Of a stretch of 64,000 bases of DNA, positions 1 to 64,000 are shown one piece after another. A program made the translations under genes and the position numbers. The stretch spans positions 9,077 to 73,076 of the forward strand of contig JACUUM010000002.1 of the NCBI GenBank assembly GCA_014859305.1, given 5' to 3'. This DNA is from Coriobacteriia bacterium. Lineage in GTDB: Bacteria; Actinomycetota; Coriobacteriia; Anaerosomatales; Kmv31. The notes under the pieces were generated by a model. It was not told where the DNA came from, made no database searches, and was given only the letters and a program-made list of their open reading frames with translations. The stretch's first letter is position 1, and the number at the start of each line of letters is the position of its first letter.

Positions 1-717
1 GCCTCGCGCTCCGAGGAGCCCGGCGACCTCGCCCCCGGCCGCTACACGGTCCTGCTCGCTCCCGAGGCGGTCTCGACGATCCTGCAGTTCCTCGCCTACA
101 CCGGCTTCTCGGCGAAGTCCGTCGAGGAGGGCAGCTCGTTCATGACCGGCCGGCTCGGCGAGCGCGTGATGTCGGAGACCGTGACGATCGCCGACGACGC
201 GCTCGCGCCCGAGGCACTCGGCGCGACCTTCGACTTCGAGGGCGTGCCGAAGCGCCGCACGCCCCTGGTGGAGCGCGGCGTGGCCGTCGCACCGGTGACG
301 GACTCGTACTGGGCCGCCCGCACGGGCCGGAAGAACACCGGGCACGCGCTGCCGGCTCCGAACGCGTTCGGCCCCTACCCCCTCAACCTCGAGATGGCGC
401 CCGGCGAGACCACCGAGGACGCCTTGCTGGCCTCGGTCGACCGCGGCGTCTACGTCACGCGCTTCCACTACGTCAACGTCGAGGACCCGGTCAAGGTCCT
501 GCTGACCGGCATGACCCGCGACGGGACCTTCCTCATCGAGGGCGGCGCCCTGACGCGCCCGTTGAAGAACCTGCGGTTCACGCAGGGCGTGATCGAGGCG
601 CTCGGCGAGGTCGCCGGCATCGGCGACGTACGCCAGCACGTGGGGGAGGCCGGCGAGTCGGCACTCGTGCCGGCGCTGCTGCTGGACGGGTTCGAGTTCA
701 CCGGCCAGACCAGCTAG
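1..717 (+). CDS. TldD/PmbA family metallopeptidase, C-terminal part (5' end outside window)
   Basis: Frame 1 is open from the window edge. The tail FHYVNVEDPVKVLLTGMTRDGTFLIEGG...LKNLRFTQ is the TldD/PmbA C-terminal domain. TAG stop at 715-717. Confidence 0.8.
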   Translation, partial: ASRSEEPGDLAPGRYTVLLAPEAVSTILQFLAYTGFSAKSVEEGSSFMTGRLGERVMSETVTIADDALAPEALGATFDFEGVPKRRTPLVERGVAVAPVTDSYWAARTGRKNTGHALPAPNAFGPYPLNLEMAPGETTEDALLASVDRGVYVTRFHYVNVEDPVKVLLTGMTRDGTFLIEGGALTRPLKNLRFTQGVIEALGEVAGIGDVRQHVGEAGESALVPALLLDGFEFTGQTS

Positions 718-800
718 CCCTCCGGCACGTCCCGCCGCCTGCGCCGCCGGCCGCGCTCCCGCCGTCACCGCGCTCCTCGCCGCCGCACGCCCGAGACGCT

Positions 801-884
801 CCAAGGCCCCGGCGCTTCCGCCGAGGCCTTGGGGTGGGACGCGGTTCCCGAGTGGAGGGGCGCCACCGGATGGGAACCGCGTCC
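801..884 (+). terminator. Two adjacent GC-rich hairpins downstream of the TldD/PmbA stop
   Basis: CCAAGGCC(801-808)/GGCCTTGG(825-832), then a 13-bp perfect stem GGACGCGGTTCCC(837-849)/GGGAACCGCGTCC(872-884). They are followed by a less GC-rich stretch containing TTTGT. There is no clear U-tract. Confidence 0.35.
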
Positions 885-954
885 ATCAGGCACCTTTGTC
901 CTGACAATCTCGTTATCGGGCACTGTGACCTGGCACTTTAGCGACATCGCGCGG

Positions 955-970
955 TGTGACACCGGTCACA
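955..970. promoter_or_regulatory. Perfect CRP/FNR-type palindrome TGTGA-N6-TCACA
   Basis: TGTGAcaccggTCACA was read directly and is preceded by G (GTGTGA). It lies in a convergent intergenic region with locally lower GC. Related sites are at 49832-49847 and 57396-57411. Confidence 0.4.
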
Positions 971-1087
971 TCGGACGGGCGCGGACGCGCGGCGGGGACC
1001 GCGGAGGCGGCGTGCACGGGAGGCCGGCGGCGGGGACCGAAGCGAACACTCCGCAGCCGGGGAGGGCGGCGAAGCCGCCAGGGGGCC

Positions 1088-1173
1088 CCGGCGAGGACCG
1101 TGAGCGCAGCGTCCCCGCCGCCGGCCCACCCCGGCGGGGACCGTGAGCGCAGTGTCCCCGCCGCCGGCCCGAC
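1088..1173 (-). repeat. Tandem 43-nt direct repeat (2 copies, 40/43 identical), each forming an 11-bp GC hairpin; probable tandem terminators of the ATPase operon
   Basis: Copy 1 is 1088-1130 and copy 2 is 1131-1173. Copy 2 folds as CCGGCGGGGAC-12 nt-GTCCCCGCCGG (perfect); copy 1 has one mismatch. Copy 2 ends 5 nt from the atpD stop (1179). Confidence 0.75.
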
Positions 1174-1178
1174 GGACG

Positions 1179-1811
1179 CTACCGCTTCTCCTGCGCCGCG
1201 ATGATCTCCTTGACCTTCATCAGCCGCGTCAGGTTTCCGCGCTCCGCCTCCTCCAGCTTCATCTGGATGGAGCGGATGGTCTCCTGCAGCTGGGGGATGA
1301 GCACGTGCTCGAGCGCGTTGACGCGGCGGCGGGTGCGCTCGATCTCCCCGGCGAGCAGCTCGATGGCCTTCTCGCGCTCGGCCAGCTCGACCAGCCTGGG
1401 CGCGACGGCCGCGAGGCGGTCCAGCGCCACGTCGAGCACGGCGGGCGTGCTCAGCAGCGAATAGCCGCCCGGCACGCGCAGCGGCGCCAGCGTGAAGACC
1501 GGGATGCGCACGCTCATCAGGCTGCGCTCGGTCACGGTCAGCACGTCGGCGGGCTCGCCGGAGGACAGCGCCTGGGCCAGCAGCGCCCGGCCGGTCTCGC
1601 CCCGCGCGACCGCGATCCAGCCGTACGCCGCGTTCAGCTCGCGTTCGACGTCGCGGCGCAGCCTGCTCGTCTCCCCGACGCGCTCGAGGAACTCCTTCAT
1701 CAGCTCGTCGAGCTTGTCCTTGAGCAGCTTGTGGCCGCGCTGCGCCACGGCGGTGCGCCGGCGCAGCTTGAGCAGCTCCATGCGGTTGGGGTTGACGCGC
1801 AGCGCCGGCAT
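1179..1811 (-). CDS. atpD: V/A-type ATP synthase subunit D
   Basis: 210 aa. MPALRVNPNRMELLKLRRR...GHKLLKDKLDEL is the subunit D signature. ATG 1811 is preceded by AAGGGGGAGG. Confidence 0.95.
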   Translation of the reverse strand: MPALRVNPNRMELLKLRRRTAVAQRGHKLLKDKLDELMKEFLERVGETSRLRRDVERELNAAYGWIAVARGETGRALLAQALSSGEPADVLTVTERSLMSVRIPVFTLAPLRVPGGYSLLSTPAVLDVALDRLAAVAPRLVELAEREKAIELLAGEIERTRRRVNALEHVLIPQLQETIRSIQMKLEEAERGNLTRLMKVKEIIAAQEKR

Positions 1812-1839
1812 CAGCGCCTCCCCCTTCTCGGACAGCGGC

Positions 1840-2031
1840 TCACGGCCGGGTCACCCGCCACAGCGCGTAGGCCAGGATGCCGAGGACCGCGAGGTAGTTG
1901 AGCACGCGGATCGCGGTCACCGTCCTGTTCGGACGCAAGCCCAGGCGCCGCAACGCACGCTGCCCGATGAGCTGCAGCACGGCCAGCACCAGCAGCAGCG
2001 CCGCGACGGCCAGCCAAGCCACCGGGCTCAC
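1840..2031 (-). CDS. Small two-helix membrane protein of unknown function embedded in the ATPase operon
   Basis: 63-aa ORF with a GTG start and two hydrophobic helices (VAWLAVAALLLVLAVLQLIG, LNYLAVLGILAYALW). Third positions are G/C-rich. It sits between the atpB stop and the atpD start. I recognise no family. Confidence 0.45.
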   Translation of the reverse strand: MSPVAWLAVAALLLVLAVLQLIGQRALRRLGLRPNRTVTAIRVLNYLAVLGILAYALWRVTRP

Positions 2032-2034
2032 GCA

Positions 2035-3531
<1,497 letters not shown>

Positions 3532-5394
3532 CTACGCCTCCCCCCCGGCCATCGCGTAGGCCTCTTCGGTCCCGGGGCCCACGACCTGCGTGTCGATGTC
3601 GGAGGAGATCTCGGCGAAGAGCCGCTCGGCCTCGTCCTCCTCGGCGTACTTGAAGCGCGCGATGCGCTCGCGCACCGGAGCCGCGAAGATCTCCGCCAGC
3701 GCGGCGCCGCCCGCCTGCGCCTCGATCGCCTTGACGTGGAAGCGCAGGATGAGCTCCAGCAGCCTGTCCTGCTTGGCCAGCGACGTGAACTGGTCGTCGT
3801 CGCGGAAGGCGTTCTGCTGCAGGAAGTCCTCGCGGATCGACTTGGCGACCTCCATGATGATCTGCTCCTCCGCGGACAACGCCTCGACGCCCACGAGCCG
3901 GGCGATCTCCACCAGCTCGCTCTCGCGCTGCAGGATCGCCATGCACTCGTCGCGCCGCCGGCGGTAGGCCGGCGAGACCTGCTGCGACCAGTATGCCGAG
4001 ACCTTGTCCAGATACAGGGAGTAGGAGACGAGCCAGTTGATCGCTGGGAAGTGCCGCTCGTACGCCAGGCGGTCCTCCAGCGCCCAGAAGGTCTTCACGA
4101 CCCGCAGCGTGTTCTGCACGACCGGCTCGGACAGGTCGCCGCCGGGCGGCGAGACCGACCCGATGACGGTGACGGAGCCGAGGCGCTCGTGGCCGTCGGC
4201 GGGCGAGGCGTCGTAGACGCGCTCGCCGTCCTCGGCCTCGTGGCGCTCGTGACCCGGCACCGGGCCGCCGAGGCACACCACGCGCCCGGCCCGCTCGTAG
4301 AAGGCCGCCAGCCGGGTGCCGAGGTAGGCCGGGAAGCCCTCCTCGCCGGGCATCTCCTCGAGGCGCCCGGAGATCTCGCGCATCGCCTCGGCCCAGCGCG
4401 ACGTGGAGTCGGCCTGCAGCACGACGTTGTAGCCCATGTCGCGGAAGTACTCGGCCATGGTGACGCCGGTGTACACGCTGGCCTCGCGAGCGGCCACGGG
4501 CATGTTCGACGTGTTGGCGACGAGCACGGTGCGCCTCATGAGCGGCTGGCCGGAGTACGGGTCGACGAGCTCGGGGAACTCCATGAGCACGTCGGTCATC
4601 TCGTTGCCGCGCTCACCGCAGCCGATGAAGACCACGATCTCGGCGTTGGACCACTTGGCGATCTGGTGCTGGGTGACGGTCTTGCCGGCACCGAAGGGCC
4701 CGGGGATGCACGCCGCGCCGCCCTGCACGCACGGGAAGAACGTGTCGATCACGCGGGTGCCGGTCACCAGCGGGCGGTCCGCCGAGACCTTGCGCCCGTA
4801 CGGGCGCGGGATGCGCACCGGCCAGCGCTGCATCATCGTGAGCTCCTCGGTGCGGCCGTCGCCGGTGTTCAGGACCGCCACCGTGTCGGTGACCGTGTGC
4901 GTGCCGCCCCGGATCGACTCCAGCACGCCGGAGAGCCCCGGGGGCACCATGACGCGGTGGCTGATGACCTCGTTCTCCTGCACCACCCCTATGACGTCGC
5001 CGCCGCGCAGGCGCTCGCCCACCTCGGCGGCGGGGGCGAAGAGCCACTGCGCCTCGCGATCCAGACCCGGCGCATGAACGCCGCGCTCGAGGAAGGAGCC
5101 CGAGCGGGCCTCCAGAGCGTCCAGCGGGCGCTGCACGCCGTCGTAGACGCCGCCGAGCATGCCCGGCCCGAGCTCGACCGAGAGCGGCGCGCCGGTGGAG
5201 ACGACGGGGTCGCCGGGGCGCAGGCCCTCGGTCTCCTCGTAGACCTGTATCGAGCTGCGCTCCCCGCGCATCTCGATGATCTCGCCCATGAGGCCCTCGT
5301 CGCCCACGCGCACGAGGTCGTACATCTTCGAGCCGGCCAGCCCCTCGGCGATGACCAGGGGCCCCGCGACCTTGACCACCTTGCCTTGCTCCAT
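3532..5394 (-). CDS. atpA: V/A-type ATP synthase catalytic subunit A
   Basis: The track ORF is 844 aa, but the first 224 aa are Arg/Gly-rich and overlap atpF/atpC. The real start is ATG 5394 (MEQGKVVKVAGPLVIAEG), overlapping the atpF stop (ATGA). Walker A is GPFGAGKT. 620 aa. Confidence 0.93.
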   Translation of the reverse strand: MEQGKVVKVAGPLVIAEGLAGSKMYDLVRVGDEGLMGEIIEMRGERSSIQVYEETEGLRPGDPVVSTGAPLSVELGPGMLGGVYDGVQRPLDALEARSGSFLERGVHAPGLDREAQWLFAPAAEVGERLRGGDVIGVVQENEVISHRVMVPPGLSGVLESIRGGTHTVTDTVAVLNTGDGRTEELTMMQRWPVRIPRPYGRKVSADRPLVTGTRVIDTFFPCVQGGAACIPGPFGAGKTVTQHQIAKWSNAEIVVFIGCGERGNEMTDVLMEFPELVDPYSGQPLMRRTVLVANTSNMPVAAREASVYTGVTMAEYFRDMGYNVVLQADSTSRWAEAMREISGRLEEMPGEEGFPAYLGTRLAAFYERAGRVVCLGGPVPGHERHEAEDGERVYDASPADGHERLGSVTVIGSVSPPGGDLSEPVVQNTLRVVKTFWALEDRLAYERHFPAINWLVSYSLYLDKVSAYWSQQVSPAYRRRRDECMAILQRESELVEIARLVGVEALSAEEQIIMEVAKSIREDFLQQNAFRDDDQFTSLAKQDRLLELILRFHVKAIEAQAGGAALAEIFAAPVRERIARFKYAEEDEAERLFAEISSDIDTQVVGPGTEEAYAMAGGEA

Positions 5395-5717
5395 CAGTCT
5401 TCCTCTTCCTTGACGAACGCCGTCGTCCCGAGCGCCCGCACTATCGCATCGTCCAGCTTGGCCTGCCCCACCCCGGCCGCTCTGCCCGCGCCGGGGATCA
5501 CCGTCACCGCCGGGACGGGCCTGTCCACCACCTCGGCCGCCAGATCGGCCACCGCCTCGTATGCCGGCTCGGTCACCAGCACGACGCCGTACTCGCCCGC
5601 GACCAGGCGCGGCCAGGCCTCCCGCGCCTCCTCGGCCGTCTCGGCCGGGAACACGGCGATGCCCAGCGGCCTGAACCCCGCTACGCTCGTCCTGTCTCCC
5701 AGCACCGCGATCCTCAT
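5394..5717 (-). CDS. atpF: V/A-type ATP synthase subunit F
   Basis: 107 aa, MRIAVLGDRTSVAGFRPLGIAVF..., in the typical position upstream of A. Confidence 0.9.
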   Translation of the reverse strand: MRIAVLGDRTSVAGFRPLGIAVFPAETAEEAREAWPRLVAGEYGVVLVTEPAYEAVADLAAEVVDRPVPAVTVIPGAGRAAGVGQAKLDDAIVRALGTTAFVKEEED

Positions 5718-5720
5718 CGC

Positions 5721-6719
5721 CTACACGACCGTTTCCCTCATGCGTCCGCGAAGCACGTCCACGCTCACGCCGGCGAGCTTCCCCAGCAGCAGGGTGCGGA
5801 CGGCCTGGTTCTGCGATCGCATCGACATCACGTACGCCAGCACCGGCTCCGGCCCGACCGCGATGCGGTGGGCGCGGTGCAGGAAGCGCGCGAGCTCGGT
5901 GTCGAGCGCGACGTCGGTGCGCTCCGGGTCGACGAGCTTCTCGACCGAGGCCCGCCTGAGCTCCCCGGCACGCGCGAGCCGCTCGACGGCCTCGGGCAGC
6001 GGCAGCCGGTAGAGCGCCGCCAGGTCGCGGCGCTCGAGAGAGCCGCCCTCGGGGAGCATCGGCCACACCGCGGCCGCGGTGAGCTCGCGGGCCCGCCCGC
6101 GGACGAAGACCCTCACGTTCCCCGAGTCGATCAGCAGCCGCACCAGGTCGCGCAGGAACGCGCTGCCCGACTCCTCGGCGTTCAGCCGCATGTCGGTCAG
6201 CATCGCGGCGTCCACGACGCGGTCGGCGATCTCGGGCATCAGCTGCCCGTCCGGGCCGGCCGCCGAGGCGCGCGCCGCCGCCTCGGTCTCGGCCAGCCGT
6301 CCGGTGAGGCGACCGGTCGGGCCGAACGCCTCCGCCGGGACCCGCCCGAGCGGCTCGAGCATCTCGTCGATGGGGATGCCGAGCGCCTCGGCGCGCAGCT
6401 TGGCCTTCAGGTTGTCGTAGTCGTGCTGCACGCGCAGCAGGGACACGAAGGGCTCGGGCAGGTTCGAGCGCTCCAGGAGGTCCACGTACAGCTCCTCCAG
6501 GGCGCGGTCCAGCGCCAGCTCGACGTCCACCGAGGTGTGGGCCCGCTCCAGCAGGCCGCCGTAGACGGTCTCGGAGAGGATGCGCTTCTGGTCCTCGAAC
6601 GCAGGGGCGTCCGCCAGCCTCTCGTAGGTGCTCCGCCCGAGCAGGCGGGCCTCGAGCACGCGCACGCGCCCGACGGCGTAGCCGTAGCGCAGCGGGTCGC
6701 CTATCGCGCGCGCGAACAT
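5721..6719 (-). CDS. atpC: V/A-type ATP synthase subunit C (d-like)
   Basis: 332-aa helical protein with the position and length of subunit C between E and F. Confidence 0.85.
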   Translation of the reverse strand: MFARAIGDPLRYGYAVGRVRVLEARLLGRSTYERLADAPAFEDQKRILSETVYGGLLERAHTSVDVELALDRALEELYVDLLERSNLPEPFVSLLRVQHDYDNLKAKLRAEALGIPIDEMLEPLGRVPAEAFGPTGRLTGRLAETEAAARASAAGPDGQLMPEIADRVVDAAMLTDMRLNAEESGSAFLRDLVRLLIDSGNVRVFVRGRARELTAAAVWPMLPEGGSLERRDLAALYRLPLPEAVERLARAGELRRASVEKLVDPERTDVALDTELARFLHRAHRIAVGPEPVLAYVMSMRSQNQAVRTLLLGKLAGVSVDVLRGRMRETVV

Positions 6720-6724
6720 CCCGG

Positions 6725-7312
6725 CTATCCCTCCTCGCCGAAGAGCACCTCGGCCGCCTTGGCCGTCAGCTCCTCGGACCTTGCCCGCACCATCGCCGCG
6801 GGCGACACCTCGACGCGCATGCGCGACCCCTCCAGCATCACGCCCCGCTCCACGGGCGCGGGCTCCCGCGCGACGGTCACCTCGGGCCCTCCCGCGGCCC
6901 GCACGGCCTCCGCGAGCCTGCCGTCGAGCCGCGCGGCGTCGGCGGGTGCGATCAGCACGCGCTCCCCGCCGCGAGCACCTCTCGCCACGCCGGCCGCGAG
7001 CAGCGCGACATAGGCGTCGTCGGGCAGGGCGTCCAGTTCGCGGACGGCCTCGGACAGCGCGTGCTCGACCACCCGCCTGCGCTCGGCCACCGCCCGGTCC
7101 CGCGCGCGCAGCCTGGCCCCGGCCAGCATCGTGCGCGCCTCGGCGTCGGCCTCCGCCCTCGCGCGCGACACCGCGGCCTCCTTCTCGGCCGCCGCCCTCG
7201 CCTCGGCCTCACGGACCCGCTCCTCGGCGGCGTGCCGGGCGGACTGCACCATCGCCGCCGCCTCCCTGCGGGCGTCCGAGTGGATCCGTTCGAGTATGTC
7301 CGCCAGCGCCAC
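6725..7312 (-). CDS. atpE: V/A-type ATP synthase subunit E
   Basis: 195 aa, GTG start. The N-terminal half is an Ala/Glu/Arg-rich coiled coil, as in the peripheral stalk subunit. Operon position fits. Confidence 0.85.
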   Translation of the reverse strand: MALADILERIHSDARREAAAMVQSARHAAEERVREAEARAAAEKEAAVSRARAEADAEARTMLAGARLRARDRAVAERRRVVEHALSEAVRELDALPDDAYVALLAAGVARGARGGERVLIAPADAARLDGRLAEAVRAAGGPEVTVAREPAPVERGVMLEGSRMRVEVSPAAMVRARSEELTAKAAEVLFGEEG

Positions 7313-7315
7313 CTC

Positions 7316-7825
7316 TCACGCTCCGGCGGCCTGGGAGGCGAGCAGGAGCAGGAGGATCGTCACGATGAGCGAGAACACCGCGTACGTCTCGACCAGCGCG
7401 GGCAGGATGAGCGCCTTGCCGGCGTCCTCCTCGCGCCTGGCCACCATGCCCGCCGCGCCGACGGCTGCGGCACCCTGGTAGATGCCGCTGAACAGGCAGA
7501 TGAACGCGACCGGCAGGCACGAGAAGAAGATGCGCAGCCCCTCGGCGACGCTCAGGTCCGGCGGGCCCTCGAAGAACCCGAAGAAGATGAGCACGAGCAG
7601 CGCGGTGATCAGCCCGTAGATGCCCTGCGTGCCCGGCATCGCGATCAGCGGGAGGACCTTGCCGAACTTCTCGGGTTCCTCGGAGATGATCCCGGCGGCC
7701 GTGTTGGAGATGGTCGTGATGCCGATGGCCGAGCCGATGCCTCCTCCGATCGCCGCCAGTGCGGCGCCGAAGTAGGCCCACTCGAGCCCCCCCATCCCGG
7801 ATAAGCCCAGTATCACGTCGTTCAC
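7316..7825 (-). CDS. atpK: V/A-type ATP synthase subunit K (proteolipid)
   Basis: 169 aa with four hydrophobic helices and the motifs IGGGIGSAIG and MPGTQGIYGLITALLV. The GTG start overlaps the atpI stop (GTGA). Confidence 0.9.
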   Translation of the reverse strand: MNDVILGLSGMGGLEWAYFGAALAAIGGGIGSAIGITTISNTAAGIISEEPEKFGKVLPLIAMPGTQGIYGLITALLVLIFFGFFEGPPDLSVAEGLRIFFSCLPVAFICLFSGIYQGAAAVGAAGMVARREEDAGKALILPALVETYAVFSLIVTILLLLLASQAAGA

Positions 7826-9993
7826 GACCCGGTTCCTCCTTCCGGCCGACCCTGTGACGGGTGCAGCACCAAAGACTTCCTGCGCAGCGAGAACGGTGTG
7901 AAGTTGCGCCCGCCGCCTTCGTAGAACTTACTGAAGAACTCGACGTACTGCAGGCGCGTGGGGTGCACGAACGCGCCGAGCAGGTTGATGGTGAGGTTGA
8001 ACGCGTGGCCCACCACGATGATCAGCACCGCGAGCAGGATGCCGAGGACCGGCAGGGAGCCGGAGACCAGCCCCGCGAGGCGGTTCATCACATCCCCCAC
8101 CAGGAAGCTCGCCAGCCCTAGGGCGGCCAGGCGGGAGTACGACAGGAAGTCCGACGCGAAGCCGACCAGCCCGTAGACCCCGTACAGCCCCGTGAGCGTG
8201 CCGACGACGGCGGCCCTCGCCGCGCGCGAGACCGCCAGGCCGAGCACCGTGACGGCGAGCAGGGGCCACCCGAGGCGGACCGGCAGCGCGAAGGCCGCCG
8301 CGAGTATCCAGGCCGCCAGCAGCGCGACGAACGCCCAGCCCAGCGCCCGGTCCCACAGAGCCGCCCCTTGCGGCTTCAGCGGGGCGGCGAAGACGCGCCC
8401 CTTGGCGAACACGGTCGCCCCGAAGCCGGCCAGCAGCACCGTGGACACCGGCGCCGCGGCCGCCGCCGGCACGAGGCCGATGACGATGGCCAGCGCGTAG
8501 AGCGCCACGCCGATCACGAACACGGTGGAGAGCTCGTCGAGCACGGCGTCGGCCCACTCCCCCTCGCGGAAGTGACGGTACGCGCGCGTGAGCACCCCCA
8601 CCAGCACGTGCACGACGCCGATGGCCACGGAGAAGACCAGGAGCGGCAGGATGTCGATGGGCAGCTCTATGAGGGCGTCGTAGGCCAGCGGTCCGGGCAG
8701 CGCCGTCGAGGCGATCGAGAAGTACGAGCCCGTGGCGACACCGACGATGAACGTGGCGACGCTGCCCATCATGAGCAGGTCCATGAAGCGCTTCACGCCG
8801 TCGGCCACGTCGAGCCTGTGCTTGATCAGCCAGGCCACGGCGAAGAGCACCACCCCGTAACCGGCGTCGCTCAGCGCCATGCCGAAGAACAGGAAGAAGA
8901 ACCCCGCCAGCAGCGGCGTCGGGTCGAGCTCGCCGTAGCGCGGCCGGCCGTAGAGGTCGGTGAGCACCTCGAAGGGCCGGATGAGGCGCGGGTTGGCCAG
9001 CGTCACCGGCGGCTCCTCGGAGGGGTCGGGTCTCTCGAAGGACACGTCCACCCTGGAAGCCACCGGCTCCAGCTCCCGCAGCAGCGCGTCGCGCTCGGCC
9101 TCGACGACCCAGCCTTTGAGCACGAACGCGCGCTCGGTCGAGCCGAACGACTCCCGAAGACCGACCGCGTCGCGCCGCGACAGCAGCGACTGCACCAGGG
9201 CGACGGAGCGGTGGTAGTGGCGCGCGGAGAGGTCCCGGGCGCGCGCCACGGCCTCGGCCTCCTCCTGGTCCAGGCGTCCCAGGCGCTCCTCGGCGCGGCT
9301 GATCTCCTCGGCGGGATAGTCGCTCAAGCCCGGGAAGGAGACCTCCTCGAACTCCGTGGTCGCCAGCACCGCCTTCACCTCGGACACGACGTCGCGGTGG
9401 GCCATCACGACCCAGGCCTGCCGCTCGGCGACCACGCCGAGCTCGGCCACGGTCACCTCGTCGACGGCCCCGCGCAGCGCCTGCCGGATGTCTTCCGAGC
9501 GCGACGGGGGCACCGTGCCGGTGAACAGCGCCACGTTCTCGGTGCCGCGCCACATGGAGATCTGGAGGTGGAAGTCGCGCCATGGATGGAGGTCGTGGAC
9601 CACGTCGCTCAGGCGCTCGCGCTCGCGTTCGATGGTCGCGACGGCGTCGGCGAGCTGCTCGGCCTCCCGGTACAGTGCCCAGAAGGGCTCGTCGGCGGCC
9701 AGCGCGAGGTACTCGTCGCGGGCGATGTGCACCTTCTCGGACACGAACGTCGAGAACCGGCCGGTCATCCGGTGGTACCGCCCGAGGAAGTCCCGGACGA
9801 ACTGCGCGGAGGCGATCTGCTCGTCGAGCCCGCGCAGCCGCTCGAGGTCGGCTTCCTCCAGCCGCGGCGGCGCCTGCTCGAAGCGCTCCTCGGTGACCTC
9901 CACCGCGCCGGCGTTCTGGAGCCTGCCGACCACCTCGTCGAGGTCCGGCCGGTACCCGAACACGGTGATCCTCAGCATCCTCGCGACGGCCAT
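7822..9993 (-). CDS. atpI: V/A-type ATP synthase subunit I (a-like)
   Basis: The first 80 aa of the 803-aa track ORF are junk. The start is ATG 9993 (MAVARMLRITVFGY). It has a soluble N-terminal domain and a multi-TM C-terminal domain. Confidence 0.9.
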   Translation of the reverse strand: MAVARMLRITVFGYRPDLDEVVGRLQNAGAVEVTEERFEQAPPRLEEADLERLRGLDEQIASAQFVRDFLGRYHRMTGRFSTFVSEKVHIARDEYLALAADEPFWALYREAEQLADAVATIERERERLSDVVHDLHPWRDFHLQISMWRGTENVALFTGTVPPSRSEDIRQALRGAVDEVTVAELGVVAERQAWVVMAHRDVVSEVKAVLATTEFEEVSFPGLSDYPAEEISRAEERLGRLDQEEAEAVARARDLSARHYHRSVALVQSLLSRRDAVGLRESFGSTERAFVLKGWVVEAERDALLRELEPVASRVDVSFERPDPSEEPPVTLANPRLIRPFEVLTDLYGRPRYGELDPTPLLAGFFFLFFGMALSDAGYGVVLFAVAWLIKHRLDVADGVKRFMDLLMMGSVATFIVGVATGSYFSIASTALPGPLAYDALIELPIDILPLLVFSVAIGVVHVLVGVLTRAYRHFREGEWADAVLDELSTVFVIGVALYALAIVIGLVPAAAAAPVSTVLLAGFGATVFAKGRVFAAPLKPQGAALWDRALGWAFVALLAAWILAAAFALPVRLGWPLLAVTVLGLAVSRAARAAVVGTLTGLYGVYGLVGFASDFLSYSRLAALGLASFLVGDVMNRLAGLVSGSLPVLGILLAVLIIVVGHAFNLTINLLGAFVHPTRLQYVEFFSKFYEGGGRNFTPFSLRRKSLVLHPSQGRPEGGTGS

Positions 9994-9997
9994 GACG

Positions 9998-10303
9998 CTA
10001 CCCCGCGACCTCCCGGACGACCGCCGCGACGGCGGAGGGCAACCGCTCCTCGGCACGGCGGAGCTGTTCGGAAAGGCGCGACTCGGCGTCCCGTTCCACC
10101 TCGGCGCTCTCGACGCGTGCGCTCTCCAGCGCGCGGTCGCGGATCGCGGCGGACCGGTCGGCGGCCTCCCGTTCGGCGGCCGCCATGGCCGCCTCGGCCT
10201 CCTCGGCCGCTTCGCGCGCGATCGTGCGCGCACGCTCCCTGGCGGCGTCCATGGCGCGGCGAGCCTCTTCCTCGGCCCGCAGGATCTGGTCGAGCTTCTC
10301 CAT
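9998..10303 (-). CDS. V/A-type ATP synthase small stalk subunit (G/H)
   Basis: 101-aa Ala/Glu/Arg coiled-coil protein (MEKLDQILRAEEEARRAM...). First gene of the operon, 4 nt upstream of atpI. Confidence 0.7.
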   Translation of the reverse strand: MEKLDQILRAEEEARRAMDAARERARTIAREAAEEAEAAMAAAEREAADRSAAIRDRALESARVESAEVERDAESRLSEQLRRAEERLPSAVAAVVREVAG

Positions 10304-10335
10304 AGCCCCTCACTCCGGCCCGGCGCGTTCCCGCG

Positions 10336-10344
10336 ATTGTAGCA
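10336..10344 (-). promoter_or_regulatory. Extended -10 element (TGcTACAAT) for the ATPase operon
   Basis: The minus strand reads agTGcTACAATcgcggg, about 33 nt upstream of ATG 10303, followed by the SD GGAGTGAGGGG. No good -35. Confidence 0.4.
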
Positions 10345-10427
10345 CTGGCCTCCCGGAGTACCTCGGGGGTGCCTGGGAGCGTGTCGCCAGCCTCGGTGAG
10401 CGGTCTGCGTTACGGCGCGAGCGGCCG

Positions 10428-10433
10428 TATAAT
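10428..10433 (+). promoter_or_regulatory. Perfect TATAAT -10 box, 7 nt upstream of an in-frame GTG (possible leaderless capA-like transcript)
   Basis: ccgTATAATcgtgcgcGTGagc was read directly. No SD lies between the box and the GTG. Confidence 0.4.
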
Positions 10434-10440
10434 CGTGCGC

Positions 10441-11664
10441 GTGAGCCCCTCACCCCTCAGGCGGCCGGTGCCCCTCCGCACGTACGGCAGGGCGAGGCGT
10501 CGGAGCGGCCGCGCGCTGCGCGGCGCCGGCGCCGTGCTGCTGCTGGTCGCCGTCGTCGCCGCGGCGGTCGCGCTGGTCTCCGGCGTACCGCTGCCGCTGG
10601 CCCGGGGATCGCGGGGCGCGGGCGCGGCATCGCCCCCCGCCTCCGAGCCCTCGACGGCGGCCATCCCGGCTCACGCGGCCGAGCCCGAGCCCGAGCCCGT
10701 CGAGTCGCGCCAGGCGACGCTGACCGTGGCGGCGGTCGGCGACATGATCTTCGACCGCAAGGTCGCCGCCCTCATCGCGGCCTCCGGCGGTGAGGCGCCG
10801 CTTGCGCGCGTCGCGCCCCTGCTCGCGCGAGCCGACATCGCCGTCGGGAACCTGGAGTCGCCCCTTGCCTCCGGTGGCACCAGGAAGGCCGACAAGGACG
10901 TGACCTTCCGAGGAGACCCGCGCGGCATCGAGGGGCTACGGCTGGCCGGCTTCGACTTCCTGTCGCTGGCGAACAACCACGCGCTCGACTACGGCCCGGA
11001 GGCGCTGGCCGAGACGGTCGCCGCGCTGGACGCCGCGGCCATCGGTCACGCGGGCGCCGGCGGGGACCGCGAGGCCGCCTGGCGGCCGGCGATCGCCGAG
11101 CGGCACGGCGCGTCGGTGGCCTTCCTGTCGTTCTCGCACATCCTGCCCGCGGGCTTCATCGCCACCTCCGGGAAGGCCGGCATTGCGCAGGGCCGCGAGA
11201 ACATGCCCGCCGTGCTCGAGGCGATCCGGGCCGCCAAGGAGGAGCACGACTACGTGCTCGTCTCGTTCCATTGGGGCGTGGAGTACGCCGACCACGCCAA
11301 CGGCGACCAGGTCCGCGACGCCAAGGCGGCCGTGGACGCGGGAGCCGACATGGTGCTGGCGCACCACCCGCACGTGATCCAGGGCGTGCAGCGGTACCGG
11401 GGGGCGCTCATCGCCTACTCGACCGGCGACTTCGTCTTCGACCACTACTCGCGCAAGACCGGCGAGGCGTTCATCCTCGACGCCGAGCTCGGGCCGGACG
11501 GCGTGGGAGACGTGAGCTTCACGCCGGTCTACCTCGACGGCAACGGCCGCCCCGATGTGGTGACCGGCCCCGAGGCGCGCGTCATCCTCCAGAGGCTTCG
11601 CGACATCTCCGCGCCGCTGGGGGGCAAGGTCGTCCTGACCGGCGACACGGCGGTGCTGCGATGA
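10441..11664 (+). CDS. CapA family (PGA_cap metallophosphatase-like) membrane-anchored protein
   Basis: VGDMIFDR...VGNLESPL...LSLANNHALDYG...SFHWGVEY...LAHHPHVIQG are CapA motifs. The N-terminus is Arg-rich and followed by a TM helix. The start is uncertain (GTG 10441 is favoured; the track start is 10369). Confidence 0.8.
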   Translation: MSPSPLRRPVPLRTYGRARRRSGRALRGAGAVLLLVAVVAAAVALVSGVPLPLARGSRGAGAASPPASEPSTAAIPAHAAEPEPEPVESRQATLTVAAVGDMIFDRKVAALIAASGGEAPLARVAPLLARADIAVGNLESPLASGGTRKADKDVTFRGDPRGIEGLRLAGFDFLSLANNHALDYGPEALAETVAALDAAAIGHAGAGGDREAAWRPAIAERHGASVAFLSFSHILPAGFIATSGKAGIAQGRENMPAVLEAIRAAKEEHDYVLVSFHWGVEYADHANGDQVRDAKAAVDAGADMVLAHHPHVIQGVQRYRGALIAYSTGDFVFDHYSRKTGEAFILDAELGPDGVGDVSFTPVYLDGNGRPDVVTGPEARVILQRLRDISAPLGGKVVLTGDTAVLR

Positions 11665-12590
11665 GCCGAAGACCGTTCGACGCCGAGCGCGACACGGTCT
11701 CGTTCGCGCCTCCGCGCGCGGAGCGGCCCCCGGGGCCGCAGGCGCCTCGGCTGGGGGCGGTCAGGGACACCGGCATCCTCCTCGGGCCGCCGCGGGCGCG
11801 CTGGGGACGCCGACGACGCCACCCCCTCGCTGCGCTGCTGACCGCGGCCCTGCTCGTCGCGGCGGCCTCCTTGCTCGCGTGGTCCCTCTCCGCGCGCGGC
11901 GCGGCCCGGTCCGGCGGAGGGACGGGAGAGGGCGCCTCGTACCGCCTCGAGGTGCTCCCCGATCCCACCCCGGTCTTCGCCACCTACCGCTCCCTGCAGA
12001 TCCACCTGCCGCTGCGGCCCGAGGAGGCCACCGCCATCGCCTTCCACCAGGCCTCCGGCGGCGACAGCCTGCGTATGGGATCGCTCGTGCCCGACGCGGA
12101 CATGGCTGCCGCCGCGCGAGGCGACGTGCAGCTCAAGCCCGCGGTCGCCCGCGTCGAGGCCCCCGAGGGCGTCCCGGCCGTGCTCGACGGACGGGTCCTT
12201 CGCCTGTGGCGCAGCAACCGCCGAGGAGCGCCGGACACCGCCTGCGACGCGGGAGCGGCGCCCGGCACCGTCGTCTACGCGCCGGTCAGCGGGACGGTCG
12301 CCGCCGTCACCCGCTACGAGCTCTACGGCCGCCATCCCGACTACGAGATCCACATCTCGCCGGACGGCTGGCCGGAGGTCGACGTCGTGCTCATCCACGT
12401 CGACGCCGTGAAGGTGCGCCCCGGGGACCGCGTGGAGGCCGGCGCGACCGGTATCGCCGAGGTGCGCAGGCTGTCCGACCGCTTGGACCACCAGCTCGCG
12501 GCGTACACGGGCGACGGCGGGGACCACGTCCACATGCAGCTCAACCGCGTCGGAGCGCCCGGCGAGCTGCGTCCCATCGGGGGGTCGTAG
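11661..12590 (+). CDS. Membrane-anchored protein with a divergent M23/LytM-like C-terminal domain
   Basis: ATG 11661 overlaps the capA-like stop (ATGA). One TM helix (LAALLTAALLVAAASLLAW). The C-terminus GTVVYAPVSGTV...DHVHMQLN resembles M23 (HxH), but the HxxxD motif is degenerate. Confidence 0.5.
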   Translation: MSRRPFDAERDTVSFAPPRAERPPGPQAPRLGAVRDTGILLGPPRARWGRRRRHPLAALLTAALLVAAASLLAWSLSARGAARSGGGTGEGASYRLEVLPDPTPVFATYRSLQIHLPLRPEEATAIAFHQASGGDSLRMGSLVPDADMAAAARGDVQLKPAVARVEAPEGVPAVLDGRVLRLWRSNRRGAPDTACDAGAAPGTVVYAPVSGTVAAVTRYELYGRHPDYEIHISPDGWPEVDVVLIHVDAVKVRPGDRVEAGATGIAEVRRLSDRLDHQLAAYTGDGGDHVHMQLNRVGAPGELRPIGGS

Positions 12591-12671
12591 CACTGGCGCG
12601 AGAGCGGGGAAGGTCCCGCAAGGCGACGAGTGCGGCGACGGCGGGCGTGAGCGCCTCTCGGGGCGCTGACG

Positions 12672-12878
12672 CTACTCGTCGGCCGGCCGCCGAAGGAAGC
12701 CGCGGAACCTCCGGTCGAAGTCGTAGCGCATCAGCTTCACGCGCCGCCCGCAGCCCAGACACTCCAGGCCGATGTCCATGCCGAGCTTCTCGACGCGCCA
12801 CTCGTTCGCCCCGCAGGGGTGGGGCTTCTTGAGCCTCACCACGTCGCCGAGGCGGATGGGGACGATGGGGATCGGCAC
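12672..12878 (-). CDS. DUF951 family protein
   Basis: 68 aa. RLGDVVRLKKPHPCGANEWRVEKLGMDIGLECLGCGRRV is the DUF951 pattern. GTG start with SD GAAGGAGG. Confidence 0.85.
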   Translation of the reverse strand: MPIPIVPIRLGDVVRLKKPHPCGANEWRVEKLGMDIGLECLGCGRRVKLMRYDFDRRFRGFLRRPADE

Positions 12879-12926
12879 GAAGCCTCCTTCGGCGGGCCGC
12901 GGGAACCGGGACCGGCGAGCCGTCCG

Positions 12927-12954
12927 TTGCTGCTCGGGACGGCTAGAGTATATC
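12927..12954 (+). promoter_or_regulatory. Candidate sigma-70-type promoter for the ACT/UPF0210 pair
   Basis: TTGCTG-16 nt-TATATC was read directly, about 55 nt upstream of GTG 13010. Confidence 0.35.
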
Positions 12955-13009
12955 CTGTGAGCCCGCCCCGAGGCGCCGCGGGACGTGCATGCCGGTGAAG
13001 GGAGAGCCC

Positions 13010-13288
13010 GTGAAGACCCGAGCGATCCTCTCCGTGCTGGGAGAGGACCGAGTCGGCATCGTCGCCGGCATCTCGAGCGTGCTGGCCGAGACGGGGACGA
13101 ACATCGAGGACATCCGCCAGACGATCCTGTCGGGCACCTTCTCCATGACGATGCTAGTCACCGTCGACGAGGACGTCACGCCCTTCGAGACCGTCCAGGC
13201 CCGCCTCGCCGAGGCGGGAGAGCGGATCGGCGTGCAGGTGACGCTGCAGCGCGAGGACGTGTTCCGCTACATGCACCGGATCGGCTGA
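13010..13288 (+). CDS. ACT domain-containing protein (UPF0237 family)
   Basis: [34 protein letters not shown] is an ACT fold signature. GTG 13010 follows the SD GAAGGGAGAG. The track start 12989 is less likely. Confidence 0.85.
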
Positions 13289-13317
13289 GCCGTCCTCCCC
13301 CCGCCCGAGGAGCCCGC

Positions 13318-14682
13318 TTGGAGCTGAGCCCCGAGGAGATCGTCGAGACGCTGCTGATGGTCACGCAGCAGAACCTCGACATCCGCACGGTCACGCTGGG
13401 CGTCGCACTGGACGCCTGCGCGGGACGCGACGTCGAAGACGTCTCGCGCAGGGTGTACGAGACGGTCTGCCGACGAGCCGAACGGCTCGTGCCGGTCGTG
13501 GAGGCCGTGGAGCGCGAGTACGGGATCCCGGTCGTCAACAAGCGCGTCTCGGTCACGCCCGCCGCCCAGCTCGCTGCCGCGTGCGAGGGGGAGGATGCGG
13601 TGCCGATCGCCGAGGCGATGGACCGGGCGGCGGCCGAGGTCGGGGTGGACTTCATCGGGGGGTTCTCGGCGCTCGTGCACAAGGGCATCGGCGCGGGCGA
13701 CCGCCGCGTCATCGACTCCGTCCCGGAGGCGCTGGCGGCCACGGAGCGCGTGTGCTCCTCGGTGAACGTCGCATCCACGCGCGCGGGAATCAACATGGAC
13801 GCGGTGCTCCGTATGGCCGAGGTGGTCAAGGAGACCGCGCGCCTGACCGCCGAGCGGGACAGCATCGGCTGCGGCAAGCTGGTCGTGTTCTGCAACATGG
13901 TCGAGGACAACCCGTTCATGGCCGGGGCGACGCTCGGTCCCGGCGAGCCCGACGCCGTCGTCAACGTCGGCATCTCCGGCCCGGGCGTGGTTCGCGCCGT
14001 CGTCTCTTCGCTGTCCGAGGAGGCCGACCTCACGGAGGTCGCCGAGGCGGTCAAGGCGACGTCGTTCAAGATCACCCGCGCGGGCGAGCTGATCGCGCGC
14101 GAGACCGCTCGCCGCCTGGGGGTCGCGATGGGCATCGTGGACCTCTCGCTGGCGCCCACGCCGGCGGCCGGCGACAGCGTGGCCGGGATACTCGAGGCGA
14201 TGGGACTGCAGCGCTGCGGCGCCCCGGGGACCACCGCCGCCCTCGCTCTGCTCAACGACGCCGTCAAGAAGGGCGGCGCGATGGGCACGAGCTCGACCGG
14301 AGGCCTCTCCGGCGCCTTCATCCCCGTCTCCGAGGACGCCGGGATGGTGCGGGCGGTGGCCGAGGGAGCCCTGACGCTCGAGAAGCTCGAGGCCATGACG
14401 GCCGTGTGCTCGGTCGGGCTCGACATGATCGCCCTGCCGGGCGACACGAGCGCCGAGACTATCGCCGGGATCATCGCCGACGCCTGCGCGATCGGCATGG
14501 TGAACGGCAAGACCACTGCCGCGCGCCTCATCCCTGCCGCCGGCAAGTCCGCGGGGGACCGCGTCGACTTCGGCGGGCTGCTCGGGGCGGCGCCGGTGAT
14601 GTCCGTGAGCGCGTGGTCGGGCGCGGCCTTCGTGCGTCGCGGCGGCCGGCTGCCGGCTCCGCTGAGGAGCCTGGGCAACTGA
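13318..14682 (+). CDS. UPF0210 (PFL-like, DUF711) family protein
   Basis: The N-terminus [27 protein letters not shown] is typical of UPF0210. TTG start at 13318, 454 aa. The track ORF is over-extended to 12985. Confidence 0.85.
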
Positions 14683-14749
14683 GCCTCCCCGGATAGGCGA
14701 TCCGGCGGCCGGCCCGCCACCCTCCTGTGGGTTTCCTGCGCGCCTACAT

Positions 14750-14799
14750 GCCGTTCAGCGCATACTTCCGCCCGTCTATCCAGGAATCCCGCCGTTCGG
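14750..14799 (+). promoter_or_regulatory. Direct repeat GCCGTTC(A/G)G x2, 41 bp apart, upstream of the 899-aa surface protein gene
   Basis: GCCGTTCAG at 14750-14758 and GCCGTTCGG at 14791-14799. The core resembles the AlgR (LytTR family) CCGTTCGTC box. The functional link is speculative. Confidence 0.25.
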
Positions 14800-14931
14800 A
14801 CTGCTCGCGCTGTAGCGGGCGTCACACGTCCCGATGCATTCACCTGGCGGGCGAAGGGCCCGATCCCCAGGACCCACGGAGGAGGGGCCGTCCGGCGGCG
14901 GGGTGCGCGCCGGACACCTCCGCGAGGACAG

Positions 14932-17631
14932 ATGCGACCTCGACACTCACACAGGACGTCGCCGCGCCCGGCACGGAGTCGGGCACGCCGGCTGCGTGCC
15001 GCCGCGGCGCTGGTGCTGGCCGCGGCGCTGCCTTCGGCGGCCGCAGGCGTCGGTCTGGTCTCCACGACCATCGCCATCGACGGGGACATGACCGACTGGG
15101 CCGGCGTCCTGTCCAGCGCGCCCAACGTGACCTCCGACCCCATCGGCGCCGCCGACCCCGACAACCCCGGCTCGGCGAACCGCGACCTGTGCCTGGCCGC
15201 CTACACCTGGGACGCCGAGAACCTGTACGTCTACCTGCGCCGCACCGCCAGCGGCAACAACTCCGTGCACTACATCATCTACGTCGACGTCGACAACAGC
15301 GGGACGATGAGCGACGTCGACCGCGTGGTGGACCTCAACTACAACGGGTCCGCGTTCCAGCCCGGCGGCAGCGGCGTGTTCGGTTACGCGCCGGCGGCGC
15401 CGGGCGGCGACCCGCTCGTCGGCGACGGACAGGCCATGCCCGGACGTCTCGGCGCCCCGGTCCCGGACCCCGGCCTGAACGCCTCTGCGAACGGCGACGG
15501 CATCAGGCACGAGGCGGCGATCCCATGGGCGGCGCTCGGCTTGCCGGCGGGCTCTCCCGTCCAGCTCAAGTTCGCGTGCTCCCTCAACACCAACCTGCCC
15601 GCGTCGATCCAGGACAACACGGCGGTCGCCTCGCTGATACGGCGGCAGGTGGCCGTGTCGGCGGGGACGACCAGGGGCGGCGCGGCAGGCAACGACGTCG
15701 AGTTCGCACACACGGTCACCAACCACGGCAACGTCGACGACACGTACGACCTCTCCGCCGTCTCGGCGCGAGGGTGGCCGCTGCAGCTGACGGACGAGGC
15801 CGGCTCCCCGATCGCCTCTCTCGCGATCCCCGCCGGCGGCTCGGCCGGGATCCGCGTGCGCGTGACGATCCCGGCGGGGACCGCGGACGGCACGAGGGAC
15901 ACGCTGACCGTCACCTGCACGAGCTCCTCGGCGAGCCACGTCACGGCGAGCGCGACGGACCACGCCGTCTGCGGCGAGGTCATCGTGATCCCCGATCTCA
16001 CCAACTCCGTCGCTCCCGGCTCCGTGTCGGTCTTCCGCAACACGCTGGCCAACCACGGCGACCGGACGCTCACCCTCGCGCTCACCGCCGCCTCCGACCG
16101 GGGGTGGACCGCCGAGGTCTTCGCGGCCGACGGCGTGACCCCGCTGAGCGAAGCGGTACTGCCGCCCGGAGGCTCGCGCGCCGTGCGCGTGCGCGTCCAC
16201 GTGCCCGCCGGCGCCGCGCTGGGCACCGCCGATGTCACGTCGCTGCGCGCCGTGGCCCTCGACGACCCCGGCGTCGGAGGCACCGGCAGGGACACGACGC
16301 TCGTCCGGCCAGAGCTTTCCGTGGTGCCGGACAACACGGGGACCGCCGGGGCCGGCACAGCCGTGACGTACCTCCACACGGTGACCAACAGCTCGTCCGA
16401 GACGCGCACGGTCACCCTTGACGCCACGGACTCCTCCGGGTGGCCGGTGCAGGTGCTCGAAGCCGACGGCGTCACGCCGCTGGCCTCGGTCGCACTCCCG
16501 CCGTTCGGAGGCTCCTCTCCGGTCAGGGTAAGGGTCTCGGTGCCCGCCGGTGCGGCCTCGGGGGCGGTCTCGACCACGACCCTCAGGGCCGGCTGGGGCG
16601 CGCTCACGGCCGTCGCCACCGACGTCACGACCGTCTCGACCCTCGTGTTCTTCGCGGACGGCTCCTACGCCGAACCGACGGAGCACTTCGTCCTCGGCGA
16701 CGCCGTCCACGTTCGGGCCTCGGGGCTGGCACCGGGGTCGACGGTACGCTTCCGCTGGCTTGACACCTCCGGCGCCGTCGTGCACGCCAGCCCCGACGTC
16801 CCAGTCGACACGGGGGGCCAGGCGGCCTCCTCCTACACGATCCCTGCCGCCGGCCCTCCCGGCGCGTGGACGTGCGTCCTGGTCACGAACAAGGGTGCTG
16901 AGCTCGCACGCCGCACCTTCTACGCCGGCTACAGGGCGCACATCGAGTCGGTGTCGGCTCCCGACGTGCCCTCCGCCGCCTCCGACGTCTCCGCCGATGT
17001 CGTGCTGCGCAACCACGGAGCGGTCGTCATCGCCGACTCCACCCTGACGTACCTGGTGTGGCACGACGTCGACTCCGACGGCGTGTGCTCCAACGGCGAC
17101 CTGTACGTGGACGAGGCCGGAGAGATCGCCACGTACGCCGGGACCGGCGGCGAGAGGACGCGCCTCGGCAGCGGCGTGTCCGTCCCGGCCGGCGGGAGCT
17201 GGTCGGAGCCGGCGACCTGGACGGTCCCGGCGGCGAACCTCCCCTACCCCGGCACCTACCACGTGACGGCGGAGTGGCGGGCGGCCGACGGAACGGTCAT
17301 CGACACGCGGGGGACGACGTTCCTCGCCTCGGCCTACCGCCTGACGCTCACGATCAGCGAATCCGCGCTCGACGCGGGCACCGTGGAGCCCGGCAGCACG
17401 CACGTGTTGGCTCCGGTCAACGTCGCCGTCGAGGCGAACACCCGGTTCGACCTCTACAAGGCGGTCGGGGGGGATGCGGCGCTCATGGGGCTGTCCTCGG
17501 GGCTGCTCTCCCAGGTGGACCAGTCCTCGGGCCTGCACTTCTACGTCGACTCGATCTCCCTCGACATCCCCTGGGAGGCGGAGCCGGGTCCTCTCGGCGC
17601 CGTCCTCACCTACACGGTGGTGGCTCAGTGA
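14932..17631 (+). CDS. Large secreted multidomain cell-surface protein
   Basis: 899 aa with a signal peptide (RRLRAAAALVLAAALPSAAAG). The N-terminal IDGDMTDW...NLYVYLRR looks like a sugar-binding-type beta-sandwich. Three tandem repeats of about 105 aa (xTNHG...GWP...VRVRVxxPAG) follow. The C-terminal 100 aa are homologous to the next gene product. Confidence 0.85.
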   Translation: MRPRHSHRTSPRPARSRARRLRAAAALVLAAALPSAAAGVGLVSTTIAIDGDMTDWAGVLSSAPNVTSDPIGAADPDNPGSANRDLCLAAYTWDAENLYVYLRRTASGNNSVHYIIYVDVDNSGTMSDVDRVVDLNYNGSAFQPGGSGVFGYAPAAPGGDPLVGDGQAMPGRLGAPVPDPGLNASANGDGIRHEAAIPWAALGLPAGSPVQLKFACSLNTNLPASIQDNTAVASLIRRQVAVSAGTTRGGAAGNDVEFAHTVTNHGNVDDTYDLSAVSARGWPLQLTDEAGSPIASLAIPAGGSAGIRVRVTIPAGTADGTRDTLTVTCTSSSASHVTASATDHAVCGEVIVIPDLTNSVAPGSVSVFRNTLANHGDRTLTLALTAASDRGWTAEVFAADGVTPLSEAVLPPGGSRAVRVRVHVPAGAALGTADVTSLRAVALDDPGVGGTGRDTTLVRPELSVVPDNTGTAGAGTAVTYLHTVTNSSSETRTVTLDATDSSGWPVQVLEADGVTPLASVALPPFGGSSPVRVRVSVPAGAASGAVSTTTLRAGWGALTAVATDVTTVSTLVFFADGSYAEPTEHFVLGDAVHVRASGLAPGSTVRFRWLDTSGAVVHASPDVPVDTGGQAASSYTIPAAGPPGAWTCVLVTNKGAELARRTFYAGYRAHIESVSAPDVPSAASDVSADVVLRNHGAVVIADSTLTYLVWHDVDSDGVCSNGDLYVDEAGEIATYAGTGGERTRLGSGVSVPAGGSWSEPATWTVPAANLPYPGTYHVTAEWRAADGTVIDTRGTTFLASAYRLTLTISESALDAGTVEPGSTHVLAPVNVAVEANTRFDLYKAVGGDAALMGLSSGLLSQVDQSSGLHFYVDSISLDIPWEAEPGPLGAVLTYTVVAQ

Positions 17632-17800
17632 GCCGCCGGAGATCAACGCTCGCCGCCTTCGGCCCCTCGCACATCCGGGCGCGGTGGCCGGGGGGCGGGC
17701 TGCACATAGAGGGGGGTGGTCCCTGAGAGACGACCACTCCGCAGAACCACGTGTTCGAGAGTCACGTACATGTCAGCAGGTAGTTGGAAGGAGAAGGACC

Positions 17801-18268
17801 ATGAAGAGAACGTTGATGGCAGGGTTCCTGGCAGTGGTGCTGGTCGCCGGGCTCGTCACGACAGCGACCGCAGCCCCGCAGTCCTTCAGCGGGAACCTCG
17901 TCGGGGGCAAGTGGCAGGCCGGCCCCGGCGACGTGGTCGTCACCGCCGCCGTGAACCCGAAGGTCGAGCTCACGCTCTCCGAAGACCTGGTCGACGCCGG
18001 CGCCCTCGACCCCGACATCCCCGCACCGCAGTGGACGCTCGCGGTGAACGTGGATACAGCGGCCAACGTGCCCTGTGACCTGACCAAGAGCGTCGTGACC
18101 GACATGGACGGCATCGCGACGCCGCTGTTCGAGTCGGACCTGGCAGCGCTCATCGCCGATATCCGCGGCGTGAACAACTACACCGACAACTACGCCATCT
18201 CGGTCGGCTACGACACGGACCCGGGCAACTACAGCGCGACCGTCACCTACACGCTGGTCCAGAGGTAA
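17801..18268 (+). CDS. Small secreted protein, WxL-like module (paralogue of the C-terminus of the 899-aa protein)
   Basis: ATG 17801 follows GGAAGGAGAAGG. Signal peptide MKRTLMAGFLAVVLVAGLVTTATA. VELTLSEDLVDAG...VNVDTAANVPCDLTK...YSATVTYTLVQR aligns with residues 803-899 of the upstream protein. Confidence 0.8.
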   Translation: MKRTLMAGFLAVVLVAGLVTTATAAPQSFSGNLVGGKWQAGPGDVVVTAAVNPKVELTLSEDLVDAGALDPDIPAPQWTLAVNVDTAANVPCDLTKSVVTDMDGIATPLFESDLAALIADIRGVNNYTDNYAISVGYDTDPGNYSATVTYTLVQR

Positions 18269-18286
18269 CACTGCCGGACGCAGCAT

Positions 18287-18323
18287 GAAGGTCCCGCCGT
18301 CCGTCCCGGGCGGCGGGACCTTC
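18287..18323. terminator. Bidirectional hairpin between convergent genes
   Basis: Perfect 13-bp stem GAAGGTCCCGCCG / CGGCGGGACCTTC with an 11-nt loop, between the stops at 18268 and 18356. No U-tract. Confidence 0.55.
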
Positions 18324-18355
18324 CTCGCGTCCGCGGACGATCCCCCGGAGGTCTC

Positions 18356-19432
18356 CTAAGCCGTCCGGTCCACGCTCCGCTCGTCCGGCGGCCCGGCGGA
18401 GTCGGAAGGCGGGGGTCCGTCCCCGCGCTCGCGACGCATGCGGTCCCTCCCTCGGGAGCCCTCCGCACGGGCGCGGCGCCGGGCGGCGAAGACGGCGAGC
18501 CGCCAGAGCAGCCACAGAGCCATGAGCCCCGCCGCCCCGGCCGCGGCGCCTATAGCCCATGCCGGGACGATCCAGACGGCCCGCTCCTCGACGATGCTCT
18601 CGGTCGATCCGCCGTCCTCGGTCCGGTACTCGACCACCAGACGGGCGACGTGCTTGCCGACCACGTCCCCCTCCAGATCGAGTCGCCCTCCGCCGGACAG
18701 GTCCGTGCCTGCGTACACGGTGGTCTCGGTCATGACCGAGCTGCCGGCCCTCTCGACGCCGCCGGGTCCCGACAGGATCAGGGCGGCGCGCACACGCTTG
18801 TCGATGTTGCCCGTGTTGCGCACGGCGAAGCTGTAGGGGAGGTTGTCCCCGGTGACCAGCGCGTCGGTGGTGAACGAGCCTATGCTCAACCGCTCGACGA
18901 CCTCGCCGCGTACGCGCGTCTTCAGCCTCGTCCCGATGCGTCCGGAGACCCGCGAGATGGACCCGCCGGCTACCGGGTCGAGCGAGGCCATCTCGAAGAA
19001 GATGACGCTGTTGTGATCGCCCGGCGGGGTGTTGGGCGGTACCTCGAACCGGAACTTGACGGGCACCTTCTCTCCGGCCTCGAGTTCCATGTACGGCGTG
19101 TTGCCCACGGCCTTGGCCCGTTTGGGCAGCTCGAGCCGGACCCAGCTGGCCGGCCCGGCGAAGGCCGTCATGCTCTCGCGGTCGGGGGTGGTGAAGGTCA
19201 ACTCCCCGGTCTCGCCGACCTCCTGGTCCGCAACGTAGACCAGCACGGTCATCGGCTCGCTGCCCTCGTTCATGACCACGACCTCGCCCTCGCCGCTCCC
19301 GCCGGCCTCTACGTCGAAGCGGAAGCTGAGCGCCGAGAGCGCGATGGTGCGCTGGGCGGCCGCGGGCGCCGGCGCGAGTAGCGCCGCGGCCAGGAGTATC
19401 GGCGCGAGCGGCCGCCAGCGGCCGCGCCTCAT
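18356..19432 (-). CDS. Signal-peptide, beta-sandwich, C-terminally TM-anchored surface protein (DUF916/DUF3324-like architecture)
   Basis: 358 aa. Signal peptide RPLAPILLAAALLAPAPAAAQ. FRFDVEAGGSGEGEVVVMNEGSEPMTVLVYV...VKFRFEVPPNTPPGDHNSVIFFEM. TM helix WAIGAAAGAAGLMALWLLW followed by a basic tail. The ATG overlaps the regulator stop (ATGA). Confidence 0.75.
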   Translation of the reverse strand: MRRGRWRPLAPILLAAALLAPAPAAAQRTIALSALSFRFDVEAGGSGEGEVVVMNEGSEPMTVLVYVADQEVGETGELTFTTPDRESMTAFAGPASWVRLELPKRAKAVGNTPYMELEAGEKVPVKFRFEVPPNTPPGDHNSVIFFEMASLDPVAGGSISRVSGRIGTRLKTRVRGEVVERLSIGSFTTDALVTGDNLPYSFAVRNTGNIDKRVRAALILSGPGGVERAGSSVMTETTVYAGTDLSGGGRLDLEGDVVGKHVARLVVEYRTEDGGSTESIVEERAVWIVPAWAIGAAAGAAGLMALWLLWRLAVFAARRRARAEGSRGRDRMRRERGDGPPPSDSAGPPDERSVDRTA

Positions 19433-20169
19433 ATCCCTACCGCCTCGCGGAACGCGCGGGCCTGGCGCCGTGCGACCGGGATGTGCGTCTCGTCCCGGTC
19501 GCCGGCGACCACGACGTAGCCGCCGTCCAGCCGAAGTATCTCCTTGATCCGGTTGAGGTTGATCATGTAGCTGCGGTGCAGCCTGTTGAAGGCGTCCTTG
19601 GACAGCTTGCGCTCCAGGTCGGTGAGGGTGAGGTCCACGAGGTACTGGTTCTCGTAGGTGTGCACGTACGTGGACTTGTTGCGGGCCGAGACGAAGACGA
19701 TGTCGTCGATGTTGAGCAGGACGGTCCGGCCGCCCTTGCGCACCGCCAGCTTGCGGAACTCCCCCTCGCCGCCCGCCCCCTGCTGGGCGGACTGACGCCC
19801 CGAGCGCGCGAGGCTCTGAACCCGCGCGGAGAGCTCGAGGATGCTGAAGGGCTTGGTCACGTACTGCTGGACGCCCTGCTTGAAAGCCAGGATCTTCGCG
19901 AGGTCCTGCGTCTTGGCGGTGAGCATGATGACGGGGATGTCAGCGGTCATGGGGTCGTTGCGGATCTCCATCAGCGTCATCCAGCCGTCGACCCGGGGCA
20001 TCATGATGTCCAGGACGACGACATCGACCGGTTCCCGGCCCAGCACGTCCAGGGCCTCGGCGCCGTCGCCCGCGCCGAGCACGCGCATGCCGTCGGCCTC
20101 CAGTCCCATCCGGATCATCTCGACGACCGAAGCGTCGTCGTCGACGACGAGGACGTTGACTCCCTCCAT
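19429..20169 (-). CDS. LytTR-family response regulator (receiver + LytTR DNA-binding domain), no cognate kinase nearby
   Basis: Start ATG 20169 (MEGVNVLVVDDD) follows GGAGG. The receiver has VVVLDIMMP and KPF. The LytTR domain is IDDIVFVSARNKSTYVHT...FNRLHRSYMINLNRI. Confidence 0.9.
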   Translation of the reverse strand: MEGVNVLVVDDDASVVEMIRMGLEADGMRVLGAGDGAEALDVLGREPVDVVVLDIMMPRVDGWMTLMEIRNDPMTADIPVIMLTAKTQDLAKILAFKQGVQQYVTKPFSILELSARVQSLARSGRQSAQQGAGGEGEFRKLAVRKGGRTVLLNIDDIVFVSARNKSTYVHTYENQYLVDLTLTDLERKLSKDAFNRLHRSYMINLNRIKEILRLDGGYVVVAGDRDETHIPVARRQARAFREAVGI

Positions 20170-20329
20170 GGGTGCCTCCGACTGAAAAGGGCCCGGCGTG
20201 GGCACGCTCGAGCCGACTCCGCACGTCGCCCCTGGAGGGAGTATACAGTACGGACGGGCCCCCACGGTGGCGAGCGGGGAGCCTCGGACGAGGCCGGTCG
20301 CCGACCGAACCGGACGCGCCGGCTCCCGG

Positions 20330-21772
20330 TCAGGCTCCCGTCAGCCAGCCGTCCATCGCCCGCGCCGCGCGCACCCCCGCGCCCATCGCGAGTATCACCG
20401 TCGCCGACCCGGTCACGCAGTCGCCGCCGGCGTAGACGCCGGGGATGGAGGTCGCGCCGTCCTCGTCCGTCTCGACGTATCCCCGGCCGGTCAGCCCCAG
20501 GTCCGGAGCGGTCGCCGACAGCAGCGGGTTCGCGCGAGTACCCACGGCCACGACCACCGTGTCGCAGTCGACGGTGAACTCACTGCCCATGATGCACACC
20601 GGCGCGCGACGGCCGCTCTCGTCGGGCTCGCCGAGCTCCATGCGCTGCGCGACGAGCCCCGTGACCCACCCGTCCTGCCCGAGGACCTCCACCGGCGAGC
20701 ACAGCATCTCGAAGCGGACGCCCTCCTCGCGGGCGTGGTGGACCTCCTCGCGCCGGGCGGGCATCTCGTCCTCGGTCCGGCGATACACGAGGAAGACGTC
20801 CTCGGCGCCGAGACGCAACGCCGTGCGCGCCGAGTCCATCGCGACGTTGCCGCCGCCGATCACGGCCACCTTCCGCCCCCGCCACACCGGGGTGTCCGCG
20901 CGCGGGAACTCGTAGGCGCGCATGAGGTTGACGCGGGTGAGGAACTCGTTCGCCGAATACACGCCGTTGAAGTTCTCGCCGGGGATCCCGAGGAAGACCG
21001 GCAGCCCCGCCCCGTTCCCGAGGAAGACCGCGTCGTAGCCGAGCTCCTCGCGCAGCTCGCCCAGCGTGTGGGTGGCGCCGATGACGGCGTCGGTGACGAT
21101 CTCGACGCCGAAGCCGCGCAAGGCGTCGATCTCCTCGGCGACGATGGACTTGGGCAGGCGGAACTCCGGTATCCCGTACACGAGCACGCCGCCGGGCTCG
21201 TGCAGGCTCTCGAAGATCGTGACGGCGTGCCCCAGGCGCGCGAGCTCGCCCGCGCACGCCAGTCCCGCGGGGCCGGACCCCACCACGGCGACGCGCTTCC
21301 CGGTGGGCTCGCCGGGCACGGCGACGCAGCGGTGCCGGGCATCGCAGGCGAGGTCGAAGTCGCCGAGGAATCGCTCCAGGCGCCCGATGGCGACCGGCTC
21401 GCCCTTCTTCGCGAGCACGCACGCCACCTCGCACTGATCCTCCTGCGGACAGACGCGGCCGCACACCGCGGGAAGGGGGTTGCGCTCCTTGAGCAACGAC
21501 ACCCCGTCGGCCCAGTCGCCGCGCTGCACGGCGGCGATGAACGCCTTGATGTCGATGTTGACCGGACAGCCCTCGATGCAGGTGGGGTTGCGGCACTGCA
21601 GGCAGCGCTCGGCCTCCTCGCGGGCCTGCTCCTCGGAGTAGCCCAGGCCGACCTCCGAGAAGTCGCCGGCGCGCTCGCGCGCGTCGCGCTCGGGCATCGG
21701 GGTGCGCGCGGCCCGCGACGGCTTCCGGCGCTCGCCCTCGGGCTTGCGCGCGCCGCCTCCGGTCCCGCTCAC
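20330..21772 (-). CDS. nfnB: NADPH-dependent glutamate synthase beta-chain-like oxidoreductase (NfnB-type large subunit)
   Basis: CLQCRNPTCIEGCPVNIDI, VAVVGSGPAGLACA and VAVIGGGNVAMD are present. The GTG 21772 start overlaps the nfnA stop (GTGA); ATG 21697 is an alternative. The track ORF is over-extended. Confidence 0.85.
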   Translation of the reverse strand: MSGTGGGARKPEGERRKPSRAARTPMPERDARERAGDFSEVGLGYSEEQAREEAERCLQCRNPTCIEGCPVNIDIKAFIAAVQRGDWADGVSLLKERNPLPAVCGRVCPQEDQCEVACVLAKKGEPVAIGRLERFLGDFDLACDARHRCVAVPGEPTGKRVAVVGSGPAGLACAGELARLGHAVTIFESLHEPGGVLVYGIPEFRLPKSIVAEEIDALRGFGVEIVTDAVIGATHTLGELREELGYDAVFLGNGAGLPVFLGIPGENFNGVYSANEFLTRVNLMRAYEFPRADTPVWRGRKVAVIGGGNVAMDSARTALRLGAEDVFLVYRRTEDEMPARREEVHHAREEGVRFEMLCSPVEVLGQDGWVTGLVAQRMELGEPDESGRRAPVCIMGSEFTVDCDTVVVAVGTRANPLLSATAPDLGLTGRGYVETDEDGATSIPGVYAGGDCVTGSATVILAMGAGVRAARAMDGWLTGA

Positions 21773-22611
21773 TCCTTCGGCCGGCACGTGCACTCCTCCT
21801 CGTACGCGGCCGCGGAGACGCGCTCCTCCTCGGCGTAGATGCGCTGGCGGCTCATCAGCTCGGCGAAATCCACCGCGTGCCCGTCGAAGTCCGGCCCGTC
21901 CACGCATCCGAACCGCGTCTTCCCGCCCACGGTCACGCGGCAGGAGCCGCACATGCCGGTGCCGTCGACCATGATCGGGTTGAGGGAGACCGTCGTCGGC
22001 ACGCCGAACTCGGCGGTCGTGTCGGCGCAGAAGCGCATCATGATCGCCGGCCCCACGGCGAACGCGTGGTCGATCGCGCCCGCCTCGCACAGCTCCTTCA
22101 GCGGCGCGGTGACGAGCGCCTTGCGCCCGGCCGACCCGTCGTCGGTCACCACCTCGAGCTTGACGCCCATCGCGCGGAACTCGTCCTCGAGCACGAGCAG
22201 GCCGGCGTTGCGCGCGCCGAGGATCGCCGTGACGTCGTCGCCCGCCTCGACCATCGCACGCGCCACCGGGTAGGCCACGGCCGCGCCCACGCCGCCGCCG
22301 ACGACCGCCACCCGCCCGAGACCGCCGGCGTGCGTGGGGTTGCCGAGCGGGCCCACGAGGTCGGCCAGGCTGTCACCGGGGGCCATGTGCGACAGCGCGT
22401 GGGTCGTCTTGCCGACCCGCATGAAGATGAACCGGACCCAGCCCTCCTCGGCCGACCAGTCCGAGAACGTCAGCGGGATGCGCTCGCCGCCGGCACCCAC
22501 ACGCAGCATGAGGAACTGCCCGGCACGGACCTTGCGTGCTATCGTCGGCGCCTCGACACCCATCTCGAAGACTGCGTCCGAGAGCTGCCTCGTGTGCAGG
22601 ATGCGGAACAT
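21769..22611 (-). CDS. nfnA: Sulfide/dihydroorotate dehydrogenase-like FAD/NAD-binding protein (NfnA-type small subunit)
   Basis: 280 aa. MFRILHTRQLSDAVFEMGVEAP...GQFLMLRV...VVGGGVGAAVAYPVARA, with a C-terminal Cys cluster GMCGSCRV. Confidence 0.85.
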   Translation of the reverse strand: MFRILHTRQLSDAVFEMGVEAPTIARKVRAGQFLMLRVGAGGERIPLTFSDWSAEEGWVRFIFMRVGKTTHALSHMAPGDSLADLVGPLGNPTHAGGLGRVAVVGGGVGAAVAYPVARAMVEAGDDVTAILGARNAGLLVLEDEFRAMGVKLEVVTDDGSAGRKALVTAPLKELCEAGAIDHAFAVGPAIMMRFCADTTAEFGVPTTVSLNPIMVDGTGMCGSCRVTVGGKTRFGCVDGPDFDGHAVDFAELMSRQRIYAEEERVSAAAYEEECTCRPKE

Positions 22612-22684
22612 GGGCTCCCTGGTCTACGGTGTCCGCTAAGTATACTAGCCGCGTGGAACCCGGCAACGTCGATTTGGAGGCCTC

Positions 22685-23773
22685 GTGCCGCTCCCCCGCC
22701 GACACACCTCCCGCGCGGCGCTGCTCTCGCTGGCGGCGCTGCTCGCGGCCTCCCTCGCCGTTCCCGCCTGCTCCCGGCGCGAGGGCCCCGTGCGAGAGAG
22801 CCGGGACGCGCTGGGGACCGTCGTCACCGTCACCGCCTACGCCGAGGACGACGGGGCGGCGCGCGAGGCCGTCGACGCCGCGTACGCCGGGATGGCCGAG
22901 GTGGAGAGCGCTCTCGACGCGCATGACGAGTCCTCGGCGGTCGCCGCCTTCAATCGCGACCCGTACCGCCCCCAGCCGCTGCCGGCCGAGGCCGTCGAGG
23001 TCCTGCGCATCGTGGACTCGCTCGACGTCGGCGAGTGGTTCTCGCCGGCGATGATCGGGGTCGTGCGCCTCTACGGCTTCGAGGAGGGCGGGCGCGTGCC
23101 CGAGGAACGCGAGCTCTCCGAACAGGTCGCACTCGCGGCGTCGTTCGGACCGGCGGGCCCGTCGGCGGCCGAGCCACCGCCTGGAGCCGCGAGCGACGAG
23201 GTGCGCTGGGCGTTCTCCTCCCGGCCCGCGACGGCACCGCCGTCCGACCCCCCGGGGCTCGACTTCGGCGGGGCCGCGAAGGGGGTCGCGCTCGACCGCG
23301 CGGCGAAGCGCCTGCGCGACGGCGGGGTCGCCGCCGCGCTGCTGAGCTCCGGCAGCAGCACCGTCGCGTACGGCGGCAAGCCCGACGGGGAGCCGTGGCG
23401 CGTAGGCCTCGAGGACCCGCGCGAACCCGAGACGGTCGTCGCGACGGTGCACGCCGACGGTGGGCTCGTCCTCTCGACCTCCGGCGACTACCAGCGGTAC
23501 TTCGAGCGTGGGGACGCACGCTACCACCACATCCTCGACCCCTCCACGGGCCGTCCGGCGCGCGGCCTGCAGTCGCTGACCGTCCTCGGCGGGGAGCTCA
23601 CGGCGCTGGAATCGGACATCCTCTCTACCGCGCTGTTCGTGGCAGGGGGCGAGCGCGCGGAGGCTTACGCACGCGAGCGCGGGTTGGGGCTCGTGACCGT
23701 GGACGACGAGGGCCTCGTGCACGTCGTGCAGCCCGCGGGCGAGGGCGTGCGCGTGCAGCGAGCGGCGCCCTGA
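22685..23773 (+). CDS. apbE: FAD:protein FMN transferase (ApbE family), probably exported
   Basis: 362 aa, GTG start after GGAGG. ALGTVVTVTAY...GGAAKGVALDRAA...STSGDYQRYFE...HHILDPSTGRP are ApbE motifs. N-terminal signal with Cys (LAVPAC). Confidence 0.88.
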   Translation: MPLPRRHTSRAALLSLAALLAASLAVPACSRREGPVRESRDALGTVVTVTAYAEDDGAAREAVDAAYAGMAEVESALDAHDESSAVAAFNRDPYRPQPLPAEAVEVLRIVDSLDVGEWFSPAMIGVVRLYGFEEGGRVPEERELSEQVALAASFGPAGPSAAEPPPGAASDEVRWAFSSRPATAPPSDPPGLDFGGAAKGVALDRAAKRLRDGGVAAALLSSGSSTVAYGGKPDGEPWRVGLEDPREPETVVATVHADGGLVLSTSGDYQRYFERGDARYHHILDPSTGRPARGLQSLTVLGGELTALESDILSTALFVAGGERAEAYARERGLGLVTVDDEGLVHVVQPAGEGVRVQRAAP

Positions 23774-23806
23774 TCCTCACGCATACGTCACGACCAGCCG
23801 ATATCC

Positions 23807-23835
23807 TCGACGAGAGCTGGACCTCCTGGTAGAAT
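23807..23835 (+). promoter_or_regulatory. Candidate promoter TCGACG-17-TAGAAT with TG extension
   Basis: cTGgTAGAAT at 23827-23835 and the -35-like TCGACG at 23807-23812, about 70 nt upstream of ATG 23904. Confidence 0.45.
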
Positions 23836-23903
23836 CTCGGTGGTTGTGCGCCTTCCGGCGGCCCGCAGACGCGTTTCGGCAGCCACCCCGGAGGAGTCGA
23901 AGC

Positions 23904-25130
23904 ATGAGACGTAGAAGCGCCATACTCCCCCTCCTTCTCGCCGCGTCGCTGTTGCTGCCCTCCGCTCCCCCGGCCGCCGCCGTCTCCTCTTCGGATGCCG
24001 AAGCGCACCGCCGCAAGGCGGCCGACGCGCGCAAGGCCGCCGCCGAGGCCGAGGCGCGCGCCTCGGAGCTGCTGAAGGAGACCCGCGCGCTCGACGAGCG
24101 GATCGACGCGCTCGCCGGCCAGCTCGCCGACCTCGCACCCAAGATAGACGAGGCATCCGGCCGCACCGCCCGGCTGCAGGCCGAGGTCGGCAAGCTCCGC
24201 AGCCGGATCCAGGACAAGGAACGCGAGATCACGCGCACCCAGGCCGAGCTCGAGCGGCAGCAGAAGCTGCTGGCCGCCAGGATGACCTCCTCGTACAAGC
24301 AAGGCGGCTCGTTCTTCATCGACCTGCTGCTCGAAGCACGCGACATCAGGGACCTCATCGCGCGCACCGCGCTGGTGCAGCGCGTCATCTCGGACAACGA
24401 GCGCATCGCGGCGGACCTGGCCGACACGCGCACCACTCTGGAGGCGCAGCGCGAGGCGCTCGACCGGGACCTGGAGACGGTCTCGACGAAGCGCACCGAG
24501 GCGGCGACGGTCGAGAAGCAACTCAAGGACCTGCGCGCTCAACGCCGGGGCGCGATGAACGAGCAGAAGCAGGTCCAGTCCGCCAAGCTCGAGCTCGTCA
24601 AGGAGAACAAGGCCAACGCCGAGCGGCTCCGCAAGATAGCCGCCGAGGAAGAGGCCGAGTCCGCTCGCATCGAGGCCGAGCTCCGCAAGCGCTCCTCGGC
24701 CGGCTCGGGCGTCTACAACGGGGTGATGGCCTGGCCGGTGCCGGGCTTCTACCGCGTCAGCTCGCCGTACGGGTACCGCATCCACCCGATCTTCGGCACG
24801 CGGAAGCTGCATACCGGCATCGACGTCGGACGCGACGGAGGCCGCTCCATAGACGGGGCGGCGATCGTGGCCTCCGGTGACGGCGAGGTCATCTACGCGG
24901 GATACCGCGGCGGGTACGGCAACACGGTCATGGTCGACCACGGCAACGGCGTCGTCACGCTCTACGCGCACCAGCGTTCGGGGGGCATCAGGGTCGGCGT
25001 CGGGCAGCGGGTGAGCAAGGGCGACACGATCGGCACCGTGGGCTCGACGGGGTACTCGACGGGCCCGCACCTCCACTTCGAGGTGCGCGTCAACGGCGCG
25101 CCGGTCGACCCGATGCCCTACCTGCGCTAG
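23904..25130 (+). CDS. Coiled-coil M23 family murein endopeptidase (EnvC/PcsB-like architecture)
   Basis: ATG 23904 follows GGAGGAG. It has a signal peptide, a long coiled coil, and C-terminal HTGIDVG...GPHLHFEVR M23 motifs. Confidence 0.9.
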   Translation: MRRRSAILPLLLAASLLLPSAPPAAAVSSSDAEAHRRKAADARKAAAEAEARASELLKETRALDERIDALAGQLADLAPKIDEASGRTARLQAEVGKLRSRIQDKEREITRTQAELERQQKLLAARMTSSYKQGGSFFIDLLLEARDIRDLIARTALVQRVISDNERIAADLADTRTTLEAQREALDRDLETVSTKRTEAATVEKQLKDLRAQRRGAMNEQKQVQSAKLELVKENKANAERLRKIAAEEEAESARIEAELRKRSSAGSGVYNGVMAWPVPGFYRVSSPYGYRIHPIFGTRKLHTGIDVGRDGGRSIDGAAIVASGDGEVIYAGYRGGYGNTVMVDHGNGVVTLYAHQRSGGIRVGVGQRVSKGDTIGTVGSTGYSTGPHLHFEVRVNGAPVDPMPYLR

Positions 25131-25164
25131 GCCGCACGCGCGGCGCGAGCGCCGCAGGCCGCGG

Positions 25165-25731
25165 TCAGTCCGCGTTGTACTCCCGCATCGCGCTGTCGAC
25201 GCCGTGCTCCAGCACGTGCATGACCGCCTGCGCGGCGGTCGGGATCGAGGCCATGAGGCGCTCGAGCGTCTCGCCGCGCAACGGCTCCAGGACGTAGTCC
25301 GCGGGGTCCATCCGCCCCGGCGGCCGCCCGATCCCCACGCGCACGCGCACGTGCTCGCCGCTGCCGAGATGCTCGGCGAGCGAGCGCAGGCCGTTGTGCC
25401 CGCCGTGCCCGCCTCCGCGCTTGACCCGGACCGCGCCTTCGGGCAAGTCGATGTCGTCGTGGACGACGACCGTCTCGCCGACGTCCGCGTCGTAGGCCTC
25501 GAGCACGCGCTTCACGCTCTTGCCGGAGAGGTTCATGTAGGTCTGCGGCTCGGCGAGCACGAGGTCCTCGTCGCCCAGACGCACGACAGCCACTCGGGCG
25601 CCGGCCTGGTCCTTCCAGTAGCCGGCGCGCAGGTTCTCGCCCAGCAGCTCCACGACGAGGAAGCCGGCGTTGTGCCGCGTCCGCTCGTATTCGGGCCCGG
25701 GGTTCCCGAGGCCCACGACGACTCTCGGCAT
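25165..25731 (-). CDS. pth: Peptidyl-tRNA hydrolase
   Basis: MPRVVVGLGNPGPEYERTRHNAGFLVV... is the canonical Pth N-terminus. 188 aa. Confidence 0.95.
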   Translation of the reverse strand: MPRVVVGLGNPGPEYERTRHNAGFLVVELLGENLRAGYWKDQAGARVAVVRLGDEDLVLAEPQTYMNLSGKSVKRVLEAYDADVGETVVVHDDIDLPEGAVRVKRGGGHGGHNGLRSLAEHLGSGEHVRVRVGIGRPPGRMDPADYVLEPLRGETLERLMASIPTAAQAVMHVLEHGVDSAMREYNAD

Positions 25732-25737
25732 GGCCCG

Positions 25738-26373
25738 CTACGCCTCTTCCGGCGCCGTCTCCTCGCCGACGACCGCGGGCTCGACCTCCTCGACGACCTC
25801 CTCGGGCGTGGGCTCCACGGTCGGAGCGGTGACGGAGCACACGATCGTCTCCGGGTCGTCCAGCACGGTCACGCCCTCGGGGACCTGCAGCTGCCCGACG
25901 TGCAGGCTCTCGCCCACCGCCAGCGGCGTGACGTCGACCTCGATGGACTCGGGCAGGTCGCCCGGGAGCGCCTCCACTGTCACCTCACGGAGGTTGTGCA
26001 TGATCACGCCGCCCGCCTTCTCGCCGGCGGACTCGCCGGCGAAGTGCAAGGTCACGGTGGTGTGGATGGCCTTGTCCATCTTCACGGCGAGGAAGTCGAT
26101 GTGCTCGATGCGGCCCTTGACCGTGTTGGTCTGCAGCCCCTTGATGACCGCGTTGACGGGCTTCTTCTCGCCCTCTATGACCAGGTCCAGCAGCGCCGAG
26201 GCCGCGTTGTGCGCTATGAGCACCTCGAAGTCGTGGCGGTCGACGGAGATGGGCAGGGGCGTGCGCCCGGCACCGTAGAGCACGGCCGGGATCAAGCCCG
26301 CTTGTGCCAGTCGCCTGTTCGCCTTCCCGATGATGTCGCGCGGCTTCGCCGTGATCGTGGTCGTCTGGGCCAT
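25738..26373 (-). CDS. rplY: 50S ribosomal protein L25 / general stress protein Ctc
   Basis: Start ATG 26373 (MAQTTTITAKPRD...GKANRRLAQAGLIPAVLYG). Acidic C-terminal tail. 211 aa. Confidence 0.92.
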   Translation of the reverse strand: MAQTTTITAKPRDIIGKANRRLAQAGLIPAVLYGAGRTPLPISVDRHDFEVLIAHNAASALLDLVIEGEKKPVNAVIKGLQTNTVKGRIEHIDFLAVKMDKAIHTTVTLHFAGESAGEKAGGVIMHNLREVTVEALPGDLPESIEVDVTPLAVGESLHVGQLQVPEGVTVLDDPETIVCSVTAPTVEPTPEEVVEEVEPAVVGEETAPEEA

Positions 26374-26437
26374 GGTTGTGCGCTCTCTCCCTTCGAGCGG
26401 GACTGACTGCGTCCCCGTTCCGGTACTCTCGCTCGTC

Positions 26438-27400
26438 TCAGAGCTGGAAGTCCGGGTCGAACAGCTCGGACACGGACTCGTTGTTGAACACGTTCTCGAT
26501 GGCATGCGCGAACAGCGGCGCCACCGACAGCACCCGAATGCGCCCGTGCCGGCGCTCCTCGGGGACCGGCACGGTGTTGGTCACGACCACCTCGGTGATC
26601 GGCGAGGACTCGATCCTCTCGTAGGCCGGAGCGGAGAAGATGCCGTGCGTCGCCGCCGCGTAGATGTCGCCGGCACCGTTGGTCTTGAGCGCCTTGGCGC
26701 CCTCGGTCACGGAGCCGGCCGTGTCGATCATGTCGTCGATCATGATGCATGTCTTGCCCTCGACCTCGCCGATGACGTGCGTGATCTCGGCGACGTTGTG
26801 CTGCGGCCGACTCTTGTGCAGTATCGCCAGCCCCGCTCCGATCATGTCCGCGAACTTCTTGGCGACCTTCACGCGGCCCACGTCGGGCGAGACGATCACG
26901 CGGTCCTCGAGATTGAGGCTGTCGAAGTAGTCGGCCAGGATCGGCAGCGCGGTGAGATGGTTGACCGGCTGGTCGAAGAAGCCCTGTATCTGGCCCTGGT
27001 GCAGGTCCATCGCGATCACCTTGTGGACGCCGGCGACCGTCAGGAGGTCGGCGACCAGCTTCGCCGTGATCGGCTCCCTCGCGGCGGACTTCTTGTCCTG
27101 CCTCGCGTAGCCGTAGTGGCTGATGACCGCGGTGATGGAACGCGCGGACGCGCGCTTGGCCGCGTCGATCGTGATCAGCAGCTCCATGAGCATGTGGTTG
27201 ACGGGGCAGCACACCGACTGCACGAAGAACACGTCGGCCCCCCTCAGGGACTCCAGGAAGCGCACGTAGATCTCGCCGTCGGCGAAGGTGCGGATCTTGA
27301 CGTTGCCCAGCTCGATGCCGAGGTGCTCGGCGATGCCGTCGGCCAGCTCCTGATTGCTGGTCCCCGCGAAGACCATCATGCGCCGATCGCTCTCGGTCAT
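26438..27400 (-). CDS. prs: Ribose-phosphate pyrophosphokinase
   Basis: 320 aa. FAGTSNQELADGIAEHLGI...FADGEIYVRF...DDMIDTAGS are Prs motifs. Confidence 0.95.
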   Translation of the reverse strand: MTESDRRMMVFAGTSNQELADGIAEHLGIELGNVKIRTFADGEIYVRFLESLRGADVFFVQSVCCPVNHMLMELLITIDAAKRASARSITAVISHYGYARQDKKSAAREPITAKLVADLLTVAGVHKVIAMDLHQGQIQGFFDQPVNHLTALPILADYFDSLNLEDRVIVSPDVGRVKVAKKFADMIGAGLAILHKSRPQHNVAEITHVIGEVEGKTCIMIDDMIDTAGSVTEGAKALKTNGAGDIYAAATHGIFSAPAYERIESSPITEVVVTNTVPVPEERRHGRIRVLSVAPLFAHAIENVFNNESVSELFDPDFQL

Positions 27401-27403
27401 GCG

Positions 27404-28801
27404 CTACGAACGCTCCTTCTCGTCCCGGGACCGCTGCTCGGCCCGCCTGCGCTGCTCGGCCCAGCCTTCGACCGTGCGCTGCTCGCCGCGCTCCAGCGCG
27501 AGCGCGTCCGCCGGCACGTCGTGACTGATGGCGCTGCCCGCTCCGGTGACCGCTCCGGGACCTACCGTCACGGGGGCCACGAGCATCGTATCAGAGCCGA
27601 TGAAGGCCCCGTCGCCGATCTCGGTGCGGTGCTTGTGGAAGCCGTCGTAGTTGCACGTGATGCTCCCGGCGCCGACGTTGACCCGCTCGCCCAGCGTCGC
27701 GTCCCCGATGTAGGAGAGGTGCGGGACCTTGGAGCCGGCTCCGATCTCGGCGTTCTTGATCTCCACGTGCGTCCCGGCCTTGGCGCCCGGCCCCAGGCGC
27801 GTCCCCGGCCTCAGGTAGGCCGAAGGCCCCACCGTCGCGCCCCGGCCCACGTGCGCCGAGACGACCACCGAGGAGTCCACCACCGCGTCCTGCTCGACGA
27901 CCGAGTCGGTCACCCGGCTGTCCGGACCGATGCGCGCACCCTCGCCGACGCTCGTGGATCCGAGCAGGAGGGTCATCGGCTCCAGGACGACGTCGCCCTC
28001 CAGCGTCACGTCCGGCCCCACCCAGACGAGATCGGGAGCCGTCATCGTCACCCCGGCGAGCATGTGGGCGGTGTTGATGCGGCGCTGCAGCACGCCGGCG
28101 GCCTCCGCGAGCTGCACGCGCGTGTTGACGCCCATCGTCTCGGCCGGGTCCTCCGCACGCAGAGCCGTCACCCGCAGGCCCTCCGAGGAGAAGAGCGCGA
28201 TCATGTCGGTGAGGTAGTACTCGCCCTGCACGTTGTCGGTGCCCAGGCGATGCAGGCGCTCGAAGAGCACGCGTGCGTCGAAGCAGTACGTGGACGTGTT
28301 GACCTCGGCTATCCCCTCCTGCCCGGGTGAGAGGTCCTTCTGCTCGACGATCTCGCGAAGCGAGCCGTCCTCACCCCGCAGCACGCGGCCGTAGCCGGAT
28401 GGGTCCTCGAGGACGGCTGTGAGCACCGAGGCCGCGGCACCCGCGGTCTCCCGCGCCTCCACCAGGGCGCGGATGGTCTCGGGGCGGATGAGCGGGGTGT
28501 CCCCCGCGAGCACCACGAGCGAGCCTTCGAAACCGGCCAGCGCGTCGGCCGCGCACATGACGGCGTGACCCGTGCCGAGCTGGCGCTCCTGGCGCACGCA
28601 CGTCTCGCCGGCCAGCAGCGCCTCCACCTCCTCCGCCCGATGCCCCGTCACCACCACCACGCGCTCGCTCCCGGCATCACGCGCGGCGGAGACGACGAGG
28701 CGCGCCATGGGCACGCCGAGGATCGCGTGGGCGACCTTCGGGAGTCGGGACCGCATGCGAGTGCCCTCGCCGGCGGCAAGGATCAGCGCTGCTACGCTCA
28801 C
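27404..28801 (-). CDS. glmU: Bifunctional UDP-N-acetylglucosamine diphosphorylase / glucosamine-1-phosphate N-acetyltransferase
   Basis: LILAAGEGTRMRS is followed by C-terminal left-handed beta-helix hexapeptide repeats. GTG 28801 lies 6 nt after GGAAGG. The track start 28831 is possible. Confidence 0.9.
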   Translation of the reverse strand: MSVAALILAAGEGTRMRSRLPKVAHAILGVPMARLVVSAARDAGSERVVVVTGHRAEEVEALLAGETCVRQERQLGTGHAVMCAADALAGFEGSLVVLAGDTPLIRPETIRALVEARETAGAAASVLTAVLEDPSGYGRVLRGEDGSLREIVEQKDLSPGQEGIAEVNTSTYCFDARVLFERLHRLGTDNVQGEYYLTDMIALFSSEGLRVTALRAEDPAETMGVNTRVQLAEAAGVLQRRINTAHMLAGVTMTAPDLVWVGPDVTLEGDVVLEPMTLLLGSTSVGEGARIGPDSRVTDSVVEQDAVVDSSVVVSAHVGRGATVGPSAYLRPGTRLGPGAKAGTHVEIKNAEIGAGSKVPHLSYIGDATLGERVNVGAGSITCNYDGFHKHRTEIGDGAFIGSDTMLVAPVTVGPGAVTGAGSAISHDVPADALALERGEQRTVEGWAEQRRRAEQRSRDEKERS

Positions 28802-28859
28802 GAGCACCCTTCCGCCGGCACGGACTCGCACGACCCCCGTATCGATCGGTGGCTGGGGC

Positions 28860-28934
28860 GGTAGGATTCGAACCTACGGATCGGGGATCCAAAGTCCCCT
28901 GCCTTACCACTTGGCTACGCCCCAATGAGTACCC
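28860..28934 (-). tRNA. tRNA-Gln: tRNA-Gln (anticodon UUG)
   Basis: The reverse complement is TGGGGCGTAGCCAAGTGGTAAGGCAGGGGACTTTGGATCCCCGATCCGTAGGTTCGAATCCTACCGCCCCAGCCA. It folds as a cloverleaf, the anticodon loop is CTTTGGA, and CCA is encoded. Confidence 0.93.
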
Positions 28935-28946
28935 GAAGTGTAGGTA

Positions 28947-28975
28947 TCGCGACAGGGGCAGTCAACCCGGCGCCG
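28947..28975 (-). promoter_or_regulatory. Promoter TTGACT-17-TACACT upstream of tRNA-Gln
   Basis: The minus strand reads ggTTGACTgcccctgtcgcgataccTACACTtcgggtactcat, followed directly by the tRNA 5' end. Confidence 0.5.
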
Positions 28976-29027
28976 GACCGGGCCCGGGGGCGCGACTAAG
29001 AGGGAAAACGCTGGTAAGAGCGCAGGC

Positions 29028-29330
29028 TCAGTCCCCGACCGCGGCGTGGTCCTCGGCCTGGGCCGTGAACGCCTCGACACCCCCCTCGAGGTTGAACTGA
29101 TCCAGCACGGCCTGCTGGATGCGTGTGCGAGCGTCGGTGTTGATGGGATGGCACACGTCCCTGAACTCGCCGTTGGGCAGCTTGCGCGACGGCATGGCCA
29201 CGAAGAGGCCCTTGTCTCCGTTCACCACTCGCAGGTCGTGGACCACGAACTGGTCGTCGATGACGATGCTCGCAATCGCGCACACCTTGTTCATGGCGAC
29301 GGGGCGCAGCGTAACCTTCGTGATGTCCAT
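29028..29330 (-). CDS. spoVG: Septation protein SpoVG
   Basis: MDITKVTLRPVAMNKVCAIASIVIDDQFVVHDLRVVNGDKGLFVAMPSRK is the canonical SpoVG sequence. ATG 29330 follows GGGGGAG. The track ORF is over-extended. Confidence 0.93.
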   Translation of the reverse strand: MDITKVTLRPVAMNKVCAIASIVIDDQFVVHDLRVVNGDKGLFVAMPSRKLPNGEFRDVCHPINTDARTRIQQAVLDQFNLEGGVEAFTAQAEDHAAVGD

Positions 29331-29390
29331 GTACTCCCCCCAACGAACGCTCCTCGGCGCCCAGTCTGTGTTCTGTCGCTCCAGAAAGGT

Positions 29391-29409
29391 ATTCGATGGG
29401 CCCCATCGA
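29391..29409. other. Perfect 19-bp palindrome TTCGATGGGcCCCATCGAA between the nucleotidyltransferase gene and spoVG
   Basis: Read directly. On the minus strand it is followed by TACCTTTCT. It could be a terminator hairpin or an operator. Confidence 0.35.
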
Positions 29410-29497
29410 AACCCTTCGCGTGAAAGCGCCGGGCGCCCGCGCGTCGTGGACCGGAACCGGGGACCGGGCCGGCGGCGCGGCGCGCCTCCCCCGCCGC

Positions 29498-30265
29498 TCA
29501 CGCCTCCTCGCCCGCGGCCAGCTCGTACAGGACCCGCTCGGCCACCACGACGTCGCCGGGCTTGTCGACGTCGGCACCGATGGCGGCGCGGTCCGTGAAC
29601 ACGGCGGCTGCCGTTCCCCCGAGCAGCTGGCCCATCTTGGCCTCGACCTCCGCCGGGACGAGCCGCCCGGCGGCGAGCCTCACCACGAAGCCCAAGCCCA
29701 GGATGCGGGCCATCTGGATCGCGTTCTTGCGCGTGTCGAAGAGCCTCTGGCCGATCTCGCGGTTCGTCCTGACCAGCAGCGGGTTCACCAGAGCCATGTT
29801 CCCGCCCGTCACAGCCCCGGTGGCCAGCCGGACGTAGGTCCTCTCGCTCCCCGGGTACGCCGCCAGCACGTCCTCCTTGCTGATGAGCGGGTAGGTGAAA
29901 TCCGCGCCGGTGGCGATACTCGCCCTCACGAAGGAGTCCACGTCGGCGGCGATGACCGTCGGGATGTCCCCGGTCGAGATGAGGATCGGGCGGTCGGACC
30001 TGAACGAGTCCACCCCGGCTGCCACGTTGGTCATGAAGCCGCCGCGAGAGACCACGAGCTTGTCCACCTTGTCCACCCAGGGCCCCAGGTCCTCCGCGGT
30101 GGGCACGACCACGGCCACCTCGTGCACCAGCTCCGCCGCCCTCATAGCGTCCACCACCCACTCGATCATGGGGCGGCCGCCGATGGGCAGCAGGCCCTTG
30201 AAGCGGCACGACGGGTCGATGACCCCGCCGTCACCGCCTCCCAGCACCACCGCGTCGACGCTCAT
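29498..30265 (-). CDS. MobA-like NTP transferase family protein (nucleotidyltransferase, substrate unknown)
   Basis: Start ATG 30265 (MSVDAVVLGGGDGG...KGLLPIGGRPMIEWVV) overlaps the ispE stop (ATGA). 255 aa. Confidence 0.7.
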   Translation of the reverse strand: MSVDAVVLGGGDGGVIDPSCRFKGLLPIGGRPMIEWVVDAMRAAELVHEVAVVVPTAEDLGPWVDKVDKLVVSRGGFMTNVAAGVDSFRSDRPILISTGDIPTVIAADVDSFVRASIATGADFTYPLISKEDVLAAYPGSERTYVRLATGAVTGGNMALVNPLLVRTNREIGQRLFDTRKNAIQMARILGLGFVVRLAAGRLVPAEVEAKMGQLLGGTAAAVFTDRAAIGADVDKPGDVVVAERVLYELAAGEEA

Positions 30266-31167
30266 CGCAGGTCCTCCTCGATGCGCTCCGGCGCCCCTCG
30301 GGACAGCCTCGCTGAGCGCGTCCACCAGCCGCGTTCCCTCAGCGCCCCGGCCGCCTCGCGCGCGGCCTCGTCGTCCTCGGTGATGCCGAAGACCGCCGAG
30401 CCGCTGCCGGCCGGCAGCGCACCCATCACCCCGGGTTGCGAGCGGACGGCCTCGAGGACGTCCGCTACCACGGGCGCCACCGCGACCGACGCCGCGGTGA
30501 GGTCGTTGTACAGGTTACGCGAAACGGCGGCGGCGTCGCGCGCCTCCAGCGCCGCGACCATCGCCTCCGCTGAGCGCCGCGCGCCGGGCGAGCGGCCGTC
30601 GCGGTGCGCCAAGCGGTCGAAGGCGGCGTACGCCGCCGGCGTGGGCACCGGCTCACCGGGGAAGGCGAGCACCACCGGCGCGCTCAGGGCGGGCAGCAGG
30701 CGCACGAGCTCGTCGCCGCGCCCCGAGAACAGCGCCGCTCCGCCCATCAGCAGGAACGGCACGTCGGCGCCCAGCGTCCGCGCCGCGCCCACGATGCGGG
30801 GGTCGCCGGCGTCGACCTCCCACAGGCGCGCCGCCGCCCGAAGGACCGCCGCCGCGTCGGCGCTGCCGCCCCCGAGGCCGGCGCGGGCGGGGATGGCCTT
30901 GCGGAGGCGGATCGCCAGGGCCGGCTCCCGCTCCAACGCGGCGCCGGCGGCGACAGCCGCGCGCAACGCGAGGTTCTCCTCGGCGGGCAGGCCGAGGTCG
31001 GGCTCGCACACCAGCGACAGCGAGTCCGCGGGCTCGGCCGAGACCTCGTCGGCGAGGTCGACCGTGTGAAGCACGGTGACGACGTCGTGGTAGCCGTCGG
31101 GACGCGTACCGCCCACCGCGAGGTGCAGGTTCACCTTCGCATGCGCGGCCACGGTCACGCGTGCCAC
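30262..31167 (-). CDS. ispE: 4-(cytidine 5'-diphospho)-2-C-methyl-D-erythritol kinase
   Basis: AHAKVNLHLAVGGTRPDGYHDV...IPARAGLGGGSADAAA are GHMP kinase motifs. GTG 31167 lies 5 nt after AAGGGGG. The track start is 31224. Confidence 0.88.
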   Translation of the reverse strand: MARVTVAAHAKVNLHLAVGGTRPDGYHDVVTVLHTVDLADEVSAEPADSLSLVCEPDLGLPAEENLALRAAVAAGAALEREPALAIRLRKAIPARAGLGGGSADAAAVLRAAARLWEVDAGDPRIVGAARTLGADVPFLLMGGAALFSGRGDELVRLLPALSAPVVLAFPGEPVPTPAAYAAFDRLAHRDGRSPGARRSAEAMVAALEARDAAAVSRNLYNDLTAASVAVAPVVADVLEAVRSQPGVMGALPAGSGSAVFGITEDDEAAREAAGALRERGWWTRSARLSRGAPERIEEDLR

Positions 31168-31252
31168 CCGCGCCCCCTTAACGACGAGGCGCGGGGGGGA
31201 GCCCCGCGCCGCTCGCTGCCGCACATACCGGGCCTTCGCGCCCGCGCCGCCG

Positions 31253-31534
31253 TCAGTTCAGCCAGGGGAAGACGCTCTCCCCGCTCTCGCAGTACGTGAG
31301 CTCGACCGTGCCGGTGAGCACGTCGACGTAGCTGTAGGAGACGCGTGCCTTGCGGTCGCGCTTCTCGTCCACGGTCAGCACGAACAGAGACGGGTGGCAC
31401 TCCTGCAGCATGCCTTCCCGCTCGAGCACCTTCGATCGTCCCATGTTGGCGCGAAGCCGCATCCGCGTCCCCATCAGTGATTCCAGGTCGGAGCGAATGC
31501 GGCCGACGACCTCGGCCTGCTTCATCACATCCAT
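31253..31534 (-). CDS. veg: Veg family protein
   Basis: GTRMRLRANMGRSKVLEREGMLQECHPSLFVLTVD...RVSYSYVDVLTGTVELT matches B. subtilis Veg. ATG 31534 follows GGAGG. Confidence 0.9.
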   Translation of the reverse strand: MDVMKQAEVVGRIRSDLESLMGTRMRLRANMGRSKVLEREGMLQECHPSLFVLTVDEKRDRKARVSYSYVDVLTGTVELTYCESGESVFPWLN

Positions 31535-31561
31535 GCGCACCCTCCTCAGGATTACCATGGC

Positions 31562-31590
31562 AGTATAGCCCAAGACCTGTCAGAACTCAA
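31562..31590 (-). promoter_or_regulatory. veg promoter TTGAGT-17-TATACT
   Basis: The minus strand reads ccTTGAGTtctgacaggtcttgggcTATACTgcc, about 28 nt upstream of the veg ATG. Confidence 0.55.
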
Positions 31591-31730
31591 GGGCGACGGC
31601 GAAGAAACCGGAGGTAGAAGGGCCTATCCTCCCCGAGGACGGGTCGTGACCGCGGGTCGCGGCAGCCCCCGCGGCGGCAGCCCCGCCGCCACCGCGAGGC
31701 CCGCTCCCCGGAGCCCTCGCCGGGGAAGGG

Positions 31731-32600
31731 TCAGCCTCTCAGGAGCCCGGCCGCCAGCAGCGCCCGACCGAGGGCGAGGTACTCCTCGACGTCGAGGGTC
31801 TCGGCGCGCCGCGCGCCGTCGACGCCCGCCTCGACGAGTGCGGCGGCGACGGCTTCCGGCGAGGCCCCGAGAGAGGACGCGAGCGAGTTGCGCAGCGTCT
31901 TGCGCCGCTGTGCGAAGGCCGCGTTGGCCGCGCCGGCCGCGCCGGCGAGCTCCTCGGCGGGCTCGGGCCGCCCGGCGCGCTCCAGGCGGATGACGGCCGA
32001 GTCCACGTTCGGCGGCGGCAGGAAGGAGCGCCGCGACACCGGGAAGCGGCCCGCAGGCGCCGCGACCAGGCGCAGCTTCACCGTGTACGCGCCGTACTCC
32101 TTGCCGCCGGGCGAGGCCGACATGCGGTCGGCGACCTCGGACTGCACCATCACCGTGGCCTGCCGCAGCGACGGCAGTCCCTGGAGCGCGCGCAGCACGA
32201 CGGTGGCCGCCACGGCGTAGGGCAGGTTGGCGACGAGCGCCGTCGGGGGGCCGAGCGGCGTGGACAGCTCCTCGGGCGCGAGATGGAGCGCGTCGGCGTG
32301 GACGACCCGCACCTCCGGGCACGCCGCGGTGGTCTCGGCGAGCACCGGCAGCAGCTCCGCGTCCCTCTCGACCGCCACCACGGCCCCCGCCGTGCGGCAC
32401 AGCGCCAGCGTGAGCGTCCCGATGCCAGGACCAACCTCCAGGACGGCGTCGGCGGCGGAGAGCCCGGCGAGGGCAAGGATGCGCCCGACGACGTTGTCGT
32501 CCACGAGGAAGTGCTGCCCGAGCGACTTCTTGGCGTGCAGGCCGTGGGCGCGCAGGACGTCGAGCGTCGCCGAGGGGCTGGCCAGCGGCGAGTGGGGCAT
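31731..32600 (-). CDS. rsmA: 16S rRNA (adenine1518/1519-N6)-dimethyltransferase
   Basis: Start ATG 32600. HGLHAKKSLGQHFLVDDNVVGRI...VLEVGPGIGTLT are KsgA motifs. 289 aa. Confidence 0.93.
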   Translation of the reverse strand: MPHSPLASPSATLDVLRAHGLHAKKSLGQHFLVDDNVVGRILALAGLSAADAVLEVGPGIGTLTLALCRTAGAVVAVERDAELLPVLAETTAACPEVRVVHADALHLAPEELSTPLGPPTALVANLPYAVAATVVLRALQGLPSLRQATVMVQSEVADRMSASPGGKEYGAYTVKLRLVAAPAGRFPVSRRSFLPPPNVDSAVIRLERAGRPEPAEELAGAAGAANAAFAQRRKTLRNSLASSLGASPEAVAAALVEAGVDGARRAETLDVEEYLALGRALLAAGLLRG

Positions 32601-32605
32601 GACGG

Positions 32606-33628
32606 TCAGGGGAGGATGATGATGGTGACGGTGCGGCGGCCCCAGGCCATCGCCTCGGCGCGGGTGTCGAAGCACAGGTCGATGCGGTTCCCGGAGATCG
32701 ACCCGCCCGTGTCCGCGGCGACGGCGTTGCCGTACCCGGGGACGTACACGCGCGTGCCCAGCGGGATGACGGAGGGGTCCACCGCCACCACGCCCTTGCC
32801 GGCGCGCGCGCCGGTCGCGGTCGTGCGGTCCGCTCCGCCCGAGCCGGGGGCGTAGGCGGTGGCGACCACCTTCAGGCGCCTGCCGTGCGTGGGAGGCGCC
32901 TCGCGGGAGGCGGCGCGCGAAGCCACCTTCACGCCGCGAGAGCGCCCTGTGCCGACCACCACCACGCGATCGGCGGGCCGCTCGACGATGCGTTCGGCCT
33001 GCAGCACAGGCTCGCCCGCCTCCCCACCGGTCACCAGGACGCGGAAGACCTGGAGGAGGCGGCCGCGCTCGCCCTCATGGCGGACCTCGCGGAAGCCCCT
33101 GGGCCTGGCGGGGTCCTCGATGGTGACCACCTCGAAGGGCACGTCGCGCTCCTTCTGGATCAGCCGGACGAACACGTCGGTGGCCACGACCCGCATCCCG
33201 GGGGAGAGCGGCGTGTCGACCGGCGGCGTCACCGTTATCCCTGCGGTAGGGTCGGCGCCGGCCGCGATGAGCGCGTCGGCGACCGTGGAGCCGACGACGT
33301 CGAGCTCGAAGGCCCGGTCTCCAAGCACCACCTCGACGGGGACCGAGTGACGCACGGTCACCACCAGGCCGCCGCGCAGCGGGGTGTCGAGCGAGGGGTT
33401 CACGAGATCGCCGGAGCCGTGGTCCACGCCCGCGTCGGCGAGCAGGTCGCGCACGTCGGCGGCACGCGAGGACATCCGGCTCGACTCACCGTCCACGATG
33501 ACGGTGACGTCGTGAGCGGCCCATGCGAATCCGGTGAAGGCGAGTGCGGCGACGATGGCTGCGACGAGTCCTGCGACGATGTAGTGGATACGGCGGGATG
33601 GAGCCGGGGCGGCCGGCCTGCGTCCCAT
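32606..33628 (-). CDS. YabE-like cell-wall protein (TM anchor, DUF348 repeats, G5, C-terminal 3D domain)
   Basis: ATG 33628 follows GAAGGGA. The TM helix is YIVAGLVAAIVAALAF. VTVIVDGES and VPVEVVLGDRAFE are DUF348-like. The C-terminus ATAYAPGSGG...GKGVVAVDPSVIPLGTRVYVPGYG is a 3D domain. Confidence 0.85.
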   Translation of the reverse strand: MGRRPAAPAPSRRIHYIVAGLVAAIVAALAFTGFAWAAHDVTVIVDGESSRMSSRAADVRDLLADAGVDHGSGDLVNPSLDTPLRGGLVVTVRHSVPVEVVLGDRAFELDVVGSTVADALIAAGADPTAGITVTPPVDTPLSPGMRVVATDVFVRLIQKERDVPFEVVTIEDPARPRGFREVRHEGERGRLLQVFRVLVTGGEAGEPVLQAERIVERPADRVVVVGTGRSRGVKVASRAASREAPPTHGRRLKVVATAYAPGSGGADRTTATGARAGKGVVAVDPSVIPLGTRVYVPGYGNAVAADTGGSISGNRIDLCFDTRAEAMAWGRRTVTIIILP

Positions 33629-33657
33629 GGGATCCCTTCGCGTAGTCAACGCCTGGT

Positions 33658-33697
33658 CGACATCCAAGTCACGGATTCGACATCCAAGTCACGGATT
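33658..33697 (-). repeat. Perfect 20-bp tandem direct repeat (x2) in the yabE-like 5' region
   Basis: On the plus strand, cgacatccaagtcacggatt occurs at 33658-33677 and again at 33678-33697. On the gene strand this reads AATCCGTGACTTGGATGTCG x2, starting inside the TATAAT box. Confidence 0.9.
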
Positions 33698-33724
33698 ATA
33701 GAGGAACCGCGAGAGGCTCCACAA
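33695..33724 (-). promoter_or_regulatory. Promoter TTGTGG-18-TATAAT for the yabE-like gene
   Basis: The minus strand reads agtTTGTGGagcctctcgcggttcctcTATAATccgtgac. The -10 box is perfect. Confidence 0.5.
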
Positions 33725-33810
33725 ACTCCCAGGTCGCCTTGAGGCGCCCCGTTCGGCCACCCGGCAGGCGCGCCGCCGAGGAGCGCCGGCGGCGTGCCGC
33801 CGGTCGCCCT

Positions 33811-34389
33811 TCAGCCGCTCCGCGCGCCCGCCAGAGCGGCTCCGATCCGTCCCGCGCGGGCCAGGTCCTCGGTGCGCCGGCCGATGTCGGCGGGGGAGTC
33901 GACGCCCTTCACGACGAGTTCGTGAGCGTACTCGACGCGCAGCACGGCGAAGACGCTGCGCGTGGTGAGGACGGCCCCCTCGGCGCCGAACGGGTCCCCG
34001 CCCCCGCCGGCGACGAGCAGGGCGCCGGGCCGCTTGGGTCCGGGCTGCTGCTTCAGCACGTAACGCCGTGCCCAGTACGGCTGGCAGCGGTCGTACAGCG
34101 CCTTGAGGACCGCGGGGACGGTCGCGAAGAACAGCGGGCTGGCCACCACGACCGCCTCGGCCCCGTCCAGCATCGGGTAGATCTCGTGCATCCGGTCGCG
34201 CAGCACGCACTCGCCGTCCTCGGAGCAGGCGTGACAGCCCTCGCAGGGCTGGATGCCGTAGTCGCGCACCACGAGCTTCACGGCCTCCCCGCCGGCCTCG
34301 CGCACGCCCGAGAGGCATGCGTCCAGGAGCTGCTCGCTGTTGCCGTGCCGCCGGGGGCTGCCGGCGATGCCCAGGACGCCGCCGTTCAC
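33811..34389 (-). CDS. Iron-sulfur flavoprotein-like NADPH-dependent FMN reductase
   Basis: GTG 34389 overlaps the tatD stop (GTGA). VLGIAGSPRRHGNSEQL plus the compact Cys motif CEGCHACSEDGEC. 192 aa. Confidence 0.75.
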   Translation of the reverse strand: MNGGVLGIAGSPRRHGNSEQLLDACLSGVREAGGEAVKLVVRDYGIQPCEGCHACSEDGECVLRDRMHEIYPMLDGAEAVVVASPLFFATVPAVLKALYDRCQPYWARRYVLKQQPGPKRPGALLVAGGGGDPFGAEGAVLTTRSVFAVLRVEYAHELVVKGVDSPADIGRRTEDLARAGRIGAALAGARSG

Positions 34390-35267
34390 GCCGCATCCTC
34401 CTTCTCCAGCCCGAAGAGCCGCCGGGCGTTGGCGTAGGAGACGCGGGCCAGCTCCTCGGCGGGGACGCCGAGGGAAGCCGCCAGGCGCGCGGCCGTCAGC
34501 GTCACCAGCGCCGGCTCGTTCCTCCGCCCCCGGTACGGCTCCGGCGCGAGGAAGGGCGCGTCCGTCTCGACCAGGAGGCGCTCCGGCGGCACGACCGCAG
34601 CGGCCGCGCGGACCGCCTCGGCCTTCTTGAACGTCGCCAACCCGCTGAACGATACGTGGCAGCCCCTGTCGAGGAAGGTCTGCGCCCATTCCGGCCCCTC
34701 GGTGAAGCAGTGCAGCACGGCGCCGGCGGGCGGCACGCCGATCTCGTCGAGCACCTCCCGCCCGGCCTCGTGCGCCTCGCGCAGGTGCACGATGACGGGC
34801 AGCCCTGCCTCGTGCGCCAGGCCGAGGTGCTCTCGGAAGACCGCCAGCTGCGCGTCGCGCGGGGAGTGGTCGTAGTGGAAGTCCAGGCCCACCTCGCCGA
34901 AGGCCACGACCTCCGGCCGCGACGCCAGCGCGAGCATCCGCTCGTCGAGCCCGGGACGCCAGGCCGAGGCGTTGTGCGGGTGGGCGCCGACGACGACGCG
35001 CACGTCGGGCGGCCCGGCGTCCCCGCCCGCCTCCCCGAGCCGCTCGCGCGCCTCGGCGAGCAGGCCCGGCAGCCCGTCGAGCCACTCCTCGCCCGCCTCG
35101 GTGAGATCCGCCACGGTCAGGACGAGCCTCACGCCCGCGACCGCCGCGCGAGCGAGCGCGCCCGCGGGGTCGGGCAGCATGTCGAGGTGAGCGTGCGTGT
35201 CGGCCAGCGGCGCGCCCAGGACGGGCAGGGCGGAGGGCTCGATGGGCGTCTCGCGGTTCTCGCTCAT
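34386..35267 (-). CDS. TatD family hydrolase
   Basis: 293 aa. LADTHAHLDM...VIVHLREAH...LHCFTEG...LLVETDAPFLAPEPYRGRRNEP are TatD motifs. Confidence 0.92.
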   Translation of the reverse strand: MSENRETPIEPSALPVLGAPLADTHAHLDMLPDPAGALARAAVAGVRLVLTVADLTEAGEEWLDGLPGLLAEARERLGEAGGDAGPPDVRVVVGAHPHNASAWRPGLDERMLALASRPEVVAFGEVGLDFHYDHSPRDAQLAVFREHLGLAHEAGLPVIVHLREAHEAGREVLDEIGVPPAGAVLHCFTEGPEWAQTFLDRGCHVSFSGLATFKKAEAVRAAAAVVPPERLLVETDAPFLAPEPYRGRRNEPALVTLTAARLAASLGVPAEELARVSYANARRLFGLEKEDAA

Positions 35268-35289
35268 GACCGGGCGGCGCGAACCGCCG

Positions 35290-36846
35290 TCACTCCTCCT
35301 CGACGATCCTGGGGAAAAGCACCTCGCCCTTGACGACGCGGCTACCCGCCGGGAGAGCGCCCCAGGCGGCCTCGGCGGCCAGGTCGTCCACGGCGTGCAC
35401 GTCCCCCACGCCGAGCCGGCGCCACACCTCGGCGGATGTGAGCGGCATCACCGGCGCCGTGAACAGGGCCGCTATCCGCACGGCCTCCAGCGCGTTGTAG
35501 AGCACGGCCTCCAGCCGGGGGCGGTCCTCGGCGGACTTCGCCAGGTTCCACGGCGCGGCGTCCTCGATGTAGCGGTTCGCGCGCTTGACGAGGTCCCAGT
35601 CCGCCTCCAGCGCCGCACCGTAGTCCAGCCGCGACATCGCATCGTCGTAACGCGCGGGCACCGCCTCGGCCACGGCCCGAAGCTCGAGGTCGTCCGCCGT
35701 GGAGTCCTCGTCGCGCGGCGGCTCGGGCGCGATCCCTCCGAGGTACTTCTCCGTCATGTTGAACAGCCGGCTCACGAGGTTACCCCAGTCGTTCGCGAGG
35801 TCGCCGTTGTAGCGCTGGATCATCCCCTCCATCGAGATGGAGCCGTCCTCGCCGAAGCGCACGTCACGTAGGAAGTAGTAGCGGTACGCGTCCACCCCGA
35901 AGCGTTCCACGAGGTCGGCGGGGGCCACGACGTTGCCCTTGGACTTGCTCATCTTCTCGCCCTTGGCCAGCAGGAACCCGTGAGCGAAGACGTGCTCGGG
36001 CAGCGCGAGGCCCGCGGCCATCAGCATGGCCGGCCAGATGACGCAGTGGAAGCGGATGATGTCCTTGCCCACATAGTGGTAGTCCGCGGGCCAGTACCGC
36101 TCGAACTCCGCCTCCTTGTCCGGGTCGCCGTAGCCGACCGCCGTGATGTAGTTGAGGAGCGCGTCGATCCACACGTACGTGACGTGGCCGGGGGCGAAGG
36201 GCAACGGGACCCCCCACGCGAACGTGGTGCGCGAGATCGAGAGGTCCTTCAGGCCGCCCTCCACGAAGGAGACCACCTCGTTGCGGCGCGTCTCGGGCTG
36301 CACGAAGGCCGGGTGGGAGTCGTAGTGCTCGAGCAGGCGCTCCCGGAACCCGGAGAGCTTGAAGAACCAGTTGTCCTCGCGAACGAACTCGACCGAGCGC
36401 TTGCACTGCGGGCACAGGCCCTCCTCGATCTGGTCCTCGGCCCAGTACGTCTCGCACGGCACGCAGTACCAGCCCTCGTAGTGCCCCTGGTACAGGTATC
36501 CGGCGTCGTGCAGCCTCTGCCAGAACGCCTGCACGCCGCGCTTGTGCCGCTCCTCGCTCGTGCGGATGAAGTCGTCGTTGCTGATCTCCAGCATCCGCCA
36601 GGCCTCCGCAAACTTCGGCGCGACGGCGTCCACCCATTCCTGAGGCGTCAGGCCGGCCTCCTGGGCGGCCTGGGCGACCTTCTGCCCGTGCTCGTCCAGC
36701 CCGGTCACGAAGCGCACGTCCTGCCCGAGCGACCTGCGGTAACGGGCGAGCGCGTCGGCTGCGACGGTCGTGTAGGCGGTACCGAGATGAGGCACCGAGT
36801 TCACGTAGTAGATGGGAGTGGTCACGTAGAAGGTGCGTCGGTCCAT
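35290..36846 (-). CDS. metG: Methionine--tRNA ligase
   Basis: Start ATG 36846 (MDRRTFYVTTPIYYVNSVPHLGTAYT). The KMSKS motif is present (GEKMSKSKGNVV). 518 aa. Confidence 0.95.
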   Translation of the reverse strand: MDRRTFYVTTPIYYVNSVPHLGTAYTTVAADALARYRRSLGQDVRFVTGLDEHGQKVAQAAQEAGLTPQEWVDAVAPKFAEAWRMLEISNDDFIRTSEERHKRGVQAFWQRLHDAGYLYQGHYEGWYCVPCETYWAEDQIEEGLCPQCKRSVEFVREDNWFFKLSGFRERLLEHYDSHPAFVQPETRRNEVVSFVEGGLKDLSISRTTFAWGVPLPFAPGHVTYVWIDALLNYITAVGYGDPDKEAEFERYWPADYHYVGKDIIRFHCVIWPAMLMAAGLALPEHVFAHGFLLAKGEKMSKSKGNVVAPADLVERFGVDAYRYYFLRDVRFGEDGSISMEGMIQRYNGDLANDWGNLVSRLFNMTEKYLGGIAPEPPRDEDSTADDLELRAVAEAVPARYDDAMSRLDYGAALEADWDLVKRANRYIEDAAPWNLAKSAEDRPRLEAVLYNALEAVRIAALFTAPVMPLTSAEVWRRLGVGDVHAVDDLAAEAAWGALPAGSRVVKGEVLFPRIVEEE

Positions 36847-36965
36847 GTTTCGGCCGTCTCGAGACGTGGGCAATGATGGAATGTGGGTAAAGTACCCGGG
36901 CACGGAATCATAGCGCATTTCCTCAGCGCCGGTTGAGGGGAGCCGACGGGAAGCGAGGGTACGCG

Positions 36966-37211
36966 ATGAACGACACGGGAATCGTACGCAGGGTGGACGA
37001 CCTGGGACGGATCGTCATACCGATGGAGTTGCGCCGTACGCTCGGGATCCACGTCAAGGACCCGATGGCGATCCTCGTGGAGGGCGAGCGCATCATCCTG
37101 GAGAAGCACAAGGACGCGTGCGTGCTCTGCGGTACCCAGGAGGAGATCCACGAGGTCAAGGGCCGCCCGATGTGCGAGGAGTGCATCGAGGCGATCAGGA
37201 ACCGGGCCTAG
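36966..37211 (+). CDS. abrB: AbrB/SpoVT family transition-state-regulator-like DNA-binding protein with a C-terminal CxxC...CxxC element
   Basis: MNDTGIVRRVDDLGRIVIPMELRRTLGI matches the AbrB N-domain. ATG 36966 follows GAGGG. Divergent from metG, as in B. subtilis. Confidence 0.88.
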   Translation: MNDTGIVRRVDDLGRIVIPMELRRTLGIHVKDPMAILVEGERIILEKHKDACVLCGTQEEIHEVKGRPMCEECIEAIRNRA

Positions 37212-37263
37212 CCCCGGCGAGGCGCCGCCCGTTCCCCCCGCGGCGGCACCTCCGTCGGTTCGC

Positions 37264-38094
37264 TCACGGGCTCCCGTGGACCGCCTCGTAGACGGCGTTG
37301 CGCGGGAGCCCGTGCGTGCGCGCATAGCGCCTCACCGCCTCGCTTCGCGTCAGGCCGGACGCCACGAGCGCATCCACCCCCTCACGGATGGCCTCGTCCG
37401 CGGGGAGTTCGGCGGGAGCGGGGAGCGGCGGGCCGATGAGCAGCACCACCTCGCCTCTCAGCTCGCGCCCCTCCAGCGCCTCGGCGAGCTCGCCCACTTC
37501 CCCGCGCACCACCTCCTCGTGCACCTTCGTGAGCTCGCGCGTCATGGCCGCACGGCGGGCCGGCAGCACCTCGGCCAGCGACGCGAGCGTCGCTGCGGCA
37601 CGGCGCGGGGACTCGTAGAAGACCAGCGTGGCGTCGAGCCCGGCGAGACGCTCCAGGGCGCGGCGGCGCGCTCCGGGCTTGCGCGGCAGGAAGCCGCCGA
37701 AGTAGAAGGCGTGGGTGGGGAGCCCCGACGCGACGAGTGCGGTGACGATCGCCGAGGGGCCCGGGAGCACCTCGACCGGCAGCCCCGCCTCGATGCACGC
37801 GTCCACCAGGCGCGCGCCCGGATCCGAGACGCCCGGAGTGCCGGCGTCGGAGACCAGCGCGACGACGGCGCCGTCACGGACGCGGCGCACCAGCACCGGC
37901 GTGCGCGCGCCCAGGTTGTGCGCGTGGTACGGCTCCATCGGCGTCGATACGCCGTAGCGCGCCAGCAGCTTGGCTGTCACCCGCGTGTCCTCGGCCGCGA
38001 TGAGGTCGGCCTCGTGCAGCGCGTCGAGCACGCGCAACGTGACGTCGCCGAGATTGCCGATCGGCGTCGCGCAGACGAGCAGCCTGCCGGCCAT
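37264..38094 (-). CDS. rsmI: 16S rRNA (cytidine1402-2'-O)-methyltransferase
   Basis: Start ATG 38094 (MAGRLLVCATPIGNLGDVTLRVLDAL...AEDTRVT). 276 aa. The track ORF is fused to the upstream frame. Confidence 0.92.
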   Translation of the reverse strand: MAGRLLVCATPIGNLGDVTLRVLDALHEADLIAAEDTRVTAKLLARYGVSTPMEPYHAHNLGARTPVLVRRVRDGAVVALVSDAGTPGVSDPGARLVDACIEAGLPVEVLPGPSAIVTALVASGLPTHAFYFGGFLPRKPGARRRALERLAGLDATLVFYESPRRAAATLASLAEVLPARRAAMTRELTKVHEEVVRGEVGELAEALEGRELRGEVVLLIGPPLPAPAELPADEAIREGVDALVASGLTRSEAVRRYARTHGLPRNAVYEAVHGSP

Positions 38095-38096
38095 GG

Positions 38097-39269
38097 CTAC
38101 GCCTCCCGGGGTGGCTCCTCGGGCGCCCGTGGCGGGGGCTGCGGCGGCTCCTCGGGCGGCCGTGGCGGCGCCGCCGGGGGGGCGGCCGGCGGGGGCTCCC
38201 GCGGGCGCTCCGGGGCCGCCTGCGGCGGCGGGGGCGGCAGGAACGTCTCCTCGGGATGCGGCGCCGCCGGCGGCCGCGCCGGCGGGGGAGCCGCCGGCGA
38301 GGGCCACGGCGACCCCGGGGCGCCGGGCGCCGCCTCGGCGGCCGCCACCGGTCCTCGGCCTGTGAGGTCGCGGAAGAACACGGTCCAGATCGCCGACTGG
38401 AAGGCGCCGAAGATCGCGCTCAGCGGCAGGAGGACGAAGAACAGCGCGACGAAGATGAGCGCCGCGCCGAACAGGTTGCCCGCGAACAGCATGAAGATCG
38501 CCGGCAGCGCGAGCAGGCCGGCGATCAGTCCCGCCACGATCGCGTAACCGATGCTCACGGCCAGGACGAGCAGCCACATGAGCGCGACGTCCTTGAAGCG
38601 CCTGCGCACGGCGCTCCACGCCTTGCCGATGGCGCCGAACACCGTTTCGCCGCCGAGCACGAGGAAGCGCAGCCCCAGCGTGTAGATCAACCCGACCAGT
38701 ATGCTCGCGACGATCAGGACGAGCACGAACAGGCCGCCGAAGCAGCACACGCCGAAGAGCGCCCCCGCGGCGGCCCCGCCGCCCATGTCGCCCTGGAAGA
38801 GCGGTGCCAGAGCGATGACGCCCGATCCGATGAGCACCAGGAACCCGGCGATGAGCGGCAGGTACAGCACCAGCGCGAGACCGAGGTGCCGCCACCAGAA
38901 GCGGAAGCCGACTCGCCAGCCCTCCCCGCCGCGGACGGGCCGTCCCTCTTCGGCCTCGTCCACCAGGCGCACGAGGGCGGGCGCCGCCGCGATGCTCAGG
39001 ATCAGCCAGATCAGCCCGATCAGCAGGAACAGGCCCCCCGCCGCCAGGAGCAGCGCGACGTTCTGCTCCGCCCACCGGACCAGCCGCTCCAGCTCGCGGT
39101 CGAGGCGCTCCAGGCCAGGCGGCAGCGCCTCGCCCCCGCCGAACCGGTAGTTGACCTGGCCTCCTCCCCCGCCGCCTCCGCCGCCGCCGACGAACAGGCC
39201 GAACAGCCACAGGATCCTGTAGCGCCAGGTGATGCGCCACGCGCGCTTTATGACTCCCGTGTAGTCCAC
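38097..39269 (-). CDS. Polytopic membrane protein with a poly-Gly tract and a Pro-rich C-terminal tail, unknown function
   Basis: 390 aa. The GTG start follows GGGGAGGAG. It has several hydrophobic helices, a run of 10 consecutive Gly, and a C-terminal 90 aa rich in P/A/E. Confidence 0.7.
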   Translation of the reverse strand: MDYTGVIKRAWRITWRYRILWLFGLFVGGGGGGGGGGQVNYRFGGGEALPPGLERLDRELERLVRWAEQNVALLLAAGGLFLLIGLIWLILSIAAAPALVRLVDEAEEGRPVRGGEGWRVGFRFWWRHLGLALVLYLPLIAGFLVLIGSGVIALAPLFQGDMGGGAAAGALFGVCCFGGLFVLVLIVASILVGLIYTLGLRFLVLGGETVFGAIGKAWSAVRRRFKDVALMWLLVLAVSIGYAIVAGLIAGLLALPAIFMLFAGNLFGAALIFVALFFVLLPLSAIFGAFQSAIWTVFFRDLTGRGPVAAAEAAPGAPGSPWPSPAAPPPARPPAAPHPEETFLPPPPPQAAPERPREPPPAAPPAAPPRPPEEPPQPPPRAPEEPPREA

Positions 39270-39305
39270 GAGCCGCTCCTCCCCGTTCGGCGGCGCGACC
39301 GCTGC

Positions 39306-40430
39306 TCAGCCGGCCGTCACCAGCCGGTAGGCGCGAGTCCCCAACCCCAACTCCTCAGCGTACGCGAGCGCCCGGGTGCCGTCGATGCCGGTGAGGCGGT
39401 GGAACTTATCCTCGCCTGCGGCGAGGCCCTCTCCGCGCGAGCCCGGGAGGCCCGCGGCGCCGTTGACGAGGTCGAGGGCCGCCTGGTCGACGGCGACGGG
39501 GTCGACCGAGGCGAGCACGCCGAGGTCGGCGACGACCGGGGCGTCGGAGAAGTGCCAGCAGTCGCAGTCGGGCGAGACGTTGGTCACGAAGGACAGGTGG
39601 ACCGTCTTGCCCTCCTTGCCGGCCAGCGCGCCCGCCGCGTGCTCGACGATCTTCTCCTGTATCGAGGCCGGCTCCGTCTTCCACTCGATCGCGATCGCCC
39701 CCTCCGGGCATGCGGCCACGCACTCGCCGCAGCCGTAGCACAGCGCGCGGTCCACCGTCGCCACCCTGTCCGGTCCGATGGCCACGGCGTCGACGGGGCA
39801 CCAGCGCACGCAGCGCGAGCAGGCCGTGCACTTCTCCGGGTCGGGCTCGGGGCTGAAGTCGGCGTGCATCCGCTGCTTCGCCGAGCGGGACCCCAGACCC
39901 ATGCCCACGTTCTTGAGCGCGCCGCCGAACCCGGTGGCCTCGTGCCCCTTGAAGTGCGTGACCGCGACCATCGCGTCGGCGTGAGCCGCCGCGGCGCCGA
40001 TCCGCACGCTGTCGAAGTGCTTGGAGCCCGCCAGCGGCACGTCCACGGCGTCGCGGCCGTCCAGACCGTCGGCGATGACGACAGGGGCGCCGACAGTGGC
40101 GTAGGAGAAGCCGTTGCGCACGGCGCAGCCGATGTGGTCGACGGCGTTGAACCGCTGACCGCGGTAGAGGGTGTTCGAGTCGGTGAGGAACGGCCTGCCT
40201 CCGGCGGCCTTCACCCGCTCGACGACCTCTCTCAGGTACATGGGCTGGACGAAGCCGGTGTTGCCGAGCTCGCCGAAGTGCGTCTTGACCGCCACCAGAT
40301 CGCCCTCGGCCACGGCGTCGGGCAGCCCCGCGCGGACCAGCAGCTCGCCCGAGCGGGTGATCAGGCTGCGCTTGCCGGTCGTGCGCACCGGAGCGAAGTA
40401 GACCACGCTCGCCCGGTCCTCGGCGCTCAC
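39306..40430 (-). CDS. DUF362 domain protein with a 2x[4Fe-4S] ferredoxin insert
   Basis: GTG 40430 overlaps the ROK stop (GTGA). VAVKTHFGELGN...THFKGHEATGFGGALKN. CTACSRCVRWCP and CYGCGECVAACP are the cluster motifs. Confidence 0.8.
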   Translation of the reverse strand: MSAEDRASVVYFAPVRTTGKRSLITRSGELLVRAGLPDAVAEGDLVAVKTHFGELGNTGFVQPMYLREVVERVKAAGGRPFLTDSNTLYRGQRFNAVDHIGCAVRNGFSYATVGAPVVIADGLDGRDAVDVPLAGSKHFDSVRIGAAAAHADAMVAVTHFKGHEATGFGGALKNVGMGLGSRSAKQRMHADFSPEPDPEKCTACSRCVRWCPVDAVAIGPDRVATVDRALCYGCGECVAACPEGAIAIEWKTEPASIQEKIVEHAAGALAGKEGKTVHLSFVTNVSPDCDCWHFSDAPVVADLGVLASVDPVAVDQAALDLVNGAAGLPGSRGEGLAAGEDKFHRLTGIDGTRALAYAEELGLGTRAYRLVTAG

Positions 40431-41401
40431 CGGTGCAGCCCCTCCCTGGAGTCGTACTCGTCCAGCGCCAGCGCCGCCGCCCCCAGCACGCCCGCGTCGT
40501 TGCCCAGCTCGGCCTGGACGACGCGCGCGTCCCTCCTGCCCGCCAGGGCCCTCTCCGCCATCACCGACGCGGCGCGCTCGACGAGGAAGCCCGCCGACTC
40601 GCCGGTGCCGCCGCCCACGACCACGAGCTGCGGGTTGAGCAGGTTGACGAGCCCGATCAGCGCCTCGCCGAGGACGTCGCCCGCCTCCAGGAGGATGCCC
40701 CGCGCGACCTCGTCGCCCTCGACCGCGGCCTCGACCACGTGCAGCCCTGTCACCGCCTCGGGGTCTCCTCCCGCGAGCTCGCGCAGGCGCGACCCCGCGA
40801 AGGAGCGCGCCTCCTCGCGACCGCGCCGGCCCAGGGCGATGCGCCCCACGTACGCCTCCAGGTGCCCCTTGTCGCCGCAGGGGCACGGGGCGCCGTCCGA
40901 CCGGACCGGCATGTGACCCACCTCGCCGCCGAGCCCTCTCGCCCCCCTGTACGGCTGCCCGTCGACGAACATCCCGCCGCCGACACCGGTCCCCAGCGTG
41001 ACCATCAGGAAGTCGCGAACGCCCTTGGCGGCACCGAAACGGTGCTCGCCCAGCGCGGCGCAGTGGCCGTCGTTATCCAGCGTCACCTCGTGCTTGAGCC
41101 GGGACATTATGAGCGAGCGCATGTCCACGCCCGCCAGCGGGAGGTTCGTGCAGAACTCCACGGACTGCCGGAGGAAATCTATCTGCGCGGGCAGGCCGAC
41201 TCCGACGCCGCTCACCTCCGAGGGATGGGCGCCGGACCACGCTTCCTGCACGGCGTCGATCACCTCGTCGACGACACCGAACGGGCCGTTTCCGGGAGTG
41301 AGGCGCTTGGCCTCCTTGACGATGCGGCCCTTCCGGTCCACCAGGCCGGCGGCGATGCGCGTCGCCCCGACGTCGACACCCAGGGCGTAGGCGGCTCTCA
41401 T
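40427..41401 (-). CDS. ROK family sugar kinase (glucokinase-like)
   Basis: 324 aa. ALGVDVGATRIAAGLV...GEVGHMPV...PCPCGDKGHLEAY is the ROK Zn motif. Confidence 0.88.
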   Translation of the reverse strand: MRAAYALGVDVGATRIAAGLVDRKGRIVKEAKRLTPGNGPFGVVDEVIDAVQEAWSGAHPSEVSGVGVGLPAQIDFLRQSVEFCTNLPLAGVDMRSLIMSRLKHEVTLDNDGHCAALGEHRFGAAKGVRDFLMVTLGTGVGGGMFVDGQPYRGARGLGGEVGHMPVRSDGAPCPCGDKGHLEAYVGRIALGRRGREEARSFAGSRLRELAGGDPEAVTGLHVVEAAVEGDEVARGILLEAGDVLGEALIGLVNLLNPQLVVVGGGTGESAGFLVERAASVMAERALAGRRDARVVQAELGNDAGVLGAAALALDEYDSREGLHR

Positions 41402-41522
41402 CGCGCTCCTTCCCTCCGGCGAGCGGGAGACCCCCCGGCCGACCGGGAGGCGGCGTCCATGATAGCAGCCGTACGGGACACGCCCGCTGTGCGGGGAGGC
41501 GAGCCTCGCAAGGGACGGAGAG

Positions 41523-42017
41523 TCAGTAGTCCCAGTAGATGCCGTGGTCCTGGACGAGGCCCAGGTCCCGCATCTTCTCCAGCATGTCCCCCTCGCTCAC
41601 AGCGAAGAGCCGCGCCAGATAGCGGTAGTCGTTGAACCACTTGCGCGCCTGCTCGGAGATCATGAACGTCGGCAGCACGAGCTCCTCGGCGACCACCTCC
41701 GCGTCGTGGTGCTCGATCACGCCGTCGCGCGGGAAGCGGGCCTCGGGGTCGTCCAGGATGACGAGCAGATGCCCCAGGAGGTGCGCGAGCGTCTCCCGGG
41801 CGGCACGCTCTTCCCGCGAGCCGTTGAGGAGCGCCATCGGCATGCCGTCGACCGAGACGATGGCGCCCGAGAAGAACGGCGGGAACGGGTACCGCCGCAC
41901 GGGGAGCGCGTAGACGGCGGCCAGCGCGTCAAGCGACACGGGCGGCTCGGACATGCCGGCGTTCCGTAGGGCGTCCTCGGCTAGCTTCCTGTAGTACGCG
42001 TCGGTCCTCAGAGGCAC
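41523..42017 (-). CDS. ImmA/IrrE (M78)-like protein with a degenerate HExxH (HLLGH)
   Basis: ETLAHLLGHLLV...HDAEVVAEELVLPTFMI follows the ImmA/IrrE pattern, but the catalytic Glu is Leu. The start is uncertain (GTG 42017, 8 nt after GGAG; the track ORF extends to 42203). Confidence 0.55.
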   Translation of the reverse strand: MPLRTDAYYRKLAEDALRNAGMSEPPVSLDALAAVYALPVRRYPFPPFFSGAIVSVDGMPMALLNGSREERAARETLAHLLGHLLVILDDPEARFPRDGVIEHHDAEVVAEELVLPTFMISEQARKWFNDYRYLARLFAVSEGDMLEKMRDLGLVQDHGIYWDY

Positions 42018-42133
42018 CGGGGCTGCTCCGTTCGTGCGATGAGGGCGAACAGCGGCCGATAACGCCCTAGCACAGTATCGGCACAACTCCGCCCAGGAAT
42101 GAAGCGACAATCCCGCCTTGCCGATATACGCTG

Positions 42134-44080
42134 GTGACGAACGGCCCCTTCCGGCGCCGGGGACGAGAGGAGGACCTGGGCTTGAGCGGAGAGGCACACA
42201 CACGCGCCGAGGAGGTCCTCCGCGCTCTCGCCGGGGCGGTGAACGTCGCGCGCCTCTACCCGCCCTCCAGCGAGCTCCCGCGCCAGGCCGTCACCCGCTT
42301 CCTCGCGGCCTGCCCGGACGCCGCCGACGGGCCGGTGCGGTTCGCCGTGGACCGCAAGGGGTTCCGCAGCGGCGAGGGGGACGCCTGCGCGAGCATCCCC
42401 CAGGTGCTCAGCCTGGCCGAGACCCTGCACGCACTGCAGATCGCGCAGCTCATCGTGGCCCCCGGCGTCACCGAGGCCGAGGCGGTCGCCTTCGTCGGCC
42501 TCGTGAACTCGGACACCCGGGCTCTCCGCGAGGGCGGCGGGCTGCGTCGAGGGCTGGGCGCGGCCGGCGTGGAGCGCATAGCGGTGATCGAGGTGACGCT
42601 GCGCGCCTCGGAGGAGGAGGGTATCGCCGGGCTGGACCTCACCGCCGCGCCGCTCGAGGAGATCGGACGCGCGACCGCGGTGGCGGCCGAGGAGTGGGCC
42701 CGCAGCGCATCGCAGGGCGACGGCGCGGACAGGCTCTCCGAAGCGCTCGACGGGCTCGAGGAGGCCGCCTGCGAGCTCGCCGAGCAGCGGGTGGCCGAGG
42801 CCATGATGATCCTGGACGAGCCGACCCGCGTGAAGCTGCTGGGGCAGGCCCTCGCGCCGGACCTCTGCGGGCAGCGCATGGGGGGCATGATGCGCGTGAT
42901 ATCGCGGATGCAGCCGGCCGCGCTCGCGCGGCTGCTGCGGCTCGTGGCGGAGCGCGCCGGGACTCGGCCCGACAAGCTGCTCGCCTCGCTGGAGCTGCCC
43001 GAGGAGCTCATGCGCGAGCTCGGCGTCCTGCTCTCCCCGCCGCCCGAGGCCGGGCCGGAGCGCGGCGTGCCCGCCGAGGCCGACGCCACCGCCATGGCGG
43101 CCGACGTCGCGGAGGAGGACGAGAGCTGCGAGATCGAGCGCCAGATCGCGCTCTCCGCGCCGCAGCTCGCGGCCGGCAAGGCGTTGCTGACGACGGTGGC
43201 GGTGGCGAGCGAGCATCCCTCGCTCGAGGCGATCGAGGCTATCCGCGCAGCGCTGGCGCCTGCCGCCCGCGACGGAGCGCTGCGCGAGGTGCGCGAGGCC
43301 CTGGCGCAGCTGAGCGAGATGGAGTCAGACCCGGCGCTGGCGCTCGCCGCGGAGGACGCGCTCACCTCGCTGGCCGACATCGACGTGCTGACGGCCGTGT
43401 GCCGGGCGCCGATGTCGCACGCCGACGCCGTGGTCGCGGGCGAGATACTGAGGGCCGCCGGACCGCTGGGCGCCGAAGCCCTGCTCTCCTGCTACGTGGA
43501 GGCCAACGGCTCGGCGCGGTCGCTGCTGCGGCCGGTACTGCGCAGCATGGCCGAGGGGGCGCTGGCCGCCGCGAGCCGCCACATGCGCACGGCGGACAGC
43601 GCGGTGGCCGAGGCGGTCGTGCGGATACTCCCCGACTTCGGCGACCGGCGGGCCGTGTCCGGCGCCAACCACGCCCTCGAGCACCTGGACGCGCGGGTGC
43701 GCAAAGCCGCGGTGACCGCCTTGGGCGAGATGCGCTCCGAGGAGGCCACCGCCGGCCTCGCCAAGGCGCTGGCGCATTGGGACCCCGAGACCCGACGGTT
43801 CGCGGCCCGCGAGATCGGGCGGGCCGGCGCGGCCGGGGCGCTGCCGGCGCTGCTGCGCATCCTCGAGGAGATCACGATGTTCGAGCGCAACTACGAGCTC
43901 AAGAAGGAAGTGATAAAGAGCCTGGAGATCCTCGGGAGCCGCGACGCGATCCCGATGCTGCGCCGCATCGCTCAACGTCCGTTCGTCTTAGGCCGAAAGA
44001 ACAAGGAGCTACGGTTCCTCGCCCGAAACGCCCTTGCGAGCCTCGAGAGGATCCGGGACGAGAAGGAGGTTGCGACGTGA
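42134..44080 (+). CDS. HEAT/armadillo-repeat protein with an N-terminal domain paralogous to that of the downstream HD-GYP protein
   Basis: 648 aa. C-terminal HEAT-like repeats are DARVRKAAVTALGEM, DPETRRFAAREIGRAG and AIPMLRRIA. An alternative TTG start at 42182 lies 7 nt after GAGAGGAGGA. Confidence 0.7.
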   Translation: MTNGPFRRRGREEDLGLSGEAHTRAEEVLRALAGAVNVARLYPPSSELPRQAVTRFLAACPDAADGPVRFAVDRKGFRSGEGDACASIPQVLSLAETLHALQIAQLIVAPGVTEAEAVAFVGLVNSDTRALREGGGLRRGLGAAGVERIAVIEVTLRASEEEGIAGLDLTAAPLEEIGRATAVAAEEWARSASQGDGADRLSEALDGLEEAACELAEQRVAEAMMILDEPTRVKLLGQALAPDLCGQRMGGMMRVISRMQPAALARLLRLVAERAGTRPDKLLASLELPEELMRELGVLLSPPPEAGPERGVPAEADATAMAADVAEEDESCEIERQIALSAPQLAAGKALLTTVAVASEHPSLEAIEAIRAALAPAARDGALREVREALAQLSEMESDPALALAAEDALTSLADIDVLTAVCRAPMSHADAVVAGEILRAAGPLGAEALLSCYVEANGSARSLLRPVLRSMAEGALAAASRHMRTADSAVAEAVVRILPDFGDRRAVSGANHALEHLDARVRKAAVTALGEMRSEEATAGLAKALAHWDPETRRFAAREIGRAGAAGALPALLRILEEITMFERNYELKKEVIKSLEILGSRDAIPMLRRIAQRPFVLGRKNKELRFLARNALASLERIRDEKEVAT

Positions 44081-45558
44081 TCGACCCGAAACGCGACGAG
44101 GACGAGCGGCTCGAGAGCCCCGAGGAGCTTGCCGCGGAGACGCGCGCCGCCTCCGGGGCCCCGTTCGCCAAGGCGCAACAGCTCCAGTGCGCCAAGGAGC
44201 TGCTCCGCTCCCTCGCCGTCATGCAGAACAACGCCTCCCTCTACCCGAAGAGCCACCCGCTGGTCAAGCAGTCGGTCGGAGAGCTGATCGCCGCCGTCGC
44301 CGGCCTGGGCGAGATGGACTTCGACGAGGTGTCGGTCAACGTCTACAAGGGCACTCTGTTCGTGGAGAACCAGGTGTTCCCCGAGGAGAGCGTGACCTAC
44401 CGGAAGCTCGTCGAGGAGCTGCTCCGCCGAGGCGTCTCCGCCGTCACTGCCTCCACGGCCTTCTCCGAGGCCGATGCCACCGCGCTCGCCGAGCTGCTGG
44501 TCGACGACGGCGTGCACGACATCGACGCGGCGCGGGCGTTCCTGGCCGCGCGCGGGGCGACCGGCGTGACCGTCGCCGAGACGACGGTCCTCGACGAGCA
44601 GGCGGCCGAGGGCGAGGGCCGCGAGAACAAGCTGCGCGCCCGCGAGACCTACGACAGCGGCGTGGCGGCGATGCGCGACGTCGAGACCCAGGTCAAGCTG
44701 GGGAAGGTCTTCGAGGTCGAGCCACTGCAGCGGGTAGTCAACACGATGCTGGACAACCTCTTCCGCGACCCCGCGGCGGTCCTCGGCCTGACCGCTATCA
44801 AGAGCCACGACGACTACACGCTCAACCACGCGATCAACGTCTGCATCCTCTCGCTGGCGCTGGGCAGCTCGCTCGGGCTGGACGCCGACTCGCTCCGCAG
44901 CCTGGGCCTGTCCGCGCTCCTGTACGACCTCGGCAAGGTCCGCATCCCCGAGGACATCCTCAACAAGGAGGGCCCGCTGACGGCCGACGAGTGGGCGATC
45001 GTCAAGTCGCACGCCACCGAAGGGGCCGATCTGCTGAAGCGCATACAGCTGACCGACCAGATGCCCATGATCGTGGCCTACGAGCACCACCTGCGCCACG
45101 ACATGCAGGGCTACCCCGAGCCCAAGACCGGCCAGGAGCAGCACCTGTACAGCAAGGTCGTGGCGCTGTGCGACGCCTACGACGCGATGACGACCCGGCG
45201 CCCGTTCCGCCGCGAGATCCGCCCCGACAAGGCGCTGGCGGTGCTGATGCAGGGCCGCGGCAAGGCGTACGACCCCTCGCTCACCAAGGCACTGGTGGCG
45301 ATGCTGGGCATCTACCCGATGGGCGCCGTCGTCCGCCTCGACGACGGAAGCACCGCCGTCGTCTTCCGCGTGAACCGCGACGACCTGCTCCACCCGCGCG
45401 TGAAGGTGCTCATAGACCCGGCGGGCCGGTGGCTGGAGGCGCCTGAGATCGTCGACCTGCGCGTGGTGGACGCGGACAGCGGCAGCTTCGCGCACTCCAT
45501 CGAGGAGTGCGTCCCGGCTTCCGACGCCGGCATCGACGACGTGTGGCAGTACCTCTGA
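44077..45558 (+). CDS. HD-GYP domain protein (HD dyad reads YD)
   Basis: GTG 44077 lies 7 nt after AGAAGGAGG and overlaps the upstream stop (GTGA). Motifs are DYTLNHAINV, LLYDLGKVRIP, HHLRHDMQGYP and CDAYDAMTTRRPF. 493 aa. Confidence 0.85.
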   Translation: MIDPKRDEDERLESPEELAAETRAASGAPFAKAQQLQCAKELLRSLAVMQNNASLYPKSHPLVKQSVGELIAAVAGLGEMDFDEVSVNVYKGTLFVENQVFPEESVTYRKLVEELLRRGVSAVTASTAFSEADATALAELLVDDGVHDIDAARAFLAARGATGVTVAETTVLDEQAAEGEGRENKLRARETYDSGVAAMRDVETQVKLGKVFEVEPLQRVVNTMLDNLFRDPAAVLGLTAIKSHDDYTLNHAINVCILSLALGSSLGLDADSLRSLGLSALLYDLGKVRIPEDILNKEGPLTADEWAIVKSHATEGADLLKRIQLTDQMPMIVAYEHHLRHDMQGYPEPKTGQEQHLYSKVVALCDAYDAMTTRRPFRREIRPDKALAVLMQGRGKAYDPSLTKALVAMLGIYPMGAVVRLDDGSTAVVFRVNRDDLLHPRVKVLIDPAGRWLEAPEIVDLRVVDADSGSFAHSIEECVPASDAGIDDVWQYL

Positions 45559-45632
45559 CCTACGTGTAACCTGTGCTCCCAGCGGAGGCGCCTGCGCGCC
45601 CCACGGAGGGGGGCACTCCGAAGCGGAGAGGG

Positions 45633-45662
45633 GGGAGGCCCGCCCCGGAGGACGGGCCTCCC
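45633..45662 (+). terminator. Hairpin GGGAGGCCCG-10 nt-CGGGCCTCCC downstream of the HD-GYP gene
   Basis: Perfect 10-bp stem followed by TTCACTT (a weak U-tract), 75 nt after the stop at 45558. Confidence 0.45.
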
Positions 45663-45686
45663 TTCACTTGCTCGTAAGGGGTCGAC

Positions 45687-46346
45687 GTGTTCCATGCGTT
45701 CGCCGTCGCGGCGATCCTCGTCGCGCTGGCCGAGCTCGGCGACAAGACGCAGCTGCTCACCCTCGCACTGGCCGCGCGATACAGGACGTGGCAGGTCGTG
45801 ACCGGCGTCCTGTCGGCGATACTGGCGCTGCAGCTGATCGCCACGGCCGCCGGATCGCTCGTCGGCGAGCTGCTTCCCGGGTCGTGGCTCGCGGTGCTGA
45901 CCGGCGCGCTGTTCATCGGGTTCGGTATCTGGACGATCAGGGGCGACGGCGGCGCCGAGGAGATGGCCGCGGCGCGGGGGAGGTACGGCGTCGTCCTCAC
46001 CGTCACCGCGGCGTTCTTCATCGCCGAGCTCGGCGACAAGACGCAGGTCCTCACGATGGCGATAGCCGCCGACCCGGGCGCCGTCCTGCGCGCCTTCGGC
46101 ACCCTGGGGCCGGCGCTGGAGGGAGCGCTCGGGGGCCCGGGGGCGATCGGTGGGGCCGGTCGAACGGGGATGTTCGTCGGCGTGTAGCTGGGCTCGGCGC
46201 TGGGGATGGCGCTCGCGAACGGGATCGCGCTGCTGGCCGGCGCGCTGCTGGGCCGGCGCCTCCCCCGCCGGCTCATCGCGCGGGTCTCCGGCGCGGTCTT
46301 CATCGTGTTCGGGCTGCTCGCGCTGGCCTCCGCGCCGTTCCGGTAG
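45687..46346 (+). pseudogene. TMEM165/GDT1 (UPF0016) family cation transporter interrupted by an in-frame TAG
   Basis: GTG 45687 follows AAGGGG. There are two AELGDKTQ motifs. TAG at 46185-46187 sits in ...MFVGV*LGSALGMALANGIALLAG..., and the same frame continues with the conserved last helices to the TAG at 46344-46346. Confidence 0.7.
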
Positions 46347-46355
46347 GGCGGCGCC

Positions 46356-48068
46356 TCACGGGCGGCGCCGCAGCGCCACCATCGCCACGTCGTCGTGCAG
46401 CCTGCCGCCGGCGAAGTCCAGGATCGCGCCCAGCACGCCGTCCACGAGCGCCTGGGGCCCGCCGCCGTAGCATCCGCCCAGCACTCGCCGGAGCCGCCCC
46501 TGGCCGAAGAAGCGCCCTTCGCGCCTGACCTCGGTCACGCCGTCGGTGTACATCAGCAGCGTCTCGTGCTCGAGCCGCAGCGTCACCTCGGCGTAGCGTC
46601 CCTCGAACGCGCCGAGCACGGTCCCGGGCGGCATGTCGACGAAGCGCGCGCGCTCGCCGCACACGACCGGCTCCGGGTGACCCGCCGAGGACAGCCGGAC
46701 CTCACCGGAGCTGGGATCGACGACCGCGAACAGGGCGGTGACGAAGGTGCCCGGCTCGAACTGCCGGACCAGAGCGCGGTTCAGCCGCGACAGCACCTCC
46801 GCCGGCGAGGGATCGAGATAGGCGAGCGCGCGCGCGGCGCTGCGGGCGGTCTCGGTCATGCCGGCTGCCCTCAGCCCCTTGCCGGACACGTCGGCCACGA
46901 GCGCCGCGACGAGACCGCCGTCGAGCTCGAAGACGTCGTAGAAGTCCCCGCCGACGCGGTCGGCCTCGTGCGCCGGGCGGTACACGACGCCGAGGTCGAC
47001 GCCGGGCACCTCCGGCACCGGCCTCTGAAGCGCTCCGCGGAGCACCTCGGCGGCATGATGCTCCTCCTCGTACAGGCGCGCATTCGTCAGGGCGAGCGAG
47101 GCGGAAGCGGCCAGCCTCTCGGCGAACTCGACCACCGGCTCGGTGAACCCGACGGGCTCGCTGTGGTAGTGCAGCCCGAGCACCCCCACGACCTCCTCGC
47201 GCACGAAGAGCGGCACGCCGAGGATGCTCTTGATGCCGAAGGTCTCCAGCGCGGCCGCGACGCGCTCGTCGGCGGAGACGTCGTGGAAGACGACGGCGCT
47301 GCGCGTTTCGACGGCCATCTCCGCCACGGGGGTCTCCTCGGGGCTGAAGCGGCGGTCCTTGGCCACGGCGAGCAGCTTCTCGCTCACGTACGGGCTGCTC
47401 CACCCCTGCGGCGTCCGCAGCGCGACCGCGGACGACTCGCACCCGGCGGCGTCGGCCGCGGCGTCGACGAGGCGCTGCATGATCTCCTCGGCGTGCAGTG
47501 TCGAGTGGATGACGCCGTCCAGAGCCTCCAGGGCCTCGGCGAGCTGCTGGCGCCTGACGCGCTCGGTCACCTCCACCAGAGAGAACACGAGCCCGCGCAC
47601 GGTACCGTCCTCGGCCTTCAGCGGCGTCAGCGTCCAGTCCCAGTAGGTCACGCCCCGCCACGGCTGGTGTTCGTAGACGAACGGCTTGGCCTTGAACGCG
47701 ACCGGCTCGCCGGTGTCGCGCGCCTTCCGGAAGATCGCCTCGTTCTCCTCGTTCGGGAACAGCTCGAAGTGGTTCCTTCCGATGAGCTCCTCCTTGCTCA
47801 TCCGGGCGCCGCGGGCGTACGTGGAGTTGACCAGCACGAAGTTGAAGTCGGGGTCCAGGTAGACGAGACCGGCCTCGGGCATGTTCTCCATCATCGCGAC
47901 GAGGGTGTCGCGTTCCTCGGCCGGGCGCGAGCTCAGCTCACCGAGACCGCACCTGATCCAGCACGGCTCTTGGTGCCACACCGCATCGGGACGAGGCGAA
48001 CAGCGACGGGCGGCGGCATCGCCGGAGTCGTCGCCTGGGGATCTGAGCACGTGGTCGGACCGGTCCAT
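46356..48068 (-). CDS. PAS-GAF-PP2C (SpoIIE/RsbU-type) serine phosphatase
   Basis: The PAS domain is LVYLDPDFNFVLVNSTYAR...GRNHFELFP and a GAF-like middle follows. The C-terminus GGDFYDVF...LVADVSGKGLRAAG...LLMYTDGVTE is PPM/SpoIIE. The start is uncertain (ATG 48068 or 47894). Confidence 0.85.
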   Translation of the reverse strand: MDRSDHVLRSPGDDSGDAAARRCSPRPDAVWHQEPCWIRCGLGELSSRPAEERDTLVAMMENMPEAGLVYLDPDFNFVLVNSTYARGARMSKEELIGRNHFELFPNEENEAIFRKARDTGEPVAFKAKPFVYEHQPWRGVTYWDWTLTPLKAEDGTVRGLVFSLVEVTERVRRQQLAEALEALDGVIHSTLHAEEIMQRLVDAAADAAGCESSAVALRTPQGWSSPYVSEKLLAVAKDRRFSPEETPVAEMAVETRSAVVFHDVSADERVAAALETFGIKSILGVPLFVREEVVGVLGLHYHSEPVGFTEPVVEFAERLAASASLALTNARLYEEEHHAAEVLRGALQRPVPEVPGVDLGVVYRPAHEADRVGGDFYDVFELDGGLVAALVADVSGKGLRAAGMTETARSAARALAYLDPSPAEVLSRLNRALVRQFEPGTFVTALFAVVDPSSGEVRLSSAGHPEPVVCGERARFVDMPPGTVLGAFEGRYAEVTLRLEHETLLMYTDGVTEVRREGRFFGQGRLRRVLGGCYGGGPQALVDGVLGAILDFAGGRLHDDVAMVALRRRP

Positions 48069-48332
48069 GGCGCCGCCCTGCGGGAGGTGGACCTTTGTCG
48101 AGGATACCCGAACCGGCGGCTCCCGACACCGGCACGCGCGTCGCAGTCCCGCTCGGACCGATGGCTCGCGCGTTCCTGGCAGAGGCCGCCGGGAAGGGCT
48201 GGCCGACTTCCTCGAGCATGCGCTCGTGAAGCACTCCCACCCGTCGTCCCTCGCCCGACGTGCCATGCATGCTCCAAGCCCTCCAGGCAGAGGGGCCGGC
48301 CCGATGACGAGGCCGGCCCTTCATCATTCCTA

Positions 48333-48409
48333 TGGTGGCCAGGGACGGACTTGAACCGCCGACACGGGGATTTTCAGTCCCCTGCTCTACCAGACTGAGC
48401 TACCTGGCC
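48333..48409 (-). tRNA. tRNA-Phe: tRNA-Phe (anticodon GAA)
   Basis: The reverse complement is GGCCAGGTAGCTCAGTCTGGTAGAGCAGGGGACTGAAAATCCCCGTGTCGGCGGTTCAAGTCCGTCCCTGGCCACCA. It folds as a cloverleaf and CCA is encoded. Confidence 0.93.
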
Positions 48410-48425
48410 GTGCTGGTGCCGGGAC

Positions 48426-48455
48426 ATACTACTTTCCGCCGAGTCCCGAGGTCAA
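48426..48455 (-). promoter_or_regulatory. Promoter TTGACC-18-TAGTAT upstream of tRNA-Phe
   Basis: The minus strand reads gcTTGACCtcgggactcggcggaaagTAGTATgtcccggcaccagcac, followed by the tRNA. Confidence 0.45.
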
Positions 48456-48504
48456 GCACGCCGCGTACCACCCGCGCGGCGCCCGGCGGGGCGGCTGCGA
48501 CCCG

Positions 48505-49716
48505 TTACTGCGAGCCCCACCAGGCGGTGGTCAGCAGGTCGAAGTGGTCCATCGCGCGTTGCGCGATCGCCTTCCTGCTTCCGAAGGCGTAGGACTTCAG
48601 GAACGTGGGCTGACCGATCGAGTCGACGTAGCCGAGGACGCCGCCCGAGAGCCTGTCGGGGCCGGTGAGCAACACCGGGGCGCCGCGGAGCCCGCAGAAC
48701 ACCCCACCCGTCAGCGCGTCGGGGAAGACCACGCCCGAGGCGAGCCCGACCGAAGCCGGCTGCAGCGCGGCTAGCGCCGCGGGCGAGGCGGAGGTGCCCA
48801 CGCGCATGTCGGACCCGCCGGCGACCGCCCACCGGGCGAACGCGCGCGAGGTCTGGTACCGGTCCCTGCCGGAGACCCGCCTCACGCGGCGCGAACCTCC
48901 GAGCTTGCGCTCGACGTCGCGCTGCACGCTCTCGGAGACCGCCGGCGTGCCCCCGACGATCACCGCGTCGGTGATCCCGAGCCTGGCGAGCGCGCCGAGC
49001 ATAGCCGGGTGGGTCTTACGGTTCGGGGTCAGGAGCACCGGGGCGGCGTTGTACGCGGCCATCGGCGCGGCGGACAGCGCGTCGGGGAAGCCCTCCCCGC
49101 TGGCGACGAAGGCGCACCTCGGCATCTCCTCGCCCCGCGCGCGCAGCACGACACGCGCCTGCTCGGCCACGCGCGCGGCGGTCTCGTAGCGGTCGCGCCC
49201 GGCGACCCTGACCACCCTCACGCCCCGCAGCCTGCCCAGCGCCTGCGCGACCCCCGCCCCAACGGCGCTCGTGCCGCCGAGCACGTAGACGGTGGACGCG
49301 CCGAGCCGGCGGACCTCGGCGGAGACCGCCGAGGGCAGCGAGCGCGGGGCGGTGAGCAGCAGCGGTCCCCGGACGGCGCCTGCGAGCGTGCTGCCGGCCA
49401 GAGCGTCGGCGAAGCCCGTCCCGCTGGCGATCACGCACGCACCGCCCGCCAGCTCGCCGTCGGCGAAGCGTTCGCGGCTGACGCGCACCGCGGTGGCGTA
49501 CCGGTCCGCACCCTCGAGCCGCTGCGCCAGCCCGGACTTCACGCGCAGCGTGTAGCCTCCCGCCCCTCCGCCGAAACCGCCCGAAGGGCCGCCCCGGTAC
49601 GGCCGGATGCGCACGAAGTACGTGCCCGCGCCCCTGCCCGACGGGTCGAGCACGATGGCGCCCGAGGCTCCTCGGGAAGCGAACCAGGGCTCGTCATCGA
49701 AGCCCGCGCGGGCCAC
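48505..49716 (-). CDS. Cell-wall-binding protein with three CWB2 repeats and an N-terminal PPC-like domain (no in-frame signal peptide)
   Basis: A unit recurs three times: RYATAVRVS...IASGTGFADALAGSTLAG...PLLLT, RYETAARVA...VASGEGFPDALSAAPMAA...PVLLT and RYQTSRAF...LASGVVFPDALTGGVF...PVLLT. The N-terminus GTYFVRIRPY...YTLRV is PPC-like. Confidence 0.8.
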   Translation of the reverse strand: MARAGFDDEPWFASRGASGAIVLDPSGRGAGTYFVRIRPYRGGPSGGFGGGAGGYTLRVKSGLAQRLEGADRYATAVRVSRERFADGELAGGACVIASGTGFADALAGSTLAGAVRGPLLLTAPRSLPSAVSAEVRRLGASTVYVLGGTSAVGAGVAQALGRLRGVRVVRVAGRDRYETAARVAEQARVVLRARGEEMPRCAFVASGEGFPDALSAAPMAAYNAAPVLLTPNRKTHPAMLGALARLGITDAVIVGGTPAVSESVQRDVERKLGGSRRVRRVSGRDRYQTSRAFARWAVAGGSDMRVGTSASPAALAALQPASVGLASGVVFPDALTGGVFCGLRGAPVLLTGPDRLSGGVLGYVDSIGQPTFLKSYAFGSRKAIAQRAMDHFDLLTTAWWGSQ

Positions 49717-49846
49717 GGGGTCGGTGCGCGTCGGCCGCCGCGGCGCTCCCGGGGAGACCGCCGGCGGGAACGGCGAGCACTACTGCCAGCGCCGCTGCCA
49801 GCGCGGCGCGCCCCGACCCGAGGAGATGTCGTGTGACCGCTCTCAC
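49694..49846 (-). other. 50-codon ORF encoding a canonical signal peptide, out of frame with the CWB2 body (apparent 1-nt frameshift)
   Basis: From GTG 49846 it reads VRAVTRHLLGSGRAALAAALAVVLAVPAGGLPGSAAAADAHR... and stops at 49694. It overlaps the first 23 nt of the main ORF in the adjacent frame. Confidence 0.6.
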
Positions 49847-49847
49847 A
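49832..49847. promoter_or_regulatory. Perfect palindrome GTGTGA-N6-TCACAC (CRP/FNR-type core) overlapping the signal-peptide start codon
   Basis: The plus strand reads gTGTGAccgctcTCACAc. The GTG at 49846 lies inside the left arm on the gene strand. Confidence 0.4.
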
Positions 49848-50417
49848 CTTCTCTCTTCGGCGTCGCACGGCCGACACTGTAGGGCGGATGCCCCCTCAGT
49901 ACGCCGTGAGGTACCGCCCGGTCAGCCTCATCGGTGCTCCTCGGTCCCGTTGCGGGACATGGGAGGGCGGGCAGCGCGTTCCGCCTCCGTGGCGCTACTT
50001 GTCGGGCACGTGCAGCCGGCGGGCGGGCGGCAGGGCCACGTCCCAGTACGGCCGCCTCCTCGCGAAGGCGTCATCAGCGGCGTGGCGCTGCGCCTCGAGG
50101 ACGGCGGGCAGCAGCGCCCGCAGTCGCCTCAGTCGCCAGGGAGCCAGTCGGAGGACCCGCACGTCTCATCCCTTCGCTCGCAACCTGTGTGCGGTACGCA
50201 GCCGGCCGAGGAACACCGACGGTGCGCGTCAAGGGTTCGGAGGGGGGAGCAGAGGGCCGTCCCGACGAGGGCCGGGACGCGAGGTCGCCGCGGGGAGCGG
50301 CGCTCGATCGCGAGCGTACTGCCCATCAGCCTCCAGACAGGCGGCGTCCGGTACCGCCGCCGCCCCCATCCTACGCCTCGGCGGGCGCGACCGGAAGAGC
50401 GCGGAGACGATCCGCCG

Positions 50418-51065
50418 TCACGGACCCCGCGTGCCGCCCGCGAGGGCGGCGGCGACCTTGGAGAGGTCCTCGGCGAGTTCGGCGCGCATCCGGTGACGGT
50501 CCTCGCGCTCGGGTGCGCGCAGGATCGCCGAAGGGTGCCACGTGGCGAGCGCCCGCCGGCCGTCGAAGGCCGCCCACTCACCCCGGCTCCGCGTCATCCT
50601 GAACGAGCGGCCGAGGACCGCCTGCGCCGCCGTCGCGCCGAGCAGCACGACGACGTCGGGTTCCACCAGCTCGATCTCGGCGTCCAGCCACGGCCGGCAC
50701 GCGCGGACCTCGAGCATGGAGGGCTTGACGTGCATGCGTCTCGCGCCGCGCGGCACGTTCTTGAAGTGCTTCACCACGTTCGTGACCCACACGGAGGAGC
50801 GATCCAGGCCGGCCCGCTGCAGCGCCTCGTCGAGCTCCCGGCTCGCCGGTCCCACGAACGGCCGGCCCTCGACGTCCTCCTCGTCCCCGGGCTGCTCGCC
50901 GACGAGCATCACCGCTGCTCCGGGGTCGCCCTCGCCGAAGACCGTCCGCGTCGCGGCGAGGTACAGGTCGCAACCCTCGCAGCCCGCCGCGGCGGAGCGA
51001 AGCGAGACCAGGTCCCGGGACGCCGGAAAGAAGTCCAGAGCGCTGCGCGAGGGCGCCGGGCCCAT
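50418..51065 (-). CDS. Family 4 uracil-DNA glycosylase, UdgX-like
   Basis: ATG 51065 follows AGGAAGG. Motifs are GEQPGDEEDVEGRPFVGPAS, VKHFKNVPRGARRMHVKPS...ACRPWL and WHPSAILR. 215 aa. The track ORF is over-extended to 51716. Confidence 0.85.
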   Translation of the reverse strand: MGPAPSRSALDFFPASRDLVSLRSAAAGCEGCDLYLAATRTVFGEGDPGAAVMLVGEQPGDEEDVEGRPFVGPASRELDEALQRAGLDRSSVWVTNVVKHFKNVPRGARRMHVKPSMLEVRACRPWLDAEIELVEPDVVVLLGATAAQAVLGRSFRMTRSRGEWAAFDGRRALATWHPSAILRAPEREDRHRMRAELAEDLSKVAAALAGGTRGP

Positions 51066-51242
51066 CCGCCGCCTTCCTCTCACGCCGAGACCGGTCGCGC
51101 CCCCCGGCCGCGACCGGCCCCGGTCGGATCCGCTCCGCAGTCGCGGGCGCGCAGGCGCGGCGGCCGCCGAGAACGGGTCGTCCCCGAGATTCTCCCCCTT
51201 CCGGGCCCACCTCACGCGCCGGGGCCGGCGCGCTGCGCGCGG

Positions 51243-51262
51243 GCGGCCCCCCGGGGGGCCGC
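51243..51262. terminator. Perfect 20-bp G/C palindrome GCGGCCCCCCGGGGGGCCGC just downstream of the yaiI stop
   Basis: Read directly, 15 nt from the stop at 51277. No U-tract. Confidence 0.35.
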
Positions 51263-51276
51263 GCCCCGGAGTGGCT

Positions 51277-51735
51277 TCACTCCCCGAGCGCCTCGCGCAA
51301 CACCCGCTCCAGCGCGCCGCGGAAGCGTTCGCGGTCCTCGTCCTCGAAGGCGGCCGGCCCTCGGGTCCGCCCCCCCGCTCGCCGGTGCCTCTGCTCGGCG
51401 TGACGCACGGCCATCTCGGCGTCGATCGTGGCCGCCGAGAACACGCGGCCGCGCACGCTGATCGCCCGGGCTCCTCGGCCCAACACCATCGCGGCAACGC
51501 CGATGTCCTGCGTGACGACCACGTCCCCGGGAGCGAGACGCTCGATGATGGCGAAGTCGGCGGCGTCGCGTCCCGAGGGGACCTCGACCGCCTCCACGCC
51601 CGATCGGACCGTGTACCGGTCGAAGCACTGGGTGGCGTTGCCCACCAGAACCACCGGCACGTGGCGCGCGCGGGCCACCGCGATCGCCTCGCGCGTGACG
51701 GGACAGGCGTCGGCATCGACGAACAGCGTGGTCAT
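51277..51735 (-). CDS. YaiI/YqxD family protein (DUF188)
   Basis: MTTLFVDADACPVTREAIAVARARHVPVVLVGN...VVTQDIGVAAM is the DUF188 pattern. 152 aa. Confidence 0.88.
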   Translation of the reverse strand: MTTLFVDADACPVTREAIAVARARHVPVVLVGNATQCFDRYTVRSGVEAVEVPSGRDAADFAIIERLAPGDVVVTQDIGVAAMVLGRGARAISVRGRVFSAATIDAEMAVRHAEQRHRRAGGRTRGPAAFEDEDRERFRGALERVLREALGE

Positions 51736-51741
51736 GGGCAC

Positions 51742-51747
51742 ATCATA
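51742..51747 (-). promoter_or_regulatory. -10 box TATGAT 6 nt upstream of the yaiI ATG (leaderless arrangement)
   Basis: The minus strand reads gcgcTATATGATgtgcccATG, with no SD. Confidence 0.4.
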
Positions 51748-51862
51748 TAGCGCCGGGGGGCGGCCGGGTCGAGCAGGCGGGCCTTCGGCGAGGGCGGCCG
51801 GGAACGACCGAGAGAAAAGGCCGACCCGCGTGGACCCACGTGGATCGACCTGCATCTTCTTA

Positions 51863-51939
51863 TGGCGGGATGTACGGGACTCGAACCCGCGACCTCTGGC
51901 TTGACAGGCCAGCGCTCTAACCGACTGAGCTAACACCCC
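51863..51939 (-). tRNA. tRNA-Asp: tRNA-Asp (anticodon GUC)
   Basis: The reverse complement is GGGGTGTTAGCTCAGTCGGTTAGAGCGCTGGCCTGTCAAGCCAGAGGTCGCGGGTTCGAGTCCCGTACATCCCGCCA. It folds as a cloverleaf and CCA is encoded. Confidence 0.93.
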
Positions 51940-51979
51940 GTGCGACGGCCCCGAGCCCTGCTCGGGACACGGCAAACGG

Positions 51980-52008
51980 ATTCTAGCGAGGGCCGGGCCG
52001 GATGTCCA
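51980..52008 (-). promoter_or_regulatory. Promoter TGGACA-17-TAGAAT upstream of tRNA-Asp
   Basis: The minus strand reads gtgTGGACAtccggcccggccctcgcTAGAATccg, about 40 nt upstream of the tRNA 5' end. Confidence 0.5.
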
Positions 52009-52217
52009 CACGCTCGCGCCGGCTGTCGCCACCCGAGCCAGCGCCACTTCCACAGCGCCTCGCGCTGCCTCTGCCTCACGCCTTCCGCGGGATGGCGCAT
52101 CCCGTCGCCTCCGATCCCCATCCCCTCCCCTCGGCTCTATGCATCGGCAGGCGGCCCACGCCCCTCCAGCTCCTCGGCACACGTCCCGGTCCGGCGTGCG
52201 CGGGTCCCCGGACAGCC

Positions 52218-52754
52218 CTACGGCCGCAGCTTGCCGGCGACCTCGCGGGCCCACGCGCCGATCTCGTCCCAGTCGCGGGCGTCGCGCACGGGCAGGTTCC
52301 GCGTCGTCCGCCTCAGCAGTCGCGGGAACGCCTCCGGGCGCATCACGCCGGGGAAGGTCGCGAACGCCACGGGCTCGAGCCGGTCGCACCACCGGTGCAC
52401 GCGCTCCCGGCACTTGTCGGCGTAGTCCGCCGCGTTCGCGGCCTTCTCGGGATCGGCCGCCGTCTCCTCGTCGGGCGGCGCGAAGCTCGCGCCCACCGCG
52501 AAGACCGCCACGGGCTTGCCGCGCATCGCCGCTGCCCCGTCGGCCACGAACTTCTTCATACGCGGAGCCCAGCGGCCGATGCGGACCGGAGCGCCGAGCA
52601 CGTAGCCGTCATAGTCCGAGAAGCGCAGCCGGTCCCGCACGCTCCGCACGTCGGGCTCCAGGCCCTCCTCGAGCAGCACGCGCGCCACGGCCTCGGCGAC
52701 CTCGCGCGTCGCACCGCCCCGCGACTCGTAGGCCACGAGCACCCTTCCCGCCAT
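52218..52754 (-). CDS. Flavodoxin-like domain protein
   Basis: 178 aa. MAGRVLVAYESRGGATREVAEAVARVL...YDGYVLGAPV fits the flavodoxin_5 / HemG-like pattern. Confidence 0.75.
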   Translation of the reverse strand: MAGRVLVAYESRGGATREVAEAVARVLLEEGLEPDVRSVRDRLRFSDYDGYVLGAPVRIGRWAPRMKKFVADGAAAMRGKPVAVFAVGASFAPPDEETAADPEKAANAADYADKCRERVHRWCDRLEPVAFATFPGVMRPEAFPRLLRRTTRNLPVRDARDWDEIGAWAREVAGKLRP

Positions 52755-52769
52755 CGCTCCTGACGCCTC

Positions 52770-53477
52770 CTACTGCCCTGCCGCGGCCGCGGTGACGCCT
52801 GCGCCGACGACCACCCCGTCGCGCACGTGGATCGTGCGGTCGCAGGCCTCGGCGACCTCCGGGTTGTGCGTCACCAGCACCAGTGTCGTACCCGTCTCGC
52901 GATTCAGCTCGCGCAGCATCCCGACGATCTCCGCCGAGGTGGCCGTGTCCAGGTCGCCGGTGGGCTCGTCCCCCAGCACGATCGAGGGCGAGTTGGCCAG
53001 CGAGCGCGCGATCGCCACGCGCTGCTGCTGGCCGCCGGAGAGCTCGGTGGGCCGGTGGCGCATCCGGTCGCCGAGGCCCACGAGCGCGAGCAGCTCCTCG
53101 GCGCGCCCGGCAGCTGCCCGGCGCGACATCCCCGCGTACTCGCTCGCGATGGCCACGTTCTCGAGCGCGGTCAGGGTCGGTACCAGGTTGAAGCCCTGGA
53201 AGATGAAGCCGATCTCGTCCCGGCGCACCTTGGTCAGCGCGGAACCGCGCAGGCCGTCCACCCGCCTCCCGTTGACCCACACCTCGCCGGCGTCGCTCTC
53301 GTCGAGGCAGCCGACGACGTGCATCAACGTGGACTTGCCCGACCCCGACGGTCCCATGATCGCGACCATCTCGCCGCCGGCGACATCCAGGCTCGCGCCG
53401 CGCAGCGCCTCAACGAAGTTGCCCTTGCCGAGCCTGTAGCGCTTCCTCACGTCCACGCACTTGATGACCGTGTCCAT
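52770..53477 (-). CDS. ABC transporter ATP-binding protein (MacB/LolD type)
   Basis: Walker A is GPSGSGKST, the signature is LSGGQQQRVAIAR, and Walker B is ILGDEPTGDLD. Confidence 0.93.
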   Translation of the reverse strand: MDTVIKCVDVRKRYRLGKGNFVEALRGASLDVAGGEMVAIMGPSGSGKSTLMHVVGCLDESDAGEVWVNGRRVDGLRGSALTKVRRDEIGFIFQGFNLVPTLTALENVAIASEYAGMSRRAAAGRAEELLALVGLGDRMRHRPTELSGGQQQRVAIARSLANSPSIVLGDEPTGDLDTATSAEIVGMLRELNRETGTTLVLVTHNPEVAEACDRTIHVRDGVVVGAGVTAAAAGQ

Positions 53478-53498
53478 CTCGTCCTCCTGTCGCCTGCG

Positions 53499-54662
53499 CT
53501 ACTCGTAGCGCAGCGCTTGTACGGGGTTGAGCCTGCTGGCGTGCCATGCGGGCCAGAGGCCGGCCAGCACGCCCAGGACGATCGCGAACGCGAGTGAGCC
53601 GCCGGCCAGCCGGCCGGTCACCAGGAACAGCGTCGTGGCGCTCGCCTCGCCCGCGGCGTTCAGCGCGCGCGCGACCGACCAGCCCAGCCCCACGCCGACA
53701 GCGCCGCCGACCATGCCGATGAGACCGGACTCCGCGATGAACTGCCGCATGATCGCGCCGTTGGAGGCGCCGATGGCCTTGCGGATGCCGATCTCCCGGG
53801 TGCGCTCGGCCACCGCCATGGTCATGGTGTTGATCACCGACAGGCCTCCGACCAGCAGCGAGATGAGCGCGATGCCGAAGATGATCGAGTTCAGCAGCGA
53901 CATCGCCTGGACGATCTGCTCCTCGAAGCCCGCCGGGCCCATCGTGGAGACACCGGCCACGCCGCGCTCGATCGCCTCCGCGAGCTCGTCGGGGTCGACG
54001 CCCTCGGCCGCGTAGGCGGAGATGGACGTGCACACGGTCTTCTCGTCGATCACCCCGCGGACCGCGTCGGGCAGGGTGCGCACGAACAGGCGCTGAGCGT
54101 CGCGCATCGGCACGACGACCGAGCTGTCCGGCCCGGTGAGCGTCTTCTCGAGGATGCCGATGACCTCGAAGGACTCGCCGCGCACCTTCACGGTCGCCCC
54201 GACCTCGGCGTCGAGCTTGCCGACGAGGTCCGACCCCACCACCGCCACCCCGCGCTCCCCGGGCCTGATGTCGCGGCCCTGCGCGAAGCGGATCTCGAAG
54301 GTCTCGTAGCCCTGCGCGCGCCCGTCCTCGGCGACGACCATGGGCGGGGTGCCCATGTTCACCGCGCCCATCTCCTCGTCGAGCAGCATCGCCACGCCGG
54401 CGCTCGCCCGCGTGACGCCCTCGACGCGCTCGATCTCGTCGACCTTCGACGTGGACATCGGCGCCGACATGAAGGCGCTGCCGGCCGACTCGTCCGTCAC
54501 GATGACCTTGTCGGCGTAGTACTTGACCCCGCCGTCGACGAGCAGGTTCAGCTTCTCGGCCATCGCGCCCATCACCACGAGCGCGAGCACGCCGATCGTG
54601 ATGCCGAAGATCGTCAGGAATGCCCTGGTCTTCCGGCGGAACACGTTCCTGAGCGTCCGCAT
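53499..54662 (-). CDS. ABC transporter permease (MacB_PCD + FtsX domains)
   Basis: 387 aa. It has an N-terminal TM helix, a periplasmic domain and a C-terminal FtsX-like 3-TM region (REIGIRKAIGASNGAIMRQF). Confidence 0.9.
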   Translation of the reverse strand: MRTLRNVFRRKTRAFLTIFGITIGVLALVVMGAMAEKLNLLVDGGVKYYADKVIVTDESAGSAFMSAPMSTSKVDEIERVEGVTRASAGVAMLLDEEMGAVNMGTPPMVVAEDGRAQGYETFEIRFAQGRDIRPGERGVAVVGSDLVGKLDAEVGATVKVRGESFEVIGILEKTLTGPDSSVVVPMRDAQRLFVRTLPDAVRGVIDEKTVCTSISAYAAEGVDPDELAEAIERGVAGVSTMGPAGFEEQIVQAMSLLNSIIFGIALISLLVGGLSVINTMTMAVAERTREIGIRKAIGASNGAIMRQFIAESGLIGMVGGAVGVGLGWSVARALNAAGEASATTLFLVTGRLAGGSLAFAIVLGVLAGLWPAWHASRLNPVQALRYE

Positions 54663-54688
54663 GCCCGGACCCCCTCCTCCTGGTCAGT

Positions 54689-54703
54689 CAGTTAACTTAA
54701 CTG
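54689..54703. promoter_or_regulatory. 15-bp perfect palindrome CAGTTAAcTTAACTG: candidate TetR operator in front of the ABC exporter
   Basis: It lies 27 nt upstream of the permease ATG (54662) and downstream of a minus-strand TTGACA (54746-54751). A related GTTAAC element at 54792-54797 overlaps the tetR -10. Confidence 0.5.
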
Positions 54704-54769
54704 CGTTCACCAGCGCCGTTCACCCTAGTAGCAGCAACAGGGCCGTGTCAAGGGCTTCCAGCCGGAAAC

Positions 54770-54798
54770 TTGACATTGTTCACATAACGCTGTTAACT
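54770..54798 (+). promoter_or_regulatory. tetR promoter TTGACA-17-TTAACT
   Basis: The -35 is a perfect TTGACA at 54770-54775. The -10-like TTAACT at 54793-54798 contains the GTTAAC half-operator. Confidence 0.45.
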
Positions 54799-54884
54799 CG
54801 CACCGGCCGGCGCATTGCCGGCTGGATGAAGTGCCGCCCCGCCCTCGCCGGGGGGGCAGCAAGGAGACGGAGAAGGCCGCGACC

Positions 54885-55544
54885 ATGACCGCACGCCCGG
54901 CCAACCCCAGACTCGCCCTGGACATCCTGCAGGCGACCGCGGAGCTCGTGGAGGACAAGGGTCCCCACGGGGTGACGATGCGCGCCGTCGCGGAACGGGT
55001 GGGGTACAGCCCGACGACGATCTACCTCTACTTCTCGAACAAGGACCAGCTCCTGAACGAGACGGAGGAGCGCGCGTTCGAGTGGCTCGCCGAGGACCTG
55101 GCCCGAGCCGCGTCTTCCCCCTCGCCGCTTGAGCGGATACGCCAGAGCGCGCGGGCGTACGTCGAGTGGGCGCTGGCCCACCCCGAGATGTACAAGCTGA
55201 TGTTCGAGCACGCCTACTCGGCCGAGCCTCTCGACGCGGACACATGGAGTGAGGGCATCCAGCGCCGCCGGAGAGCGCTGCTCGACGCTCGCGAGCGCTT
55301 CGAGGCCGCCGTCGCGGCCGGGGAGCTCGACGCGTCCACGGATGTCGACGCCGCCGTGCTCGTCTCCTGGGCGGCGCTGCACGGGTTGGTCTCGCTGGCG
55401 CTGTCGGGCCGCCTCATGGGACCTTCCCGCGTCCTGCCCCCCGGCTTGCTCGAGAAGCGCGTGGCCGAGCTCGCCGACGTAGCCTTGGACGCCTGGGTCA
55501 CGCTGTGGGCGCCCCCGGGCGCGGCCGCCGAGGCCGCCGGCTAG
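54885..55544 (+). CDS. TetR/AcrR family transcriptional regulator
   Basis: ATG 54885 follows GGAGAAGG. ILQATAELVEDKGPHGVTMRAVAERVGYSPTTIYLYFSNKDQLL is the TetR HTH. Confidence 0.92.
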   Translation: MTARPANPRLALDILQATAELVEDKGPHGVTMRAVAERVGYSPTTIYLYFSNKDQLLNETEERAFEWLAEDLARAASSPSPLERIRQSARAYVEWALAHPEMYKLMFEHAYSAEPLDADTWSEGIQRRRRALLDARERFEAAVAAGELDASTDVDAAVLVSWAALHGLVSLALSGRLMGPSRVLPPGLLEKRVAELADVALDAWVTLWAPPGAAAEAAG

Positions 55545-55553
55545 GGCGCGCGC

Positions 55554-56594
55554 TCACACCCCGAGGTCGAGCTGGCCGCCCCCCTGACCGCGCTTCCCGC
55601 CCCCGGCGGGCTCTTCGTCCGCCCCGTTCTCCTCCGCCGGCGCCGGTTCGCCGGTCGGCACGCCGCCGCGCCGCTCCTCCACGACGCCGCCGAGGATCGA
55701 GGCCATCTCGCCGGCGTTGCGGGGAGCGTAGTCGTTGCGGCAGTTGTTGAACATGACGTAGGTGACCTCGGTCTCCTCGGCGAGCCGGCGGACGGGGTCC
55801 GCCCACTCCTCGAGCTCGTCGCGGGAGTAGAGGTAGTCGAAGCGCTCCGCGGCCGTCCCGGTCCGCTTGAAGTACGTCTCGGTGTTGCGGCCGTGCAGGC
55901 GCACGTACCCCGTCGGCGCGGTCGCGGCGCAGACGCCGGGCAGGGTCAGGCGCTTCTCGAACTGCGGCGCGTCCACGCAGACGTAGCTCAGCCCCCGGTC
56001 GGCCAGGAAGGAGAAGGTCTCCCCCGCCCGGTCCTCGGCCACCCACGAGGGATGGCGGAACTCCACGAGCACCGGCAGCCCACCGAGCATCTCCGCCGCG
56101 CGCTCGATGTAGCCGAGGTTCTCGCGCGCGCGCTCGGGGTCGGCGGCGGCGAAGTACGGCGGGAACTGCATGAGCACGCCTCCCATCTTGCCCGAGGAGC
56201 GGAGCGGCTCCGTCTCGCGCAGGAAGATGTCGAAGGTGCGCCGGAGCATCTCGGGCTCGGGGCGTGCGACGCGGCCGGAGCGCGTGCGCTCGAAGCGGTA
56301 CCCGCGCAGCTCCGGGTGCAGCGAGCGCTCGTCCACCGCGTGCTGGGTCATCAGGCCGTACGCCTTGACGTGGAAGACGAAGCCCGGCGGCGTGCGCTCC
56401 ACCCAGTTCGCGACCCAGTCGCGCCGCGGGAGACCGTAGAAGGTGGAGTCGACCTCGACGGTGTCGAAGCGCGCGGCGTAGTAGCGCAGCTTCGCCTCGG
56501 CCGAGCGCACCGCGGCGGGGTAGAAGGTGCCCGACATCGTGCGCTCCGCCCACGAGCAGCTGCCGACCCGGACGTTGCGCTTCGCGCTACCCAC
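55554..56594 (-). CDS. DUF72 domain-containing protein
   Basis: VRVGSCSWAERTMSGTFYP...YAARFDTVEVDSTFYGLP...FVFHVKAY is the DUF72 pattern. About 60 aa of Gly/Glu/Pro-rich C-terminal extension. Confidence 0.88.
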   Translation of the reverse strand: MGSAKRNVRVGSCSWAERTMSGTFYPAAVRSAEAKLRYYAARFDTVEVDSTFYGLPRRDWVANWVERTPPGFVFHVKAYGLMTQHAVDERSLHPELRGYRFERTRSGRVARPEPEMLRRTFDIFLRETEPLRSSGKMGGVLMQFPPYFAAADPERARENLGYIERAAEMLGGLPVLVEFRHPSWVAEDRAGETFSFLADRGLSYVCVDAPQFEKRLTLPGVCAATAPTGYVRLHGRNTETYFKRTGTAAERFDYLYSRDELEEWADPVRRLAEETEVTYVMFNNCRNDYAPRNAGEMASILGGVVEERRGGVPTGEPAPAEENGADEEPAGGGKRGQGGGQLDLGV

Positions 56595-56605
56595 TCACCT
56601 CACGC

Positions 56606-57046
56606 CTACCATCGGTTCCCGAGCACGTACACAACCGCGGCCAGCGGCGCGAGCAGCCAGCCGATCGGCCCGAACCCGCCGAGGAGGGAGCCCGCAAGGG
56701 CCGCGACGCCGGCGACCGCCGCGATCGAGGGACTGCGGTGCCCGCCGGATCCTCGGCGCGCGGCCTCGGCCACGCCCATCCCGAACAAGAGGTGGATGAA
56801 GAAGAAGCCGAAGCCGATCAGCCCCAGCACGAGCCCGCCGACGAGCCCCGCCGGCAACGCGTAGGCCGCCGCGAGCGCGAGCTGGTGCGGCTTGACGAGC
56901 GCCGTCTGCCCCCGTGCGGGACGGGCGCACTCTCGGCACTTGTAGCCCACGGGCGTGGATACCATGTCCTTGGGGCAGATCGGGCGCTCGCACTCCGCGC
57001 AGCGCAGACCGGTCTCGACACCCCTATGGAACGCGCACTCGGCCAC
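56606..57046 (-). CDS. Zinc-ribbon (B-box-like) N-terminal domain membrane protein
   Basis: 146 aa, GTG start. CAFHRGVETGLRCAECERPICPKDM...YKCRECA is followed by 3-4 hydrophobic helices. Confidence 0.65.
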   Translation of the reverse strand: MAECAFHRGVETGLRCAECERPICPKDMVSTPVGYKCRECARPARGQTALVKPHQLALAAAYALPAGLVGGLVLGLIGFGFFFIHLLFGMGVAEAARRGSGGHRSPSIAAVAGVAALAGSLLGGFGPIGWLLAPLAAVVYVLGNRW

Positions 57047-57073
57047 TTGCTGGTCGTTCTCCGTTCGCTGGCG

Positions 57074-57331
57074 CTAGTCGTCCTCCAGCGGCGTTATGTA
57101 GGTGATCGCCGAGGTGGCCACGGCGATGAAATCGCGCTTCTCGCCGACGCGGTAGTGCTGTCCGCGGTCCGCGATCTCCACATCGGAGAGACACAGGAAC
57201 TGCTTGTCGTAGTCGTTCAAGTGATCCGACAGCCGGTAGCCGCTGTCCTTCACCGGCTTGTAGACGTACCCCTTGAAGCTCCGCGCCGTCGTCTCCACGA
57301 GCACCCTCACTCGCTGATGGCTCTCCTCCAC
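57074..57331 (-). CDS. Small conserved-looking hypothetical protein (85 aa)
   Basis: The GTG start follows GAGGAGGGGAGAG. The composition is protein-like (RVRVLVETTARSFKGYVYKP...RLSDHLNDYDKQFLCLSDVEI...FIAVATSAITYITPLE). I can name no family. Confidence 0.6.
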   Translation of the reverse strand: MEESHQRVRVLVETTARSFKGYVYKPVKDSGYRLSDHLNDYDKQFLCLSDVEIADRGQHYRVGEKRDFIAVATSAITYITPLEDD

Positions 57332-57395
57332 CTCTCCCCTCCTCGCTCATCCCCCGCATCGGGCCCCTCTCAAGCCCGCTCCCATTCTATCGGTA

Positions 57396-57411
57396 TGTGA
57401 CGTTCGTCACT
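57396..57411. promoter_or_regulatory. CRP/FNR-type palindrome TGTGAcgttcgTCACT (inner GTGACG-tt-CGTCAC perfect)
   Basis: It lies in the divergent region between the 85-aa gene and the ferredoxin gene. On the minus strand it is 6 nt upstream of TAGAAT (57384-57389). Confidence 0.4.
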
Positions 57412-57544
57412 TGACGTGATCCGCCACGCCTCCATGCAGCTAGCATCGTGCCGGTTCGCTCCTCGGGCGGCTTTGGGTATCCACCAGTTAGCGCTGCACG
57501 TCATCGCACCTCACGCCGCCGGCGCGCACGTGAAGGGGGCCTCC

Positions 57545-57736
57545 ATGAAGCCGATCGTCGATTTCGACCTGTGCATAGGCTGCGGGCTGTGCGAGGAGGT
57601 CTGCCCGGAGGTGTTCCGGCTCGAGGACGACGGCTTGGCCCACGTGATCGACGAGGAGCCCGACGAGGAGTTGTACGGGCCGGTGCGCGAGGCGGCGGAC
57701 TCCTGCCCGGTGGACGCGATCTCGATCGAGGAGTGA
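57545..57736 (+). CDS. Small single-cluster ferredoxin
   Basis: ATG 57545 follows GAAGGGGG. DFDLCIGCGLCEEVCPEVF...AADSCPVDAI. 63 aa. Confidence 0.88.
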   Translation: MKPIVDFDLCIGCGLCEEVCPEVFRLEDDGLAHVIDEEPDEELYGPVREAADSCPVDAISIEE

Positions 57737-57820
57737 CGCGAGGCGCTCGGCGCGCCCGTGGGTAGAAAGCTCCCTACCCCAAGCGCGCGACCGCGCGCGA
57801 CCGGCGGCGAGGCGGTGAGG

Positions 57821-58468
57821 ATGATGGCACGGCAGACCGAACAGCTCGTTGCGATCCCTTCCGGCGAGGTGACCCTGGAGGGAGCGCTCCAGGTCCCGGA
57901 GAGCGCGCGGGGCGTGGTGGCCTTCGCGCACGGCAGCGGGTCGAGCCGCCACAGCACCCGCAACCAGCAGGTGGCGCGCGCGCTGTTCGAGGCGGGCTTC
58001 GGGACCCTGCTCTTCGACCTGCTCACCATCGAGGAGGACACGCTCTACGAGAACCGCTTCGACATCTCGCTGCTGACCGCGCGCCTGCGCGCCGCGACGC
58101 TGTACCTGCGCGACCTGACCGAGACCTCCGGGCTTCCCGTGGGCTACTTCGGCGCGAGCACCGGCGCCGCCGCCGCGCTGCACGCCGCGGCAGACCTCGG
58201 CGACATGGTCTCGGCGATCGTGTCCCGCGGGGGGAGGCCGGACCTGGCGATGGGGGTCCTCGGAAGGGTGAGGACGCCGACGCTGCTGATCGTCGGAGGA
58301 GCCGACGAGCAGGTGCTCAAGCTCAACCGCTACGCGCTCGCGCAGATCGCCACGCCGGAGAAGGCCCTCGAGGTCGTGACCGGGGCGACGCACCTGTTCG
58401 AGGAGCCCGGCGCGCTCGACTCCGTCTCACGACTGGCGAGGGATTGGTTCGAGCGCTACCTTTCCTGA
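57821..58468 (+). CDS. Dienelactone hydrolase-like alpha/beta hydrolase
   Basis: [19 protein letters not shown]...[13 protein letters not shown]...[11 protein letters not shown]...GATHLFEE. The start is uncertain (ATG 57821; the track start is 57758). Confidence 0.8.
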
Positions 58469-58469
58469 C

Positions 58470-58811
58470 ATGGACGTGCCGAAGACCGACGAGGAGCTGC
58501 TGGCGCAGTGCGACGTGCAGACCTTCCGCGCGGGGGGTAAGGGCGGCCAGTCGGTGAACACGACGGACAGCGCGGTGCGCCTGGTCCACCGCCCTACCGG
58601 CGTCGCCGTGGTGTGCCGCCGCGAGCGCAGCCAGCACTTGAACAAGCGCCGCTGCCTGAAGACGCTGCGGCGCCGGCTGGAGCGCCTCGCCTGGAAGCCG
58701 GCGGAGCGGGTGCCGACCGAGCCGAGCGCGGCCTCGCTGCGCCGGCGGCGGGAGAGCAAGGAGCGCCAGGCCGCGAAGAAGCGGATGCGCAGGGCGCCCG
58801 CCGAGGACTGA
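58470..58811 (+). CDS. Stand-alone GGQ (RF-1 domain) peptidyl-tRNA hydrolase with a basic tail, ArfB-like
   Basis: 113 aa. [40 protein letters not shown] is followed by an Arg/Lys-rich C-terminus. It starts 2 nt after the hydrolase stop. Confidence 0.75.
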
Positions 58812-58835
58812 GGGCGCTCTGCTATCCTTCGTGCC

Positions 58836-59411
58836 GTGGAACCGCGCCGCCTCCCCCACCTCCTAGCGCTCGTCCTCGTCGCCGCCTTCATCGCGCCGAT
58901 GCTCCTCGACACGGCCGCCATGCTCCGCGGCCGGTGGCCCTACTCACGGATCGTGCCGGCCGGCGACAGCCTGGAGAACGTCGGGCAGGCTTCGGGCGGG
59001 CGGAACCGCTTCCTCAACCTGTACGTCGGCCTCGCCGTCCGCCACGTCGCGGGCGGAGCGCCGTCGACGGTCGTCGTGCCCGAGGACCTCACCCTGCTCC
59101 CCGGCCGCCCCCCCGACGTCTTCGGCGGCGTGCCTCAGCCCGCGCTCCGACTCGGCCTGCTTCGCCCCATGCTCGCCGACTCGGTACGCGTGCGCGCCTA
59201 CGACCCGCGGCTCTCGGACGCCCAGGTGGACGCACTGCTGTCCTCGGGACCGGTCCGCGAGCTGCCGTGGGGCGTCCACGCGATCACGTCCGCCGGGGGC
59301 ACGGGCGACGAGCGCCGGGTCGTCCTGCTTTCCGATGCGGAGGGAGAGCGCGTCTTCGCCGCGCCTCTGCGCCTCGCCCCGCGAGGGCTGCTGCCCGAGG
59401 AGGAGCGGTGA
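58836..59411 (+). CDS. Hypothetical N-terminally anchored protein (first gene of the glycosylation operon)
   Basis: 191 aa, GTG start, one TM helix (LLALVLVAAFIAPML). I recognise no family. Confidence 0.55.
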   Translation: MEPRRLPHLLALVLVAAFIAPMLLDTAAMLRGRWPYSRIVPAGDSLENVGQASGGRNRFLNLYVGLAVRHVAGGAPSTVVVPEDLTLLPGRPPDVFGGVPQPALRLGLLRPMLADSVRVRAYDPRLSDAQVDALLSSGPVRELPWGVHAITSAGGTGDERRVVLLSDAEGERVFAAPLRLAPRGLLPEEER

Positions 59412-60934
59412 CCGCGCCGGGCGGCAACGTCGCGCTGGTCGTCGCGTCGCTCGTGCTCGGGTGGGCGGCCCTGTGGCATGCCCGCCGCGCTCTGGGCGGC
59501 GCGTACCACCTGCTCGCCCTCCCGGCCGGGCTTCTCGCGTGGCCGCTCGTGCTCGCCGCGGCGGCCGCGGCGCGGCGAGGATTCGGCGCGAGGCCGTTCG
59601 CGCTGGGCGCCGCCCTGCTGATCGCCGTGTGCTGGGCGGCGCTGCCGCGCCTGCGAGCGCTGCGAGAGGGCCGCACGGCGAGCGCGACCGGGCCGCTCGG
59701 GTTCGCCGCCACCGCCGGAGCGGTGCTCGGAGCCGCCCTCGCTCTCCAGCGCGTCCCTCTGACCGCCAGCGGCTACGACAGCCTCTTCCACTATGGCCTG
59801 CCCGGCGTCTGGCTGCACGACACGGGGAGACTGACCGCGGAGGTCATGGGCGCTTACAGCCCGCTCATCCCCGCCGTTCACGCCGCCGGGTCCGCCCTTG
59901 GCGCCGAGTGGGTCCACGCCGTCTACCCGTTGCTCGCCGCGACCGTGCTGGCGCTCCTCGCGTACGCGGGTTGGAGGTGGGCGTTCCCGGTCGCCCCCTC
60001 GCTGCCTCGCGCGCTCGCCGCCGCCGGGCTCACAGCCCTGCTCGCATCGATCCCGGCGTTCGTCTTCCATTCCTTCTACGTCCACAGCCACATGGTCAGC
60101 GCGGCCTACCTGCTCGGGTCGCTGGTGGCGATCCGCGCCTCCGAGGACGCCCTCGACGCCACCGCCCGGCGCTCGCTCCTCGCGGTCGCGGGGTTGATGG
60201 GCGCCGGCCTCGCCCTCGCGCGGCCCGACGGCCTGGCGTACGCGTTCGTCCTCATCGCGGTCGCGGCGGTCCCGTCCGTCGTCGGCGGGCGCCCTCGCGA
60301 CGCGGCGTCGTTCCTGGCGCCGCCCGCGCTCGTCCTCGGCGTCGTGTACGCCACAGCGTACGTGCGGCTCGGCGTCTGGGGCTCTCACAAGCTCCCCGGT
60401 TCGAGAGCCGCCGCCATGCTCGGCGCACTTTCGGTCGTGGGGGTGGTGTGGCTCGTCGCCGCTTCGTGGCCGGCCCTGCGCAGGGTGGCGCGATCCGAGC
60501 GGCGCGTCCTGACGGCGGGTCACGCCGCCCTCGTCCTGGCCGTGGCGGGGGTCGCGGCACTGAGGACCGAGGGGTTCGTCCGGGCGGCGGCGAACGCCGG
60601 CGAGAACCTGTTCCGTGCCGGAGGGTACGGCTACCTGTGGTACTCGATCCTCGGGCTGCTCGTGCTCACGCTCGCCTTCCCGAGCCTCAGGCGGGCGGCG
60701 GACTGGTCGCCCCGGCTGCTGTTCGCGCTGGCCGCGTTCTTCGCGGTGGGCCTGGCGGTCCACGGCGTCACGCACCCCGGGCGGGTCTCCGTCGCCGACA
60801 GCTTCAACCGGGTCGCGTTCCACGCCGTGCCGGTGTTCATCTGGTATCTTGGAGTGTTCGTCGGGGCGGCCTGGTCGTCGGCGAGAGGCCGGACGGACAC
60901 CGTGATCGAGGGGCCGGAAGAGGCGGCGCGGTGA
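59408..60934 (+). CDS. Large polytopic membrane protein, candidate GT-C-type glycosyltransferase or polymerase
   Basis: GTG 59408 overlaps the upstream stop (GTGA). 508 aa with more than 10 hydrophobic helices. It lies inside a longer spurious track ORF (58613..60934). Confidence 0.6.
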   Translation: MTAPGGNVALVVASLVLGWAALWHARRALGGAYHLLALPAGLLAWPLVLAAAAAARRGFGARPFALGAALLIAVCWAALPRLRALREGRTASATGPLGFAATAGAVLGAALALQRVPLTASGYDSLFHYGLPGVWLHDTGRLTAEVMGAYSPLIPAVHAAGSALGAEWVHAVYPLLAATVLALLAYAGWRWAFPVAPSLPRALAAAGLTALLASIPAFVFHSFYVHSHMVSAAYLLGSLVAIRASEDALDATARRSLLAVAGLMGAGLALARPDGLAYAFVLIAVAAVPSVVGGRPRDAASFLAPPALVLGVVYATAYVRLGVWGSHKLPGSRAAAMLGALSVVGVVWLVAASWPALRRVARSERRVLTAGHAALVLAVAGVAALRTEGFVRAAANAGENLFRAGGYGYLWYSILGLLVLTLAFPSLRRAADWSPRLLFALAAFFAVGLAVHGVTHPGRVSVADSFNRVAFHAVPVFIWYLGVFVGAAWSSARGRTDTVIEGPEEAAR

Positions 60935-61932
60935 AGCTCATCATCCAGATCCCATGCTTCAACGAGGAGGAGTCGCTGCCGGTGGCCCTGGCGGAGCTCC
61001 CGCGCGAGCTGCCGGGCATCGACGAGGTCGAGTGGCTGATCGTCGACGACGGCTCCACCGACCGCACGGTGGAGGTGGCGCGGGCGCACGGGGTGGACCA
61101 CGTCGTGCGCATGACCCGCAACTCCGGCCTCGCGAAGGTCTTCATGGCGGGCGTGGACGCGTGCCTTCGGCTGGGCGCCGACATCATCGTGAACACCGAC
61201 GCGGACAACCAGTACTGCGCCGCGGACATCCCCAAGCTCGTCGAGCCGATACTGGCCGGAAGGGCCGACTACGTGGTGGGGGCCCGGCCGATCGCCCGGA
61301 TCGACCACTTCTCGCCGGTCAAGAAGTCACTCCAGGCGCTCGGGAGCTGGGTCGTCCGGATGGCCAGCGGTACGGACATCCCCGACGCGCCCTCCGGGTA
61401 CCGGGCCGTCACGCGCGAGGCGGCGATGCGTCTCAACGTCTTCTCCGAGTACACCTACACGCTCGAGACGATCATCCAGGCCGGCCGCAAGGGCATGGCC
61501 ATCACCTCGGTCCCGGTGCGCGTCAACGCCGACCTGCGTCCCTCGAGGCTGGTCAAGAGCATCGGCAGCTACGTGAAGCGCTCGGTGTTCACCATCCTGC
61601 GCGTGCTCATGTACTACGAGCCGATGAAGTTCTTCATCGTGCCCGGAGCCGTGCTGGGCGCCCTCGGCGTGCTGCTGGGCCTGCGCTTCGTGTACTTCTA
61701 CGCCATCGGCCAGGGTGAAGGGCACATCCAGTCGCTGATCCTCACGGCGATCCTGATGGTGATCGGCTTCCAGCTCATCGTCTTCGGGCTCGTCGCCGAC
61801 CTGATCGCGGTGAACCGCAGCCTCCTGGAGGAAGTGCAGTGGCGCACGCGGCGGCTCGAGACGGAGATCGACCGCGTGGAGCGCGCCGTCGCCGAGGAGG
61901 GGCAGGCCGGGGAGGGCGTCGCGCGTGCCTGA
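60931..61932 (+). CDS. Family 2 glycosyltransferase with two C-terminal TM helices (polyprenyl-phosphate sugar synthase, GtrB/CsbB/DPM1-like)
   Basis: GTG 60931 overlaps the upstream stop (GTGA). Motifs are KLIIQIPCFNEEESL, IVDDGSTD and NTDADNQY. The C-terminus has the TM pair FFIVPGAVLGALGVLLGL and LILTAILMVIGFQLIVFGLV. Confidence 0.85.
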   Translation: MKLIIQIPCFNEEESLPVALAELPRELPGIDEVEWLIVDDGSTDRTVEVARAHGVDHVVRMTRNSGLAKVFMAGVDACLRLGADIIVNTDADNQYCAADIPKLVEPILAGRADYVVGARPIARIDHFSPVKKSLQALGSWVVRMASGTDIPDAPSGYRAVTREAAMRLNVFSEYTYTLETIIQAGRKGMAITSVPVRVNADLRPSRLVKSIGSYVKRSVFTILRVLMYYEPMKFFIVPGAVLGALGVLLGLRFVYFYAIGQGEGHIQSLILTAILMVIGFQLIVFGLVADLIAVNRSLLEEVQWRTRRLETEIDRVERAVAEEGQAGEGVARA

Positions 61933-62932
61933 AGGCCGCTCCGCCAAGCGCGCCTCCGCCGCCATCCAATGGGGGCTGGCCGCCGGGGCGATCGCCGTCA
62001 TCGCCTGGGTGGTGGCCACCCACTCCGAGGAGGCCCGCCGCCTGCTCGACCTCACGCCGCGCCTGTTCGCGCTGATCAGCGTCTCCGCGATCGGCACGCA
62101 CCTGCTCAACGGGTGGGAGCTGCAGGTGCTCACCGCGCGCTTCGGCGCGCGCATCCGTTTCCGGGACACCTTCTCGCTCGCGTTGATGGTCAACGTGCTC
62201 AACTACCTGCCCGCCAAGACGGGGACGTTGGCCAACGGCGCCGTGCTGCGCGGCTGTTTCAAGGTCCGCGCGGCGCACTTCGGCGCGCTGGTGCTGGGCA
62301 GCGGGGTCATCCACCTGTGGGTCGCCGGCAGCCTGGCGGGCGCGGTGCTGCTCGCCGCCGGACAGCCGGCGCTGGGGTGGCCGGTGCTGCTGGGGCCCTC
62401 GGCGGCGCTCCTCGCGCTGCTCGCGTGGGGATGGTTCGCCCCGCGCCGCCGCGACTCGGACCACATGCGCGCGCCGCTGCGCATCGCCTACGACGCGGCC
62501 CATGGCATCGCGGACATCTACAGGGACACGCGGCTCATGGCGATCGAGCTGCTCATCAACGTCGGGCTCGTGGCACTCGACGCCGCCCGCACCTACTTCG
62601 CGTTCCGGGCGCTGTCCACCGAGGCGACGTTCGCACAGTCGCTCGTGGTCGTGGCCGCGGCCATCGTGCTGGAGCGCTTCTCCGTCATCCCCGGCGGGCT
62701 CGGCTTCCGCGAGGGCGGCTCCGCCGCGGCTGCCGGTGCCGTGGGCATCTCCTCGGCGCTCGGGCTCGGGGCGGCCGTCGTGGACCGAGCGGTCAAGCTC
62801 GTGTGGCTCGTGCTCCTCGGCGTGCCGGCGACGCTGTACGTGTCCCGCACCACCGGGCACACGCTGGGCGAGTGGCTGCAGCGTGCCCGCGCCGAACGGC
62901 CGGCCCCGAACGCGGAGGGCGAGGCGTCCTGA
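61925..62932 (+). CDS. Flippase-like (UPF0104 / LPG-synthase TM region) membrane protein
   Basis: 335 aa. The GTG start overlaps the GT2 end by 8 nt. It has multiple TM helices, NYLPAKTG, and the IPGGLGFREGG motif typical of the family. Confidence 0.6.
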   Translation: MPEGRSAKRASAAIQWGLAAGAIAVIAWVVATHSEEARRLLDLTPRLFALISVSAIGTHLLNGWELQVLTARFGARIRFRDTFSLALMVNVLNYLPAKTGTLANGAVLRGCFKVRAAHFGALVLGSGVIHLWVAGSLAGAVLLAAGQPALGWPVLLGPSAALLALLAWGWFAPRRRDSDHMRAPLRIAYDAAHGIADIYRDTRLMAIELLINVGLVALDAARTYFAFRALSTEATFAQSLVVVAAAIVLERFSVIPGGLGFREGGSAAAAGAVGISSALGLGAAVVDRAVKLVWLVLLGVPATLYVSRTTGHTLGEWLQRARAERPAPNAEGEAS

Positions 62933-63120
62933 GCCGACGACGCCGGTCGGCGTCTGGGCCGCCGCCCACGGCGCGGCGGGGCGGGTGCCGCGGGTGGAGT
63001 GGCAAGGCTTTCTCGGACCGGACGCCTCCGGCCGAACCAACCGGCGTGTGAAGTGGCATGAATACCTCGCGGGCGTGATGAGATCGCGAGCGCTTCAAGA
63101 GCCGGCGTCGAGGAGGGCGG

Positions 63121-64000
63121 ATGACCGCAGTGGACACCGAGGAGCGGGCCCACCCTGCTGCCGGGGCCGCCGAGCGCGCGCCCGCGGAGCGCCCCCGGGA
63201 GGAGCGGAACCGCGCCGGGCCGGCGGTCTCGCCGGTCTTCTCGGTCATCGCCGCCACGGTCTCCGGCGACCGTGGAGCCGAAGCCATGCTCTCCACGACG
63301 GTGGCGCGCCTTCGCGACCGCTTCCCCGGTGCGCGCTTCAACGTCTTCTCGCACCACCCCGAGGAGGACCGTGAGCTCGTTTGCGACCCCGCCGTGCACG
63401 TCTACTCCTCGGCACCGCGGCACCTGGCCACGGAGCTCCTCTTCGGGACGCTGCTGGCCGCGGCGCTGCGGCGCCTCGGGCTGCGGCGCCTGCCCCGCGC
63501 CGTCCCCGAGCCCGTGCGCGCGCTGGCCGGCTCGGCGGCGCTGGTGGACCTCTCCGGCGCGTCCTTCCTCGACCGGCACGTCGAGTGCCTGCCCTCCGAC
63601 GTCCTCAGGATCTGGCCGGCGCTGGTCCTGGACGTGCCGGTCGTGAAGCTCGCGCAGGCTTGCGGCCCGTTCCGCGACCCGGCCAACCACTGGGCGGCGC
63701 AGCGTTGGCTGACCCGCTGCGAGAAGGTCTTCGCCCGCGGAGAAGCGACGGCCGAGAGCCTGCGAGCGCTGCCGCTGACCGAGGAGCGGCTCGCCGAGGC
63801 CGCCGACGTGGCGTTCCTGCACCGGTCCGGAGAGTCGCTCGGCTGCGAGTACCTGGTAGCGACCTCCGAGGTCCGCGAGGCGCTGGAGGCGGAGCGCAAG
63901 GCGGGGCGTTCGGTCCTCGGCATATGCCCGAGCGCCGTGACCGCGGGCAAGGCGCGCAGGCGGCGCTTCGACTACGCCGGCTTCGTCACCGACATCGCTC
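63121..64000 (+). CDS. Polysaccharide pyruvyl transferase family protein (WcaK/CsaB-like), 3' end outside window
   Basis: ATG 63121 follows GAGGAGGG and the frame is open to the window end. It is not in the ORF track because no stop falls in the window. SGDRGAEAML...LVDLSGASFLD...VVKLAQACGPF...EKVFARGEATAESL parallels WcaK. Confidence 0.7.
   Translation, partial: MTAVDTEERAHPAAGAAERAPAERPREERNRAGPAVSPVFSVIAATVSGDRGAEAMLSTTVARLRDRFPGARFNVFSHHPEEDRELVCDPAVHVYSSAPRHLATELLFGTLLAAALRRLGLRRLPRAVPEPVRALAGSAALVDLSGASFLDRHVECLPSDVLRIWPALVLDVPVVKLAQACGPFRDPANHWAAQRWLTRCEKVFARGEATAESLRALPLTEERLAEAADVAFLHRSGESLGCEYLVATSEVREALEAERKAGRSVLGICPSAVTAGKARRRRFDYAGFVTDIA

Follow-up and report, generated by a model that had tools for sequence, protein, structure and literature searches.

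The locus lies in a 64-kb window, by which we mean the whole stretch of 64,000 nucleotides that was analysed, and comes from the MAG of an uncultured Coriobacteriia bacterium. It comprises four genes. P1 (14932-17631) and P2 (17801-18268), on the forward strand, encode a secreted multidomain protein of 899 aa and a secreted protein of 155 aa, which consists of a signal peptide and a module. They are followed, in convergent orientation on the reverse strand, by P3 (18356-19432), which encodes a 358-aa TM-anchored protein assigned to the WxLIP superfamily, and by the gene of a 246-aa response regulator with a receiver and a LytTR domain (19429-20169). The gene set, its order and the ORF coordinates agree with the preliminary description. 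Between P2 and P3 a GC-rich hairpin, GGTCCCGCCG...CGGCGGGACC (18290..18320), can be read from the sequence; it has no T-tract and was missed by a consensus terminator scan, and it is likely a bidirectional transcription stop. A Pfam scan of the four proteins gave no match to LPXTG, SLH, CWB2 or LysM, as had been claimed.

P1 can be described as a chain of domains that ends in the module. Its signal peptide (aa ~1-38) is followed by an N-terminal domain (aa ~39-245) with no family assigned, and by three tandem Ig-like repeats of ~107 aa (aa 246-568, 15667..16635) of the NEW3, FixG_C or Ig_VWA7 type. The repeats, already noticed in the preliminary description, are 42-45% identical to each other (E 4e-17 and 3e-14), and their Pfam scores are all above cut-off (FixG_C 41.3 bits, Ig_VWA7 32.6, NPCBM_assoc 29.4). 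Two further Ig-like domains (aa ~569-795), one of them weakly MG2-like, lie between the repeats and the module; they were missing from the earlier layout. The C-terminal module of ~105 aa (aa 796-899, 17317..17628) ends in GAVLTYTVVAQ and matches the HMM of the P2 module family with a domain E of 1.5e-17. A related locus, L001, has a P1 orthologue with 55% identity.

P2 is preceded by a strong Shine-Dalgarno sequence, GGAAGGAG. It consists of a signal peptide (aa 1-24, A-x-A), a variable linker, a conserved N-terminal strand and the module (aa ~55-155), which ends in YSATVTYTLVQR. The strand, GDVVVTAAVNPK (17927..17962), has alternating hydrophobic residues and is a candidate donor strand in mature P2. 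That P1 and P2 have a common terminal module, as first suggested, is borne out by the alignment of P2 aa 37-155 to P1 aa 781-899 (31% identity, E=3e-10). The module family comprises ~380 clusters at 50% identity, and the motif and Pfam counts given below refer to 122 members that were scanned. The module is always C-terminal: it stands alone, after a ~130-aa domain, or after ~800 aa of unrelated adhesin-like domains, as in P1 and in a NIDO-domain protein of locus L020. The strand has the family consensus G-T-V-t-V-t-A-t-V-N-P-K, in which V45, V47 and A49 are kept in 115, 98 and 106 of the 122 members, respectively.

P3, whose layout was read from its sequence and from an alignment to relatives, has a signal peptide (aa 1-26), a DUF916-like Ig domain with a PGDH motif (aa ~27-175), a second Ig domain with an NxGN motif (aa ~176-285), and a TM helix (aa ~288-312, nt 18497-18571) followed by a short Arg-rich cytoplasmic tail of low complexity and poor conservation. 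The signal peptide, two beta-rich halves, C-terminal helix and basic tail of the preliminary description are thus all present. P3 itself has no Pfam match to PF06030 at E<=1 and none to PF11797. Its orthologues P0003 and P0004 match PF06030 (WxLIP_PGBD) over nearly the full profile, at sub-threshold E of 1.8e-4 and 1e-3, and P3 finds the Micromonospora protein P0005 (E 8.5e-4), whose PF06030 score of 42 bits exceeds the cut-off. In hhalign, the P3 family aligned to actinobacterial 'DUF916 domain-containing' TM proteins with a Prob of 99.6% (E 7e-25) over 276 columns that cover both domains and the TM helix, and the latter aligned to Firmicute DUF916+DUF3324 proteins (WxLIP) with 96.4%. Judged from these sequence comparisons, P3 is truly, if remotely, homologous to WxL-interacting proteins. 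Of the DUF916/DUF3324 type that had been named for comparison, the DUF916/WxLIP part holds through intermediates, while PF11797 goes undetected.

The actinobacterial homologues of P3 adjoin genuine WxL-type proteins, small and large, with the WxL-type domain at the end. Such DUF916-WxL clusters are found on replicons of Clavibacter, Cellulosimicrobium, Arthrobacter, Streptomyces, Micromonospora, Nonomuraea and Embleya, where PGAP labels only a 'DUF916 domain-containing protein' and hypothetical proteins. A profile of their WxL domains finds B. cereus WxL with an E of 2.5e-8 (8e-9 to 5e-6 in the opposite direction), and hhalign of the actinobacterial and Firmicute WxL sets gives 96.6%.

The preliminary description took the module for a diverged WxL-type domain, and of this claim the position and the order of motifs stand. 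The family motifs VDFG, SNxx[YFW]x[LIV] and YxxxVxYT[VAL]xQ are co-linear with the WxL motifs, of which the published distal one is YxxxLTWxLxxxP (PMC5817068). The change from W to Y in the C-terminal motif is family-wide, with Y150 kept in 117 of 122 members; the proximal position is an aromatic-x-aliphatic in ~113 of 122 and is Trp in 20. In the opening motif, the supposed F-to-A change is not a family trait: the consensus is VDFG, and A is peculiar to the copies of the window (VDAG in P2, LDAG in P1), with LDAG also in the large protein of L001. Pfam WxL (PF13731) has no match at E<=1 in P1, P2 or any of the 122 members, and at ~105 aa the module falls short of the 120-190 aa of WxL domains. 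With hhalign, the module family reached 25-28% against the actinobacterial or the combined WxL set and 1.7% against the Firmicute set, in an alignment confined to the last ~33 columns, the C-terminal hairpin, whose motif also matches a CPR pilin model. When a family HMM made only from the mature sequences was searched against 1265 ORFs, 18 of them WxL-type, the six best non-family matches were all WxL-type (best E 8.7e-4), and the combined WxL profile in return found module-family members first (E 4.4e-4). These profile comparisons fall short of proving the module homologous to WxL.

The regulator scores 94 bits on Response_reg and 85 bits on LytTR in Pfam. Its receiver domain (aa 6-117) has D10/D11, D54, T84 and K106, and its LytTR DNA-binding domain spans aa 148-244. 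The regulator TGA overlaps the P3 ATG (ATGA), as described before, and this translational coupling is present in every related locus with a visible junction. Upstream of P1 there are three AlgR-type boxes, CCGTTCAGC, CCGTCTATC and CCGTTCGGA (14751, 14772 and 14792, plus strand, within 14751..14800), spaced by 21 and 20 bp. From CCGTTCRTC they deviate at 1, 2 and 2 positions, a level at which matches are common in the GC-rich DNA of the window, neither significant alone nor enriched, and the three degenerate boxes make a weak candidate for a LytTR site. The AlgR consensus is CCGTTCGTC (PMC4064291). Upstream of the locus genes in relatives, CCGTTCGTC and near copies are 7-fold enriched (20 in 2.7 kb vs 143 in 135 kb), a count made on the same upstream regions from whose inspection the motif had been defined.

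Eleven related loci at one chromosomal site retain the regulator, P3 and the small protein (L001, L003-L006, L019/L020 and L022-L024); in L007 the contig ends early, and the regulator and the start of P3 alone are visible. The second module-bearing protein is variable or absent: genomes have no large protein, or one of 265, 899 or 928 aa, or two small ones. In L005, the P1 homologue is on the other side of the regulator-P3 pair, still adjacent. Every related locus is flanked by an ACT-DUF711 pair and a gltD-like/PyrK-like pair. Because these loci share one chromosomal site in one clade, the co-occurrence is partly plain synteny, and the conserved neighbourhood by itself is no proof of functional coupling.

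With middling confidence, we take the region to encode a cell-surface system of the WxL/WxLIP (Csc) type (Siezen 2006; Brinster 2007; Hassan & Williamson 2022/2023) in a form specific to its lineage. The cluster would be related to the WxL clusters of lactic acid bacteria but pared down and poor in tryptophan, and, as part of the same explanation and with the same reserve, the module would be a ~105-aa beta-sandwich in the place of WxL, with the motif layout kept and Tyr/Phe for Trp. The published model of WxL clusters includes strand insertion involving WxLIP, and AlphaFold predicts beta-strand complementation for WxLIP-WxL (PMC9772566, PMC10599100). By this model P3 would be the hub, exported by Sec and held in the membrane by its one C-terminal helix, with the two Ig-like domains exposed. 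P2, the module alone, and P1, with an N-terminal binding domain, five Ig-like spacers and then the module, would be its clients. Following secretion, we infer, the modules would be bound and stabilised by P3 through beta-strand complementation where membrane and wall meet, and the module may touch peptidoglycan as well. In this way P1 would be presented to the outside, to act in adhesion or to bind a ligand, and P2 would occupy or extend the P3 platform. A kinase encoded elsewhere would phosphorylate the LytTR regulator, co-translated with P3, which would control the locus through the CCGTTCRTC boxes.

A serious rival, which the preliminary description did not consider and which we hold to be possible if doubtful, is a chaperone-assisted pilus, so that the locus might build a thin fibre by usher-less donor-strand exchange. 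The module would be an Ig-like pilin domain, truncated and with its groove open, and P2 would polymerise as each subunit slots its conserved N-terminal VxVxAxV strand into the module of the one before it. P1, in relatives replaced by the 265-aa and 928-aa variants, would accept a strand without donating one, as tip subunit or adhesin, and P3 would be a membrane-anchored two-Ig-domain chaperone and/or anchor resembling PamC/PamD/PamR of the CPR Pam pilus and PapD/FimC of chaperone-usher pili. Two AlphaFold models of P2 were made, one with a pLDDT of 87.7 and a weaker one; against PDB, Foldseek placed donor-strand fibre subunits on top for both (~29 of the top 50, among them CfaB, the PapG pilin domain bound to PapD, Caf1, FimA/G/I, CsuA/B, SafA and TLP-1), but all these matches, like every other, are non-significant (E at least 6e-3, TM 0.36-0.5). 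In NCBIfam, CPR_Pam_pilin_C weakly matches 14 of 122 members (best E 1.2e-4), PamT two and enterobacterial fimbrial subunits ~7; all NCBIfam matches are, however, far below cut-off (55 bits) and cover the C-terminal hairpin only, and the Pam match is absent in the P2 of the window and in ten 265-aa members. Stray matches of family members to DUF4402 and SCPU also occurred. The N-terminal strand is the most conserved stretch outside the core, lies after a variable linker, and has no DSSP strand at residues 43-51 in either monomer model, yet it may simply be sandwich strand A. The three module architectures parallel PamT (single domain), PamA/B (N-domain, linker and C-domain) and tip adhesins, and P3 parallels the membrane-anchored Pam chaperones (10.64898/2026.03.03.709456). 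On the other side, similarity of P3 to the Pam or Pap chaperones could not be detected, and P3 is homologous to WxLIP, where no fibre is known; nor is there an evident sortase, usher or termination subunit.

It is rather improbable that the neighbours form no common machine, with P1 and P2 a new secreted family (for example wall-associated or substrate-binding), P3 and the regulator separate, and the adjacency inherited. The constant flanking pairs, the separate convergent transcription units and the unproven WxL homology of the module fit this explanation. Against it, every gene inserted during locus turnover bears the module and adjoins P3, even where the P1 homologue has switched sides, and P3 homologues of distant Actinomycetes are also flanked by small and large proteins with WxL-type domains. 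Very improbable, in our judgement, is that P3 mainly serves the regulator as a partner in signalling. HdrM and BrsM are membrane-anchored modulators in streptococcal LytTR regulatory systems (HdrRM/BrsRM), and P3 would be a modulator of this sort; it would sense the status of the envelope or surface complex by its Ig domains and relay it by the charged cytoplasmic tail. The constant coupling of the two genes, the absence of a histidine kinase in the 64-kb window, and the far higher identity of the regulator (73-90%) than of P3 (40-58%) across related loci are consistent with this. However, the tail has the poor conservation noted above, Actinomycete and Firmicute P3 homologues have no adjacent LytTR gene, and the complete phospho-acceptor pocket of the regulator argues for a kinase elsewhere and against control by sequestration.

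Compared with AlgR/AgrA-type regulators, the regulator has the same receiver and LytTR layout above Pfam thresholds, and the 9-bp box of relatives is the AlgR core CCGTTCGTC / CCGTTTGTC; it differs by having no cognate kinase adjoining or in the window, by its coupling to a surface-protein gene and by the degenerate boxes in the window. With Pam and chaperone-usher pili (Pap, Fim, Caf1, Csu), the system shares a C-terminal Ig-like module common to several protein types, a conserved alternating-hydrophobic strand, the best, weak matches of the module, and, with PamC/D, a Sec-exported protein of two Ig domains and a C-terminal TM helix. Unlike these pili it has no significant sequence or structure match to them, its P3 belongs to the WxLIP superfamily and is not PapD-like, and its filament is hypothetical; Pam pilins are reportedly confined to CPR bacteria (bioRxiv 10.64898/2026.03.03.709456). 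The Actinomycete clusters have the closest detectable P3 relatives, with a single PF06030 signature and a TM anchor, and their distal motif is already without Trp (TLTLTLL, TITLSLFE, TIVHSVI); also counted as a likeness, their large partners bear enzymatic or lectin heads (GH43+Ricin, HtaA). They differ in partner domains of ~150 aa that are still recognisable as WxL (29.1 bits in Pfam for the L010 large protein, besides the hhalign result), in a retained D-x-R...GW proximal motif and in having no LytTR regulator. From the Csc/WxL clusters, the locus differs in a shorter module missed by PF13731, with Tyr/Phe/Cys where WxL has Trp, in a second P3 domain undetected by PF11797, in having no LPXTG partner gene, in its coupling to a LytTR response regulator, and in its host, a high-GC, environmental Coriobacteriia lineage. 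It has in common with them the architecture of small, large and TM-anchored proteins pointed out in the preliminary description: a small secreted protein of the module only, a large one whose variable N-terminal Ig-like/adhesin domains are followed by the module at its very C-terminus, and a protein of ~360 aa with a signal peptide, two Ig domains, a C-terminal TM helix and WxLIP homology through intermediates, together with the motif order of FG, a proximal aromatic-x-aliphatic and a distal YxxxVxYT[VAL].

The locus consists of four contiguous genes, all of which were found as ORFs where the preliminary description had placed them, on DNA of 72% GC in a contig of a 'Coriobacteriia bacterium' MAG (NCBI locus tags IBX62_00575 and IBX62_00580). 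The gene of P1, the large secreted protein of 899 aa, occupies positions 14932-17631 of the forward strand and is followed on the same strand by that of P2, a small secreted protein of 155 aa (17801-18268), which has a strong Shine-Dalgarno sequence. The gene of the membrane-anchored protein P3 (358 aa, 18356-19432, reverse strand) is convergent with that of P2, with a GC-rich hairpin between them at 18290-18320. The response regulator gene (19429-20169, reverse strand) ends in a TGA that overlaps the ATG of P3 as ATGA, and its product was indeed found to be a LytTR regulator, with Pfam scores of 94.1 bits for Response_reg and 85.3 bits for LytTR. A scan of the region for consensus promoters and terminators found nothing. 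P1 and P2 share a C-terminal module, as first described: residues 37-155 of P2 align with residues 781-899 of P1 with 31% identity (E = 3e-10). The three tandem repeats reported for P1 are 42-45% identical and score above threshold for three Ig-like families of Pfam, FixG_C, Ig_VWA7 and NEW3, the last of which had been proposed as a check. No LPXTG, SLH, CWB2 or LysM match was obtained for any of the four proteins, in agreement with the same description. Elsewhere in the window, a 424-aa ORF (48505-49779, reverse strand) carries three CWB2 (PF04122) cell-wall-binding repeats (E 1.4e-51); hence the organism employs CWB2-type wall anchoring as well, for other surface proteins.

The operon of the regulator and P3 is found in eleven related loci from Coriobacteriia/Actinomycetota MAGs, with identities of 73-90% for the regulator and 40-58% for P3, and a convergent small module gene is present wherever the related contig reaches far enough. 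The locus always lies between an ACT-DUF711 pair and a gltD-like/PyrK-like pair. In the window, these are the ACT-domain/DUF711 (UPF0237/UPF0210-like) pair at 12989-14682 (forward strand) and the gltD-like/PyrK-like oxidoreductase pair at 20330-22611 (reverse strand). All related MAGs share this housekeeping frame in synteny, and turnover is confined to what lies between the two pairs. The second module gene is of the 899-aa P1 type in the window, L001 and L005, being shifted to the other side in L005; it encodes a 928-aa NIDO-domain protein with a terminal module in L020, a 265-aa protein in L023 and L024, and another small protein in L022, and it is absent from L003 and L006, which have a single module protein. 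Conservation of the whole four-gene neighbourhood, which had been put forward as a test, thus holds for the regulator, P3 and the small protein but not for the second module protein, which is variable or absent. Outside the frame, the window encodes a PGA_cap protein (CapA-like, poly-gamma-glutamate capsule synthesis; 10306-11664, forward strand, E 2.4e-70), whose gene adjoins what appear, judging from related loci, to be V-type ATPase genes; V_ATPase_I, ATP-synt_C and vATP-synt_E are found in the same region of L001 and L020.

P3 had been suspected of kinship with the DUF916/DUF3324 proteins, known as WxL-interacting proteins (WxLIPs). A remote relation to DUF916 emerged via orthologues and intermediates, but P3 itself matches neither family in Pfam: there is no PF06030 (DUF916) match at E ≤ 1, no match to any Pfam family better than E = 0.005, and no PF11797 (DUF3324, WxLIP_HBD) match in P3, its orthologues or its actinobacterial homologues. 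Two orthologues, P0003 (51% identical) and P0004 (37% identical), match nearly the whole PF06030 profile (positions 16-113 of 121) with E-values of 1.8e-4 and 1e-3, respectively, their scores of 21.9 and 19.6 bits staying below the cut-off of 27.3. The single distant match of P3 is a Micromonospora protein named 'WxL protein peptidoglycan domain-containing' by NCBI, which passes PF06030 with 42 bits. Two comparison sets were used, one of actinobacterial plasmid/chromid loci that encode 'DUF916 domain-containing proteins', the other of Firmicute loci in which the proteins are of DUF916+DUF3324 type. In hhalign, the P3 family aligned to the actinobacterial DUF916 proteins with a probability of 99.6% (E 7e-25) over 276 columns, covering both Ig domains and the TM helix, and these proteins aligned to the Firmicute WxLIPs with 96.4% across both domains; compared directly with the Firmicute WxLIPs, the P3 family reached only 33%. 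It is only via the actinobacterial-to-Firmicute profile alignment that the second domain can be matched to the HBD region. At the position aligned to the WxLIP N-terminal strand NQIDKxxxYFDLK, P3 reads LSALSFRFDVEAG, in which F-x-F-D-V is aligned by hhalign with Y-F-D-L and NQIDK is absent. Because of the link via the actinobacterial intermediates, P3 belongs, as judged from these profiles, to the WxLIP superfamily and lies beyond the limits of the Pfam family. None of the PDB sequence searches, whether run with P1 or with the P2 or P3 family, returned anything relevant.

An initial homology search with P2 returned P2 alone. The family was built from orthologues in the related loci, followed by a profile search and an exhaustive HMMER scan; for the scanning of loci, an alignment of four P3 sequences was too diverse and one of three succeeded. 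At E ≤ 1e-3, the family comprises about 380 clusters (50% identity), mostly of proteins of 135-170 aa, with a subset of about 265 aa that has an additional N-terminal domain of about 130 aa, and a few proteins of about 900 aa. The module is at the C-terminus in every architecture found. The WxL domain, which binds peptidoglycan non-covalently, has the same position, at the very C-terminal end of secreted proteins, but the module has about 105 aa compared with 120-190 aa for WxL. In the WxL domain, Trp-x-Leu occurs twice, the distal copy within YxxxLTWxLxxxP (PMC5817068, PMC9772566); the module keeps this pattern but not the tryptophans. The proximal position reads C-D-L in P2 and F-D-L in P1, and the distal position Y-T-L and Y-T-V, respectively. 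Among the 122 family members aligned, proximal position 92 is Tyr in 58, Phe in 35 and Trp in 20, followed by Leu, Ile or Val, while the distal Y150, within YxxxVxYT[VAL]xQ, is present in 117. Column counts also gave F66 in 101 and N89 in all 122.

The preliminary description had read the module as a diverged, W-to-Y form of WxL. The motif pattern is indeed kept family-wide, but the match to Pfam WxL (PF13731/IPR027994, gathering score 25 bits) did not materialize: P1, P2 and the P1 module gave none at E ≤ 1-10 and the 122 family members none at E ≤ 1, compared with 134-176 bits for positive controls. The Pfam WxL family does not include the module. In hhalign, the module family reached 24.8% against the actinobacterial WxL set, 28.2% against the combined set and 1.7% against the Firmicute set, the alignment being limited to the last 33 columns or so, a hairpin of the form ...tL.vP...pG.Y.aTvtYt..; comparison with a single WxL sequence was uninformative. 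A mature-only family HMM was run on 1265 six-frame ORFs, 18 of which are of WxL type, and its six best non-family matches were all WxL-type ORFs (best E 8.7e-4), with an Arthrobacter match that is co-linear from the first strand through the C-terminus. In the reverse search with the combined WxL profile, module-family members come first (E 4.4e-4). A greedy hhalign alignment, which is co-linear and has no statistical support, places the family VDFG over the FG motif of WxL, SNxx[Y/F/W]x[L/I/V] over the proximal WxL motif and YxxxVxYT[V/A/L] over the distal one. By its sequence, the module occupies the place of WxL with the WxL motif grammar, and homology to the WxL domain is plausible. A WxL cluster has been defined as a minimum of one WxLIP together with two WxL proteins within four genes (PMC10599100); with one WxLIP homologue and two module proteins that are contiguous, the window fits this definition only if the module counts as WxL.

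The small hypothetical proteins and large-protein C-termini that flank actinobacterial DUF916 genes are WxL homologues mostly missed by Pfam. Reciprocal HMM matches to B. cereus and Enterococcus WxL had E-values of 2.5e-8 and of 8e-9 to 5e-6, hhalign gave 96.6% between the actinobacterial and Firmicute WxL sets, and PF13731 scores 29 bits on one actinobacterial homologue. Such Actinomycete homologues are found near DUF916 genes at L009:5155-5781, L011:4127-4771, L013:4308-4817 and L014:4196-4738, and as large-protein C-termini at L010:3825-5858 and L002:6415-7908. They have Leu or His in place of the second Trp and are mostly missed by both Pfam and PGAP. In Actinomycetota, WxL clusters probably occur far more often than their present annotation would suggest. 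In a Micromonospora chalcea contig (JBIUUI010000012.1, L002:6415-9164), a haem-uptake HtaA protein has a terminal WxL-type domain (actinobacterial profile E 2e-20, Pfam WxL 22 bits), and its gene lies directly upstream of a WxLIP homologue within a haem ABC-transporter/haem-oxygenase cluster. With this WxL-type end and WxLIP neighbour, the haem receptor therefore appears to be held at the surface by a WxL/WxLIP system. The 928-aa protein of L020 (3899-6685, reverse strand) has a NIDO domain and FN3/HYR-like regions and ends in a longer module of about 130 aa, in which AYDFSCAATDF and LPAGALNYAV resemble, by eye, GWSLTGRVTDF and IDAGRLTWTP of actinobacterial WxL. This version could be an intermediate form; the WxL profiles run on the protein gave no detection.

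The residues of the regulator involved in phosphorylation, D10/D11, D54, T84 and K106, are intact as read from the sequence. No histidine kinase motif was found in any window ORF of at least 200 aa, nor a histidine kinase in a Pfam scan of ten large unassigned window ORFs or in the related loci. As the window has no histidine kinase by these searches, the regulator is locally an orphan. The core box of AlgR is CCGTTCGTC (PMC4064291), and in the related loci the regulator and P2 genes have this sequence and near copies of it upstream. In L003, the boxes are at -33 from the regulator start and at -160 and -125 from the P2 start, and L006 has CCGTTTGTC and CCGTTCATC, spaced 20 bp. Overall, 20 matches were counted in 2.7 kb of target intergenic DNA compared with 143 in 135 kb elsewhere, an enrichment that is indicative only, because these regions had been inspected before the motif was defined, and because the loci are mutually related. 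The whole window has 64 matches at ≤1 mismatch compared with 48.5 expected, and its target intergenic DNA (578 bp) has only one. We therefore claim AlgR-type sites in the relatives only and not in the window, where the best arrangement is three degenerate boxes upstream of P1, at 14751, 14772 and 14792 (spacing 21 and 20 bp). Exact copies of CCGTTCGTC lie at 47676, inside the gene of a 654-aa PAS-GAF-SpoIIE (PP2C-type phosphatase) sensor (46356-48320, reverse strand), and at 42136 and 43979, one at either end of a HEAT-repeat ORF (42071-44080); these three may be due to chance.

The AlphaFold model of P2, made with the 122-sequence alignment, is all-beta, with a pLDDT of 87.7 that exceeds 90 in most of residues 51-155. 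The structural check suggested for the 155-aa protein produced no significant relative, as Foldseek of the P2 models against the PDB gave no match at E ≤ 1e-3. The best matches (E 6e-3 to 6.7e-3, TM 0.36-0.5) were mostly donor-strand fibre subunits, namely CfaB, Caf1, FimA/G/I, CsuA/B, SafA and TLP-1, together with the pilin domain of PapG bound to PapD. In NCBIfam, CPR_Pam_pilin_C, a pilin model of the CPR donor-strand pilus Pam, matched 14 of the 122 members weakly (best E 1.2e-4, all far below the cut-off of 55 bits) and P2 of the window not at all, and a few family members matched enterobacterial fimbrial subunits weakly. Assignment of the module to the Pam/CU pilins or to SCPU/DUF4402 was rejected, since neither gave any supra-threshold match; no current family model covers the module. 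After a variable linker, the small proteins in their mature form begin with a highly conserved alternating strand, G-T-V-t-V-t-A-t-V-N-P-K, with the pattern V45-x-V47-x-A49-x-V51; neither AlphaFold model, each of a single chain, has a regular strand assigned there. The sub-family of about 265 aa (P0108, P0110, P0111, P0118, P0125 and about 15 similar proteins; L023:338-1135 and L024:867-1664) has an N-terminal beta domain of about 130 aa with the motif ...TFPxGTxVSxA...GQTxTxTF...GIxNPxxxGTYN. This domain has no Pfam or NCBIfam match, and ten 265-aa members gave none to the NCBIfam Pam pilin models.

We give about an even chance to the locus being a surface system of WxL/WxLIP type, in which the membrane-anchored P3 would capture the modules of P1 and P2 at the wall by strand complementation, P1 would be displayed outward, and the LytTR regulator would control the system. 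It is possible, though doubtful, that the same parts make a pilus, that is, a donor-strand-exchange fibre built with a chaperone and without an usher on a monoderm actinobacterium, with P2 chained, P1 at the tip and P3 as anchor. In such a fibre, the N-terminal VxVxAxV strand would link the P2 subunits, the adhesin capping the tip would be P1 or, in relatives, one of the variable proteins in its place, and P3, of the WxLIP family, would be both membrane-anchored chaperone and anchor. That the genes are mere syntenic neighbours seems improbable to us; the constant core with variable, module-tagged cargo argues for functional coupling, an argument limited by the single chromosomal site. For P3 to be a signalling partner of the regulator, with which it forms an operon, is very improbable.

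WxL clusters are a poorly understood means of sortase-independent surface attachment in Gram-positives, linked to virulence and to host or plant-glycan interaction, and have long been regarded as static wall-bound complexes. To our knowledge, they are known almost exclusively from Lactobacillales and Bacillales. Since P3 is homologous to the WxLIPs, a fibre at this locus would place the Firmicute and Actinomycete WxL clusters in one mechanistic class with Pam and chaperone-usher pili. Viewed as a WxL/WxLIP-type system, the locus has as its hub a WxLIP that is remote yet recognisable, and it is new in its LytTR coupling and its Coriobacteriia host. The WxLIP hub reaches into Coriobacteriia and, via intermediates invisible to Pfam, widely into Actinomycetes. 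Its client domain would be reducible to a Trp-less module of about 105 aa missed by current profiles, and the 380 or so clusters of 'hypothetical' proteins would gain a testable role. With its confident AlphaFold model and conserved N-terminal alternating strand, the small module is a compact system for testing WxLIP strand complementation and pilus-like polymerisation. The conserved LytTR regulator and the AlgR-type boxes in relatives provide a way of finding the signal by which the system is turned on.

The published WxLIP layout is a signal peptide, two tandem Ig-like domains and a C-terminal TM helix in 320-380 aa (PMC10599100), and P3, with a signal peptide, two Ig domains, a C-terminal TM helix and a basic tail in 358 aa, falls inside this description in both layout and length. 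The Pam pilus, described in a preprint, is a monoderm-type system with single-domain pilins and NTD-linker-CTD pilins, whose chaperones have two domains and a C-terminal TM helix and whose usher-less fibre is assembled by donor-strand exchange. Its pilin and chaperone architectures parallel the three module architectures and P3, and its NTD-linker-CTD layout is resembled by the 265-aa sub-family. In the AlphaFold model of Hassan & Williamson, the WxLIP inserts a strand into WxL (PMC10599100). Because this insertion is mechanistically close to the donor-strand exchange of Pam, the WxLIP-type and pilus readings may converge.

Follow-up and report, generated by a model that had tools for sequence, protein, structure and literature searches.

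The window (the whole stretch of DNA that was analyzed, 64,000 nucleotides) comes from a Coriobacteriia bacterium (GCA_014859305.1, contig JACUUM010000002.1, positions 9,077 to 73,076 of the forward strand). On the (+) strand, a gene encoding a large secreted protein of 899 aa (14932-17631) is followed by a gene encoding a small secreted protein of 155 aa (17801-18268), and both ORFs were confirmed as given in the preliminary description of this DNA. A Shine-Dalgarno-like stretch, GGAAGGAGAAGG (17786-17797), can be read on the same strand directly upstream of the small-gene ATG. Convergent with the small gene, on the (−) strand, lies the gene for a WxLIP-like protein of 358 aa (18356..19432), assigned from its ORF, an orthologue alignment and hhalign comparison with genuine WxLIPs; the hhalign alignment places its PGBD (DUF916)-like domain (residues ~33-166) at 18935..19336. 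The start codon of this gene overlaps the stop codon (ATGA, 19429-19432) of a gene for a LytTR-type response regulator (19429..20265, (−) strand; Pfam Response_reg and LytTR). Small gene and 358-aa gene are separated by 87 nt, and this gap holds a perfect 13-bp inverted repeat, GAAGGTCCCGCCG / CGGCGGGACCTTC, with an 11-nt loop (18287..18323). A consensus terminator scan, in which a T-run is required, reported nothing at this position, and the repeat, which has no T-run, is a candidate bidirectional terminator.

The large protein, identical to the Coriobacteriia MAG protein IBX62_00570 at NCBI, consists of a signal-like segment at the N-terminus, Ig-like repeats over ~750 aa (FixG_C, Ig_VWA7, NPCBM_assoc and MG2-like in Pfam) and a C-terminal module (residues ~803-899; 17338..17628, (+) strand; module HMM E 6e-23) with the end ...GAVLTYTVVAQ. 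The small protein, identical to IBX62_00575, matched no Pfam or NCBIfam family. It carries a signal peptide, MKRTLMAGFLAVVLVAGLVTTATA (residues 1-24), and in its mature form (131 aa, pI 4.05) is composed of an N-terminal extension and the module, ending ...YSATVTYTLVQR; alignments place the module core at residues 55-155 (17963..18265, (+) strand; module HMM E 1e-28). The segment G-x-V-T-V-x-A-x-V-N-P right after the signal peptide ranks with the best-conserved stretches of the small proteins, and a W-T-L at residue 78 of the window protein is common only to its closest relative, the small protein P0012 of locus L002.

The preliminary description held that the end of the large protein aligns with the small protein and that both aligned segments are terminal, which proved correct. 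Specifically, BLASTP returned one strong pair, residues 781-899 of the large protein against residues 37-155 of the small protein (31% identity, 50% positives, E 3e-10), in which both segments reach the protein end. The Smith-Waterman score of the two was 128, against a mean of 29.5 (SD 5.2) and a maximum of 53 for 2000 composition-preserving shuffles, i.e., 19 SD above the shuffles (z = 19). At the DNA level, no nucleotide repeat in register was found between the two module-coding stretches. The module of the window large protein shares 46-47% identity with the large-protein modules of L001 and L002 vs 31% with its own small neighbor, and a neighbor-joining tree groups the large-type modules separately from the small-type ones. 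Because the in-register DNA repeat is absent and the two types form separate clades, we conclude from these comparisons that the pair is an ancient paralogy and not a recent duplication. The term "duplicated," used earlier for these ends, therefore stands for homologous C-termini but only in a deep-evolutionary sense.

The module is a real, so far unannotated family of ~100-residue beta-sandwiches. An exhaustive profile search recovered 304 clusters at 50% identity with E ≤ 1e-3, 123 of them with E ≤ 1e-10, and the named members are nearly all Coriobacteriia/Actinomycetota. Among the matches listed, the module sits at the extreme C-terminus in essentially every hit, the exceptions being P0128 and P0103 (BACON-repeat protein), which are partial or repeat-type. 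Its carriers fall into small proteins of 130-170 aa, medium ones of ~265 aa, in some of which a DUF2808 domain stands at the N-terminus, and large Ig-repeat proteins of 413-900 aa; the parts preceding it differ greatly in size and kind (277, 413, 545 and 761-900 aa). Among 146 members, 130 carry Y-x-[LIVA] at the distal motif position and 70 the longer Yxxx[LIV]xYx[LIVA]. In the same 146 sequences, searched at E ≤ 10, no Pfam family covered the module among the matches listed. AlphaFold2 models were made from two alignments that did not overlap, one of small proteins only (pLDDT 85-94 over residues 50-155) and one of large proteins only (mean pLDDT 90.2), the latter model showing the module as a separate beta-sandwich after strand 140 of a 235-aa construct. 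Relatedness of the predicted folds, which the preliminary description had left to structure prediction, was borne out by these models: both have the same order of beta-strands, with an equal strand/non-strand state at 80% of the aligned positions. A Foldseek search with the module alone gave no significant PDB match, the matches being to generic folds of Ig-like or pilin-like type.

Homologues of the large protein differ in how they end. The orthologues P0003 and P0004 share 55-59% identity with it, and the more distant P0005 and P0006, 36-38% identical to it across 85-88% of its length, have no module and terminate in IPTLG/IPALG, a hydrophobic helix and RRRD. Adjoining each of the latter two genes, with overlapping stop and start codons, is a gene for an XrtG-like exosortase, which scored 82-93 bits against TIGR03110 (cut-off 102.75) and passed the exo_archaeo signature. 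In P0005 and P0006 a membrane sorting signal thus stands in place of the module, and the combination of a tripartite sorting signal with an XrtG-like exosortase after it resembles the XrtG-dependent surface proteins of Gram-positive bacteria. The window large protein differs from such proteins in ending with the soluble module and having no C-terminal transmembrane sorting signal; no exosortase gene was found next to the large gene in the module-type loci or in this part of the window. Since sorting signal and exosortase replace the module, an anchoring role is suggested for the module, and the C-terminus of the large-protein family would be the site at which surface anchoring is encoded.

WxLIP is the membrane-anchored partner of the WxL proteins of Firmicutes and holds WxL domains at the cell surface. 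In the 358-aa protein, a signal peptide is followed by a PGBD/DUF916-like domain, another beta domain, a transmembrane helix (residues 292-317) and a cytoplasmic tail rich in Arg. Although the window protein itself had no PF06030 (WxLIP_PGBD) match at E ≤ 10, three of 4 orthologues matched this family below the gathering cut-off of 27.3 bits (20.9-25.7 bits, E 1.2e-5 to 3.9e-4), at profile positions 15-113 of 121 and right after the signal peptide, and a weak precomputed PF06030 match is present in L078. When compared by hhalign with 56 Pfam-verified WxLIPs of Bacilli, a 4-sequence profile reached a probability of 95.9% (E 6.4e-9) over the PGBD alone, and a 14-sequence profile reached 97.4% (E 1.5e-11) over 261 colinear columns spanning the PGBD, the HBD and the transmembrane helix, whereas negative controls attained at most 20.6% with E ≥ 1e-3, at least 5 orders of magnitude worse. 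In the alignment, SFRFDV of the 358-aa protein faces the YFDLK motif of WxLIP. The full motif NQIDKxxxYFDLK is absent, its position reading A-L-S-x-G-S-F-x-F-x-V; the second domain alone showed no detectable homology to HBD/DUF3324 (0.7% in an HBD-only hhalign), and no PF11797 match was found in the 358-aa protein or its orthologues. The profile comparisons have thus shown the 358-aa neighbor to be a remote WxLIP (DUF916/DUF3324) homologue, and its architecture fits this assignment: a signal peptide leads, two beta domains and a transmembrane helix on the C-terminal side follow, and the length lies within the 337-365 aa of WxLIPs (PMC10599100).

The set of a large gene, one or two small genes, a WxLIP-like gene and a LytTR regulator gene recurs in more than 12 loci. 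The large and small genes are followed by convergent WxLIP-like and LytTR genes in L001, L002, L075, L078, L083, L084, L090 and L092; L077, L085 and L087 have the set minus the large gene; and two or three small genes stand in tandem in L078, L081, L082 and L086. The pairing of a LytTR regulator with a WxLIP-like gene was likewise seen in L001, L006, L075, L078, L083-L085, L087, L090 and L092, and the large-then-small module pair also appears as adjacent NCBI accessions of one Actinomycetota MAG. A WxLIP-like gene adjoins the module genes in every locus with enough flank except L089, which encodes a 761-aa module protein and where 1.7 kb of upstream and 8 kb of downstream sequence contain no WxLIP-like gene. 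The readable flanks belong to one syntenic neighborhood (ACT-DUF711 ... LytTR regulator-GltD), apart from L081, where another ORF takes the place of the regulator. Because the supporting loci share this synteny and are not independent, their co-occurrence may partly reflect common descent.

A WxL cluster has been defined as a minimum of one WxLIP together with two WxL proteins within four genes, in which the small WxL protein consists of nothing but the domain, whereas the large one carries it C-terminally after adhesin-like domains (PMC9772566, PMC10599100). Under this definition (Hassan, Chaudhuri & Williamson 2023), the present layout qualifies only if the module counts as the equivalent of WxL. 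Like the WxL/Csc clusters of Lactobacillales and Bacillales (PF13731, PF06030, PF11797), the locus has the same three components within four genes. The module proteins of the window are Sec-secreted in a small, domain-only form and a large, multi-domain form, as is the case for WxL; in the large form, the domain occupies the extreme C-terminus after Ig-like/adhesin-like repeats, and the small form is acidic, as small WxL proteins generally are (PMC9772566). The likeness is completed by the third component, a type-I membrane protein of ~350 aa that has two beta domains. However, the differences are also clear. The module is ~100 aa long vs about 120-190 aa for WxL domains and has neither Trp-x-Leu motif as a conserved feature; the WxLIP-like protein lacks the canonical WxLIP motif and stays below the Pfam threshold; the cluster has no LPxTG protein; and translational coupling links its LytTR response regulator with the WxLIP-like gene. 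Moreover, the hosts are Coriobacteriia (Actinomycetota) represented by environmental MAGs, not gut or food organisms of the Bacillus class.

No homology between the module and the WxL domain was detectable. The two window proteins had no PF13731 match at E ≤ 1, and PF13731 was not seen among the 25 commonest of the 119 families matched by the 146 members (E ≤ 10); this profile scored genuine small WxL proteins at 124-237 bits but missed a genuine large WxL protein (L012). None of the 146 members (0/146) has WxL at the protein end. In hhalign, the 146-sequence module profile reached a probability of 3-5% (P 0.008-0.013) against 54 small and 13 large WxL proteins, which is at the level of the reversed control (P 0.014), compared with 99.7% for small vs large WxL as positive control. 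Only the last hairpin aligned, in register with both WxL sets, and at these noise-level scores the Yxxx[LIV]T-[Y]-x-[LIV] of the module is positionally equivalent to YxxxLT-W-x-L, the distal WxL motif being YXXX(L/I/V)TWXLXXXP (PMC5817068). The preliminary description mentioned neither the WxL-cluster analogy nor the ancient age of the paralogy.

The shared terminal module and the adjoining remote WxLIP homologue make the locus look like a previously unrecognized actinobacterial version of the WxL surface-display system. On balance, we lean towards a WxL-type surface-display cluster in which the module docks the large and small proteins via the WxLIP-like partner. The two genes would then represent the "large" and the "small" component of a WxL-type cluster in a monoderm actinobacterium, and the ~100-residue C-terminal beta-sandwich would be their common docking module. 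After Sec export, the module would most likely be captured at the wall or on the outside of the cell membrane by the WxLIP-like protein, a type-I membrane protein in which the DUF916/PGBD-like domain and another beta domain precede the transmembrane helix and the basic tail. Capture would probably occur by beta-strand complementation, as predicted for WxL-WxLIP pairs, in which a WxLIP strand is expected from prediction to complete the WxL sandwich (PMC10599100), and contact with peptidoglycan possibly contributes. The ~750 residues of Ig-like repeats of the large protein would thereby be presented outward, with the small protein occupying or extending the same docking platform. We infer the physical interaction between module and WxLIP-like protein, its strand-complementation geometry and any binding to the cell wall. 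The preliminary description had proposed either a common docking domain that binds the wall or a partner, or co-assembly via strand exchange, and this is partly supported: docking finds good support in comparative evidence, given the terminal position of the module after very different N-terminal parts, its replacement by a sorting signal and an XrtG-like exosortase in P0005 and P0006, and the remote WxLIP homology of the neighbor that had been put forward as a possible partner.

An unlikely alternative is direct binding of the module to peptidoglycan or to a secondary wall polymer, the role first suggested for WxL domains, with the WxLIP-like neighbor serving a separate role. The terminal position and the replacement by a sorting signal fit any anchoring domain, WxL domains themselves are reported to bind peptidoglycan non-covalently (Brinster 2007, as related in PMC5817068), and the module protein of L089 has no WxLIP-like gene nearby. 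However, among the matches listed, the module has no Pfam likeness to LysM, SH3b, SLH, CWB or other wall-binding domains, and apart from L089 all loci with sufficient flank keep the WxLIP-like gene tightly beside the module genes.

Unlikely, too, is a fiber or pilus-like assembly by donor-strand exchange, in which small proteins polymerize via their N-terminal strand, the large protein is the tip adhesin, and the WxLIP-like protein is a membrane-tethered chaperone or base. Having no free strand, the large protein would cap the fiber with a "pilin" domain at its C-terminus, in the manner of PapG and FimH. The conserved post-signal segment of the small proteins is consistent with this, being left unplaced in the monomer model (no assigned strand, pLDDT <60), while in the large proteins the last strand of the preceding domain takes that position; tandem small genes and the WxLIP strand predicted to complete genuine WxL sandwiches point the same way. 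So do the best PDB matches of the small model, which are chaperone-usher pilin domains (PapG pilin domain, E 0.012, TM 0.40-0.51; FimF/FimG, PapA, Caf1 and CsuA/B), but these Foldseek matches are weak and non-significant, and Ig-like folds match pilins easily. Furthermore, the module of the large protein, when modeled in context, is a complete sandwich (pLDDT about 90), and the locus encodes no usher, sortase, other polymerization machinery or PapD families. In its overall logic, the system resembles chaperone-usher pili: a large adhesin ends in a domain that has its homologues in small, free-standing subunits, the partner comprises two Ig-like domains (cf. PapD-type chaperones), and the module model has its best, though weak, PDB matches among such subunits. 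It differs in showing no significant sequence or structure match, in having no usher and, as the host is a monoderm, no outer membrane, and in its membrane-anchored partner. We consider it a long shot that module and WxLIP-like protein are the equivalent, in a monoderm, of donor-strand-complemented pili, with a fiber of small subunits, a tip of large Ig-repeat adhesin and a tethered two-domain "chaperone" at the base. If true, one ancient mechanism of fiber assembly or docking, working free of usher and sortase, would have branched into the WxL clusters of Firmicutes and the Coriobacteriia system.

Improbable is a generic structural Ig-like domain that has no docking role, with the small proteins being unrelated matrix or S-layer-like proteins whose old fold also happens to form the end of the large protein. 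The two-domain model does match generic tandem Ig/FnIII proteins (RbmA, transglutaminase C-terminal domains), but a spacer would not be expected to keep strictly to the terminus, to conserve its terminal motif and its association with a WxLIP-like gene and a small paralogue, or to give way to a sorting signal. Finally, chance or compositional similarity of Thr/Val/Ala-rich ends, conceivable in a genome of 72% G+C with proteins rich in A, V, T and G, is refuted by the composition-preserving shuffles (z = 19), by BLASTP with compositional adjustment (E 3e-10), by the recovery of a 304-cluster family and by the agreement of independent structure models.

The large protein (899 aa; ORF at 14932-17631, + strand, locus tag IBX62_00570) and the small protein (155 aa; 17801-18268, + strand, IBX62_00575, with a Shine-Dalgarno-like stretch upstream and an N-terminal signal peptide) end in the same module of ~100 residues, as the preliminary description had claimed. 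The two locus tags are those of a MAG with the annotation "Coriobacteriia bacterium", to which the window corresponds. Specifically, BLASTP aligned residues 781-899 of the former with residues 37-155 of the latter at 31% identity (E = 3e-10), each segment being the end of its protein, and the Smith-Waterman score was 128, i.e., 19 SD over 2,000 shuffles, among which the maximum was 53. The same description called the segment "duplicated", which holds in the sense that the modules are homologous but not in the sense of a recent event. Recent tandem duplication or gene conversion was ruled out, because no in-register DNA repeat was found between the large and small module sequences and because large-type modules of different genomes group together, apart from the small-type modules, as a separate clade. 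We conclude that the module at the end of both proteins is a genuine domain of ancient origin that lacks annotation. Very long antisense "shadow" ORFs lie opposite many real genes of the window, including an 899-aa ORF (14947-17646, − strand) opposite the large gene; these result from the G+C content of 72% and are not evidence for overlapping genes.

The predicted structures of the two modules, which were checked for unrelated folds, proved to be alike. The AlphaFold2 model of the small protein, for which only small proteins were aligned, had a pLDDT of 85-94 over residues 50-155, and that of the large protein's C-terminal 235 residues, built from a large-only alignment, had a mean pLDDT of 90.2. 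Both module models were all-beta with the same strand order, and strand/non-strand states agreed at 80% of the aligned positions. Foldseek searches against the PDB returned no significant match for the module model and generic tandem Ig/FnIII matches for the two-domain construct of the large protein.

Sequence searches with the module and the small protein matched no family in Pfam or NCBIfam and returned nothing from a PDB sequence profile search, and the small protein alone recovered only itself in a word-indexed homology search. Module homologues were recovered only once an alignment had been built from syntenic loci. The alignment of modules from relatives of the large protein led to 22 small proteins, none of which had a Pfam domain and the named ones of which were all from Coriobacteriia. 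When 1.84 billion representatives were then searched exhaustively with a profile, 304 proteins passed E ≤ 1e-3, of which 123 also passed E ≤ 1e-10, with the match reaching the protein's last residues in essentially all matches listed. The module represents a family without annotation, counting at least 300 sequence clusters. Most of its proteins measured 130-170 aa, with a further class of ~265 aa and Ig-repeat proteins of 413-900 aa, and the named members belonged to Coriobacteriia or Actinomycetota, apart from one MAG labelled Elusimicrobia.

Among the matches listed for the 146 members of the module alignment, no Pfam family covered the module; DUF2808 and Ig-like families were confined to the regions preceding the module in longer members, and DUF4402 gave three very weak matches. 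Nine medium-sized members of the ~265-aa class (P0106 and eight others) combined an N-terminal DUF2808 with the C-terminal module, and a 277-aa gene of the same size class (locus L092, 842-1675; no Pfam match on record) occupied the usual place of the large gene. The label "spore coat protein U-like", under which JGI lists one member, found no support from an SCPU Pfam match among those listed. A 2,333-aa BACON-repeat protein (P0103) with 14 stretches matching the profile at module positions 33-109 was left out of the family, since its architecture differs and includes a T9SS sorting tail; the C-terminal half of the module may resemble BACON repeats, or the matches may be a compositional effect.

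WxL clusters form a poorly understood, sortase-independent system of adhesin display that has been described almost only in Bacilli, with 91% of known sequences in Firmicutes. A cluster is defined by a minimum of one WxLIP together with two WxL proteins within four genes, where small WxL proteins consist of the domain alone and large ones carry it C-terminally after Ig-like or adhesin domains; a WxLIP strand completing the WxL sandwich has been predicted by AlphaFold (PMC9772566, PMC10599100). The convergent neighbour of the small gene encodes a 358-aa protein (18356-19432, − strand) with a signal peptide, two beta domains, a TM helix (residues 292-317) and an Arg-rich tail. Three of four orthologues of this protein matched PF06030 ("WxL Interacting Protein, peptidoglycan binding domain"; the former DUF916) below the threshold, over profile positions 15-113 of 121 and immediately after the signal peptide, and a fifth had a weak precomputed match. 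For comparison, we assembled 68 Bacilli loci carrying the published WxLIP motif NQIDKxxxYFDLK, which provided 56 WxLIPs, 54 small WxL proteins and 13 large WxL C-termini (examples verified by Pfam). In hhalign, the Coriobacteriia 358-aa family matched genuine WxLIPs at 95.9% (E = 6.4e-9) over the PGBD with four sequences and at 97.4% (E = 1.5e-11) with 14, the latter over 261 colinear columns including both domains and the helix, versus ≤20.6% (E ≥ 1e-3) for the controls (reversed profile, Ig repeats of the large protein, module and small WxL). HBD-likeness of the second domain alone was not detectable by hhalign. The deep-branching, mostly uncultured Coriobacteriia therefore have a recognisable membrane partner of the WxLIP type.

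In the gap that separates the convergent small and WxLIP-like genes, two 13-bp arms match perfectly around an 11-nt loop (18287-18323). This inverted repeat is, by its sequence, probably a bidirectional terminator; because it has no T-run, it is missed by a consensus scan. In a contig of Coriobacteriaceae bacterium EMTCatB1 (L075), the listed gene call of 462 aa (8786-10174, + strand) is likely a shadow-ORF miscall in high-GC DNA, the real gene being the opposite WxLIP-like gene (8885-9949, − strand; HMM E = 2e-130).

The arrangement of these genes recurred across loci. Two homologues of the large protein (P0003 and P0004; 55-59% identity) likewise have the module at their C-terminus, and their contigs carry the large gene, the small gene, a convergent ~360-aa gene and then a LytTR response regulator. 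A degenerate DNA pattern search of metagenomes added nine loci, of which those with readable flanks (L083-L085, L087 and L088) all lay in the same syntenic neighbourhood. Overall, loci with readable flanks shared one chromosomal neighbourhood (ACT-DUF711 ... regulator-GltD), except L081, and a WxLIP-like gene was convergent to the module gene(s) in every contig with enough flank, except L089, which encodes one module protein and has no WxLIP-like gene within 1.7 kb upstream or 8 kb downstream. Within this otherwise unchanged locus, the N-terminal part joined to the module varied widely (277-900 aa). In the window, the end of the LytTR-type regulator gene overlaps the start of the WxLIP-like gene (19429-19432, ATGA), and the pairing is also kept in L001, L078, L083-L085, L087, L090 and L092. 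No histidine kinase gene adjoins the regulator, the next gene along coding for a GltD-like oxidoreductase. It is unusual for an orphan regulator to be coupled translationally to the gene of a surface anchor.

Two distant homologues of the large protein (P0005 and P0006; 36-38% identity over 85-88% of the length) lack the module and end instead in IPTLG/IPALG, a hydrophobic (transmembrane) helix and RRRD. The stop of their genes overlaps the start of an XrtG-like exosortase gene, which is followed by glycosyltransferase genes. In loci L003 (8001-15742) and L006 (8001-15602), the large homologue precedes genes for the XrtG-like exosortase (scoring slightly under the NCBIfam threshold), two glycosyltransferases (GT2 and PMT_2) and a methyltransferase. 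Together these may form a cassette for XrtG sorting and glycosylation whose C-terminal signal is uncatalogued. L006 also retains, close by, the genes for the small module protein, the WxLIP-like protein and the regulator. Exchange of the module for an XrtG sorting signal on homologous proteins offers a useful natural experiment on alternative anchoring routes.

The layout in the window (large, small and WxLIP-like) is exactly that of WxL clusters, although the module's own membership of the WxL family is not established. PF13731, the Pfam WxL model, matched neither the large nor the small protein and was absent from the listed matches of the 146 module members, none of which had WxL at the C-terminal end. 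Against genuine WxL domains, the module reached 3-5% in hhalign (P about 0.01), which is the control level; its terminal hairpin aligns in register with both WxL sets ("g.YsatVtYTv" vs "g.Y..tltWtL"). One bona fide large WxL protein, from Gottfriedia solisilvae (L012, 202-1893, − strand; end ...YTTDINWTLIDAP) was unmatched by PF13731 at E ≤ 0.001, and therefore the Pfam model under-detects the large-type WxL domain.

Judging from sequence and gene context, we lean towards the module being a docking domain shared within a surface-display cluster of the WxL type, where the WxLIP-like membrane protein would capture it. Docking as such, which the preliminary description had suggested, is favoured by the C-terminal position of the module, the WxLIP-like neighbour and the replacement by a sorting signal in relatives. 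Autonomous wall binding by the module appears unlikely, and the co-assembly proposed alongside docking, in which fibres would form via strand exchange, seems slightly more doubtful still. In Coriobacteriia, the WxLIP-type partner is paired with a much smaller, ~100-aa putative docking module that current domain libraries miss. Should the docking role be confirmed, the conserved core of the system would be the membrane partner and not the WxL motifs, structural studies of how WxL-type domains are captured would gain a minimal unit in the module, and numerous surface proteins now listed as "hypothetical" in MAGs of Actinomycetota could receive an annotation.

In some metagenomic loci (L081, L082 and L086), small module genes stood two or three in tandem, and in L081 a 771-aa ORF with a weak module match (6044-7797, − strand) took the regulator's place upstream of the WxLIP-like gene. 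L006 (4945-5241) and L090 (10205-10513) encode extra secreted proteins of ~100 aa in the stretch separating the small module gene from the WxLIP-like one; one of these proteins (L006_98) starts ...GTVTVTARVNALASV. Their likeness is limited to the first strand of the module and the module HMM did not detect them; they may be truncated or divergent paralogues of module proteins.
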